DNA of 64,000 bases from Oculina patagonica (Eukaryota): assembly GCF_052425735.1 (NCBI RefSeq), contig NC_135765.1:1116001-1180000 (forward strand). The letters run 5' to 3'. A program made the position numbers and the translations under genes. Positions 1-64,000 of the stretch are shown piece by piece. Numbering within the stretch: the stretch's first letter is position 1; each line of letters opens with the position of its first letter. Under the pieces are notes generated by a model. The model had not been told where the DNA came from. It ran no database searches and saw nothing but the letters and a program-made list of their open reading frames with translations.

Positions 1-168
1 CCCGTTAAAGCGGACACGCTCGGGGCGTTGTTTAGTGTCCGTTATAGCGAGAGTCCGTAATAGCGGGAGTCATTTCCAGTCAAACCTCTTTCACGGGGAA
101 TCTAGATTTTGTCCGTAATAGCGAGTGTCCGCAATAGCGGGGTGTCCGCAAGGCGGGAGTTGACTGTA
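1..168. mobile_element. Right end of a Tc1/mariner(pogo)-type MITE, truncated by the window start
   Basis: Repeated gtgtccg(t/c)(a/t)atagcg subterminal motifs ending ...gggagttgactg|TA. CAGT terminus with a TA flank. Confidence 0.6.
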
Positions 169-400
169 GTTCCATTTGCTCGATTTGTAAATTTAATTAG
201 CCTGTGCCGTGCCCCTCCCCCCACATAGGCTAAAGGATCTTTATCTCGCAATTATTTAGCTTATGATATAGTATATGGGTTATGTGCGAGTGACCTAATT
301 TTATACGCATTGTCAATTTAATTAATCTGAATACCGTGCAAACACTATTTATTTCTACCAAAATTTCCTTTAAATCCATATAGCACGCCTCCCCACGAAT

Positions 401-650
401 GCGCGGTGGCTTAATGTTTAGTGCGCTAGACTCCGGATTGAGCGCTGGTCACAGTGTCTTTCTCTTTCCAGGTGTGTAAATGGACACCGGAAAATTTAAT
501 GCTGCGGGCAACCTTGCGATGGACTAGCATCCCATCCAGGGAGGAGTAGAAATGATTCTAGTCGCTTCTTGCTACGAAAACCTCGATGGATAACATGAAG
601 CTCCGGCCAGACGGGCCACAATGCCCGAACGCAGACTTCACCTTTTTTTC
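401..650 (+). mobile_element. tRNA-derived SINE copy (degenerate)
   Basis: A-box-like gcggtggcttaatg..agtgcgctagactcc head and tggactagcatcccatcc core. Same family as the reverse copy at about 32445-32735. Confidence 0.6.
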
Positions 651-2445
651 ACTTGCTATCTTGGATCAGTGCCGTTTATTACTTATTTTTTTAATACGCT
701 TTGACGAACTAACAAAACCACTTCAACTCAGTATGGTAAAGGTCACTAATGTCTGGCAAGGGTGACTTTCCATTGACTTTTCAACCTTCAAACAGGCGTC
801 AGTATTAGGACCGGTTTAAACGCCGCTCCACTCATGAGCTGAAAAAACGTATAACTTAGTTCGACAGTCCCAACTGTTTATTCACCGAGGGCTGTCGGTG
901 AAACGTTAAAACTGCAACTGGTTCATACGAGAAGCTTCCAATGTGCCGAACTGATTAATACATTCAGTTTAACACAAATCAAGTACGCCGTTGAATCAGC
1001 CGTCGCTCTGGGTAAATTTAAACTTAAGTATACTAGGTTTGTGCATGGAATCGGCGTTTGAAGTGGACCTAAGCTAAAGAAAGAAAAAGTTACCTTTTGT
1101 TAACTTTTCGTATCTTGTAGTTTCATGGTCCTCTTGACATTTCGGATTCTTGCTCAAACTCGATTTTTTTCACTCAAAAATAATTTCGTTCTCATTGTGT
1201 ATTCAATTTAACAGCGGGAATGCATTGCAAATCATATAACTTTTCCGGTAATAGGAGTGCCTACATCCTTTTCAGGGTAAATTTTCATAAAACCAATCGA
1301 GACATTTTATCAAATTACCGACACAGCTCAAACAACATTCACTTTTGTTTTGGCGGTGCTTAATATATTTGTTGAACCTTGTAAAGCCACACAAAAGAAA
1401 TCAGTGACATTTTGTTCAAATATTCACTTGTCTGAAAGGAAACTTGTTACAATTTTAACATCAACACAAAACAATTCTGTTTGCTTCTTCTCGAATTTAT
1501 TGACACAAATAAAAAATTTCAATTCCGGATTTATTCAATTGAAATTGAAATTTTGGGGGTCGGGGTAATATAAAACAAACACTGTCCTAAGTCACAAAAC
1601 AGATGCCCGTGGACATATAATTATTTAATTTTTCAGGGATTTCTTCAATGTTTTAAAACCCTTTAACATCATATTTACCTAAAAGTTCTGAAAAAAGAAT
1701 ACCATATATAGTAAATTTCTCTAAACATAACATATATGCTGCCTCGTCCCCAGGCGTCCTCCTACTTGGACGTGCACGGTTCGCTTGGCATTGTGGGACT
1801 GACGTGCACGTTTCGCTTGGCGGCGCTCCCTGTTTTCCCGCCTTTCAGCCCTAACCGTCCGGCCAATCGGCGCCTGAGGTCGAGCCAGACGAATATGAAA
1901 CTCAAACAGGTCCTACAGCCGCCCTGAGCATTCTCTTACAACGTAAAATACAAAACAAACAGTATAACAGGGGCTTATAATCGGAAAAGTTATATTTTTC
2001 ATTGAGAACTATAACGGAAAGAATTTATTATCTGTGATTTGGGGGATCATTTTCGGAATTTTACGGTATGTTGTCCACTATGCATTAAAAAAACTCAAAC
2101 TTGCTCCAACTTCATCGTCGACGCAAACTTTTGAGATCTGCATGACGCAGTAACTAAGATCATACGAATGGTTTGGCTTTGAATAACTGTAAACATAAGC
2201 TCCCTCAATCAAGACGCACTTTTTTGCTATTCTGTTCTAAGAATTGTCAGACATGTCAGCTAAGTTGTCTCTTCGAAAAGCTGACATTCCAGGCTGTTGC
2301 AATGATTCTTTTCTCAGAACCGCTTGCTGTTCAAAAACTTTGCCCAGTCGGTTTGAAAGGGATAACGGTACAGTGAACGTACGCATGCTCACACATGCCG
2401 ACAGGGATGTGGTAGTGAATCCCATAAGCAAGCACCAGTTTGTAG

Positions 2446-4990
2446 CTAGTATCCGTACACCTCAAGTCTCAATGCAATACATGAAGCCCAGCTTGATGGA
2501 GAGATATTTATCCATTCAGCATTTTGGAAAGGAGTGGACAACTTGTTTGTGACAACTGTATTTTTGTCGAAATTCGCCTGGTACAGCTGTATAAACAAGA
2601 AAATGAAAATTAGACTCTTGAAAAATACCTTTGGATTTCGCCCTAAAAATATTCGTCAATACCGGGACTGGTCACCTCGGAGATACGTTAATATCTTCAT
2701 AGTTGGAACGATTACAAGTACTGTACAGTATAGTAAACACTGACCAATACATAAGAAGCTTGTGTCTACTGAATAGGACAAATATAGGATTTCAACAGTC
2801 TGTTATTTACTAAAGAGGAAAGGGACTTTGGAAACTCAGTTATTCACTAAATTTTCGGTGATTTCTAAGCAATCATTAAAAAACGCGTCATTTCTCAGCT
2901 GACAGTAAAATTTCCGACAAATTCTCAGCTATCAGTTAAACCAATCCACACACTAGATACTTTTCCATCACAGGTTACTGTGTTACATTTTTGTCAGGAG
3001 TGCCCTAATATTTTTTTACGATCTTGCTCATAAACACAGCCCAAAAGGCCTCTACTCAGATCTTAATCCGGAGACTACCATGCTAAAGATAGGGCCACCG
3101 CGCCTCGCGATCTTTTTTACTTAAAAGTAACTTTTAAAGTAAAGTTAAATTTAAGTTAATTTAAGTAAGTTTCCAAAGTAATTATCGACGTCGTCATTAT
3201 AAGATACATTGCTAAATACAAAAAAGAGCATCCTAAACTCAGCTGTAAACTGAGCTAGGCTTAAAAATTGACCAACATCCATCAGTTTACAATCTTCATC
3301 TAAGATGCTGTTATCATGACAAAACAATGAGGGAGGGATTACACACAACGTCTTTTTACCTTTGGCTCAACTTTAATAGTATTTTGATAACCCCATTTAA
3401 TAAAGAAACTCTTCACCCAGCAGCCGTCCATTGGGGCACCTTGCGTGGCTATGGCAACAATGGTTACCTTGGTTACAAACGCCACCGTGATGTACTCTTT
3501 ATTTTGGTTTCGTGCAGGCATCCAACAGGAGATTCCATTGAGGCGACCCTTCCACGCATCGTACCCAGTCTTTGTCGAGGAAGCGTGTATATTTAGATTC
3601 GGTATTGCACCACTCGCCATTCCTAGGGCTTGAAGTGCTGATTTGAAAGAAAAAAGGATTGCTAGGTGAAAATAGCTTACATACAATAGTAATAACAATT
3701 TTATTGGGCTAAACACAAATACTGGCATCCCATTAGTTTACATTGTGGCCCGATAAGTTACTACATAAGAGATAAGCTAAACATCTACAACAATTACCGT
3801 ACAATATGTTGGCCTAATTCCGGACGCTTCCGTGTTTAGAGGTTCCGTATTCTTCGCAAATAATAAATAAAATAAAAGACAATGCCTTTTGATAGATTAT
3901 TTATTATTCTTCTATCACTAACTTTTTATTTACTTTCTTGCTTTGCTCAAATTCGTTAAATGTTCATTTTCGTGGAATTTGTGATGCGAATTATCTAGCT
4001 AGGAATCATGGAATCGAATAATTGATCGAGTGACAGTCCCATAGTCAATTTTTAGATTCATTTCAGTTGGTGCGCTATAATGTAATGTTTGACATGAAGG
4101 GTAGCTACATCCTTACTTTTAATTTTAATTTCTGTTAACCCAAACGGTATGATACTTCCTCCCACCCGCAGGGGATCGAGGGGGTTAAGTGTCTTACACC
4201 TCTAGCTTCCCCCAGTTTACCCTTTTTCCAGCAACCCTCCCAGCTACCCGCAGTTTTGCCTCATAATTTAAGGCCCCGTCCACACTGACTCGGGTAAATT
4301 TGAAAACGCATCTTTTTTATATCCGGATAGACCAACCGTCCACACTGAACCGGCGTTTTCGGTCACCGAAAACGGTACTTTTCAAAAACGCTCTCCAAAT
4401 GGGTTTCGGGTATTACCCGGGTTAATGTGGACGGAAAACATTTTACGCGGCGTTTTCAAATTTCTCCGTTTTTAAATTTACCCGGGTCAGTGTGGACGGC
4501 GCCTGAGACAAAAACTGGGTCAATAGACAAAGCGAAATTAAATTGCACTTTCTGTTCATGTAAAGTCCTTACTTTCACAGTGAAATCCAGTGAATCCATC
4601 AACACATTTGCACTCAGTCAAGCTAGGACTGCTGACACACGTGCCTCCGTTTTCACAGCGCATGCTCTCACAGGTATTATAACTGCGAACCACCATACCC
4701 ATGTAAAATGCTCCCTTCTGTTGCACCAAGTCACCGGAAAAATATTCCTTGGTTGCATTGTTCAGTTGGCACGTTTTGTGCAACGAAATGTAGTTGACAC
4801 TGAAGCATTGCGGCTCCAGTTCACATGAAAATGTGCAGCTTTCAAAAGTCTTGTGATTTAGAGTCCGCATCACGTGACCAATGAGGACATGATCTTTAAC
4901 TGAAAAACTGGTGCGGCAAGGGTTCGAGCCAGCGGAGATCTTAGAAAAAAGGCTGACGTATAGTAATATGAATTCCAAATAAGGTAACAT
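2446..4990 (-). CDS. Secreted PAN/Apple + EGF + F5/8 type C (discoidin) domain protein, 3 exons, about 278 aa
   Basis: Exon 4990-4573: signal-like MLPYLEFILLYVSLFS, PAN CTFSCELEPQCFSVNY...CQLN, EGF CENGGTC...CKCVDGFTGFHCE. Exon 3637-3360: ALGMASGAIP..IHASS...GRLN..VAIATQG. Exon 2586-2446: LYQANFDKNTVV...SWASCIALRLEVYGY*, not in the ORF track. GT-AG junctions are in phase and total 837 nt. The true start could be in an upstream exon. Confidence 0.85.
4272..4503. mobile_element. PIF/Harbinger-type MITE in intron
   Basis: TIRs ggccccgtccacactgac.cgggtaaattt / aaatttacccgggtcagtgtggacggcgcc, flanked by TAA/TGA. Confidence 0.8.
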
Positions 4991-6660
4991 CTCCAATGTG
5001 TTATTCAAGCAGCAAGAATGATCACGTGACCTGCAGTAAAAACGACGCATTGGACTAGACCATTACTGGGAGTACGACTTTAATAATTTTAATACCCTGC
5101 AGGTTTAATCTCTCATAATACCCCTGGGCTTTTAGATAATCGGCAGGGCTCAGTTGTTTTAAAAAGCATGATTGAGCTTATCTAGGCTTAACATGAATTA
5201 CACTTTTCAGTTGAGGTTTTCTGATGATGTTTTGCATCTTCAATTTTGATGTCGACCAATCTCAAAATTTACAAATTATACTGAATAAATTATAACTTCT
5301 ATTTGCTTCTAAATTAAACCTGAATGAACATTTAAACAAGCTTTTTGATAACCAGAAGCCAAAGTGTGTAGTTCCATCGTTTCTGAAAAATATATTTGTG
5401 CTGTCGCTCAGAATGGTCTCCGCTTATGGTCGTTTAGCAACGCCCTTGCTGATAAAACCTCGCTGACTCAATCTTGTTTTTTTTTTTTTTTTTTTTTTAA
5501 AAAAAGCTAAGGAAGGTTTTAGCAAGCTTGATTCGGTTATGGCAAGATATACATATTCTTCGCTTCTATATAAAGCTTAAAAAAACTGAAATTAGTGTAC
5601 CTCCACATAAATCGTGGCGTTTTGATTATGTAATTCACCTCGGACACATCAACCACGCTTAGATTTGTCGATAATATATGACTGCTGGGCAAGAAGATCG
5701 ACGGTTAACTTTGGGCTGAGAATGCCATATACAACAAAAAAGATAAACTGTTCCACTGGCAAGTTATTTGCTGTAATGCTGCTGAGAAAATTTCACTTAC
5801 TGACAATCTGAGTGATTTGAAATTGTAAATATCTTCCTTCACAATGTGGGTTGAGGTTTGCTTTGTGACATGGTAAATTAAACATTGTGATTAGTTTTCA
5901 TTTGCTCAGGAAACATAGTTTATATAAGGGAGAGATTTCGATAAAAAACATTAATTTTTAAATTTAGATTAAAAATTTGCACAAAAATATGAATTTTTTC
6001 GACGTTGTCGTCATCATTGGTGTGAAAAATAATTGTTAATTAACCGAAAACCGCTGCTGTGTTTTAATTTTTATTGTACAAATTTAAAACGACAGAATTT
6101 TAATATTTCTGAGATAAGTTATTTATCTAGGTGTTCGAACCAGTTGACGTGATCAAAATTCAATTGTAAATGCTGACTTGCTTACTCTATAAATCCGTTC
6201 TTTTAACATGTTCTTAATATCCTTAACATCAACAGTGACAATTGAAATTTCATGCAAATTTTCATATCCAGACTACTTTCCCTCAGAAATGCACGACACC
6301 GCTAGCTGATTCCTGCTCTTCTAATGTATCTATCTTTACGATTTTTATCCAACTAAAAACATTTTTATGCGTTCGTAATGTTCGCTTTGCATTAGAATAA
6401 TAATTATTCACAAGGATGAAAAATGATTAAAACTTCAAGAAATTATTAAAGCCGACCGCTCTCAAATCATCAGGGTACCCTGATGATGGCTTAAGTTAAG
6501 TCAAAAACGTTCGGTTGTTTTTCCTTTTAAAGTTTTAATCTTTTTTTAGCCTTATAAATGATTATTTTTAATAAACATTTCTAATTTTAAAATTGGTCTT
6601 ACGATTTGAGCACGGCGTCTGGATGACCTGCCTATCTGGCCAAATTTGAACTTAAATGTG

Positions 6661-6919
6661 CAGGGCCGTAACTAGCAAGAGGCAAGACGAGGCATTTGCC
6701 GCGTCTAGATTTTAACCCATAATTAAACACAAAATATGCTTAGTTGGGAAAATAATCCCAAGTTGGACAAGACTGATATTTCTCAAGAAATACCTTATGA
6801 ATAATGTTAAAGAAAAAGTTTCAGAGCTTCTAGATTTCAAAATTTTCTGAAGGGCATGCCCCCAGAGCCCCCTCGCAAGATCTTGTCTCGACTATGACAA
6901 ATGTCTGGTTACGGCCCTG
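6661..6919. mobile_element. hAT5-like MITE (5-bp TSD)
   Basis: TIR cagggccgtaac / gttacggccctg, with direct repeat atgtg on both sides. Confidence 0.75.
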
Positions 6920-7520
6920 ATGTGAACTCGGCCTTATAGCAAAATGAACAGATAGTTACCTTAAACAGACTTCATATATCTCGTGATGGTGAATCTTGAA
7001 CGCCAATTCAGTAGCGAAACATTCTGGCTTTAACTCTTCGTTTCAGCCTTAAGACAATTTTGTCATAGGCTAACTGATAATTTAGTTATTGTTCCCAACC
7101 TGATTCCAGCCAGACTGATTCGTGTAGATGAATTGCACATCATTCCGGTAAAAGGAACTTAAACATCCTTTCCAGAGTAAATTTACGTAAAGGCAAGTTA
7201 GACAAGTTGTCAAAATTGCAGTCATAATTCAAACATTGTTAACCTTAAGGCTGATATCTTGTTAAACCTAGCAGCACTTAGCAGCACTTTGTTCAACTAT
7301 TCACTCGTTTGAGAGAAATCTTATCACGTTTTCACATTTACCAAAAGACCTGTATCACTTAATTTAAATCGAAAAATTTGGTTTTCAATAACTTTTAAGC
7401 ATATCTTTTATCATTTAAAGCCTTGTAAATAGTCATTTTTATCTAAAGCGAACATTATGCACGAGAAAAAATTACTTTTTTCATCAGTGTTCAGTAACAC
7501 AAATGAACAGTTCCAAATGG

Positions 7521-8895
7521 TTATCTTCATATTGCAGCTCCTGGATGCTAAGCATAAACCCTAAGAAAACAAAAATAATGATTTTTCAACGACGTGAAAA
7601 ACGATCTGATTATGCTTTTCATGTGGGCAGTGAAAAAATAGACATTGTTCAAGACTATACCTATTTAGGGACTCGCATCTCTTCTTCAGGAAATTTTACA
7701 CTCTCACTTGAACATCTACGACAAAAAGCTCTTCATGCTTTCTTTAGTCTAAGACGGCACACAGATTTCAATAAACTTAAACCTTCAATAGCATGCAAAA
7801 TATTCGACTCAAAAATCTTACCAATATTAACCTACAACAGTGAAGTTTGGGGTGCCTTTGTAAAATCAGACTTTAAACCGTGGGACCTTTCCCCGATTGA
7901 GAAAACTCACTTACAGTTTTGTAAACGATACTTAGAAGTACATAACAAGACATCCAATATTGCATGCAGAGCCGAACTTGGTAAATTCCCTCTGATCATT
8001 GATATAAATAAGAAGATACTAAGTTATCTAAGTTACTTACACCAAAAGGATGAAAACTCTATAGTCAGACAAGCCTTAAAAATATCGATTGATCTTTATG
8101 ATAACGGAAAAAATAGTTTTTACTCTAGAGTCATGAAAATAAACGAATACTATAATTTTAATGACTTTAACTATAGTTCATTAAATAATAGTAAAATTAA
8201 ACAGTATATCAATATCATGAAACAGAAGTATATTTCACATTGGAATCAGACCTTACAAAACTCGCAAAAACTTAATTTTTATAGCACTATTAAAACAAAT
8301 TATAGCCCTTCTACCTACTTAGATTTAGCAAGAAAGAACCCTTTAAGGAAAACATTAGTAAAACTGAGAATAAGCTGTCACAAACTTAGGCTCGAAACAG
8401 GTAGATACGACAATACACCTCGCAATGAAAGAATATGCAACTTCTGCAATTGTAACAAAATTGAAGATGAAACTCACTTTTTGTTAGATTGCCCAGCTTA
8501 TACTCAGATACGAGACATATTCTTCTCTAAAATAGAATCCAAACTTCCATTACTACGATTACTACCACGCGAAACCCTATTATCACATCTTATGAATTCC
8601 ACTGACTACTTTGTAAACATTAAGCTGATCTCATTTATCTCAGCATGCTTTGAATTGAGAGACAATCTCGTTACAATGATCACCACTTCGAATAGTTAAA
8701 TGAACAATTATTGTTAGTAATTCTTTCTTAGATTATTGTTATTATTATTATTATTTTTTTCTTTGTTATGTTATGTTATTTCCATCTTAACTAATTATCC
8801 TAGTTAATGAAATTATATGTAATTAAATTCAAGTAGCTTTCGCAATACTACCAAATTTCTACGTAGTCATGCAAATAAAGCTTGTTGTTGTTGTT
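7521..8895 (+). mobile_element. 5'-truncated non-LTR retrotransposon (ORF2 C-terminus; RTE-X-like, clade tentative)
   Basis: ORF 7503-8699 has RT C-terminal motifs LSINPKKTKIMIF, YTYLG, PILTYNSEVWG and the CCHC-type motif CNFCNCNKIEDETHFLLDC. It is followed by a 3'UTR, AATAAA and a (TTG)n tail. Candidate TSD aaatgg at 7515-7520 and 8896-8901. Confidence 0.9.
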
Positions 8896-9194
8896 AAATG
8901 GGGCTGGCATTAATCTATTAATTGAAATTGATCAAGTTATGGTTTTATGAGAATTTTTAACTTTTCAAACATTCTTTCATTAGTCTTGATCAAGGTTTTC
9001 TGACTCAGTGAAAAACTAAAGAAATCCAAGATGGCGGCTGTTGGGAAATCATGACGTAATTAACGCGACATATGACATCATATTTTCATGTTGTAGACGT
9101 CTTAGTTATGCTGCTGTAGTTTTAATACCCTTGTAGTTACGAACAAATTCAACCAGTCAAAACTCGAAAATAAAATTTACAGCCGGCGCCAAGT

Positions 9195-9573
9195 GAGTGT
9201 TCAATTTGATCACGCAAATTTTGGTCAATTTCAGATCTTCGCTTCAATCTTGAGATTTTTCCGCGATGATCTTCGCGTCTTCGATTTCTTTGGAAATACC
9301 CATAGAGAGGCTCCTTCATGCTGCAGTTGAGTTTATAAGTGAATTGACAACAATTGCATAGAGTATATCATTATATACCCATACCGTTTCACTGACTTGC
9401 ACACATCAAAAGAAATCTTATTTAAGCCTTGCCACAAATTTACATTTGAGCCTCTCTATTGGTATTTCCGAAGAAATCGAAGACGCGAAGATCACCGCGG
9501 AAAAAACGAAGATCTCAAGATTGAAGCGAAGATCTGAAATTGGCCAAAATTCACGTGATCAAATTGAACACTC
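9195..9573. mobile_element. Foldback MITE with about 120-bp inverted arms
   Basis: gagtgttcaatttgatcacg...atagagaggctc is mirrored by gagcctctctatt...cgtgatcaaattgaacactc. No TSD identified. Confidence 0.75.
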
Positions 9574-10187
9574 GATCAGATATCAGTAATTTCTGAATTT
9601 TGGCATTTGACCACTTTTCACGCAAAAAAAAAAAACAAACAAAGATAAAACGAAGATTTGCAAAAAAATTGCGAAGAAAACGAAGACCGTGGGTACCCAT
9701 ATATAAAGAGGCTCACTTTTCTGTTAAGACTCGCAAAGGGCATAAATTGCTAGAGAGGAAAGGGGGTCACAACTTATAGTGCTTTTATCACATCAATATG
9801 GCCAGTGGTAATGTGGTTGGGGTTTTTTGAATATCGTGTTTTTTTTTAAAAAAAGTCTGCTTTATAGGGTGAATAAGCTATCGACTGAGCTGAGGAGCGC
9901 TACGCTGCGCGCAGTCCCTACCGCCAAGACCTCGGGTAGCTATTTTCTCAGTATGGCCCTCCCGCTAGGTTAATAAAATGTGTATATCACTGACGTGGTT
10001 TAATTTTGTACGTTTTTCCTGATTCGAACAAATAACTTATTTGCTTAAATACCTGGAAGTCGCCTGCACTGTTCGGACCTGTCCTAACTCAGCCTCGAAG
10101 CAAAATATTTGTATAAATAAATTTTATGTCGAGTTTCAAGTTGCATCAAAGCTGGTGAAAGAGAATACACCTTGAAACTGCATTTAA

Positions 10188-10973
10188 AGTGCCTATGAAA
10201 TGAAAATGAAGTTGAACTCATATGAAAGGCCTTTCAAAATGAAGAAAGATGGTGTTTTCCTTTTCCTGATATCTTTTCTCGTTCCAGAGATATTAACGAT
10301 TTTGTATTATGCAAATTAGATAACTGATGACGTCATAAGTTTGACAGTAATTGGTGTAAAAACACAAAATCAGTAATATCTCTGTAAATACTAAAGCAAA
10401 GTAATTGAAACTTGGCACCAGTATTGTACCTTAAGAAAGACACCATATGGTACATATGTTTATGTTGCTATGGCAACACTTTTGGTTCCAGTCGTTTTAT
10501 TCTTTGAATCAAATATCATGATTTATGGCTTTACAGGGAGAAGTAAATGGTGTCATTCCAAACATACGTAATGTGCTCATTGCGCTAGATACCCAAATGA
10601 CCCTAAAGATGAGAGATGAGGTTTGGAATGGATCAAAACCCGGGATTGCCATATCCGCATGAAAGAGACCTGGAACCGAGAGTGTTGCCATAGCAACACC
10701 AAAATATGCAACATGTGGTGTATTTCTTAGGGTACAATACTGGTGCCAAGTTTCAATTACTTTGCTTTAGTATTTATAGAGATATTACTGATTTTGTGTT
10801 TTTACACCAATTACTGTCAAACTTATGACGTCATCAGTTATCTAATTTGCATAATACAAAATCGTTAATATCTCTGGAACGAGAAAAGATATCAGGAAAA
10901 GGAAAACACCATCTTTCTTCATTTTGAAAGGCCTTTCATATGAGTTCAACTTGATTTTCATTTCATAGGCACT
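10188..10973. mobile_element. Kolobok-type non-autonomous DNA transposon with long TIRs
   Basis: Near-perfect inverted repeats of about 250 bp (agtgcctatgaaatg... / ...catttcataggcact), with TTAA at 10184-10187 and 10974-10977. Confidence 0.85.
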
Positions 10974-11784
10974 TTAAGTATTGCTTCGATTTTTCAATCC
11001 AAGAATTTAGATATCCTACTAACATATAACATGAAAAGAAGGAAGTGATATATCAAATTAACTCAAATTTAATTAACTTTAGATATCACGCCCTGACATT
11101 TAAAGACTCATTATCACCTACCGGGCAGTTCAAATAATTTCCCGTATAGCTCACGTTTAAAGATAAACCTTCCTATTATAGACTCGATATAGACGTTTAT
11201 GACACGTTTATGGCCAGACAATTGATCTTACGAAATCTTCACAAGATAAATGTAGATCAATTTTATTTAGTAGCGCGCGTTATTAGCTGTTTCTTCTGTA
11301 AAAGGCTTCATTTGATATCTTTTGCCTTTATTGTGTGACAAGATCAAGTTTAAATCTTCTGTGACTGACATTCGATCAAGAAAGGGCTTGAGAAAACTAA
11401 GGTCATGTAAAGGGCTGGTGGCTAAATACGGGACGATGTCTCTAAACTCACGACATGAGATGAAACATTGTTCGCTGAAACGGATGTGGTCCGAGCGTCA
11501 TCGTCGCTTTTAATTTGACTTTCTTTCCTGTGTAACCTTTAATGTAAACTTTATAAATGTCGGAATATGTAAACAGCTATTGTTCACGGTGAGATATTAC
11601 GGTAAGCTGAATAAGAAGATTTCGCCACACAGTGGAGAGAGTGGATATTGACAAACTTCAGTTATCGAACATCTTTGGCAGTTTAGTGTTCTTCAGCCTA
11701 CCGCTGAGTTCAGAACAGTCTGGAGAATTGTTGTGTCGCTTTTTATTTCGCCAATTTTTGTTTAAAGTTCTTACAAAGGCATAA

Positions 11785-14700
11785 ATGTCGACGAATGGAC
11801 ATTTCGGCTGCCTGCTCCATTTGAAGACTCTGTTGGCTATCATTCAAGGTAAGGTTTGTTCTCTTACGAAATGAGTTAATCATGTTAGTTATCAATCCTC
11901 ACTGACTATGATAAGACTCTATATTACGTATACGCGCTGTAACGACCCTGTAGGATAAATATCCATATTTTATATTGCATTGCTCACTGTGTCAGGGACA
12001 AAAAACATTACATTTTTCATGTCAGTGGATGTTGTATGACATCGGAAATGCCTGATGGCTAAATCTCAAAACATGACAACCACAGAGAAAATAATAAATG
12101 TTCTTGTTCTAAAGGACAGCCAAAACTTTTTAACTTCCCCTAACTGACTTGCATGCAACTGCATAAAATAAACGCGAGGAAGTAAACCTGAAATCTAAAA
12201 GCTTTAACATTAGAAACCAGCTAGGGCCACAGTCCGACATCCGTCAATGTAACCCGCGAAGTCTTTTGACAACATAATGTAAACGACGTTCGAAGGGTAA
12301 ACTAAACAAACTTCGGTATTCAAAAAGTTTTGGTAAAACTAAACAAGATGTAAAATTGAAGAAATTGACGGTCTTTTTTGACATTAATATGTCACGTTTA
12401 GTAGAACTGGTTAAAATAGAGTTAATTCAGACAGTACCGAATTGAATTGCTCCGGATACTTTTTAAGATAAACTTTTTTATTTCCCTCTAAACATTTATT
12501 AACTTCTCAGACTAAACAAATATGTAGGTCCGCACTTGAAAATATTTCACATAACAGCTCAATAAAGAGTGAATCATTTGTCCGGCGCGCCAACATCCGG
12601 ACTAGTGAGTCGAAGCAGGCAATTCTAGAAGTTCTTATTAGACTTATTTGGAAGAAAATTGTGTCGCACCAGGCATGGATCAGAATTATTTACTTGTACA
12701 TACGTAATCATCGCCCTCTAATCTGTTTAACACCCTGTTCATGACATCAATAAGCTTAAAATGTCTTTTTCTCTACGTCATGTTTGACATGTAATTACGG
12801 AAGGAATGTTTTAGAATTTTAATGAGATGGAATCAAGCCATCAATGTACCGAAAAAAGCTATCATTAGCTAGATGTCAGAAAGCTACGAAAACAGGGGCA
12901 ACAATCCAGTGTAGATGTCGCAATCGTCGTTTTTCTCTTCCTGTAGTTTCGTGGTTTTCTCGAAATGAAGCAATGCGATGCTCTGGCCTTGTCACACCAA
13001 GCCTGGAAAGCCTAGCCTGCGTTGCAGACGGACAACAGACGCAGGCTATGGCAGCAAGGGAAAAAATCGAAAACAGTACAGACACTACACAAGTAGCCGA
13101 TTGCGAAATTTTGAAAAGTCACGCTAAAGCTATGGCCCGAGCACCGGTTGTACCCAGCGTATCGCGTGACAAGCGAAAAACGCGCGAAAGTCGCACTTCG
13201 CGCTCATCACGCAATCTAATCTGTTGGCTCGCCAACATTTCCGGTCATTGCACTGGTTTAGTAAGTGTGAGTAGTTTTGGCCTTGAAGAAGAGAAATTAA
13301 CCACCCCTTCGCCCCAGATCAATAATTAATTTGCACTAAAACCAAAACTGACGCGCCATTTTCTCATCACTGAAAAGGGTGAGGGGTGGTCTTGATTTTC
13401 CTTTAGATTACTGAAGATTGCAACCTTGGTCGGTATAAAAAGAGAAATGAGATCCTAGTTCAAAAACGTTCAAACCTTTTACCGTCCGAACAACGGGATA
13501 ACCATTCCAAACATTTTAAAAGGTCGGTAAAAAAATTCAATGAAAAGCGATCTCTGCTTAAAAAAATTAAAGATAAAAAGAAGCTTTCGACTACCAGCCT
13601 GTAGTCTTTAACGAGTAACGAGTAACATTACTCGTTAAAGACTACAGACTGGTAGTCGAAAGCTTGTTTTTATCTTTAATTTTTTAAGCAGAGATCTCTT
13701 TACCGAATGTCTTATTCTGGTTACTCGTCCATTTTTAATTTTAAAAGTATTAGTTGTATGTTTGAATTTACTCATTTTTTATTCCGATTTTCAGCTACCT
13801 TGGCTCTCCTAAGCAGCAGTTTTCAAGGTAATCAAGCTGCAACCATCACGGTTTCACCCAGCTCATCAGTTTTACCTTCGTCGACAATCCAAAGGAACTT
13901 TACGACAAACTCTTGGTCTCTTAATGAAACTACAATGAACTCCTTACGAACAACCGCCATTGTTTCATCTGTTATGACTTCCTCGTCATCAAGTGCGGCA
14001 CAAAGCTTGGTACACTCAACATACACGTATACAAAGACTTGGACTCACTCCTCTGGAGCAACTATGTCACCAACAACAAGCATAAAGGCTGTCAGTCAAT
14101 CTAACTACACAACTGCGCCCGCATTACCGACCACTAAGCTAATTATAAAAGGACTTCCAAGTGTGAAGGTCGTTGCGGCGATAGCGGGCGTCTTAGGAGC
14201 AATTCTTGTGATGCTTTTGGCAATAATTGTAAGTATGACTACACTGGATTCTTCTGTGTGGACTGCAAATCACTCTCTTTTTTCTTTGGAGGTATCTTTT
14301 TGTGACGCGCGAATTACTGGGAGGCGCAAGGCGCCGATTAGCAGCGTGCACTGCTGGGCCGGGTTGTCGGCCGAAATCCCGGCACTAACCCAGGTTTAAC
14401 GTTGATCGAGAGTTCAATCTTTCTTGTATAAAAGTGCTTTTATTGTTTAAGTTTTGTATTGTGAAGTTTGAGATGAGTCGACGTCAAAACTGGAGGACAG
14501 ATAAATATAAACAGAAAACGAAAAAAACTGAAAGCCGTGAGCTGAGTAAAAAAAACTAAAATCGAACTTCATAGTAACTGGCTTAATTAGCTGAATCACG
14601 CTTTGAACAACCCGGTCCGGGTGTTCATGGTCAGTGAGCGTTGTATAACGTTTTTGTTCGTGTGTCTGGTAACCATCTTGATAGCTTGCTAGCTGGCGGT

Positions 14701-15142
14701 TTTGTTGGGGTTAACACACTCGCTAGAAAGCGGGAAGCCGCGACAACAAGTGGCAAGGCCGCGAGGGGCCGAAAGAGAAGAAGGTCGCCGCTTGCTCGCG
14801 CGCGCATTAACCCCAACAAAACCGCAAAACCGCCAGCTATGCAAGCTACCACCTTGAAGCTACGAGGCACAGAAGGTTGGGACGAGAGGACGAAGGCGGG
14901 GAGGGTGCGGTCGCCGAGGAGTCCGCTTTCTTCTACTCAAGCCAAGCCACCTGTTCTGTCCGAATCCAAATAAATGGCAAATAAACTTGAAAAGATGCCA
15001 GTTAAGTGAAAATAAATCCTAATTTCTTGGTATGTGTATTTTTCAGGTTTGGTACCTTTGCATAGCGGAGGTTTTGCCGGTAAGACGATCGTCACGTGTG
15101 GCACCCAGTGACGTGACAGAAAGTGTTAGTGACGTGCTCTGA
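11785..15142 (+). CDS. Small mucin-like single-pass membrane protein, 3 exons, about 197 aa
   Basis: Exon 11785-11848: MSTNGHFGCLLHLKTLLAIIQ. Exon 13795-14228: rest of the signal peptide, S/T-rich ectodomain with NFT/NET/NYT sequons, TM VVAAIAGVLGAILVMLLAII. Exon 15047-15142: VWYLCIAEVLPVRRSSRVAPSDVTESVSDVL*. Phases are consistent, 594 nt. Confidence 0.7.
13549..13696. repeat. Near-perfect inverted repeat of about 150 bp (hairpin)
   Basis: gatctctgcttaaaaaaattaaagataaaaa.aagctttcgactaccag.ctgtagtctttaacgagtaa is followed by its reverse complement with only a few nt of spacer. Confidence 0.9.
14682..14848. mobile_element. Short MITE with 9-bp TSD
   Basis: TIR tagcttgc.tagctggcggttttg; flanks ccatcttga / ccaccttga. 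Confidence 0.7.
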
Positions 15143-15827
15143 CAATGTCACGCACGTGCAGATGACTTGTCGCGGGAAGTGTAAACCAGCGGATTCAAAA
15201 AATACGTCACGCAACTTGCCACTGAGAATAATGTAACCGCGATCTTATGAATGGAATCACTGCGGTGTAAAACACCAAAAGTCAACGTTGAATTATCATG
15301 ATCATTCCCCATAAGTATAAAAAGCCCAGAAAACAATGAATCCAGAAGTTTTAACAATGAATCACAATGTGAGAACACATGCTCCCAGACATGACATGGA
15401 TGGCACCGACGTTCAATCCAGTGTTCAAAATGTTTTTCTCCTTAACATAATAATACAAAGGCAGTCATTGAGGTCATGGGAATATATGAATTGATCACCA
15501 AAGAGAAATTAGATTATCTTGAAATATCATCTTCTTCTTGCTCGCATTATAAGAAATGTACGGAGACAAGTCAGGTGAATTTGTATGTGGATAGCTGGTA
15601 AAACATTTCTTCTGTCGATTTTCTTGACTGAAGTCGACGCTTTGTTTTAAGTTGTAAATTATAATAAATTTAAGTTAGCTGTAAATATATATTATATACT
15701 ATATACGAAGTCATAATGTAAATAAAGTTACTGAACTCAAAACAAATTTATCTTCAAATTCCACGACAAATAAAGCATTTATTCCTACTCACCATGTCTT
15801 GATGTCTTGAGCTGTCAATTTGGAAAA

Positions 15828-16747
15828 TAGAGAGGTTAAGCATGACGTTTACCGCAAACGGCAAACGGCAAAAATGAAACTTTTGCCGTCTCTCTTCAGT
15901 TGTATGTACAGTAGAGTGAAATTATTTGTATTTGCAATGGATAGTAGGAGACGTTATTCCATTTTTGTATGCTTTATTTACGGATTAGAAGAAAATAACT
16001 CAAAATCAGAAGTTGTCTTTGCCGTTTGCCGTTAACAGAGAGGTTAAGCATGACGTTTATTTTTCCCGCGAACGGGAAAAAATCAACTTCTGCCGTCTGC
16101 CATTTGGTTTTCGTAAGCTGAAATGAGTAATTTTTAGGCGATGACGTCAGTCAAGCCTTATGCCAGAGGCAGTGGGCGGAATTTGTACCATTTTCTGTTT
16201 CGATTCTGTTGCGATCGACCGATCAATAGGACTCAATATAGAACCAAATGAGTTAACAAGAAATCGCTGCAAAAAACACGAAGCAAAATACGCCTGGAAA
16301 ATTAGAAAGGACTGATACAAAGTATGAACGAAAGAGACAAATTATGTATTTGCGAGTTTTATTGAATTCAGTGAACAGACATGATCACATCTCTACATTT
16401 ACTAATACAATGGAAACTCTTGACCTTGCGTGTCGCTCGCGAGAAGTATTGAATATCGTATATTGAATGTCACACTACAAAATAACGCAACTTTTTGTTG
16501 AACAATCATTCAACACAGAAATTGTCAGCTACTTTTATTTAGTATACGTTAATTTTCCTGAAAATTAGCTAAGACCGCCTTGGGAAACGTCATCGCCTCT
16601 GCATGCACTGCATGCCGTTTATTTCATTTGTTGTCAACGTGGGATTTTTTCCTTATTTTTATGAGGGATAAATTTTAGAATTCGATAAAAAGGTAGCAAA
16701 ATGAAAGGCAAGCTCGCGTTTGCCGTTTGCCGTATAACGTGCTTAAG
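15828..16747. mobile_element. Two adjacent related MITE copies (Harbinger-like)
   Basis: The start agagaggttaagcatgacgttta occurs at about 15829 and 16037, and each copy is closed by tgccgtttgccgt repeats. Confidence 0.55.
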
Positions 16748-17617
16748 GCAACTTAATGGTCGTATGCCAGTCACAAGGCGTCCTAACATGTTAAATCGGT
16801 GACGTTGTGACCGTCAGCCTCATTTCCAAGAAGGCGATGGTGCGTTCACACCGATTTTAGTTGAAATAAAGTTTTGCAAGGACAAAACAAAGCAAACAAA
16901 CAAATGTGAAGTTTTGGATGATGCACTTTTCACATAAAATTAATTAAAGCTTTATGGAAATCGATAAATCGATATACAGTTTATTCATTGACCAAGAAAG
17001 GGACCTGTTTCAATGTGAAAGGATGTGAGGTTAAATCCCGGGGTTACATCAATTTTTCTACGAATATAGTTGTATGGCCTTGAAATCCTGTGGGAGCCGT
17101 AATTGGCAGAAACATAGTGGAATAAAGACCAATAAACTAAGGCCGCTATCTATCCACACTCCTCTTTTAGAGAAACACTTCTTTAAAGCAAGGAGGGACA
17201 GTACCCTGGATTGATTATTAAAAAAAACCTGTAAGACAGTCATCCTCTCTTGATAAAACCTTTAACTTTTTATAAATGTGTACTTTGTATTGTTATAATT
17301 GTGCATGGAACCATTTTACAAAGAAAAGTCAGTGACTTTGAACAAAACAATTATAGCGTGATGCTGGCCCACGGGTTGTGAATATTGCGTGAATTGTCGC
17401 ACGGTTGAAGAGACTTTATACCTGACGACAATTCCGTTGTAATACAAACAATGCTAATTGACTATTCCATTCAACCGCTGTCAACACATCGCGGGCAAAT
17501 CAAGTTGTTGTTTTCACCGAGCGAAGAGACGAGCGAAGAGGCACGAGAGCGCGTAACACTATTGAAGGTTGTTGTTGTGCAACTTTCAACGACGATTTCC
17601 ATGTAAATGACAGAACT

Positions 17618-20600
17618 ATGTACCTAGTTTACATTTTTATGTTGCTGGCTAGCTCGATCGCACTGGTGTCTTGTGAATATTGTGAACCGGTCACTGTAAG
17701 ATCATGCTCAAATGCAGGGTACAGATTCACTGCAAGATTTCCCGATGTGGATGGCACGCCCTATCAAGATTTTCACGCTGCTAGTCTGAACATATACATC
17801 CCGTTATTGGAAACGTGTTCACCAGATTGGGCCAGTACGATCTTATGTTCGCTGTACCTGCCGAAATGCGAAGAAGGACGAAGCACAGCATGGTCCCCTT
17901 GTCGTAAAGTTTGCACGCAGTTTGTCTCCGAATGTCAAAGTACTCTTCGAGCTGCAGGGCTAGCTGGAATGTTTACCGTGCTTTGCGATTTGCTACCTGA
18001 TGGAGACGGGCAGTCAAAAGAATGCTTTTATCCCTCCAACTTTAAGGACACTTCTTCGGGAGGTGAGAGTTTTGGGGCAATTATGTTTACTTGCCGTAGT
18101 TAATAAATTATGTATTTAAATGCATGCATATTTTCAGTAAGGTTATGCTAATATAACTAGTGGTAACCACAGGTTAGAAAGTGCGGGCCTTGACGCACTT
18201 ATACAAAGTACTGGTAGGCAGTGCCGATAATTATAAATAAACGACTGAACAAGGAGGACTGAAATGATCAAATGGACAATAGACAATTATTCTGAGTAAC
18301 GCGTCACGCAAGGATTTTTCGCACGCGGTGCAGTGTGAATTTAGATGTGATTTTTCTCAGTCGGTAAACTCGCTATGTTGTCAGTGTTATAACGAATTTC
18401 TCGACAATAACCGTTGTTGGAATCATTCGCTTTACCGTGGTTTATCTGTGATACAATCACAGCAAATGTTCTCAAAAGCAACACATAACGCCTTCAATGT
18501 CACAGAAGGTTTATCTAATGTGACAAGCTGTTTTTAAAACATCGCTCTTGGAGAACAGATTTTTCTCTTCCGGTGTTACGACAAACTGTCGTGATTAACA
18601 CTTTTTCGCATTCCGATCGTGCTTAGTGGAAGAACAAAAATTTTCAACTTCCGGTTCGGTCCTGGTTTATAAATGTGGCGCGCACGCGTAAAACGCAATC
18701 CGCTGGTCACTGTCAAGATTAGGGTTGCGGGCCTCTCTTGGGCCCGCAATAAGAACAATAAAGGTAACTGTTTTCAAATAAATTATTCACGTCGAAAATC
18801 TTTTGGCTTTTTTAATTTTTCTCCAGGGGAACTCAAGCTCTCCAATTTTTTAGCCAATTTGGTTATCTGTTGTATGTAGTTAATAAATTATGCATTAAAA
18901 TTAGAAGTGTCAATGGTCATGTAGCAGCTTTCACAAGGTCTCGCATGAATGACTCCCTAAAACAATAGAACAAACAACAGGAACAATGCCCCTAGCCCCA
19001 AAAACAATAGCAACTGCTTCACTAGAGGCCAGTAAAATTACAAGCTTAATTACAAGAGCAGCTACACTACTGGGGTCAATTAAACATCCTTTGGGTTTGG
19101 TTATTCAGCTGCGTTATTTGATCTTTACACAATCATGCACTGATGAAGGTCTCAAGAAACTTTTAGACTTTAAAAGGCTTTAAACTACAAGGAGTCGAAA
19201 AGAAGTTTGTAGCAGACGTGTCCAGAACTGTTAGATGCTGCTATGACATGCCACTGTGACATGCTGCCATGGCATAGAATTATTAAAAAGGTTGGAATCA
19301 TAGGCCAATTGCATCAAATTTGAGATTGTAAAATTTGTATTAATTATAAGGCATACCTTAGAGGTGTTGTTGTGCTCCTAATAAAGATGGACTGAAATGG
19401 AAAAATCTTCAATTGTCACCAGAAAAAAAAATGAAAATTTATTCATGCCGAATTCCAGAACCCTAATCAATCTGATACAATGGAGACATGTGGAGCATAT
19501 GAAATTGGGGTCATAATTACCCAAGAGAAACTGGAAACCAAATGGGTGAAAACCACAGCGGAAACCAAATCCAAAAAACCGCTAGTATTTTTTCCAAAAA
19601 CCAACAACCAAATACCAAAAAAGAAAAATCCACATGCCGCAAAAGACACCTTAAAAACACCTCAACCCCTCTCTAGGGGTGGTGAATGGTCCTTCAAAAA
19701 ATGCGTGTCTTGCAAAATTTTAGCCAAATTTCAGGGGTCTTGTCGTCTCAAATTTTTCTTTGACGCCTTCTCGGAGTCTTGATTTCTTTTGCAAGGCTAA
19801 AAAGGTCTCAGGCTCGCAGAAAATATATATAAGTCTCGCCGTCTTCGCAAAGTCTCGCATTTACCATTAGACACCCCTCCTCTCTGATTTTATTTTATTT
19901 TATTACAACATTTTGATATTTATTAATAATTTTAAACTGTTAAGGTTTACACTTCATGCAGTTATTTCATTTTACAGGACCAGTAACAAATGTGTGCTAT
20001 GATGTTGTCGACCAGAAATGCAAGAATGACCTGCACTACAGCAAAACATTAATTCCAACAAATTTACAAAAAGCAGAAGATACAATATTCAAAGTGGTCA
20101 TCGACAGCAACTGCTCAAAGGAGTTAGAAAAGTTTATCTGCTACACACAGTTTCCACCTTGCTATCCAAACCGACCAAGTGTGACATATATACCCTGCAA
20201 ATCGCTCTGCGATACAATCAACAAGAAATGCTGGAAACAGTTCATAAAATCTGGTCTACCATTGCCGCACTGTGATTATATTTATCCCAGGGAGGATAAT
20301 GCAACAGGTCTCTGTGAAGTGAAAGAGTGGCCTGCTCAATGGCCTAAGAAATTCAGACCACCCCCACCCCGTAAGTATGGTACATGTAGTACATAAGGTA
20401 GTGTTGGTGGGTATTTTTTGACACCATTTCTTACGTTTCAGCTGAATTAGCCTCACCATAGAGGTACCTGATAAACAAACAAATTAAGGTCCCTCGCCCC
20501 CATGAGTCTTTATAGCCAACATTGCACTTGTGTGGGGTGACCCTTTTATGTGGAATGGCACCAATTTTAGTATATTTTCACTCCAGTTTGCTTGCAGTTA

Positions 20601-23600
20601 GCTTTTATTTATTGATCAGGGCAATATTACATGTAATGGTATGCATTGAATCAATAGTAGTGTCCTAACCATCAGACAGGCTTTTAGCCAGGCGGCCGTC
20701 CAGCCGTCCAAAGGACGGCCACTTTTCAGAAATAGGTGATTTTCGACGGCCTGTTTTGGGTGGCAATTTACGAACTTCTGTGGTTAATGTAACAAAACAG
20801 TGTGTATAAATTAAAAAAACTTACATTCCTTTTTGCTCTCAAGAGTTGTTTTAGTCTTGCTGGCGTGTTTTTCTTCTCTATTTACACTTTTTTTAGCGAG
20901 TTTCCTTACTGTTTTGTTCGCATGAATCAAAGTTAAGCGAAGCGATTTCACAAGCAAAGCCGCTGTTCAATAATATTAACTCCCCAAGTCGTGCCCAGGC
21001 TGCTCTGCCAGGTGCTAAAAATAAATACGCACGTGGGTGCATATCCGTTCTTTCGTGTAAGTTCGTGGCTTGACAACTTCAAATTTCAATCACTGTTCAT
21101 AACAACTGGAGTTTCTGTCCCAAATATAGTTCAATGTTAAACAAGGTAAGTTGAGGAAAGGATGTAAAATTATCAAGGAAAAACGGCGGTTTAATAGCTT
21201 AATTGAAAGACGTTTACAGCTGCTCAGAATCGTGGAAATCACGTCTTAGAGGCTTCAATTTTTCAAAATTTTATGGGGGGGCATACCCCCAGACCCCTCT
21301 AGAAGCATGGCGCCTGCGGCGCCATGCTATGTGGGCCTTCGGCCCACAACAAAAATGGACGGCCACTTTCTAAATCCTGGCTAAAAGCCTGCCATCAGAT
21401 ACAAGCTAACCGCAAGCAAGCCAGAGTGAAAATAAACAATTAAATTCTGCTGAATAGGGTCTCTTTATGTACTAAGAAAGTGAAACCTGGCTTTTGAACA
21501 AGAATGAGGAGATCTGACAGACTGTCTGCAACCCTTCCAGATTGTTCACAAATGATGTAAACATCAAGTTAAGCACCTTCATCATCTATCATGTTCAAAC
21601 CTTGCTTTCATAGTGAGGCATGGTACCTAAAATTTCATGGAATTTTTATCATAGCATGCTCAAAAATCTTGGCAAATATAGTCTTGGCAAGCATTGTCTA
21701 ACATCCTAAATCCATCAAACTAAGGCATATGCGTCAACTGCTACTGTCGGAAAACCAATGTTGCACTGGCTTGTGGGTGGACAGACTTTAATCTAGTATA
21801 TAACCAGTGGCAGATCCAGGGGTGGGTGCAGGGGGTGCGAAAACAAATGATGTGGCCATTCCATAGTGGTGCACTCCCTCCTAAGAAAAATCCTGGATCC
21901 ACCCCTGTTAACCATGGTCAACTTAGTACTGAAATTGGTATATTAAATAATTTGTTGCATTATTGTTTCACCAGCCATTGGTACCTGTGAAGAACTCACT
22001 GTGAAGTCATGCCGCAATGCTGGATACAAATACACTGCAAAATATCCTAAATTTGGCGACAAGTCCTTTCAAGAGCATAAAGGAGACCTACTGGACATCC
22101 TTATTCCACCATTAACATGCTCCCCTTACAGTAGCTTAATTCTTTGTTCCCTGTTTCTTCCAAAATGTGTTCCTGGAAGTGGTACTCCCATGCTGCCATG
22201 CCGTCAAGTTTGCTTGGATTTTACCGACAAGTGCAAGGTTGAGCTGCAATTGGCCTCGACTCTGGGGATGACCATAGCACTGTGTGACCTTTTGCCAGTG
22301 TATGACGGGACCCCAAACAAGTGCATCATGCCAAAAAAATTCCTGATTAGTTCCACTACCCAGCTGAGTATGTTTGTTACATCCAGCTCTTCTGTTCTGG
22401 TTTGCAACTAGGATGTATTAGCGGAAATGCCTGTTGTTTTGGCCTGTACGTGTACATTTTTAAAACGGGTGGGAATGGCAAAATGGCGAGGAATCGTAAA
22501 AAGAAACACACAATTTTGAGAAAGGCTTCCTAGATTTTGAGATTGAAAGTTCTTTGTTTTTTTTTTGTGTTGTTTTTGTTTGTTTTATTTTATTTTAAAC
22601 AATAGACTGTTAAAACAATCTATAGAAAACTGCACCACCTTATAAATTTGCATTCTGTAATGTTAAGGGAATTTGTAGCTTATTTAGCGAGGATTGAAAT
22701 ATGTTTGTTTTTCTTTGCAGTCTCTGTCAGGGATGTCTGCTACCCAGTGACATCTACCAAGTGTTCCAAAGACCTCCACTATGACAAAACCTTTCTACCA
22801 ACAAAGGACCAAAAAGCTTCGGAACTCACCCTACTACAGCCTATTATAGACTCGGGTTGTTCGCCTGATATTGAAAAATATCTGTGCCAAACCCGTATGC
22901 CTCCATGCACCGCAGATATTTCTGTGGTCCACATGCCGTGCAGGGAGTTCTGTAAGAGAATCACTCGTGACTGTGGTGATGTTTTGAAGGCTCACAGTAT
23001 CCCTGCTCTGCACTGTGATTACTTATTTCCACCAGGAGACAGTTCAAATGGACTGTGTGACTTGAAGCGCTGGCCTGTCCCATGGCCGTGGAAAATCCCT
23101 GAACCAAATCCTCCTGTTTCAGGTAATATGATGAGAAAATTGGATGGTCAGTCTAGCTATCCAACAGTCGGTGGGTCGCTAGGTCGGTCGGTCAAGTCAG
23201 GCAGTCAGTCAGTCAGTCAAGCCAGGCAGGCAGTCAGTCAGTTAGTCAGTCAGTCGGTCAGTCATTGTCCGTCTGTACATCAGTCAGTCAGTCAGTCAGT
23301 CATTCTCCATCAGTCAGTCAGACAAATAGTAAATCAGTCAGTAATTCAATTCAGTCAGTCAGTCAGTCACAGTCAGTCAGTCAGTTGGTCGGTCGGTTGG
23401 TCGATCGGTCAGTCAGTCAATCAGTCAGTCAGTCAATTGATTGGTCAGTTGGTCTGTTGGTCAGTTAGTCAGTCAGTCTGTCACATAAAAGTCAAGAAAT
23501 AATAGAAATGCTGTTTGGGCTGTGTTTACTTTTTAAATTGCTTTTCAAAAATTGCTCTTTTTATTTTTTTTTAATTGAAGAAAATTGATTTCCAAGATAA

Positions 23601-26312
23601 GTTTTGTTTTTACCCTTCAAACATTTTTAAATAATTCACAGTTCCCTCAAATCATGGATGGGAGTGCAGGAAGGTCATAGTCTTGGCTCCTTATTTTGTT
23701 AGAGGCTCTGCCTAAGAAATCAGAGGGTTTGAGCAATCAGGATTTCACCGTATTCCTCACATATTTTTTTTTTACATGCACAGATGGTCCTACTAATTGT
23801 GTTCCTCTGAAGGCCAAAGCTTGTCTAGGTGCTGGTTATGACCTGACTGCAGACTTCCCACCAATTGATGGCAAGTCATATCAACAAGTCAAAGGAAAAA
23901 GTCTGGAGTTTTTCCTAAACTTTTTAAACCTCTGTTCACCATACGGCAAGACAATTATGTGTTCATTTTACATGCCAAAGTGTGTAGCAGGAGTGCAGAA
24001 GCCTGTTCTACCCTGTCGGAGTGTTTGTTTGGAGTTTGTGAGCAAGTGTCAGGGACTTCTGGCGCTGGCTTCACATGCTGGCATGTTTAGAGCCCTCTGT
24101 GATCTGTTACCACAGCAGGATTATTTACCCAACACTTGTTTTAAACCCAAGGGATTTAAACCAAGCACTGCTTCTACTGGTAAGGATTAACTGGCAATGA
24201 CTGTATATAATGTGTCAGATAATATATGTCTTAGCCAGGATTTAAAAAGTGGGAGTCCAAAATTTTTATAAGGCCTGACTTTGTTCCCATAGGAGGGCCT
24301 GACGAGCATGCAATGTGTTTTTCTGCAGTTATAAGTGCAAAGGTATCTTAAGATTTCCAAATATACAGTTATTCATATAAATTTTCTCTGAAAAGTGGTC
24401 GTCCATAGGACTCCTGGACCCCCACCTGGCTAAAAGCCTCCTTACTGCCAGAAATAAAGTAAGCCTTAGATCTAAAAGGTGTTTTCCTGTTATCAGACTC
24501 AGGTAATGAGTGCACCCTGGGCTCCTGGTTCATTTGTTACCCTTTAAGGCTCAGCATTTACTTACAATCCAATACTTACATTACTTACAATACAGAACCC
24601 TGTACCGATAAGAGCTGTGCAGTTTTAGAAGCTGTTCTGGTTGGAGGCTCTGACCAGTTGGCTGTTAAGATGAATATGACTGAGGAGTTAAACTCGGCAC
24701 CACCAAGATAGAACTTTTGAAAGTGATCATCCCATCCCAGCCTGTGCTGTCCCGTCCCTGCCCCCCTCCCCAATTCTATCACATCCCATCCCGTCCCGTC
24801 TCGTTCCCCCCCCCTCTCCCGTGTAATCGAATCCTATCAAATCTTGTTCCATTCCATCCCTATTTCTAGTCCAACGCACTCCCTTATCCCTCGATAGTTC
24901 ATTCTGCTTTCTGTTCAGCTGCATTGCCAATAGAATCATAACCACTTTCTTTCTGTTTTTCTTTTCCTAGTCGCTAGACGTGGTGGAGAGTGTAGCAAAG
25001 TTGTGGAACCAAAGTTCTGCCCCAAAGATCTGCATTATAATCAGACGTTTGTGCTGGAGAAAGATCAGACCAGCAAAACAGCACTGCAGAGCATCCTGAA
25101 CTCCAAATGTTCACCAGAGTTAGAAAAGTACCTGTGTTATACCACTGTCCCTCCATGTAAGCCGAACGATCTGTCCGTGTATATGCCTTGCAGATCTGTT
25201 TGTGAGCAGGTTTGTTCAAATTTCAACTCCTTTTAAGGGCAGACAAGCTTGCGATAACACTTTGACACGAATTGTTTCGTGTAAATCAAGCCTACAGTTG
25301 TTTGATTGCACCCCTCTAAAAATCTCGTAGGATTTTTTGGTTTCGATTTTTGGGTGAGGTTTGAAATAGGGTAGGGAAAATTGCGGCATATTTTGGTCTG
25401 AAAAAATTCAGGAATTGTGCTGCAGACCCCCATCCGAATTTTCGGGGAGTATTTCTTAATGGACAGTGCGCACATTTTATTCACGAGTCATAAAACAAAC
25501 AAGCATTATTTTTTGTTACTTTTTTTTAGGTCAGAAGAGATTGTGGAGGAGAATTCAAGAAAAACCGCATTCCTTTGCCAGACTGCTCTGTGATATATCC
25601 AGATGATGATGATCCTAAAAACAAAGGGCTATGTCACCTGACTGTGTTCCCAGTTGCTTGGCCTGCAAAGAGAGCAAAAGGTATGAATCACTGGGAAATG
25701 AGTGGGAGCGGGACTGGGAAGGGGGAGGGAGGATGCTTTCCAAAATGGTCAGCTACAGGACTTGTGCCAACTACTGAAACACCTAATCTTACTTTCTGCC
25801 CCTCCCTACCCAAGCAACTGCTTAACGTATAAAGATAATAATAAAAAGATAATAACAAAAGCTTTAATAAAGTGTCAAAGATCCGTAGATGAGGGGGAAA
25901 AGTGCCCTGTACTTGTCGTGGACACTAGACTGTAAAACAGTTGTTGTTTTTTTTATCTTAAATCGCTTTTCGTAAGACGCGAAGCGCCGACTCTCTGTCT
26001 TGATATTCGCTCCAGACTTTTTGTTTGAAGACCACGCGCGTTCGCAAAAAATTAATACGACTGTTTTGCAGTCTATACGTTGCAATTTACTTATAAAATT
26101 GCTTAAATCTTTTATTTACTGTCATTTCAGCCGTGGAGGAACGTCAGAAAGCGTCTAACAAAGGTGGACTGATAGCTGGTATTGTCATCCTGCTGGGTGT
26201 GTTAATTGCAGCTGTGGTGATAGGCGTGATGTATTTCCGCTGGCGCCGCGGCGCAAAGCAGTTTACTTCACAGCGGTTTGAGAACGTGGAGCCGCATGAA
26301 TCTAATGCATGA
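17618..26312 (+). CDS. Cluster gene A: type-I membrane protein with 6 tandem Frizzled-type CRDs (3 pairs), about 866 aa
   Basis: Exons 17618-18062, 19978-20370, 21975-22367, 22721-23122, 23784-24179, 24971-25209, 25530-25680 and 26131-26312 (2601 nt, open). Signal MYLVYIFMLLASSIALVSC. Each CRD has the 10-Cys Fz pattern (C.P.....C...GY..T; CSP; LCS.Y.PKC; PCR..C......C; C..LP...C). TM GLIAGIVILLGVLIAAVVIGVMYF; tail RWRRGAKQFTSQRFENVEPHESNA*. Confidence 0.9.
20677..21391. mobile_element. hAT-type MITE in intron 2 of gene A
   Basis: TIR caggcttttagccagg / cctggctaaaagcctg; perfect 8-bp TSD ccatcaga at 20669-20676 and 21392-21399. A related degenerate copy lies at about 24229-24380. Confidence 0.9.
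21805..21907. mobile_element. Short hAT5-like MITE
   Basis: cagtggcagatccagg / cctggatccacccctg; flanks ataac/ttaac. Confidence 0.55.
23165..23480. repeat. Degenerate (TCAG)n microsatellite in intron
   Basis: Long run of cagt/tcgg tetramers, which explains the SQSV-rich ORF tails. Confidence 0.95.
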
Positions 26313-28849
26313 ACGCACGTGTGGATGGCAAAGTGAGCACATGCACTAACAAGGGGTAACGTCCTTGGGCACAAACTACCCTCAGCATAAATATACTCTA
26401 CGTCGTCACCAATTGGGCAACGTTTTACTAAATACACTAAGTTTATATTGTTTTGGGATCAACAGTTTTCAGTTGGGTTCCTTGTGGTTTTTCGTTTCCT
26501 ATTGGGAAATGCCTGTTTCTAGTTAGTTTGATTGTTCAACCTTTTTAGTTGGTATCAAACTCGGTAAAAACTGTTGATTTACTAGAGGTTTTCCAAAAAC
26601 AACACTTTTCAACCTTTCTGGCTGAAAAATCAACCTAGAACAGCATTTTGCAATAGGACACCAGAACGTTAATGTAAACGGTTTATCCCAATACATGTAG
26701 AACAGTACCTAACAATTATAAAAAAAATTGAACCAAAAACGGTTGAAAACAATTGGTCCAAATACAACACGACCTTAGTTCTTTGTCACCATGGAGCAGG
26801 CATTTTGTAAAAGCACATCTTTAGAGTTGGGTTAGTCCACGAGTACTGGAAACTAAACAACTTTTGTAAAACTTACGGGTGATACGTTTGACACGTAAAC
26901 TTGTCATTACTGATATCGAATAAAACCTCAAACAAATGTTTGAAATAATGGAAAACTGAAAAAAAACGCAACCTGCGATCATCCGTTCTTTTTTTGTGCA
27001 AAAACGAACGGCTGATCGCAGGTTAAGAAGAGCACAAATAAGAATTCAAGAAACTGTGTAACAGGTTACAGTACAGATTATAGTTCAGGTTTGTTTTTAC
27101 AAGAAACATATTTATGTTAGAGTTGATATGGCTGGTAACAAGTCTATATTTGCCATTTAGTCGTTGGGTCGGTAAATTAATTAGATGACGGATAAGTCAT
27201 TAGGTAGACAGGCGAAGCATGAGCATATTAAAAAATTGTAACACAACTCGAGAAACTTTGTTGTTTTTTTTTTCATTTAATCAGTTGTATGCTCTAAGTT
27301 AAAACACACCATAACCAAAACATACCAAGTATGTTACCAAGTATAAAAATACCAAATTTTCCATACACAATAGTAGGCTTAGTGAGAGCAACAGAGAACT
27401 AAAAGGACATGATACAAGTTAAGTGAACCCACTCAGTTACAAAATGATGAACAAAACGAAATGTGATACTGCTAGCCGCGTGTTGCGTGACTACCCGGCG
27501 TGGGTGTTGCGTGACTAGTCGGCAGCTTTAACGTATATCTCCAGTTAATACTCTACACTTACACAATACCACAGTACCTTCACCAACGTGAAATAAAATT
27601 TAAATTAAAATCTTTTGCGGCCTGTGTTTGTTGTCATTGGTAAACAAGCTTTGGTCATCTCTTAGGTTGACGTAACAGGTTACCATGGCAAAAAGATGAC
27701 CTCTATAAACACCTTCATTTTTTTTTTTTGTAACTAGAAAACAAGTCAAGGGACCCCCGTGTTTTGTTACTGATTTGTGATCAGCATGCTAACAATAAAG
27801 ATACAACTATCTGCAAAGTTTTAAAGTTTCTATGGAAGGCGCTCGAAGCCACCATAATTTGTTGAAAATTTGACTCCGAACCCCTTTTGTAGAACACTTT
27901 TTAAACATTACAGAAACTAATATCTTGCAGTTATGATTAAGTTTTCTTGAACCAGAACAAATATTTTATATGTCGAAGGGCATCACGACACACCGCTGTA
28001 AGAGAAGAAAGTTTTACATCAACTTTTTAGCGATTATAATTCGATTTTTAAATTTTTTGACCAACTATTTTTAAATTATTAGATTAGTATGATTAGTATT
28101 ATATTTTTATATTACTATTGATATTTTACATAGTTTTTAATATTATTAATTGTCACTATTTGTATTTTTTAATCATGTGTCCCCAAATTAGTAAGGGAAT
28201 CTTCCCTAGCTATGTGGTTTTGACATTCTAATAAAGTTTCTCATTCATTCTAATTAAGTTAAGTCTTCTCGGTAAGACTAGAATGTTAAAATATAATATT
28301 CTTAAGAAAAAAGTTGATTTAAAAAACTCATTAATAATTCATAAAGAAAATACAAAAGAAATTAATGTTTAATGAGTGTCTTTATATCTGATAAAGACAC
28401 GGCTGAACTTTACGTCCAATTTTCCAGGCCAAAATAACCCCAAATCTAAATATAAGTGCAAGAATGAGTTGATGTACATCAGAAGATTTTTAAGCCGTTC
28501 AATAAATTCGCAGTTCGTGTTTTATCCGCCTCGTGTTTTAAACTTGATAAAACACTACTGCTCATTTATTAAACATTACATAAAATAACTGATGTTAAAC
28601 GGTTGAACGTCATTTCCTGAGTCATACGATCAAAACCATCCCTGCTTACGCAAGTTCCCACTAATAGTGCTCAGTTTTTTTTAGGGAACGAGCGTTTATC
28701 GTGCGAATGCTTTCACTGAGTGTGTACGATATCCAAGGACCAACCCAAAAATATCAATACTTTAAGTTATAAAATGTCATTAATTTCTGATGACAGAGAA
28801 ACCCAAAATGGCTTTTTTTTAATCGGCACACACTTTTAAAAGTTACTAA

Positions 28850-29062
28850 TATCGATGGATGATTTCATTAAAAATACGTAAAATGTTTGACAGTGTTTTT
28901 TTAAAACCTTTTTTTTTTGGACCTTCATTCATTGTTACGCTTTCTCGTTCCACCTAAAAGGTGGAACGAGAAAGCGTAGTGTATTTTCCAAGTATTTTTA
29001 CAAAACGTTTGTTTTATTTTAAAGCCAGTGTCAAACATTTTACGTATTTTTAACAATATCGA
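28850..29062. repeat. Palindromic element with central perfect hairpin
   Basis: Core tacgctttctcgttccacct-aaa-aggtggaacgagaaagcgta (about 28936-28979), with outer arms aaaatacgtaaaatgtttgaca / tgtcaaacattttacgtatttt. Confidence 0.75.
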
Positions 29063-29138
29063 CAGATATTACTTTGTCTGGCTTGAAGCAAATTACTTCC
29101 GCTTTCGTGGGCACAGTATTTGGCCGCCTCGCCATTTA

Positions 29139-29463
29139 TCGGGGGGGGGGAGGTTTTTCATAGTTTCCACCCATATGAAAGGGACGAGGATGCTCGTCGT
29201 CTCGCTTAGGGGTATAAATTTCGGATTTTGGGTCTGTGCTTATGGTGTTCTGGGCAAAATATCAATTTTTAGCCTTCAGGGTCTCGTTTAGGGTTGCAAA
29301 CGAAGAAATATACAAATATACATTCTGTTTTCCGAATTTTAGTATCTTTTGCGGGTCTAAAATAGCTTGAGGCACGCCCAGATTGGTCTCTTTTAGGGGT
29401 TATTTTCAAAATTTCCGACGAGCATCCCCGTCCCTTTAATATGGGAGTCCCCCACCCCGGGGT
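29139..29463. mobile_element. MITE with CCCGG/G-rich termini
   Basis: Inverted arms cccatatgaaagggacgaggatgctcgtcg / cgacgagcatccccgtccctttaatatggg. Confidence 0.55.
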
Positions 29464-30730
29464 GTCCACAAGGGAAAGGAGCGTATGACCGATGGTTACC
29501 GGTCACTCCAAAGCAAAACAATGGCATACTGCAGCTTGCAGTGCCCGTGGAAGCGTGTGATAGAATGCTAAGCGAGTCAGTATCCTAACGCTAAGCAGGC
29601 TAGTGAGAATGAAGGATACGTATATACCGTACACACGTGGAAAGTGTGAATATCGCTCTACCGTGCGCGAGACAGCGGGAGCGATGTGTGAAGCGAGTGA
29701 GCTGGTTGACGAAACCTAACTCAGCGACTTACGGCAGTCACCAGATCAGCCACACGGGGGGCGATACCATGGTGGCAGCTGCAAGTTGCCTCTCTAACGC
29801 TTCCAGTCCTATGAACTCTGGATGACTCTATATATATTGTGTGGTTGCGGAGGCCTTATCATTGTGGGATGAGCCATCACCAGAAAATATAACTAGCGTG
29901 CTCGTAATGCGGGTAAAAAAATATATAGGTAACTTAAAACGGATTTTACGATCAAACAATGAAGGAATTCATTTCCAGCTATACGATTTCGCTGATGCAG
30001 ATCGCGTGTAAGTCGAGGGACTATACGCATGCGTAATATGATTATAAACTTGCGTGATATTATTTAAATTTCTCTCTTATCGCTTGTCGTAGACAAACAT
30101 TATGATAAGAGATAAAGGTTGTTTGCATAATAACGCAGTCCGTTTTGAATAATTTGTTTCATCATTCATTCAGACAAAAGACACAGTTTCTTCAGACCTC
30201 GTCAAGAGATTTCGTTTCTGTTCTTGATCGCGTGCACATGGTACATGTCAGATCACATGTTCTCGAACTCTCTTACCCTGACTTTGATTAAAACTAGTGT
30301 ATTTTTTTCCATTCCACATGAACGTGCCTCGTGGATATTGATGTTGACCTTGTGAAGTAGTTAGATAGGATATTTATATCAGAGGCTGAAATTAAAGATT
30401 CTACAGTTCAGCTTGATCTTCTCTGCGGTTTTAATAATGAACATTTCACAATCAGATGAAAGTTTGCCCTTTATCGCTGATTGCTTCAGATTAACTGGCA
30501 AGATATTTAAAGTCAGCCACCCGTTAAGGAATCAAATTAACTAAATTTGCATTTCACACGTTTTCAGTCACAATTCACGCGCATTCTGGTTTCGTTTGCT
30601 CTTAACTTTTATTTCAATTCTGCGCTGGCACGTTTTGGGTTGACCTCGTCACTGAAGAAACAAGAATAGACGAGTCAGTATAACTCTCGCTACCAAGCTT
30701 TCTGTCGCTCGCTTACAGCAGATTTAAAAG

Positions 30731-33700
30731 ATGTAAGTAAAGCGGTAAATTGCCTTTGTTTTGAGCTGTGATGAAAACCATCGTGTATTGGCAATTGAAA
30801 ATAGCTACATAGTACTAGTGTGAAAATGAAATTTTCGCTTCCTTTCTCCCGCTTTCTCCTAACAGGTGTCAACAGCTTAAGTTCTTCGCTCTCCTGTTGT
30901 CTGTGATGTTTTGTATGCTGGGATTTTCTCGCGCTGAACTACAATGCGCCCTAGTCAACAGAACAGTAAACGGTCTTGAAAAAATATGTGGTTATGACTA
31001 CACCGCTAGCTTTGAATATCGTCACCATTTCAGTAGCGCATCGAACGCCGTCACGTCGTTAAAAAACCTTCTCAAAAATTGTTCGGATACAGTCGGCACC
31101 ATGATCTGTTCCTTGTTCGTACCGCGATGTACCGAGGAAATAAAAGGCCCGTATTTACCCTGCAGAGCCGTTTGCTACGACTACGCAACAAAATGTAAGG
31201 ATATTATTAAAGATAAAGGGCTTGAATGGACTGTGGCCATGTGCGACATCCTGCCGGAGAGAGATAACCCTCGCACTACTAAAGGTTACCGAGGGAGATG
31301 CTTTACGCCACCAAACTTCAAAGATAACGGCACAAGTAAGTGAACTATCTGTCGAACTAAACAGACAACTACTGCTTTTAGCTTAGAAACATTAACACGT
31401 TTTTACTTAGAGTGTTAACAATTGGCACTATAGATTGCATCATGCAAATGTCTCAGCACTTTCTAATCTTTTAGACAAAGCAGCTTTATCTGATTAATGA
31501 ATTGCTGCTTTTTAAAAGGCTTGAAATAGCTACAAAAATCGGTTTGCTCATTAAGAAGTTTTTGTCATTAAAAAGTTACAATTTGATCGAAATCTCCGGT
31601 TTTTTGGAGTTACCGTGTACGTGTATTGTATTTGTTATGACTACTGATGGCAGTCGAGGCCCCCTGGCAATTTGAAGGCGTTTGACTTTGGACTTCTAAT
31701 TGTTTAGAGCGCTGATGTAAAAATATAGTTGTACTCGTCAATAATATTAGACATTCACTTTATTGAGTTTAAATTTAAGTCAGGTAAAACAAAGCTAAAC
31801 ATAAGCAGACATATCGCCGAAGACGAACGTGTCTTGTCGCAGGTTGTTTGTTGACATTTTACCTAAAATCAATTATGTAGGTAATAACATTGTATAGAAA
31901 AAGTAAAAAATTATTCAGTGACTGTCGTGAATGTGATTGGCTAATTGGCGTATTTTGGCGCCAAATTGTCGTCCCTCGCTCGTGCCAGTTTTAACGGAGG
32001 AGAAGACAATAACACGCTTTTAGCTTTGCTATGCAACGTGTAATAATGAGATTTCAGAACCTAGCTAACTATGAACGCTTTAATGTATTGACTATCTTCG
32101 AGCTTTACTTACTTCCTGCGACTTAATTCGAAGAAAAGGTTTTCAACACGGTTTCCGGTCCTAGGATAACAAAAATAAACCCGAGATGCTATTCTCGGAG
32201 CCCTCGGAAGCAGTGCGCGGAGTGAAGGTCACGATGTTTTGAGCAATCCTGTGACAGTTTGTGTGGCATATACGAGGTAGTAGGCTCTTGGAGACAAAAA
32301 AGTGAAAGAAACGGCACTGCACTGCCGGGCATGCGCGCGACGAATTATAATCCGGACACGTGCACACGAAAACTGACGCTAACCTTAAAATGTCTTAACT
32401 TTCGAATGAAACGTAGGAACGTTAAATAGGAGTTTCTAATGTAAGATAAAGTCTGCGTTTGAGCCTAGTGAACCATTAGGCGAGGGAAGCTTATCCCGGT
32501 TTCCGTACCATGAAAAGACTAGGAGTATTTCTTCTCTCCCACGGATGGGATGCTAGTCCATCGCAGGATTACCTCCAGCATTAAATTAGCCGGTACCCAT
32601 TTATACACCTGGGTGGAAAGAGGCTCTGTGATTGTAAAGTGTCTTGCCCAATAACACAACGCGGTGCCCCGGCAAGGGCTTGAACCCGGACCGTTTGATC
32701 CAGATTCCAACGCGCTCACCATTTGGCCACCACGCCACACACGTTCAAGTTTGTAGCTATTACATGACCAAAGAAAATGCACCACCCAACTGATCTAGCA
32801 ATAGACAGTCCCATGGCTTGACAGATATTGTCCCAGTCCCATGGCGTGACACATGCGGGACTAGCTAGTCCCTATAAATCATATTATTTCACTTTGTAAT
32901 CTAACTGTGACTCGAATTATGACTATCTTCACAGGCTATAAGCACCAGTGCTCCGACATTGTGGTTCCCGCCTGCAAAGGCATCAAAGGCTATACTAAAA
33001 CAGTGGTGTCCGAGGTAGTCCAGAGAAAATACAGCTCCTGGATGGAAAGTAAAATCAAGCTCAATGCCAGCGATACCTGCAGTCAACCGCGAAAAGAGAT
33101 CATGTGCGCAGAGAACTTGCCTGCCTGTGTAGACGGCACCGCGGCATTTCTGTGTAGAGACAGTTGTTACAAGTTTTTTAACACGTGCGACACGCCATTT
33201 TTTTATCACAATGACATGTGTATGGAGTTTCCCACGAGAGAAGATACTCCGAAAGATTTGGTGATATGCAAACAGACTCACTGGCCCAGAGCAGAGAACT
33301 GGAAGTTACCTGAACATCCTGCTACAACAGGTAAAACGGGTATAGCAAGTTAATTGTTTGTTTGATTCTATTTTCTTTTACAATGGATCAAAATTATAAA
33401 ATTTAGAGTGTAGCCTGTTAACTGTTTGTTTTATTCTGGTTGTCAAATGTAGCCTTAAACTATATGGGTATAAAAGCATACTTAGTGCTTGCATGTACGG
33501 TCGTGTAACCGTCGAAAACGCCCAAGGAGTCTTATTTCAAATTTAAGAGGCGCTTACCTTAAGGCTACTTTTGTTAGCGCCTACTAATTTTAGCGATTTT
33601 AGCGAATTGGGCTAAAATCGCTAAATTTAGTGCTCGCTAAAATTTGTCTTGGTCAAATTTAATACTCGTTAAATTTGAGTACCTTCCCTTCCACCTCAAA

Positions 33701-36700
33701 GGGAAACAAAATTAGCATAGCTTTGTTCTTTCTGGCAATGCAAATGTTCGTTCAATTTCAAGTGAGTTTGTTTTTTTTTACTGAAAATTTATTTCCATCT
33801 TAGCCATATGTTCATTACAAAGCTAGTTTAAACAATATCACTAGTTTTTCATTTTATCAGAAAATCGCTAAATTAAATAGTCGCTAAATCTTGCTCTAAA
33901 ACATTGCTAACATTAGTAGCCGCTAAAAATAGTAATCTTAAGGTATTCGAGGCGCTCTTTCTTTCAAGCCCGCTCTTCCCCTAAGCTATCTATTACCCCT
34001 ATGTTATCTTACTTTTAAGCTGGTTTGTCAAGTCAATTTATAAACTGAGTAAAATAATAATTTTGAAGAAACTGTACTTTTGCAAAGTTATTTGTAACTT
34101 TTAATGACAGAATTTCTTAGCTTCCTCCAATGCAAATCGTAACTGCATATTATTCAAATTATATTGACTTAGATCATTTACAACACGGCGCAAACATGCA
34201 CGTTTTTTCTTCACTTATTGTTTTTTATTTGTTCGTATCTATACATTTTGTTGATCAGATCCACCAGGATCCGGTTCTTTTGTATTGTCCATTGGCCCTT
34301 TCTCAAGTTAAAAGTGCTATTTTTATGCCCTTTTATAGATATCCTTGACTTTCAGGCTAATTCTGTTATTTAACAAAAGCTGTTAACTTCTTTAGGTCCA
34401 ACAGTGACTCCTTCCATTCGAGGAACTTCAACCAAGACAGGTAAAAACCTTTCGTACTGTAGATCTTGCCTTCTTTGGCACTCTACAACAGCTAACCGAT
34501 AATGCGAATGAAGACTGAAGCTTAGTGTTCAGGCTGGTTCTCATATAATCGACTCTGTCGTTTCTATCGCCTCTTCAACTTCAAAAAGTTTTCTCGCGAT
34601 CGGAGCGATTATATAAGAACATTACAAAGACGATCGCTAACGTCTGCGGCGATTGGGGCGATCACGATTGCTTGGATCACCCGTGTTCTATCCTTCTAGC
34701 TTCTCTTTCCCTTCTTCGCCGTGAAACAGCAATAACTGAGAAGATAGGAGGCCGCCACGGGTTTTGCTTTTTCATTGAAGGCTGCCATTGTGTTGATCTA
34801 GGACTAAAATGATTGTTTTGTCTCAGTATTTGCAAACGATCGATGCGATAGAAACGATCGGGGCAATCTTAAGAGAACCAGGCTTAAGACATTTTAAAAA
34901 TACCTGTAGCGTATGTATCTAATACACAGAATCAAATGCAATTGACTTCAATTCGTTACCATGGAAATGTTTAAAGCAGTCAAACATCCATTCTTAACAT
35001 TTTTCTAAAACTGCTCTGTGCACGCCGGAATTTTTTTTAATTTTTTATTTTATTTTGTCTTATTGAAAAAAGGACATTTTAAAACTTTGTAGCAAAAGGT
35101 AAATTCGCAATCATCGGTGTTGCTGTGATAAAATGCAAAATGTGTCACGTAAGGCACCTTGAATTGTGTTTCGCTTTGGGGGATTTCTGTCACTGCTTGT
35201 AATTTACGCTAAACTCAGTGATAGACAATGATGTTGATATTTTTTCGTATTTTTCCTTTTTCTATCTACAGCAAACACTGTAACTGGAAAAAGCGATACA
35301 GGTAATTTTCACAATCTATTTCAACTCATTGCTTCACAAAAAGCGCGGTTTGCGTCTGTAGCTACAATTTGTTTCTACATTCTCTTTGAGTTTGTGCTGC
35401 TTCGTCATTTTGCTATAACGGGCGTTAGCAACAGTATTGATTCTTCCGGAACTTAGTGGTAAAAAGGACAAATTCTGTCAGGCTGTTTTAAGTGTAAAAC
35501 AAATTTTTTCATGTCTGTTATAATTCAAGTTATATTCGCTTAGAAAACGACTTATATACTGACCAACACGCCTCCTTTCTTTACAACTTGAAACCAAAAC
35601 AATAAACAGACATGTTTTTCACTAACGTTTCACCGAGCGCTATTTGTATGGCATTTAAAGATGTCCTTGTGTTTCGGACATACAGTAGAACCCCGTTAAC
35701 TCGAACTCGGATAACGCGAACAACCCCGCTAACTAGAACTAACTTCTATTTCCCTTGGACCCACTTGTCAGTCATTTTTACTCGGTTAACTCGAAAACCC
35801 CGCTAACTCGAACTGTTTTTCGTTTCCCTTCAGTTTGAGTTACCGGGGTTCAACGGTATTCTATTATACATGTACAACATCAGATATTTAACTTCTTTAA
35901 CCTCTTTAGGCCCAACAGTAAGAGGAGGGACATCACGCAAGACAGGTGAAGTGGCCTTCCATTGCTTGGCAATCTATTACTGAGCTAAGGGGCGAACTAG
36001 TTGACTTTTGAAGCCAACCCCCACCCCACCCGCACCCTCTTCAAAAAGACTGAAAAAAATATATATCTGCCCAGGAGCTCCTGGTCTGCCTTTTTGGTCA
36101 GAAAAAAATATTCTTTCCAAAAAGAAATCTTCCAAAACTCCCAGCCACTTCGTCAAAAGTCAACTGGCTCGCGGATGTAGAGCGCTTCAGTCCAAACCTG
36201 TGACGCATTTATCAATACACAGAATCAAGTGCAAGCGACGTCAAATCTCTTTACCATGGAAACGCCAAAAGAAGCCAAATGTGCACTTTTTACGCTTCGC
36301 TTTAAAAACTACTCTGTGCAAGGAAGTTTTTGTTTTTCACATAGGGAGAGTCAGTGAAGTTAGATTTAATACAGCCAGTATCTGATTAAATTTGACCCCA
36401 CCCTTCCCCCTCCTCTTTTAACAAAAAGGCAGCAATCGACCTACAGGACCCTACCGAGGAGGGTAAAGAACTACGGGAGCTACAGGAACAAAAGTAACTG
36501 CCACATGATCTTTTATGGTAGACCACGTGACTGAAAAGTGACGTAACATACCAACTTTGTTCCCAGGGCTTTTCCGTTAGTAATTTATGTGATATGATGT
36601 TTAAAACGTCCAAAGTGTCCTTCAAATGTTATAGTCCCTTGAAAGGACGATATTTTAAGTTTTGTTTCTTGGTTTTTTTTAATTTTTTTTTTTTTAATTC

Positions 36701-36969
36701 TGGTGTTTAATGTTTTTGTTTGTTTATTCACAGATAATAATAATGTTTTACCACCTGGTATGCACGCACGAGGACATCCTGAAGGCAAAAAATCCAGCTC
36801 CTCTAAACTAACTATAGGCCTTGTAGTCACATTTATTTTGCTTCTTCTAATTGCAATAGGTGTTGTAGGATTCTTCTTGTATAGGAGAAAACGAAGTCAT
36901 CAGTTTGATTATCAGAAACAAGTCCTTTACTCTGATGACAAAGCAGAAGAATTTGAAATTTTTACTTGA
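30731..36969 (+). CDS. Cluster gene B: 2 Fz-type CRDs, microexon-encoded Thr-rich stalk and TM, about 404 aa
   Basis: Exons 30731-30732 (AT), 30866-31335, 32935-33330, 34396-34440, 35272-35301, 35910-35945 and 36734-36969 (1215 nt, open). Signal MCQQLKFFALLLSVMFCMLGFSRA. TM LTIGLVVTFILLLLIAIGVVGFFLY; tail RRKRSHQFDYQKQVLYSDDKAEEFEIFT*. Microexon inclusion is inferred. Confidence 0.85.
32445..32735 (-). mobile_element. tRNA-derived SINE
   Basis: Minus strand reads gtggtggccaaatggtgagcgcg (A box) ... gggttcaagccc (B box) ... ggtgtataaatgggtaccggc ... tggactagcatcccatcc. Homologous to 401-650. Confidence 0.8.
33557..33943. mobile_element. TA-flanked MITE
   Basis: TA|ccttaag.ctact...agtaatcttaagg|TA, with internal tagcg/cgcta repeats. 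Confidence 0.65.
34531..34885. mobile_element. Degenerate Harbinger-type MITE
   Basis: aggctggttctcatat ... taagagaaccaggct|taa, with gcgatcg internal repeats. Confidence 0.5.
35683..35856. mobile_element. Tc1/pogo-type MITE
   Basis: TA|cagtagaaccccgttaactcgaac ... gagttaccggggttcaacgg|TA. Confidence 0.7.
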
Positions 36970-37129
36970 AGATTTATTTGGTGTTCTTGATAAATAGAAG
37001 CTGGAACAAGTCGTTGTTGCAGTATCGAATATTATTAGATTTTAGAGGCATCCAAGGGATTATTTAGGTGGATAGTCTAAGCCTGCAATTTCTTTTTAAG
37101 CCTGTAATCGTTTTAAATATTCGGATTTA

Positions 37130-37664
37130 GGGCCTGATTACATGAGCCGGGCTGGCCCGGTTAGCCGGGCTGGCTCGGTTTGCCGAGATGACTTTCAGCG
37201 CGGTATTACATGAGCCCGGTTAGCCGGGCTGGCCCGGTATGCCGAGATGACTTTCATCCCGGTTTCAAGCATGAATAATCAGAGCACGAATGATCTTAAT
37301 CACCTTTTACCGGCAATTTGGTGGTAAATTTTTTGCACTTATGCAGCTGGATGGGTTACGTTACCTCTACATCCTATTTAGAAGGAGTAGCATTGATTTT
37401 TTCGTCGGATATTGTGCTCGGAAGAGAAATTTGATGCTGGCCCGCTTTGCCGGGCTGGCCCGGTGAACGCGATTACATGGAAAATTTTCAGCCCGGCTAG
37501 CCGAGATCCCGGCATCGCGATACCGAGATCTCGGCTAGCCGGGCTGGCCCGGTTGTCATGTAATCGCAAAGTTGATGTTTGTTGCGTTTAACAGACGTGC
37601 CGAGATCTCGGCAAACCGAGACAGCCCGGCTAGCCGGGCCAGCCCGGCTCAAGTAATCAGGCCC
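37130..37664. mobile_element. PIF/Harbinger MITE downstream of the gene B stop codon
   Basis: TIR gggcctgattac.tgagccgggctggcccgg; TTA TSD on both sides. Confidence 0.9.
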
Positions 37665-38000
37665 TTAGTGTTACGGAAAGCTAGAGTTGCCTGTAGTGAA
37701 ATATTATCCCTCGATATTATTTTGTGCAGCTATGCTATTCAAGGAAAAGTCAAGTCGGGTTTTCAAATAAAATTTAACGTGCAATTTAGGCATCAGAAAA
37801 TTGAATTTTGCTATGTAATCCATGCGAAAACTCTAATTGTGGTATTTTAACCTATTTTATTTCCCGTTACGTACTACACATAAATGTTCACGATTCTATA
37901 ACGAATCTTTGACTAGCCTAAGGCTAGGGTACTTAGGATTCCTAATTTTTAGGAGTTGTCTGAATGTAATAATAATAAAAATAGATTTTTTTATTATTAT

Positions 38001-38284
38001 AGAGCAGTTTTCAGTTGAGTGTCGTAAAACCAAAACCAAAGTAATTACTCTGACCAATCAAAAAGAACACTAACAATTCAGTAAACCAATCAAAACTCGA
38101 AATAATTACATGAAGACGTCACTAAGCGCGCGAAAACATGCGCGAGTATACTCACAATTGGTTTTGGTTTAACTTCTCATTGGCTGAGAAAGTGGTGTGA
38201 TACTTTTGAGCCAATCAATGAGCGTAGTAATGCAAAACCAAAGTGAAAGCAAATTACTTTCGACCCGCTAGTGAAAACCGCTCT
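38001..38284. mobile_element. MITE
   Basis: agagcagttttca ... tgaaaaccgctct termini with internal ccaatca repeats. Confidence 0.65.
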
Positions 38285-39635
38285 AATATTGTGAAGTAAG
38301 TCTTTGGTAAATTAAACTTACCAAGAATTTGCTTTTTCATCTCGTGAAGTTCTTAAGGTACTGTACTGTATGAAATAAGTTAAAGAAGTTGACGACTTGT
38401 GCATTTAGTGGTCAAATGCACGTAAATAAATCAGAAGCATTGCAAACTGTTACTTCTCGTTCTATGTCACTTTCTGTTTAAAAGCAGGCTGTAATTGATT
38501 AACGCCCCCACCCCACCCCTCAAAACCTCTTCCCTCCTCCCTACGCGCAGGCAAAATGTTCCCTCATGAAATGAATTAAGTATACCATTAATAAGAGATA
38601 TGTCTAGCCACGCGGTCAGATCTCGATAGTTGGTTAACCAATATTTTGAGTTATGAATAAACTAATACATTATAATTATGACTCATTTTCAACAATTCAC
38701 ACATGTTCACAAAGCCATAAAAAATGAGCTAATTTTCCAACGGTCTCACTGTTGTTTCGATTCCAGGATTGAAGGCTTGTCCTTGTTTAAAGTCATTTCG
38801 TAATTTGCTTATACATGGCATGTTTTGCTTTAAAGAAACTTTTCTGGGGCAATATCTAGTCGACAGCGTCAAAACATTCAATATCATCACCATATCATTC
38901 ATCATCATCTTTTGTAATATTGAAATATTAAGGCGAAGAGACTTCTAAGAAACCACCAGGCTTATAGAGGAGGCAACCTCGGTTAGATTTATGAAAGTGA
39001 ATATATGAAACTTCTTGTATTTCAATGCTGACAAGTGTCCAAGCCTGCGCGCAGATGTCTTCTATTTCCTTTGCTTTACGCGGAAAGAGTCCCTTATTCG
39101 CGTGGAGCAAAGTGTTAACTTTTTTCTTTTTTTCATTGTGTTAATGTAGTGCTTTTGGTGTAAATAAAATATTCATTTTAAAAAATCATGTCCGGTAGTT
39201 AAAAAAAACAAAGGAAGTAAGAAGACGTCTGCACGCAGGCACAACTCGAGTGTTCTTCATCGGTAAGTTTAGAAAGTCAGATATATAAAGATATTACAAG
39301 CGGCGTAACGATGTGTATTTCAATTTCGATTGGTAAAAATAATATTTAACAAATGAGCGAAACGAATTACTAAAATTGAATATTATTTTTAACACGAAAA
39401 AGTAATGTTAATCTGATTAATGCATGTCTTCTCGCCACCCTGTACTTTTAGTTTATAGACAGAAAACATGAATTAAGTACAAGTTCTTAACAGTCGTACA
39501 AAAAGGAATATGATGTCATAGATGTCCTCACGTGTGTGGAGATGAAATGAAAAACGACTCACATTCTATAAGAAGTTTTGAATAAATTGTATGAGTGGTC
39601 TATTTCCCAGGAACACACTGATGGCTTTACAGTAA

Positions 39636-39875
39636 AGCCCGGGCTAAACGAGGGTGAGAGTTGATGAGAGTTCAAACTCTCACTCTCGTTTGGCATGGAA
39701 CTATCATGCACTTTCATCGACTTTGAACGTGCTCAATTTTTTTGTGAGAATCAATAAGAGTTTGACGGACTCTCGTTCTCGTTTGGCCCGACTGTTGGTG
39801 ATAGTCGATGAGAGTTGACGAAAACTCTCATGAGAGTTGACTCTCATCAACTCTCATCCTCGTTTGGCCCGGGCT
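39636..39875. mobile_element. PIF/Harbinger MITE
   Basis: agcccgggc.aaacgagg.tgagagttgatgagag / reverse complement; TAA TSD. Confidence 0.85.
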
Positions 39876-40320
39876 TAAGAAATAATGCGTTACTCTGTTG
39901 CCCTTGAACTGACAGAAGTGCAGAGACCCTTGAATTGACAGAAGTGCAGAGACTGTGTTTTTTGTACACTTCAGGTGATTAATATCACTGAAGTGCTGCT
40001 TTAATATTCAGTCTTTGTTTTCAAACTTCAGAAATTTTAATAGTTGCGGTGGAAAGCACAATACCAGCGGAAAAAACAATCGTATAATCAAATCGCTGTG
40101 GGGATGAGGTTTAGTAAACGAGGAAAATTGGATTGATTAAGATGTTGGGTTTAAGTTTCTTTCAGTGCCATTCAGCCTCGTGCGCCAGTCAAGCGAATCC
40201 CTGAGTCAGCGGATTCCTTCGCGTACGTCTAAAATTAAAATGCATGAATCATATCACAAACTTTCCTTGTTGTAAAAACGGAAGATCGCATTCGTCGACT
40301 TGTTCCCGAACGAGCTGACA

Positions 40321-43300
40321 ATGAAGCTTCTTTCGTTTGTTTTATTTCTTGCTTTGGAAACTTTGCTCGTGGACTACGCTTCGAGTTCATCGTGCCCGCC
40401 GTTAAATCGCACGTTATTTAACGACTGCATACAAGCGGGCTACAATGTTTCTAACTTTACTTCAAGCCGATCGCCAAACGTACTTTCCAGTTTAATTGCG
40501 AACATGCAGAACAAGTTTAAAAACTGTTCTTCGTTCTCAAGTCTAATGACTTGTTCGGTCCATCTACCGAAATGTTCGGCGGGGACATCAACGTTACCAT
40601 GTAAAGAAGTATGCAAGAATTTTGTTGCAGATTGTCAACACAGTTCAAGCGCGGATGACGGATTGATAGCTTTATTCAGAGGCATTTGTGAGCTGCTTCC
40701 TTCAAGCAAATGTTTGCCAAAGCCAAACAATTTAAATAATACTAACCCTGGTAAGTGAATAACGTTTACTTTAATAAATTCCCTAATTTCGTAATCCGGG
40801 CTGAAGCAAGGCTAGATTGTGAATATAATTATAGCTCATTAGTAGTCATAAAGCTGTGTTTATTAGCAAAATAATATTCTTTGAAGCATGCTATTTGTTA
40901 TTCCAAAGGGAAATAAGGTGATTAGTCTGCTGGCTTATGTAATTGACTGTATCCTTATTAGGCGTAAACGCAACATGCACGCAAACTGCCAAGGTTCACC
41001 GGCTTCAAACAGAATATTTGACGCACCAAGTTAATCTCTTGGGAATAGACCTTAACAGGTGTCTATACATAGTAAAAGCACTTCGAACCATTACCTGTTC
41101 CTCGAAAACAAATAACAATACCCAGTTGACAAAATTGACGTTTTTCAGCCAAATTTACACATGAATTCAATATACCAATGTCATTTGGATCGCAACGTTT
41201 TTCGCAGCCTTCGGAAATAACAAAATGTAGACATAATAGTGTTGTTACGAATGCATATTTAAAAACTTTCCACTTTCATTCTGTTTCTTCGTTTCTGTTT
41301 ACAGAAGCCGTCAAGTGTGAGGAACTCGTCATCAAACAGTGCCAAAATGCTGGCTATAACTCCACATCAGTGTCAAATGCATACCAAAAGATGGTCCAAT
41401 CAAGCACAATCTTTCAAGACAGTGACGCGAACTCCGCGCTACGAAAAATAATATGCATGGAAATTGCACCACCATGCGATGCCAAAAATAACCAGAAATT
41501 ACTGGTTCCCTGTAGGTCCATGTGTGATGAAGCGTATAATAAGTCACGTTCAAAGTTCCTTGATGTCTTCAAGTCCCGGGACTATTGCTCAGCATTTCCA
41601 GAGAACACACATGTAGATGGAAAAGAGTACTGTTCGCTGCAGGCTTGGCCAGTTAATGGGTTTTGGCCCAGTGGTTTGTGGACATCCCTTACCTCAGCAG
41701 GTATTTTATAAGCAATAGACTGTTCACAGGCCTTCTATTTTTCAACGCAAAAAAGAACGCGCGCAAGAGAAACAGTGAGCGAAGCACAAGGGGGTGGACG
41801 GTGGGTGCTATTTTCTTTTCCCCCTCGGACTTTCCACAAGTTGCTTGAAATTATTCAAAAAGTTGCTCGAAATCTCTAAAAAGGTGCTTGAAGGTTTCCC
41901 CAAAAATCCAAGAAAAGGTGCTTTTGATTAAAAAAAGTTGCCCCAAAGATCCAAAACGCTGCTTTTTATTAAGAAAACTTCTCCAAATATTGCTAATTCC
42001 CTTTGAAGGTATAAGATTTCTAATCAGTTTCATGCAATTTCCCTGCAACAGAAGTATCTAAATAACATTTAAAGGTTAAAACTTGTTGGAAAAATCATGA
42101 AGATGTCGATGACGTCATGTTTGCTGACTAATTTAGTAATGTTTTAAAATGAGTCGAAAGCTGAATCGTGTTCGGATGTTCCACGAAAATCTTCGGCAAA
42201 CTTCGTTAACCTTCGGAAATGTGCGTATGGCTTTTGGACAATTTTCAGAGATCTTCAGTCTAGACATTGTTCAAAATGCAACAAGTTGCACAGATGGAAA
42301 AAAGTTGCTTAAAGGGGAAAAAAATGTTCGAAATATGAAAAGTTGCCAAAAAGCTGCCGAGCAACTTGTGAAAAGCCCTATTGCCTTCTCCTCCCCCCTC
42401 GTGCCTGCAGGTTTGCGTTGGCGTCCAGTTCACTCACCATTCCTTCCCTGCATTCAACTATCGAAGAAATATACGAAAAAAATAGAGGGCTGTGAACAAT
42501 CTATATTAACAATAAAAGCACTGATCCTTGCGGCAAGGAGACGAAAAACAGATAGGAGATTAAAGAAAAACAGTGATGTACAAATGAAAATATGATATTT
42601 GCCAATATTTGGTTTGGAAAAAAATAATCGTTTACGTGGAATTGTTTCTCAAGTATTTTACCTCAAACTTAAGTTTTTTCTGCAAAGGAACCGATTATTT
42701 TCCTCATCGGTTTGTCTCTGTGGCTTTGCCTTCAAATATATAAAAACATCTGCAATATCACAGCGACAAACGGATAAGTGGTGCCGGATCTTTTGAATTC
42801 CTGTAGTTTTATGCCATGTACCTTCCATGGTGTTGAGTAAAACCTACAACACTTACCAATTTTGTTTTAATCCTTCATTTAGCCCAACAACAGAACTGTA
42901 CAGTAGACGCACCGAAGGACAATTCAACCACGTCTGCACCTGTGGTTAATACAACCACGTCTGCACCTTCGGGCAATACAACCACGTCTCCACCGACCAC
43001 GACTGCACCTGTGGTTAATACAACCACGTCTGCACCTTCGGGCAATACAACCACGTCTCCACCGACCACGTCTGCACCTCAGGGCAATACAACCACGTCT
43101 CCACCGACCACGTCTGCACCTAAGGGCAATACAACCACGTCTCCACCGACCACATCTGCACCTCAGAGCAATACAACTACGTCTCCACCGACCACGTCTG
43201 CACCTAAGGGCAATACAACCACGTCTGCACCGACCACATCTGCACCTAAGGGCAATACAACCACGTCTGCACCGACCACATCTGCACCTAAGGGCAATAC

Positions 43301-44540
43301 AACCACGTCTCCACCGACCACGTCTGCACCTCACGGCAATACAACCACGTCTCCACCGACCACGTCTGCACCTAAGGGCAATACAACCACGTCTCCACCG
43401 ACCACATCTGCACCTAAGGGCAATACAACCACGTCTCCACCGACCACGTCTGCACCTAAGGGCAATACAACCACGTCTCCACCGACCACGTCTGCACCTA
43501 AGGGCAATACAACCACGTCTCCACCGACCACATCTGCACCTAAGGGCAATACAACCACGTCTCCACCGACCACGTCTGCACCTAAGGGCAATACAACCAC
43601 GTCTCCACCGACCACGTCTGCACCTAAGGGCAATACTACCACGTCTCCACCGACCACATCTGCACCTAAGGGCAATACAACCACGTCTCCACCGACCACG
43701 TCTGCACCTAAGGGCAATACAACCACGTCTGCACCTTCGGGCAATGCAACTACGACGAAACCAACAGGCAATTTAACCACGCTTGCACCCAAGACCAATG
43801 GAACCGCGCCTGCACCCAAGACCAATGGTACCAAGCCCACACCAACATCTCATGTAACCACGCCTGCGGCCACTTCCAAGAAAACCACGACTGAATCGCA
43901 CAAGTCAAGTACAAGTAGTAATCCTTCTTCTGGAACGAAAGGTAAGAACCGTAACGTTGTGCGCAACTTTCCAAACCAACTACAGTACTAATATAATATA
44001 CACAGACAAAAGAAAGGAGTTTGTCTAAAGTGGTGTTCATACTTTGATAAGGGATCGCGTTTCATTTGATTTATTTCTCGTGTTTTTGTCTTGAAAACAA
44101 GGGAAATATAGACCCAGTGCAAATATGGCTGCCGTTTTTTCGCTCGTTTTTTTTTTTTTTTTTTTTTTTGGGAAAAAAAAAATAAAGTATGGGTATTGCT
44201 TACAGGAAAATTTATTTCGTTTTCAACAAAATATCGAAAAGGATTAACGTTAAAAAACGTGTAATTCTATCCAAATGCCTTTTAACTAATAATTACAAAT
44301 AACGCATTTCATGCAATCAGTCTCTTGTTAAACTTTATTTTCATCTTCACTTAAGGTTCACCCCCAGTGGTCAGTGCACACAAAGGTGGCAAAATGTCTG
44401 GAGGAGCTATCGCTGGTACAGTGCTTGGCATACTAGCACTCCTAGTTGCCATTGTGGTTGGTGTCATTTGTTTCAGGAAGCACCACAAAACGAGAAGCCA
44501 ATACAGACACAGTCTTATGGTGGATATGGATGAACTGTAA
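40321..44540 (+). CDS. Cluster gene C: 2 Fz-type CRDs, mucin stalk of about 350 aa and TM, about 689 aa
   Basis: Exons 40321-40750, 41305-41700, 42883-43941 and 44356-44540 (2070 nt; all introns phase 1). Signal MKLLSFVLFLALETLLVDYASS. TM GAIAGTVLGILALLVAIVVGVICF; tail RKHHKTRSQYRHSLMVDMDEL* (last exon not in the ORF track). Confidence 0.88.
43060..43740 (+). repeat. Coding VNTR, 42-bp unit, about 16 copies (TTSAPKGNTTTSPP)
   Basis: Unit caccgaccacgtctgcacctaagggcaatacaaccacgtctc, nearly identical copies, in frame in gene C exon 3. Confidence 0.95.
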
Positions 44541-45593
44541 CGATATTATTTAATGAATGGGCAGTCAATTAAGTCTTTTTTGCTGACATTACAAAAAGAG
44601 TGAGGCGGTATAAGACCTGTGCAAAATATAAACTTTCTATTTTCGCGTCAGTTTCCAGCTGCGAAGGAAATGCTTCTGGACGATAATATTTCGCTAGTTT
44701 CAAGCTAGCGTAGTTTTTTGTACCCCTCAACAAGATTACCACATGATTTTCCCTCATAGAAGTCCGGGTTTAGAAGTAAAGCTAAGTAAGAATTAAAATA
44801 GCATTATAAATGCTTATAAGTTAATCGCTGTTGTTAGATGGTGTACCCAGAGGAAAAAAAAGATTTTTCTCTATAATATTTTGTATCTATTGCCTCATCT
44901 GTACTGGCACTGACCCTCGGTGGAATCGCGATTTTTCGAACTGTCGATTCTTCTTCTTTCTTCTTTGTTTCCCATGGAAGTTTGAAAAATCGAGAATCCA
45001 GTGTATTTTGATATTTTGATAGTGGTAACCACGTGAATTACAGTTAAACTGCGTGAATAGTTTTGATACATTGCTATCTTCTAAAAAGGTAATTTGGCAA
45101 GGAAAGGAACAATTACGTCAGTACATCGAATGTAAGGTACTGTGCAAGTGCTCCATATTTGCCGAGAATAAGTTAAAATAAAAGTAATACAAAAACGCTG
45201 ATTTTGAAAGTTGTGTTTTCAATAAAGTTTTAACTGTTGCACAACTATATTGAGTGTACAAAATTTAGGCAGAGGACGACAACAGCAGTGGAAGTATTTA
45301 AGAAAAGATTCTGTGAGTAGTACAACGGGCCTAGCTGGGCCTTTACGTGCGTTACACATCTTAGTATACGTGCATGTTTTAGAGGAACGGAGGCATGTAG
45401 AGAGAAAAAGGGGGAGGACGGAGCCCGGGAGAATTGGAAGCGGAAGGGGTACGGGGGACGAGAGAAAGAGAGCGGAAGCGGGATTACCAAGGTGGAATCG
45501 GGAACCCGGGGAAATTGAGATCGCGGGCTTAAGTGCTATATTTTTTCTGATATCGGTCAGTAAACTCTTACAACATTTCGTAATATTTTGCAC

Positions 45594-45789
45594 TAGACCT
45601 TTTTCGCTTGGGCGTTTTGTTGCCCATTACAGACCATGTGATGATACTCTTGAGAATTCTTGCTTTTAAATTTTCAAATAGTCGCGTGTATATGAATGAA
45701 TAAATTTTATGTGGATAAAAGGAAAATTCCCTAGAGAACATCACGTGGTCTGTAATGGGAAAACAAACCGCCCAAGCGAAAAAGGTCTA
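45594..45789. mobile_element. MITE
   Basis: TIR tagacctttttcgcttgggcg / cgcccaagcgaaaaaggtcta. Confidence 0.8.
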
Positions 45790-47518
45790 TAGAAAGAGGC
45801 GGGACCACTGAGGTAAGGATGAGAACCAAGGCTAAAAGGAACGGAAACGGGAAGTGCAGATTCTCCACCCCCCCCCCCCCCCCCTTCGTTTCTCAGGCAT
45901 TTTTTTCATGGTTACAGCGCTCTGTTAAGAAATTTAGACTCATCACATTTTACAAATTATTTAATAACGATCCAACATTACTGCATCGTCATCAATTTTA
46001 ATACAGTTTTAATGCACCTGGCATAACGAACTTATTCTGTGTTTCTGATACATATTGTAAACTGGAATTGTAGCGTGGCACCACTGCTGTTTACTCATAC
46101 CATTTATAGAAATTACTCTTTTTCGTGAGAGTTCTAACGTTGTCCCAAAGCAAAAACAACAAAAAAACGGAGCAGAACTGGCGCGTTTTGCGACTTTGTC
46201 AGAGCATCCATTGCAATAAAACACTGACTGACCGACTAACTTTCAATGAAAACTAAAAAAGCCACAAATTTTATCTCTGTTATAAAGAAATTGGTCCTTG
46301 GTTTTATCTGATGTGTGTTTATCGAATTACAGGTGCACTTATGACGTTTTTTAGAGCACAAGCTAGGCTAGACCTTGAGCAACTCTTGCACTTCTCTTGT
46401 GCTGTCCAAACCCCTCCCGCGCGTACCCATAATAACAAGTCAAAAGACGTAAGCTTTGACGAACCAATTACTGATTTAAAAACACACCAAACAAGACCTA
46501 AAAGAAAGGAGCAGGCTTTGTATGAGTGTAAATCTAACTAAACATTTCGCTAAATGGAGATACCCCAGGATCTCTATCTAGACTCTATCAGTTATGTGGC
46601 CTTTAACCGGGCTAGGCCGCTAGTTATGTCCACACTCCTAATCTTCACTGCTCCGTTGCAGGGATATCATTGCCTTGTTTTCTATATCCCATGCTGGGTG
46701 CGCGACTACGCCACTTCCACCAAATGAGCCCCGCCAGTGCGAGCCCTACAATACTCAGGGACACCACGACAGCCACAGCAATGACCCATCCTTTAGGCCC
46801 TTGACGTTGAGGTTCTTCTGTTGTCGGTGCTTCTGTCGATCCTGTGAATAGACCCATAAACTGTTATTAGAAGTTACACGACCTGTTAAAGTACAGTACC
46901 AATTGTGTGAAACGAGTTGAACTCCTGATCAAGAGGTCTGTGTTTGAGCGCTGACAAGGATAATTATGTTCTATTTTAAGGCAAGATACTTTACTTTTTT
47001 CTCGCTCACAGTGCCTCTTTCCACTTGGCCATCCACTGGATACATGTGAAATGTAAAATGCGAACTGTAAAGGCAACGTGACAACATTCTATCGGAAGCA
47101 GAGGCAATTCATGTCGTTCGACTAGCATTCCAATGACAACCTCGTTCCCAGGGCATTTCCTTTGGTACGGAATTCGGAATTACCAAGGGAAAAGCCCTGG
47201 AAATGTGATTTTTTCAACGAGGGATAACTCGATCAGCAATGACTCCTAGCTATAGCTGCTTCAAGCCACAAGAAACGCGGATAATCTCCGGTAATGTGAG
47301 CCAGTGGGTCGACTGCAACTCCACCTCACTAAACTAAATAAAATAGTTATTAAATATAGCATTGACTAACCCAGATACTTGAACCAATCGAATGAGCTAG
47401 GGTATTCTGTGCGATCACAGAAGCCGTGACTAGAGTCTCCCTCCGCTAGCAAACTGCAATACTCTGCACCCATGTTATGCTGACTGAACAAAAATCACAG
47501 TATAAGTATAAATACTAG

Positions 47519-47812
47519 TTATGCAACGCTTTCGAGTGGTATACTACGGAATATCCCACATCACTTGTATTTCTCGGTATACACACGAGCCTTTAGGCGA
47601 GGTGTACCAAGAAAATAAAGTGACAAGTGGGATATTCCATAGTATACCACGAGAAAGTTTTTCTATTATACCATGCCATAGAAAATACGCTACTAAATTT
47701 CGTCGAGAATACAGTCGCAGCGCACGATGGGAAGGTTGGGTTGAATACCGTCGAATATACAACGGCTTTCCTGTATTCTGATTGGCTGTATTTTCTATGG
47801 CATGGTATAAAG
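47519..47812. mobile_element. Repeat/MITE insertion in gene D intron, absent from gene E
   Basis: Inverted motifs ataccatgccatagaaaatac / gtattttctatggcatggtat; no counterpart in the homologous gene E intron. Confidence 0.55.
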
Positions 47813-49296
47813 TAGCATAAAGAACTGCTCGTTCCTCTAATCGAGATGCTATCGCAGGTTAACCCCAGCATTTTTGTCGGGTTCCCCTCCCCCCCCCCCC
47901 CCTTCTTCACTCTTTTACGGTAACAAAAAAAATAATGAATTTAAAAAAAAAAACGAAAAATTTCTGAAAATATTTTGTTTCTGGACGCCATATTATTGAT
48001 TAGTTTGTAGGGGACGAAAGTAACAGCACTTTAATACTATTGCCAAAATAGACTCGCCTTCAACTTAGCTACACAAAAACAAGTTTTTAAAGGTTTTTAG
48101 TTATAATCGAAAAATGTGAGGCTTCTACAGGATCATGCTTTTTATTACAAACTGGCTTTCTAAAGGCGAGTGGACTTCTCATGAAAAAAGCCTGTTTCAT
48201 CATTGGTCAGTTTTGATCCGAACAAATGGCATAAGTTTATAAGACAATACAGTTTGTTTTCGAGCTCACGCTAAAGGTAATTCATTTCGTAACAATGAAA
48301 GTGAAATTGTCTTTTCTTTTTTCATTCGTTCTGGTAACATGTCAGTTGCCGATACTTCAAAATGACCAGAAAGGTTCGTGTCTTGATGTTAGGTTTAAAG
48401 GGTCAGTGAGTAGTTATGTCGAACGTTTTGTGGAGCAACGTCCCTTTATCGCAACGTTTTGTCGTTTTAAGAAATACTTTTACAAAAGAATTTTAAGCGC
48501 TTAACAATTACATTTTAATTTCAAATTCCATTTCCGGTATCGAAGAGCAATTTAAATCCAAAAATTTTTCGGGGGAGAAAAACCCCCATTCCCGAACCCC
48601 TCCCCCCAGTTGGGTCACGCTTCCGCGTTTCAAGACCACACATATAATCTTGACTACATCTGCGTTTTTTAATGCAGGCATTCCGAACTATTCCTAGCAT
48701 TCTGTACCAACCATTCTTATCCCAGAATTGTGGGTAAAATAAACGCGCCCTAAATCGGAACATGTATAAACAAATAAATGTGTTATAAGACAATTACCTG
48801 AAATATCCTGGGCAGTCTCTGGCGATTTCATCACAAACCGATCTGCACAAGGCCTTCCTTCCGGGACTTTTGTCATTTGGGAAACACGGAGGGAAAAGTT
48901 CTCCACAATACAGCCTCTTTATATTTGCTTGACACTTAGGAAACTTGAAAAGGTCTTTTTCAAGGTGCTCGGGGAAGCCTTTCTCTAAATTTCCTTCGCC
49001 GTATGTTCTGTTATAAACCAATTTGTAAATCTTCTTTTGGACTGACTCAGAAAAAATGGAGTGGCTATAAGTACCCAAGTTTTTACACGCGGGAAAGATC
49101 AATTTTTGACAGCCACGATCCAAAGGACCTAAAGGAAAACAAAAAACAAGTTAAAAGGTCCACAATGGCTTCATGTCATTGCTGTGGATTTCTAAGTAGT
49201 TTTCTGGGCAATTTTTTCACTGCGAAAATGGTATTTTGGTCACTGGGACTAGGAATCATTAACAAAAAAAAATGAGAATGGGACTGGGATTTTGGC

Positions 49297-49558
49297 AAAA
49301 CAAAGACTGGGAAATGGAATTGAAGCAAAATTTTGATTAGGAATAGAAGTTATACGCCCCCCTCCCCCCCCCCCCCCAAAAAAAAAACAAAGACTGGGAA
49401 ATGGAATTGAAGCAAAATTTTGATCAGGAATAGGAGTTATACGCCCCCCTCCCCCCCCCCCAAAAAAAAAACAAAGACTGGGAAATGGAATTGAAGCAAA
49501 ATTTTGATCAGGAATAGGAGTTATACGCCCCCCTCCCCCCCCCCCCCCTCCGCTTCAG

Positions 49559-49604
<46 letters not shown>
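49297..49604. repeat. Three tandem copies of a unit of about 85 bp, followed by (CT)n
   Basis: aaaacaaagactgggaaatggaattgaagcaaaattttgat...ttatacgcc-polyC repeated 3 times, then (CT)n at about 49561-49603. Confidence 0.9.
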
Positions 49605-49607
<3 letters not shown>

Positions 49608-50169
49608 CGACATTATTGACACTTTTGGCGCCATTCTGACGTGACAGTTGTCGAACTTTTCGCGAATCTTCTTAGGTTTTGATTGGATACCACATTTTAC
49701 AATAAGCCGAGGCATCCGATCTACAGATTGACAATTGCGTGAAACCACAAAATATACCTCGCGGTTTCAACGGATACGAAAACAAGATAGAAAAACAAAA
49801 TTTAACTTAAATAGATACTTCCCGATATTTCGGTTTCCAACTGGGGAACAATTTGGCGCAGTGGTGACACACTTTTTGAAACCGAAATATTGGACAATAT
49901 CTCTTTTAGTTTAGATTTGTTTTCTACCTTGATTTCGTATTCGTGTTAAGAGAGTCAAGTCTTTTTTAATCGGCTGTGAATTTAAAAAGAGCATTTAAAC
50001 TGCCTTTTTAAAATGTGACTCCTGCTCTTAGTCACGTTAGATGAATTGGCGAAATTCCAACAGCGTCGACAGCGATTGTGACGTGACCAGTTATAAAATT
50101 CAGACGAGACACGTGCATAACTGCACGTGCATAACTTGCTCCCCAAAGACGATATTATACGCAGCAAAA

Positions 50170-50655
50170 AGCTTTATCTATTAAATAAGATTAGTTTTGG
50201 ACACTGTCCAGATTATTTCATTCCATTTATACATTATCTAAAAGACACTCATAGCTACAACACTAAAGCTACAACCAAGAATAACCTAGTTCTTCCTAAG
50301 CTAAATACAAAAGAATTTCAGGTTGCAGGACATTCCACACTAGCGCAACCCGCCTCTGGAACAATGTCGAGGTTTCCATTCGTAATTCTACATCGCGCAA
50401 ACAGTTTACAGGAAAACTACACCAAAGGCTACTAAAACAAAATGCTGGACTAGAACATTTTAAAAGCAATAGCACTTTTTAGTTCTTATTGTATTAAATT
50501 AAATTTAAATTTTTAACACTTAAGTATATAATATGTAGTTAGGTTTTCATAATATGCAGTTAAGTATATAATATTAATATGTAGTTATTTAGGGAGGGCC
50601 ATATTGTAAACTACTGGGCCACCAGTAAACTATGTTACCCTCGTCAAATAAAGAC

Positions 50656-50727
<72 letters not shown>

Positions 50728-50738
50728 TATTATTATTA
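50170..50738 (+). mobile_element. 3' fragment of a CR1/L2-group LINE with (TTA)n tail
   Basis: HSYNTKA...LVLPKLNT and frameshifted RTF..RLWN-like C-terminal motifs, followed by AATAAA and about 80 nt of (TTA)n. Absent from paralog E. Confidence 0.7.
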
Positions 50739-51701
50739 TAAACTACTCTAAAAGGGCCTTTTTATGTCCTCGCTGTCTGTGTGAAAAGTACATGATTTTA
50801 TCAACTGTTTTCTGTCCCTACAACAATTCCTCTTACATGCAAGTGAGCACATCAGTATAAGCCCTCCCTCCACCGTGACCTTCCACCACCACCCGTCCGT
50901 AAATTAAAGTCCTTCTTTGATAATAAAAAATTCCGTTACTGTTGTTTTCAAAATAAAACAGGGATACAGCATAATAAAGAACTTACTAGGTACGCGGTCA
51001 TTTGTGGTGAAATTAGGTGGCTCAAAACACTTGTTACTGCTTGGTTTTTCATTTGGAAGCAGGATGCAATTGGCGAGAAAAAAAATCCATGTAGACTTCA
51101 CGAAAAGTATCACCCACTTGGCTCATGCATTGCTTCAGTAGCTCTCCACAGACGCGTCGGCAGGGTAACACGCGCTTTCCTGCGCTACACTTGGGGAAAA
51201 AGAACGAACATTCCATGGCTGCTGCGACAGTCAACGACGAACAATTTAGCCAGGGTTTTATAAGACTTGGTAAAAATACTGCCAGTCTTGTCTTCAATTG
51301 CGCCGTGAGTCCCTTTGGAAATGGTAGCGTGTTGTTGTAACCAGCTACTGTACAGATATCAAAGGGCCCATTCACAAGACTGATGCATTGATCGTCAGTT
51401 GATTCACCCAAGACTGTTACAACACTGCATAAAAATATGCAGCTTAAAAAAACTTCTGAACGAAGGTTCATCTTGCGTGCGTGATGAAGTTCTGCCCTCC
51501 TCGGGAATCACCGTGAACTTTGCAATATAAACCTGACGTCCGATAATTGTGTGAAAACGAGCACGTTAATTGATATTATACTTATTTCTCCAATTACAAC
51601 CTCTTATTGCCCGGCCGTGCCACCTGGCGTTCTCTGTTTTGTCACGCTATAGCGAAGCGCGCGAGTGACGTCACGACTCAGACAAACAAACCGAAATGTT
51701 G

Positions 51702-51873
51702 CTGCCTCGTCCCCAGGCGTCCTCCTCCTTGGTAGTGCACGGTTCGCTTGGTGTTGTCGGACTGACGTACACGGTTCGCTTGGCGCGTTTCCTAACCATC
51801 AACCCCCGCGCTCCCTGTTTTCCCGCCTTACCGCCTTTGCCTTCCTTCCGACCGGCGCCTGGGGACGAGGCAG
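51702..51873. mobile_element. MITE with perfect 9-bp TSD upstream of gene D
   Basis: TIR ctgcctcgtccccaggcg / cgcctggggacgaggcag; TSD gaaatgttg. A second, degenerate copy lies at about 1739-1885. Confidence 0.88.
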
Positions 51874-52842
51874 GAAATGTTGACGATTTCCTAAAACACT
51901 TTCTAAAACTGCCGGTGTTCCTAAAACACTTTCATAAAACGAAAACTTCACTTAGATTCTTTTTATTTTCCTTAGAAGACGCTAATGTTTTCTGAGCCTT
52001 GTGGGGGTTATATTTATTTGCATTCTACTCTTAGACCTCGCGCGCTTCGCTATTCATATGAAGTAGTTTCAAGTGCTTCAGCCGATCCTTTGTCGCATCC
52101 AAATTAATTATTATCCTACAGACCAGCAAAATTCAAAATATAACTACTTTTGTCCTTGTATAGACAAAGGGTAAACCTGGTAGAAAGAAATAGATGTCAA
52201 TTTTACCCCCGGGTGCCACAATCAGTAGTATTATCAAATAGGGAATAAAAACCCGGGGAGCTTAAAGTCCCCCTAAAACAATAAGTAAGGTATCTTTCCA
52301 TGTGTATTATTTGCTGTCTGTGTGGTCAGTAGGTTACACTGCCGTTTTGCGACGTTTTACTGTGAATTCTTGGGCTATAGAGTGTGTCGTATTGTCCGCT
52401 GCGTATCAATTATATTTTGATCGCTAGATAAAGCAAATCAGTTCGGATTAAATCGGTTCCGTAAAAGAATATAGCCTGCATTCGATCAAAATCTCATCCA
52501 CTTGTCTCAAGTTTTCAAAAGTTTACTATTAAAACAATTTTATACCCTGTAGTCCTTTATTGAAGCGATTTTTCTTTCACAGATTCATGGCCTCGACAGA
52601 AACTTTTCCGCATGAATTAAACCAAAGTGTAGTGACGTCACCTTCTCGGGAGTAGGCGACCAGAGAGGGAGGTCTGAAATTCAGGCTAACAAGACCTTAA
52701 AGTGAAGGAGAAGGCTTTGTATGAGTGCAAATCTAACCAAACATTTCGCTAAATGGAGATACCCCAGGATCTCTATATAGACTCTTCTAGTTATGTGGCC
52801 TTTAACCGGCTAGGCCGCTAGTTGTGTCCACACTCCTAATCT

Positions 52843-55800
52843 TCACTGCTCCGCTGCAGGGATATCATCGCGTTGTTTGGTATATCCCATGCTGGGTGCG
52901 CGACTACGCCACTTCCACCAGATAAGCCCCGCCAGTGCGAGCCCCACAATACTCAGGGACACCACCACAGCCACAGCAATGACCCATCCTTTAGGCCCTT
53001 GACGTTTAGGTTCTTCTGTTGTTGGTTCTACTGTCGATCCTGTGAATAGACCCATACGATTGACATTAGAAATTACACGATCTCGGCTGTTATAGCACAG
53101 GGCGGCTCTTGTCTGAAACGAGTTGAACTCCGGATAGAGCGGTCTATAATTGGGCGCTGACAAGAATAATTGGGAAGCGCAACGGATTGGTAGCGCGAGC
53201 ACAAACGAACTTTTGAACTCTGGTGAAGGTGAACAGGAAAGTCACCGAAAATTTAGTTTCCAAAAAAACAGATCGGCTTAAAAACCATTTTATTTCATAA
53301 ATGTCCTATATCGATCGCAATACTGGTTCCAGTATTTTCAAGAATAACTGTGTTGTGTTCTAAGGGAAGATACTTTATTCTCGCTCACAGTGCCTCAGTG
53401 CCTCTTTTCACCAGGCATAGTTAATAGAGGAAAATGGTTAGGAAGCCTGGAAAACATCAAAGGAGGAAACAAAAAGGCCAAGACTTATGTTAAAAGGTCC
53501 ACGACCCTGCAGGTCTTTTGTTTTGCGCTGGTACACTATGCATGACAGGCGCGTAGCTGAGGTTTTTGGAAGGGTGTTCGTATTGACAGAAATATTTATT
53601 AAGGGGGGTTATTAAATACCAGCGCCGAAGGCGCGAACCTCTAGCGGGGTCTGGGAGCATGTCCCCCAGAATATTTTGAAATCTAGAGGCTCGAAAATGC
53701 TATTTTCAGCATTGTGCACGTCAATATTTCAAACTCGATGGAGTGTAAAATAAGAGGTATTTTTAGTCATAACAACAATATTTCCGGCGTTTTGTTATTC
53801 ATATCCATGTAAAGGCCTTTTCGAAGGCTTGAGTTTCTTTAATTATGAATACATGTAACTTGGCCTCGCAGTACGTAACTATAGCTAGTTTAGCGAGGCT
53901 CTGTCCTTGTTGATCCTTGCGATTGTCTAAGTCTATATCCACGTAAAACGATCGATGTTTAATATAAAACAACAGTATACGGGCGTAAACACGCTTTTGT
54001 GGTCTAACATTACGAATTTTAGCCTAAAAGGAATACTGAAAAGTTGAACAATAAGTCACTTGATCGTCCGGCTAATCGTTTAGACGCCTGATTTTTTTTA
54101 AAACTCTATACCACATGTAAGGTTCTCGAATTTCACTTGTACCCATTCTCCTAACAATTTCAATACTTTCCCGATACTTTTAGCGTTTTCTTCCAGGGTA
54201 ATTCGAAAGCTGCAACCCTCAAAGTTTGTTTTCCATTCCCCCACTATTTGCTAAAAGCTGGAAATCAACAGTTTGTGTTTTCAGTCCTCCAATATTGACC
54301 TCCAAAGGGGGTTCGTTCGAACCCCTCGAACCCCCCCCTCCTACGCGCCTGCATGAATTACGTAACCGCAATCTTTCTATTGGTTAGTTGCATGAACACA
54401 CGTAACCACCCATTGTATTTTGTCAGGTTTGTGCAGGGTCAACCCCCAAAATAGTGAAGAAAACCATACAACAAAGAACTTTGTCGGGCTTCCTAACCAT
54501 TTCCCTCTATTACCTATATATGCACCAGGCTAGGTAGAGGGTTGATAACGTTATCTAAAAGATACATCGCCATCCAGTGGATAAATGTGAAGTGTCAAAG
54601 GCGAACTGTTAAGGCAATGTGATAACATTCTGAGGGAAGCAGAGGCATTTCATGTTGTTGCACTAGCATTCCAACGACAACCTCGTTCCCAGGGCTTTCC
54701 CTTTGGTACGGAATTCGGATTTACCAAGGGAAAAGTCCTGGTAACGAGGTTGCTTCAACGAGGGATAGCTCGATAAGCAATGACTCCTGGCTATATAGTT
54801 TCTTCAAGCCACAAGAAACGCGGATAATCTCCGGTAGTGTGTGCCAGTTGTTCGAGTGCAACTTCAACTCGCTAAACTTAATAAAATAGTAGTGAAATCT
54901 AGTATTGACTAACCCAGATACTTAAGCCAATAGAATGGGCTGGGCCATTCTGTACGATCACAGAAGCCGTGACTAGAGTCTCCCTCCACTAGCGAACTGC
55001 AATACTCTGCACCTATGAAATGATCCCTGAACAAAAATAACAGACAGTAGTAAGCATTAGGTAGTGCTCATTCTTATGGGTAGGATGCTAGTCCATCGCA
55101 GGTTAAGCACAGCATTTTTGTCGGATTTGTTCGACAACTGGCCGTCAGCGATTTGAACCTCTGGGTGGAGAGAGGCATGGGCGTTTTTTAATGCAGGAAT
55201 TATTCCTAGCATTCTGTAACAACCATTCTTACGGCCAGAATTGTGGGTAAAGAACGCGCCCTAAATCTGAATATACACAAATAAGTTGTTGTAAGATAAT
55301 TACCTGAAATATCCTGGGCAGTCTCTGGCGACTTCATCACAAACCGACCTGCACAAGGATTTTCTTCCGGGACTCTTTTCATTTGGGAAACACGGAGGAA
55401 AAAGTTCGCCACAAAACATCTTCTTTAAGTTTTCTTGGCACTTAGGAAACTTAGAAAGGTCTTTTTCAACGATTTTGGGGAAGCCTTTTTCTAAATCTCC
55501 TTCGCCGTATGTTTTGTTGAAAACCGCTTTGTAAATCTTCTTCTGGACTGACTCAGAAAACAGGGTGTGATCATAAATACCTAAGTTTTTACAGGCGGGA
55601 AAGATCAAGTTTTGACAGCCACGATCCAAAGGACCTAATGAAAAATAAAACACAAATTAATAGGTTCGCATCATTGCTGTGGATTTCTGAAGATGGGTCT
55701 GAATTCTCACTGCGAAAGTGGGATTCGAGTCACTGGGACGAGTGTATCGAATTTATGAGTTCGAGTTAGAAATTTTGAGTTCAAGTTAGAAGCTTCGAGT

Positions 55801-57448
55801 TCGAGTTAGAAATTTCGAGTTAATAATAGTGATGGGGTAACATTTTCTCAGTTGGTCACGCATAGTGACGCCCTTATCACCAAATTAAAGCTAACCACAA
55901 GCAAATAGGTGTGGAACTAACCGCAAGCAAACCAGAGTGGAACTAACCGCAAGCAAACCAGAGTGGAGCTAACCGCAAGCAACTCGAACTCGATATTTTA
56001 ACTCGAACTCGAACTCGAACTCATGAAATGGACAGACCCCACTGGGACTGGAAATCACAAAAAACGAGAAGAAATTGGAGAAATATTTTGCTTGGAAATA
56101 GGATGTATACCCCCCTCCCCTCGCTTCAGGACCCTCTCTGAAGAATTGCATCATGAATTTGTGACACGACATCATTATCCTGTCTCTTTGGTAATGCCAC
56201 AGCCTGCAGTTGCTTTTCAGAGACGTTGCTAAGCGACATAATTCACACTTTTGGCGCCATTCTGACGTGACAATTGTCGAATTTTTCGCGAATCTTCTTA
56301 GATTTTGATTGGATACCACATTTTACAATAAGCCGAGGCATCCGATCTACAGATTGACGATTGCGTGAAACCACAAAATATACCTCGCGGTTCCAACGGA
56401 TACGAAAACAAGATAGAAAACTTTATACTTCCCGATATTTCGGTTTCAACCTGGTGCTAAATTTGGCCCAGTGGTGACTCAGTTTTTGAAACCGAAATAT
56501 TGGACAATATGTATTTTAGTTTAGTTTTGTTTTCTACCGTTATTTTGTATTCGTTAGGACCGATTTAACTGCAGTATTAAGATCCTGAGACTCTGTCTAC
56601 TTAAGTTAGTCAAGTCGTTTTTAATCGGCCGTGAAATTAAAAAGAGCATTTAAGCGGTCTTTTAAAAATGCCTGAGTGACTCCTGCTCAGCGACTGTGAC
56701 ACGGCCAGCTTTAACAGGGCCTCTTTTATGTCCTCACTGTCTGTGTGAAAAATATGATTTTATCACTGCCACATATGTTCTGTGACAGGTCCTTACAACA
56801 TTAACAAGATCTCTTGCATACAAATTGTAATTGGGCAGTGGGCAACCCAGTATAAGCCCTCCCTCCATCGTGACCTTTCCACTACCACACCGTCCGTAAA
56901 TTTCTTTGACAATAAAACTCTGTTATCAAAATAAAACAGGGATACAGCATAATAAACTACTTACTAGGTACGCTGTCATTTGTGGTGAAATTAGGTGGCT
57001 CAAAACACTTGTTACTGCTTGGATTTTCATTTGGAAGCAGAGTGCACTCGGCGAGAACAAAATCCACGTAGACTTCACGAAAAGTGTTACCCATTTGGTT
57101 CATGCACTGCTTCAATAGCTCTCCGCAGACGCGTCGGCAGGGTAGCACACGCTTTCCTGCGCTACACTTGGGAAAAAAGAACGAACATTCCATGGCTGCT
57201 GCGACAGTCAACGACGAACAATTTAGCCAGGGTTTTATAACACGGGGTAGAAATGCTGCGAGCCCAGTCTGCAATTGCGCCGTGAGTCCCTTTGGAAACG
57301 GTAGCGTGTTGTTGTAACCAGCTATTGTACAGATATCAAAAGGCCCATTCACAAGACTGATGCATTGACCGTCAGTCGATTTACAAAAGACTGTTACAAC
57401 ACTGCATAAAAATATGCAGCTCAAGAAAACTTCTGAATGAAGGTTCAT
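52843..57448 (-). CDS. Cluster gene E: 2 Fz-type CRDs, short stalk and TM, about 374 aa (intact paralog of D)
   Basis: Exons 57448-56965, 55634-55304, 55026-54914 (DHFIGAEYCSSLVEGDSSHGFCDRTEWPSPFYWLKYL, not in the ORF track) and 53039-52843 (1125 nt, open). TM WVIAVAVVVSLSIVGLALAGLIWW; tail KWRSRAPSMGYTKQRDDIPAAEQ*. Confidence 0.9.
53416..54522. mobile_element. P-element-like MITE containing a nested hAT5-like element
   Basis: Termini catag.taatagagg.aaatggttaggaagcc / ggcttcctaaccatttccctctattacctatatatg; 7-bp TSD caccagg. Confidence 0.7.
53546..54351. mobile_element. hAT5-like element (5-bp TSD), nested
   Basis: TIR caggcgcgtag / ctacgcgcctg; TSD catga on both sides. Confidence 0.85.
55740..56039. 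mobile_element. Mutator-like MITE in gene E intron 1
   Basis: 9-bp TSD cactgggac (present once at the empty site in gene D, about 49241), with imperfect TIRs containing gagttc repeats. Confidence 0.75.
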
Positions 57449-59029
57449 CTTGCGTGCGTGATTAAGTTCTGCCTTCCTCACGAATCACCGCAGATAACCT
57501 GATCGGGAACCCTTCAGACGTCCGATAACTGTGTGAACATGAGAACGTTAGCTGATATTCTGCTTATTTCTCCAATTACAACCTCTTATTGCCCGGCCGT
57601 GCCACCTGGCGTTCTCTGTTTTGTCACGCTAATGACAATTCATATGAAGTAGTTTCAAATCTTGCAGCCAATCCTTTGTCGCATCCAAATCAATTATTAT
57701 CCTACAGACACAAGACGGAATATAATTACTTTTGTCCTTGTATAGAAACAAATGGTAGTTCTCGTACAATGAAAGAAGTTAATTTTACCCCCGGGTACGG
57801 GTGCCTCAACTTCAAGCTGGGAGTATTATCACGAAATAGTCAGGTTGCAAAGAATACGCTCTTGGAGCTAAAAGAAAATAAGCAAAAATTAATTACATAT
57901 AAATTATTTGCTATCTGTGTGGTTACCCTGCTGCTTTTTTGACGTTTTACTGCGAGATTTTAGGTTGCACTAAAATTTCCATTGATATTTACGTTTGAGG
58001 GAGGGTTGGGGGGGGGGGGCGCCTCTCCCATCGTCCTGCTTTGTAGTCTGGGGAATTTAAATTCTCTTAGATACTCTCAGAATAAAGGCATTTGCATCTC
58101 AGCAAACAGAGATTTTTGCATTTTCTGGGGGAGTTTGCCTATATTGACCCCAAAGTTGTCATTGATTCGCTACAATTGAAATGAATAATATAGACTACCC
58201 CTCCCCCCGCTCCATTTCAATGATGGAGCCAATGGCCCTTTTTAGTTTATGCATAGCACGAATTCTTCATTTATTCTTTTATTTTTAACACATCATTGAT
58301 TGGGGGGATGGGGGTTCATTTCTTTTGTTATTCTGTCCAAGATTGCAGCTTCTTAGATGGCCTGCGAACACAGCCGCCTCACATCGCTCCCGCTACTACG
58401 TGAGAGACGGCTGTATTCGCAGACTACTTCTAAGACTTCTAAGGTCCCCTGTTTGTGAATTTCCTAAATCCGACAATTGGTAAGGTTTTTGAATTCTTAA
58501 ATCTTTCGCATCACCGATATCACTAGGTCCTAGAATAGACTCTTTGAATTTCCGTACAAACTCTATGTTTAGCATCTTATAGACTTGTAGTTCTATTTCG
58601 TAAGAATGGTTCACAGCATGACCTTTGGGCAATAAATGTGTTTAACTTTTCTGAAAAACACTGAAGTCATTTGTAGAAACATGTAGATTCAGTCACGATC
58701 ACGGGCGTGGGACAAAGATAATTTTATTATTTTTATAGCCGTTATCTTGGACAATTTGGAAACGGTAAGCAGTTCGTGTGTCAGGACATATATGAACTTC
58801 TTGTTTGTTCAAATCTTTCCTTTTGTCCTGCATGACATATGTGGGGACCAACACTCTTGTATTGCGCTCTCGGCTCGCAAAATTTACTGACCTCATTGTA
58901 CAGGCAACAACCATCCTCGTACCCAGGGTCTTCGTTCCCTTTGACCAGCGGTCAGGAAACGAGCTCGTTTCCTCATCACCGACGCGCAGAAATTATAGTA
59001 TACTCATACTTATTCATTAGTCCATTTTA

Positions 59030-59613
59030 GGGCCTGTTTAGAAGCAGGTAGGGTAACCCTAGCAGGAGGGTTACCCTAGCGCTAGGGTTACCCTAGCAGG
59101 AGGGTTACCCTAGCGCTAGGGTTACCCTAGCAGGAGGGTTACCCTAGCGCTCCCACATTTCTTCTTTTTTTCATCGATGTGTTTACAAGGCAGCTAGGGT
59201 TACCCTAGCACTAGGGTAACCCTAGCTGAGCGCTAGGGTTACCCTAGCAGCTGGGGTAACCCTAGCGCCTTGTAAACGCTCTGCTAGGGATAACTCGCCT
59301 ACCAGGGACAACTTTATTTTAGCTCCAAGAAGCTAAATATGTTTAAAAATACCGACAAAAACAGCGAATTGTGACCAAGAAACATCGTTTCATTCACAAT
59401 TTGTCGTATTTTTGCACTGGAACGGAATTATTTTCGAATAACAGCTTCTTACGACAAAATTTAACATGGTTAACTGAAGCGTAACCGGTGAAAGTTGACC
59501 CGGGTAGGGTTACCCTACCTGCAATGTTTGCTTATAAAACCGGGCTATCTTCTAACCCTCTTGCTAGGGTAACCCTAGCACTAGGGATACCCTACCTGCT
59601 TGTAAACAGGCCC
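59030..59613. mobile_element. PIF/Harbinger MITE with tandem palindromic agggttaccctagc repeats
   Basis: TIR gggcctgttta.aagcaggtaggg; TTA TSD. Confidence 0.88.
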
Positions 59614-60311
59614 TTACTGCTAAGCTCATTTTATATTTATCTAGTATTGTAACTCATCTTATTCCACATTTAACTTCCGGGATATTAGTTTTTATTTGTA
59701 AAAGCCTCCCATCTAAGTTACGTACCCGGACTGCAGGGGTTTAGTTGGTCCATAGATCTACTGGACCTGACACCTAATTTAACTAACTTTTTTTTTTTCA
59801 CAAACTAGAAATCTTTTTAAATTATCTGCGTTATATGTTTGTGCAGGAGGGACGAAACTTTTTAACTCAATATTACACAAGTAGACTTTATCTTTTTCAT
59901 ACCCAGTTTTTGCTTTCTTATCATTAATTTATTACAGCTAGCATCATCACACAACACAAACAATTCTTTTAAAATTACACTTAATAACATGTAATATCAA
60001 TACTACATTGCTTCGATGTATCATTTAAGAAGAAAAAGTAAGAGGAGGCGCTTAAAGGAGCAATGTCGCGATATTTTAAAACATTTTTTGATTACAAAAG
60101 TGAAGGAAACCTCAAAACAATAGTTTTCTAACATAGAAAAACACCAAAGGAGTCATGACAATGAAGCCGCAAAATTAACCAAAGATGGTTTCGACTGGCA
60201 AAGTCAGTTAAGACAGATAACAAATGAGAAACTCGAAAAAACTTGCCAAATTTTTCAAGATGCGTTGTTCGCGGCTTAGCTCCTTTAAGGTTCGTAGAGG
60301 TATACAGCTTG

Positions 60312-60544
60312 TTACACCCTCGTGGGTTCTGGGTCAGCTTCAGTTTCCAGAGGGACACTGTCCTCTGCTTGTTTGTCATAGTGTTTAGTGTAAGCTACTC
60401 CGGGTGCATCACGACTCTTTTTCCACCATATAACCCGTGTCACGACGAGTCCCACAATCAAAAGAGACAGCAAGACGGCTATAATGATGACCCATGCTTT
60501 GGTTCCATGGCTTTCAGGGACCACGCTGGGTGCCTTCGTCGCTT
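60312..60544 (-). CDS. Last (TM + tail) exon of a sixth cluster paralog, gene F; upstream exons not in this window
   Basis: Acceptor tttccag, phase 1. Reads ATKAPSVVPESHGTKAWVIIIAVLLSLLIVGLVVTRVIWWKKSRDAPGVAYTKH...EPTRV*, clearly homologous to the D/E last exon (GPKGWVIAVAVVVSLSIVGL..LIWWK..RAP.MGY.K). Confidence 0.8.
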
Positions 60545-60973
60545 CTGGAAAAGATTGGTCAACAGTTTTGTTCAGGAAATATCGGAAATTTTAAGATCTC
60601 AAAACACTTTCCTTAAGTAACAGTTATTGCCATTTACGAGCCGACCCTAGGAATGATCAGAATGATCATGACTGACTGGCTGGCTGACTGACTGACTGAC
60701 TGTCTGTCTGTCCGTCTGACTGTCTGTTTCTTTTACTGACTGACTGACTGGCGGACGGACGGATGGACGGATGGAGTAGTAAAGGGTGAATTCGACAAAT
60801 ACCACCTCCTAAAAAGTCCATTTCTTCACCAATAAAACTGAAAAAAAAACCTTTTCTTCTCGGCTCGCGCGGCCGGCTAGCTCGCTTGGCTGGCTTGCTC
60901 GCTCGGCGCGCTCGCCTCGCCTTCGCTTCGCGAAACGCGGAATGTCAATTGAACATTTGTGATTATCAGGTAC

Positions 60974-63900
60974 ATGCCTTCCAGCGAAATGCCGTCGGCT
61001 AAAGCGAGACAGTTTGACGAGTTTGTTGAGCAACAAATTGAGCGGATGCCTCAAATGACGGACTCAATTCGTGAAGTTGTCCGTAATATACTGGATGAAC
61101 CAATTCCTCTGGAAGTGCAAGAGCGTTTGCTTAAACCGTTGCTTTTACAAAAGTATCACCCAAAACCCCCTCAGCGACTTCGTCGCAAGGAAAAGAAGGA
61201 GCAAAAAAGGAAGAACATTCAAAATGAATTTGATCCCTTTGTACCACACGAAAATCGGGTGGTAACAAATTATCAGAATGAGATTTTAAACCTTCTTGAT
61301 GCCCCAGAATACGATGGGGAGGAGGAGGAGAATGGGCGTCGTTTTATTCGATGGCGCTTTAACAGAGGTCTGGAAAAAGACCTTACACCAAACTTTATGG
61401 AAAAAATTCGAGAAAACGTAAACACAGCGTTTTATATCAGACATGTTTACTCGTATCAGTTGCGCAACATTGAAGATGATACGGTCATTGTCTACTACAT
61501 TAACAGAGGCTCACCTTGGATTAATAAGCTTTCTGCAGCGAGAAAATGGTTGAGCGAACAGGAGACTAAACGCCTGGCCCCTGACAATATCAAAAGACCT
61601 TCTACAAAGTGGAAGTTTGAAAGCTTTTTTAATGTTGATGTAAAGTTTGTGCTTGACCGTCAACCGCTGTTAGGCACAGGCCCCTTACCAGACTGGCTGC
61701 GCAACCTTGCACATGGCCGGTCGATGGTTGCGCTGGATACCTATCGAGATAATTTGTGTTTATGGCGTTGTATTGCTGTACACCGAGGAGTGCGTCTTGA
61801 TCGAAGCACAGCAGCAGCCCGCGGTCTCGCAAAGAGTTTCTTCAAACTCGAAACTGTGCCGACCGACTGTCCAAAAACATCTCTTGATGAATTAGATGAA
61901 GTTGAAAGGCATCTGAATCAGGGTGCCGCTTTCTCTGATTGGCTCGGCATTCGAGTTTATGAGCCTGTGAGGGTAAAAGATAAGGAAGTCGTATGGCATC
62001 TAAAAAGAAACCCTCCAGCTATGCTGAAGAACATTCTGACAATCGGCATTTACGAAGGGCACGCGTTTGTCATAAAGGATATTGAAAGGTTAGCGAAAAC
62101 TTTTGCATGCTCCCATTGCAACGCGAGATTTACGCAAGCTTGTAACCTTAAACGGCATGCCCAAACTTGCAGCCAAGGAAAAACAATAATCGATTGCCCG
62201 GGGAAAAAGGTGGAAGCCCCTCAGACAAGCTTTGAGAAGGCTTTCTATCCGAGCCATCAAGCTTCCAAAGAATCGCTTCAGTGGCTTGACCAAGAAGCCA
62301 AGCGGCGGAAAATTCACATACACCACGCAATGTGCGGGCATGGTGGCGAGCGTTGGGTTGAGCGCGCACCTGTCGACGGGTACGACCCTGTGACAAAGAC
62401 TGTATTTCAATACCACGGCTGCCACTGGCACGGGTGTCTAAAATGTTACCCACAAGATCGTGACAAAATCATTGACCGTGGCCAGACACGTCAAGACAGG
62501 TTTTTAGCCACAATGAAACGCACAGGATGGCTACGACGGGCCGGCTACCGTGTGATCGAGGCTTGGGCGTGCGAGGTTGGGAAAAGCTTGTTGATACACC
62601 GCGGGCCCAAACAAAAAGCTACCCGCACGCGATCTTGTACGATTTCGAGTCGTATGGCGACAATAATCAGCGAAAGGAACCGACGCCAACGCTCACGATC
62701 GAAAACGCGCACGTGCCAATCTCGGTAAGCATCGGTGACACCCTTGAAAGAGAGCCCACCCACATCTGTGAAAGAGACCCCGCAGAGCTGGTCCGCAAGT
62801 TTATGGAAGAGCTTGAGAGGCGCGGAAAAAACATCCGGGCTCAAGTAAGAGCGGAATTTATGCCAGAAGACGTTGGCCTGCTTCCAAAAGCGCAGCGGCA
62901 AAAAATCGAGGAATGGTGCAACCAGGTACCTGTAGTTGGGTTTAACTCTGGCAGCTACGATCTGAATCTGATCAAAAATAACTTCGCAGAACGCCTTGCT
63001 GACACAACCGGCAAAGTCAGAGTGGCAAAAAATGGTAACAAAATCATGTTCTTGCTCACTCAGGGCTTTCGTTTCCTTGACATCATCAACTACCTTGGGC
63101 CGGGAACAAGCTATGAAAAGTGGGTTAAGGCTTATGAATGCGAGGCAAAGAAATCGTGGTTTCCTTACGAGTGGTTTGACTCCCCCGAAAAGCTTGACTA
63201 CCCTGGGCTTCCTGACTACCCAGCGTGGTTTTCGAAGTTGAAAGGTCAATTCGTGCTCACAAGGGAGGAGTGGGAGGGGTGTAAGCGCACATTTGCGGAA
63301 AAGGGCATGCGCACCTTTGCAGACTGGCTGCGCTATTACAACAATCTCGACGTGTCTCCTGGCCTGGAAGCTCTTGAAAAGATGAAAGCTTTTTACACTG
63401 AAAAGAGGATCGACATTCTTAAAGACGCAGTCAGTATTCCCGGGGTTAGCTTACATTACCTGCTCAGAGGATCTGTTGAAAGAGGAGCTGAACTTTTCTC
63501 TCCTTGCGAAGAAGCGTAAGAAATGTTAAAAGGGGCTGTTGTTGGAGGGCCAAGCATAGTATTTACAAGGTACCACGAAGCTGGCGTCACAAAGATCAGA
63601 GATCACCAGTACCCCGCTCCGCATCTTTGCGAAAACATTGTCGGCTACGATGCAAATGCCCTTTATCTGTCAACAATGTTGGAAAACATGCCCTGCGGAA
63701 AGGAAGAAGTCCACCAATTTTCAGGAGTTGAAGAAGCGGAGGCGAAGTTACTTACGCAAAATCTGAAAGGAGAAAATCCTTCTTACATACGCGAATGGTT
63801 TGGATTTGCTGAAGTTGACATTGAGATTCCAAAAAAATTGTGGAAAAAGTTTGAAGAGATGCCGCCATTCTTTTACAACAAAGAGGTTCCAGGCGAAGCT

Positions 63901-64000
63901 GTTCCACAACACATGTATGAATACTTGAAAAAAACAAAAAGAAATCGTGGAGATGGTAAAAAGCTCGTTGGTGCCCTTTCTGCCAAAAAAATTCTTTTGT
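60974..64000 (+). pseudogene. Polinton/Maverick-type protein-primed DNA polymerase B with C2H2 finger and VSR-like nuclease domain; disrupted and running off the window
   Basis: Zn finger CSHC...LKRHAQTC; VSR-like VDGY..TKTVFQYHGCHWHGC...GYRVIEAWACE; ExoI ILYDFES; ExoII GFNSGSYD; FPYEWFD; ExoIII YYNNLDV; Pol motif A VGYDANALYLSTM (about 63640). Frameshift near 62585 and in-frame TAA at 63517-63519. Confidence 0.88.

What the first reader, a model, noticed from the sequence alone, without database searches (positions are those of the whole stretch)
17618..25680. The repeating unit is an a/b CRD tandem with a WPxxW cap; gene A is a triplication of that unit
Odd CRDs of gene A share C.NAGY..TA.FP..DG..YQ...LCSLYLPKC...AGM...LCDLLP. 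Even CRDs share KC.KDLHY.KT...I.DS.CS.ELEKY.C.T..PPC and end with GLC....WP..WP. The same a-then-b order and Trp-Pro cap recur in B (HWPRAENW), C (AWPVNGFWP) and E (EWPSPFYW). The 'a' type replaces the Fz F.WPE..C segment with a hydrophobic stretch. Inference: an obligate two-domain module, possibly a covalent mimic of the lipid-bridged CRD dimer of Frizzleds, with six binding sites in gene A giving avidity.
Basis: partly seen in the sequence, partly recalled or inferred. Interest (0 to 1): 0.7.

Follow-up and report, generated by a model that had tools for sequence, protein, structure and literature searches.

The report
Coral membrane proteins with paired Frizzled domains
This coral locus is a cluster of uncharacterised single-pass membrane proteins whose outer part is one to three fixed pairs of two different Frizzled-type lipid/Wnt-binding domains, a design also found in sea anemones but never studied.

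Summary
The window is Oculina patagonica (stony coral) chromosome DNA. Gene A equals RefSeq XP_078378798.1, an 'uncharacterized protein' of 866 aa. It encodes six Pfam Fz domains that alternate strictly between two types, a and b. Each domain is one phase 1-1 exon, except CRD6, which is split.

In a tree of 96 CRDs, a and b each form one well-supported clade (SH-aLRT 100 and 97). Both clades exclude the coral's own Frizzleds and the multi-Fz proteins of other phyla.

All 12 units of the locus run a then b; the locus continues about 50 kb past the window. Every b ends in C-x4-[W/Y/F]P-x2-5-W. Nematostella, Pocillopora and Actinostola have orthologues, so the unit predates the coral/anemone split.

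It encodes a transmembrane helix and a short tail. All genes of the cluster are type I membrane proteins, not secreted ones, and gene C carries a mucin-like stalk.

AlphaFold2 gives the a-b pair pTM 0.79. The whole pair superposes on independent AFDB models of family members (TM 0.70-0.88) but not on other tandem-Fz proteins (about 0.35). This is predicted support for a defined a-b interface.

The 'lipid-bridged dimer mimic' and avidity ideas remain untested. Function is inferred only: surface binding of Wnt or another lipid-bearing ligand.

The parts
17618..18062 (+). Gene A exon 1: signal peptide plus CRD1 (type a)
   Evidence: ORF and Pfam Fz E 6.8e-15. GTGAGA donor, phase 1. Identical to the N-terminus of P0160.
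19978..20370 (+). Gene A exon 2: CRD2 (type b) with cap EWPAQWP and a Pro-rich linker
   Evidence: Transcript contigs end and join here. Pfam Fz E 5.6e-12.
21975..22367 (+). Gene A exon 3: CRD3 (type a)
   Evidence: Spliced contigs join 20370 to 21978, with 3 differing letters at the junction, and 22367 to 22721. Pfam Fz E 6.8e-13.
22721..23122 (+). Gene A exon 4: CRD4 (type b) with cap RWPVPWPW
   Evidence: Joints 22367 to 22721 and 23119(+3) to 23781(+3). Pfam Fz E 2.4e-13.
23784..24179 (+). Gene A exon 5: CRD5 (type a)
   Evidence: Joints. Pfam Fz E 6.1e-14.
24971..25209 (+). Gene A exon 6: first two thirds of CRD6 (type b)
   Evidence: Joints 24178(+1) to 24970(+1) and 25207(+2) to 25528(+2). 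The intron is phase 0.
25530..25680 (+). Gene A exon 7: end of CRD6 with cap VFPVAWP
   Evidence: Contig pieces end at 25680 and the contigs continue beyond it. GTATGA donor.
26131..26309 (+).
   Evidence: Hydrophobicity scan. The only phase-compatible acceptor lies here. Matches the C-terminus of transcript-derived P0001 and of P0160.
30906..36966 (+). Gene B: a exon 30906-31335, b exon from 32935 (cap HWPRAENW), TM and tail ORF 36643-36966
   Evidence: HMM scores a 152/b 40 and a 30/b 146. Splice prediction only. TM. Orthologues are P0095 and Nematostella P0171.
40321..44537 (+). Gene C: a exon 40321-40750, b exon from 41305 (8 Cys, cap AWPVNGFWP), mucin-like stalk exon within 42837-43988 (17 copies of a 42-bp repeat), TM ORF 44355-44537
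46648..51507 (-). Gene D: near-copy of E. The a exon has one extra T in a T-run, which shifts the frame. b exons lie in ORFs 48797-49150 and 47369-47494 (cap EYPSSFDW). TM ORF 46648-46863
   Evidence: 90% nucleotide identity to the E a exon.
52846..57448 (-). Gene E: a exon 56965-57448, b exons 55304-55634 and 54912-55026 (cap EWPSPFYW), TM ORF 52846-53241
60315..60590 (-). Orphan TM-and-tail exon of the E/D kind. Its CRD exons are not in the window and are probably those at window-equivalent 77-87 kb

Best explanation
SHOWN. Gene A (17618-26309, + strand) is O. patagonica LOC144661954. It is a type I single-pass membrane protein: signal peptide, six Frizzled-type cysteine-rich domains, TM helix and a 27-residue tail. 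The six domains are three copies of a heterotypic pair.
- Type a is close to canonical Frizzled CRDs. It keeps hydrophobic residues at the Fz8 lipid-groove positions, has lost the F-x-W-P motif, and ends in a conserved C-F-x-P-x-x-F.
- Type b is divergent and ends in C-x4-WP-x2-5-W.

The gene sits in a tandem cluster of at least 10 genes. Each is built from one, two or three a-b pairs plus a TM exon, and gene C also has a mucin stalk. The a-b pair is an ancient unit that duplicates as a whole. It is shared with sea anemones, so it is at least as old as the hexacorallian ancestor.

PREDICTED. a and b pack into one rigid two-domain module.

INFERRED. The proteins have no signalling domain and display 1-3 preassembled CRD pairs at the cell surface. 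They most likely act as surface binders (co-receptor, presenter or sink) for a lipid-bearing ligand. Wnts are the prime candidate, because the a type is most like Fz8/Fz5 CRDs. Gene A is the multivalent version.
For: Gene model:
- Spliced contigs.
- P0001 C-terminus.
- Identity to P0160 = XP_078378798.1.
- TM exons for every gene.

Fz identity:
- Pfam.
- PDB sequence hits: Fz8 at E 3e-13 for a, Fz4 at E 4e-4 for b.
- Foldseek TM 0.72-0.79 by target to Fz8/5/4 CRDs.

a/b classes:
- HMM classification.
- Tree with a at 100 and b at 97 SH-aLRT, each a single change.
- Every full-length protein with a strong a has a strong b after it.
- Nematostella P0018 is abab+TM; P0171 and P0140 are ab+TM.
- Correlated divergence: r 0.60, 0 of 2000 permutations.

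Module:
- AF2 pTM 0.79, mean pLDDT 82, a-to-b linker pLDDT 72-79.
- The whole pair superposes on AFDB A7SA89 (TM 0.88), A7T2T4 (0.87) and A0A3M6TL94 (0.70 at 22% identity).
- Tandem Fz domains of fish, urchin, amphioxus and corin give TM 0.33-0.36 with rmsd 14-21 A.

Groove:
- At Fz8 Q71, F72, P74, L75, M122, Y125 and F127, A1 has I, Y, P, L, L, A, L (alignment).
- The Fz8 numbers come from my own residue count and recall. The cognate FZD5 groove residues are listed in PMC6333880.
Against: - No experiment or expression pattern bears on function, and no paper on the family was found.
- The two-chain complex test did not reach its mark, which is no evidence either way.
- The b-a control model (pTM 0.48) used only 4 sequences, so it does not cleanly show that only a-b is rigid.
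- The AFDB agreement is prediction against prediction.
- The groove positions are not hydrophobic in the B- and E-type a domains (alignment). A common lipid ligand for the whole family is therefore doubtful.
- Tandem expansion, a probable pseudogene (D) and at least 133 Fz matches in the genome look like a fast-evolving recognition family rather than core Wnt machinery.
Confidence: 0.55

Rival explanations
1. Reader's specific model. The a-b pair is a covalent, intramolecular equivalent of the fatty-acid-bridged Frizzled CRD dimer. The two grooves meet to form one continuous U-shaped cavity that buries a Wnt acyl chain, and the WPxxW cap seals it. Gene A has three (or six) such sites for avidity.
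For: - A defined a-b geometry is predicted.
- The a type of gene A keeps hydrophobic groove positions.
- Lipid-bridged alpha-helical CRD dimers with a shared U-shaped cavity are documented for FZD5/7/8/4 (PMC6333880; PMC5458758).
Against: - The geometry of the predicted pair could not be compared with the FZD dimers, because no coordinates were given.
- The cap is modelled with low confidence: pLDDT about 57 and below 50.
- The b type is only weakly like canonical CRDs (E 4e-4) and lacks the F-x-W-P groove segment.
- The FZD dimer is two-fold symmetric, whereas a and b share only 23-36% identity where alignable.
- The complex test gave no verdict.
Confidence: 0.15
2. Non-Wnt recognition receptors. 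The CRD pairs bind other hydrophobic or glycan ligands (sterols, free fatty acids, microbial or symbiont lipids, or protein ligands). The family evolves by birth and death as a surface recognition or adhesion repertoire.
For: - A tandem cluster of at least 10 genes, with a near-duplicate pair D/E at 90% identity, one copy frameshifted.
- At least 133 Fz matches in several tandem arrays genome-wide.
- Mucin-like stalk in gene C.
- Groove residues vary between the A, B and E types.
- From general knowledge: the Fz-CRD fold also binds sterols (Smoothened) and non-Wnt proteins (Norrin with FZD4; PDB titles).
Against: - The A-, B- and E-type orthologues are kept roughly one-to-one between coral and sea anemone. 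This argues for conserved rather than fast-turnover roles.
- The a type is closest to Fz8/Fz5 CRDs.
Confidence: 0.25
3. No functional pairing. The a/b alternation is only a historical trace of one old duplication of a two-exon block. The domains are independent beads on a string.
For: - Other multi-Fz proteins (medaka and killifish, shrimp, Montipora) also show period-2 alternation of their own CRD types. This is what duplication of two-domain blocks yields.
- Their tandem domains show no fixed geometry.
- The complex test gave no verdict.
Against: - No aa, bb or lone-a architecture is seen among full-length members across Scleractinia and Actiniaria.
- The a-to-b junction carries an invariant C-x2-P-x2-F spacing (C-F-x-P-x-x-F in most units), whereas the b-to-a linker is Pro-rich and variable.
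- pTM is 0.79 and the same geometry appears in family members at 22-38% identity.
Confidence: 0.15

Closest known systems
Frizzled receptor CRDs (FZD8/FZD5 class; PDB 1IJY, 4F0A, 5URY)
   Same: - Ten-cysteine Fz fold.
- The a type aligns end to end with Fz8 CRD at 32% identity (E 3e-13).
- Foldseek TM is 0.72-0.79 by target.
- Residues at the lipid-groove positions are hydrophobic in gene A's a domains.
   Different: - No seven-pass Frizzled domain; there is a single TM helix and a short tail.
- The F-x-W-P motif is replaced.
- The domains come in covalent heterotypic pairs, one to three per protein.
Secreted Frizzled-related proteins (sFRP, Sizzled, FrzB)
   Same: An extracellular Fz CRD without a signalling domain, hence a plausible ligand-binding modulator. 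Weak sequence hits to Sizzled (E 3e-5) and sFRP3 (E 6e-4).
   Different: sFRPs have one CRD plus an NTR domain and are secreted. These proteins have 2-6 CRDs, no NTR domain and a TM anchor.
Other multi-Fz-domain proteins: corin (2 Fz), and uncharacterised proteins of Montipora (9-10 CRDs), Penaeus chinensis (13), Oryzias melastigma (10), Nothobranchius (6), Antedon (9)
   Same: Several Fz domains in one chain. Some (fish, shrimp) also alternate between two CRD types.
   Different: - Their CRDs fall outside the a and b clades.
- They are not discriminated by the a and b HMMs.
- Of 12 checked with a crude hydropathy scan and motif search, none shows a C-terminal TM helix or the cap.
- The tandem-Fz AFDB entries from other phyla do not share the a-b geometry (TM about 0.35).
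- Corin is a type II protease with LDLa and SRCR domains.
Nematostella vectensis LOC5510975 (XP_032236114.2, abab+TM), LOC116617516 (ab+TM), LOC116611633 (ab+TM); Pocillopora 'FZ domain-containing protein' A0A3M6TLL6
   Same: - True family members.
- Same a-then-b order.
- Same cap.
- Same TM anchor.
- Mirrored positions in the a and b clades.
   Different: The number of pairs differs: 2 in the Nematostella A-type protein against 3 here. All of these proteins are uncharacterised.

Membership tests
Frizzled-type cysteine-rich domain (Pfam Fz, PF01392) | Score above Pfam's gathering threshold (32.1 bits) | tested here: met
   CRD1-5 score 46.6-56 bits each. P0160 has six stretches and 259.7 bits in all.
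Frizzled-type cysteine-rich domain (Pfam Fz, PF01392) | Ten conserved cysteines in the canonical spacing | tested here: met
   All six CRDs of gene A and B1, B2, C1, E1 and E2 have 10 Cys. C2 has 8. Of the 20 Cys columns in the 10-unit a-b alignment, 19 are invariant and one is at least 90% conserved.
Frizzled-type cysteine-rich domain (Pfam Fz, PF01392) | Mainly alpha-helical CRD fold superposable on solved Fz CRDs | tested here: met
   AF2 model against PDB Fz8/5/4 CRDs: TM by target 0.72-0.79, probability 1.00. This is a prediction, not a solved structure.
Frizzled receptors (class F GPCR) | Seven-transmembrane Frizzled domain (PF01534) after the CRD | tested here: not met
   Pfam finds Fz only. 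There is one TM helix and a 27-aa tail.
sFRP family | Secreted protein with a single CRD followed by an NTR (netrin-like) domain | tested here: not met
   No NTR hit. Each protein has 2-6 CRDs and a C-terminal TM helix.
ROR/MuSK receptor kinases and corin/MFRP | Fz domain combined with a kinase, Kringle, Ig, LDLa, CUB or protease domain | tested here: not met
   No such Pfam hits in P0160, P0018, P0171, P0140, P0133 or P0095.
Hexacorallian a/b paired-CRD membrane proteins (family delimited here) | Type a CRD directly followed by type b CRD, each falling in its own clade | tested here: met
   Tree. HMM classification. 12 of 12 units in the locus follow this order.
Hexacorallian a/b paired-CRD membrane proteins (family delimited here) | Cap C-x4-[W/Y/F]P-x2-5-W after the last Cys of b, and C-F-x-P-x-x-F after the last Cys of a | tested here: met
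   Variants: FP in A6, YP in D2, and no second Trp in NvecA_4.
Hexacorallian a/b paired-CRD membrane proteins (family delimited here) | C-terminal single TM helix with a short basic-start tail | tested here: met
   Genes A-E, I and J. P0018, P0171, P0140, P0133 and P0095.
   Model coordinates and PAE are not returned. The complex test gave no verdict.

The most novel reading that the evidence does not exclude
The a-b pair is a hard-wired heterodimeric version of the transient, Wnt-lipid-bridged Frizzled CRD dimer. Hexacorallia would then use membrane-tethered, mono- to trivalent 'pre-dimerised' CRD modules to capture or present Wnts. That would be natural evidence that the 1 Wnt : 2 CRD arrangement is physiological.
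Probability: 0.12. Interest if true: 0.8.

Novelty: new variant of a known kind. Interest (0 to 1): 0.5.

Why it matters
Whether Frizzled CRD dimerisation around the Wnt acyl chain matters in vivo is still open (PMC6333880). A conserved protein family in which two different CRDs are permanently joined, with a predicted fixed geometry, offers a natural and tractable model. It could be tested by expressing a, b and a-b and measuring lipid and Wnt binding.

The family also adds an undescribed class of candidate Wnt or lipid surface binders to cnidarians, the animals in which Wnt-based axis patterning is best conserved. Orthologues exist in the genetically tractable Nematostella. Finally, it shows that much of the large Fz-domain count in coral genomes lies outside Frizzleds and sFRPs.

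Tried and rejected
- Complex prediction with a1 and b2 as separate chains scored 0.30 and 0.15 against a mark of 0.34, so the controls were not run. This is no verdict and counts neither for nor against binding.
- The b2-a3 control fold gave pTM 0.48, but also lower domain pLDDT because only 4 sequences were available. I do not count it as a clean control.
- A wider alignment padded with single-exon fragments (A2) was too noisy (704 columns, no invariant column) and was not used for folding.
- The look-up of encoding contigs for P0009 returned no DNA.
- Two of the three cluster look-ups gave no organism names for most single-exon hits. The range outside Hexacorallia therefore could not be settled.
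- ESM Atlas searches by features and by shape gave only generic Fz clusters.
- Six literature searches and two paper look-ups found no description of the family.
- C-mannosylation of the cap is rejected. The motif is W-x3-W or longer, not W-x-x-W.
- An activin-receptor fusion as a family feature is rejected. It is seen only in one Actinostola gene prediction and is absent from its closest O. patagonica relative, gene J.
- The three-CRD gene 180 kb upstream (C8:937-940 kb) has canonical F/Y-x-W-P CRDs, and only weak branches (87 and 74) place them beside a or b. It is not a demonstrable ancestor.

Full report
**What is there**

The window is intron-bearing animal DNA with about 40% GC. ORF listing and Pfam show Fz domains (PF01392) on the + strand between 17.6 and 25.7 kb.

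Contigs from four public runs, 93-97% identical to the window, are spliced. They give the junctions 20370/21975-8, 22367/22721, 23122/23784, 24179/24971 and 25209/25530, and they continue beyond 25680. With the predicted first donor at 18062, every CRD is one symmetric phase 1-1 exon of 393-402 nt. The exception is CRD6, which a phase-0 intron splits.

A hydrophobicity scan found a TM-helix ORF at 26097-26309. It has a single phase-compatible acceptor at 26131. A transcript-derived relative, P0001 (86% identical), ends in the same juxtamembrane, TM and tail sequence.

The assembled model is identical to P0160 = XP_078378798.1, 'uncharacterized protein LOC144661954 [Oculina patagonica]', 866 aa.

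**The observation**

All the quoted motifs are present. Aligned to mouse Fz8 CRD (E 3e-13), the a type carries GLAGMFTVLC where Fz8 has GFAWPDRMRC. The b type is much further from solved CRDs (best hit Fz4, E 4e-4).

HMMs built from gene A alone call B1, C1 and E1 'a', and C2 and E2 'b'. B2 is ambiguous.

**The locus is larger than the window**

The genome holds at least 133 Fz matches, and the window is C8:1116001-1180000. I fetched the flanks. The window-trained a and b HMMs classify ten more CRDs downstream, always a then b in the direction of transcription:
- genes G and H on the minus strand;
- gene I (abab plus TM);
- gene J (ab plus TM).

An MCM-like gene follows. That makes 24 CRDs in 12 units. 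Every gene in the window has a TM exon, and gene C has a stalk exon with 17 copies of a 42-bp Thr/Ser/Pro repeat. Every b domain of the locus ends in C-x4-[W/Y/F]P-x2-5-W.

**Relatives**

phmmer of CRD1 against 1.84 billion representatives gave 740 hits. Named members are all 'uncharacterized' or 'FZ domain-containing'.

The strongly a/b-typed members are hexacorallian:
- Nematostella P0018 (abab plus TM);
- Nematostella P0171, P0196 and P0140 (ab plus TM);
- Pocillopora P0133;
- an unnamed coral B-type protein, P0095;
- Actinostola P0067.

No full-length protein with a strong a lacks a following b.

Long multi-Fz proteins of Montipora, Penaeus, Oryzias, Nothobranchius and Antedon are not discriminated by the a and b HMMs.

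The tree has 96 CRDs and was built with IQ-TREE using LG+C20. Type a (18 rows) is one side of a branch with SH-aLRT 100. Type b (19 rows) is one side of a branch with SH-aLRT 97. Each needs a single change of label, and both exclude the coral's own Frizzleds and all other multi-Fz CRDs.

The subclades mirror each other. The A, B and E types each include their Nematostella orthologue in both the a and the b clade. Across 18 units, a-a identity correlates with b-b identity (r 0.60; 0 of 2000 permutations reach it). The pair therefore duplicates as a unit and predates the coral/anemone split.

Gene A's three units are 44-49% identical to each other, about as far as they are from the Nematostella units. 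It is an old triplication, not a recent one.

Fish and shrimp multi-Fz proteins show a period-2 alternation of their own that is unrelated to a/b.

**Is a-b a physical module?**

AF2 on a1-b2 with a 10-row alignment of a-b units gave mean pLDDT 82 and pTM 0.79. The a-to-b linker scored 72-79, and the cap fell to about 57.

Against AFDB clusters, the whole pair (about 265 residues) superposes on family members:
- A7SA89, residues 311-573: TM 0.88;
- A7T2T4, residues 25-290: TM 0.87;
- A0A3M6TL94, residues 34-280: TM 0.70 at 22% identity;
- A0A2B4SZP5: TM 0.57.

Tandem Fz domains from other phyla give TM 0.33-0.36 with rmsd 14-21 A. This is prediction against prediction, but it is family-specific and consistent.

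The a-to-b junction has an invariant C-x2-P-x2-F spacing (C-F-x-P-x-x-F in most units), whereas the b-to-a linkers are Pro-rich and variable.

A b2-a3 control fold gave pTM 0.48 with a linker below 50. It had only 4 sequences and lower domain confidence, so it is confounded. The two-chain complex test gave no verdict.

**Function (inferred)**

There is no domain other than Fz, and the tails are short. The a domains of gene A have I, Y, P, L, L, A and L at Fz8 Q71, F72, P74, L75, M122, Y125 and F127. The Fz8 numbers are my own residue count and recall; the cognate FZD5 groove residues are listed in PMC6333880. The B- and E-type a domains have polar residues at several of these columns.

I therefore favour surface binding of a lipid-bearing ligand, with Wnt first, acting as presenter, co-receptor or sink. 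Non-Wnt recognition is a serious rival, given the birth-and-death look of the cluster: D is a 90% copy of E with one extra T in a T-run, and there are many Fz arrays genome-wide.

The 'covalent mimic of the lipid-bridged dimer' idea is neither supported nor excluded.

**Novelty**

The genes are annotated but uncharacterised, and I found no paper on them. Three features are, as far as I could find, undescribed:
- the heterotypic pairing of two CRD types;
- the membrane anchor;
- conservation of the unit across Hexacorallia.

I file this as a new variant of a known kind (Fz-CRD proteins).

Noticed in passing
window 42837-43988 (+), repeats 43023-43735: Gene C has a mucin-like stalk exon: 17 copies of a 42-bp unit at 95% matches, encoding TTSAPKGNTTTSPP. 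It lies between the b CRD and the TM exon. Gene A has no stalk.
   Followed up: partly
window 46648-51507 (-): Gene D is a 90% nucleotide copy of gene E. It has one extra T in a T-run of the a exon (around 51060-51120), which shifts the frame. Its cap reads EYPSSFDW. It is either a pseudogene or a homopolymer assembly error.
   Followed up: partly
window 60315-60590 (-): An E/D-like TM-and-tail exon with no CRD exon in the window. The nearest upstream CRDs on that strand are 17 kb away, beyond the window end, and no TM exon was found for gene H. G and H may therefore form one abab gene that uses this exon.
   Followed up: partly
G000 C8:1180001-1230000 (loci L031-L036), window-equivalent 77-113.5 kb: The cluster continues with ten more CRDs in strict a-b order: genes G and H (minus strand), I (abab) and J. 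It ends before an MCM-like gene.
   Followed up: yes
window 23183-23483 (+), intron 4 of gene A: A (GTCA)n microsatellite of about 75 copies artificially extends the CRD4 ORF as SQSV repeats. It shows very high depth in transcript contigs. Intronic stretches 20491-21475 and 24234-24430 also behave as dispersed repeats.
   Followed up: partly
whole genome G000: There are at least 133 Fz-domain matches. They include other tandem arrays at C14:3.40-3.44 Mb, C9:8.48-8.49 Mb and C4:39.03-39.10 Mb, and a 1.7-kb-period array on contig C1350. This is a large Fz-domain expansion outside Frizzleds and sFRPs.
   Followed up: no
P0067 (Actinostola sp. KAK3747491.1), residues 250-318: An a-b pair is followed by an activin/TGF-beta receptor ectodomain (PF01064, E 8.9e-8) in a 330-aa gene prediction. 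This may be a real fusion or merged neighbouring genes. It is absent from the closest O. patagonica relative, gene J.
   Followed up: partly
P0013 and P0021 (medaka, killifish), P0011 (shrimp), P0012 (Montipora): Long multi-Fz proteins of other phyla also alternate between two CRD types of their own: odd and even domains fall in separate clades. Blocks of two different CRDs may be a recurrent design.
   Followed up: partly
G000 C8:937441-940278 (loci L018, L039): 180 kb upstream lies a gene with three canonical CRDs that keep F/Y-x-W-P. Its first and third domains sit weakly (support 87 and 74) beside the a and b clades. It is a possible but unproven relative of the ancestor.
   Followed up: partly
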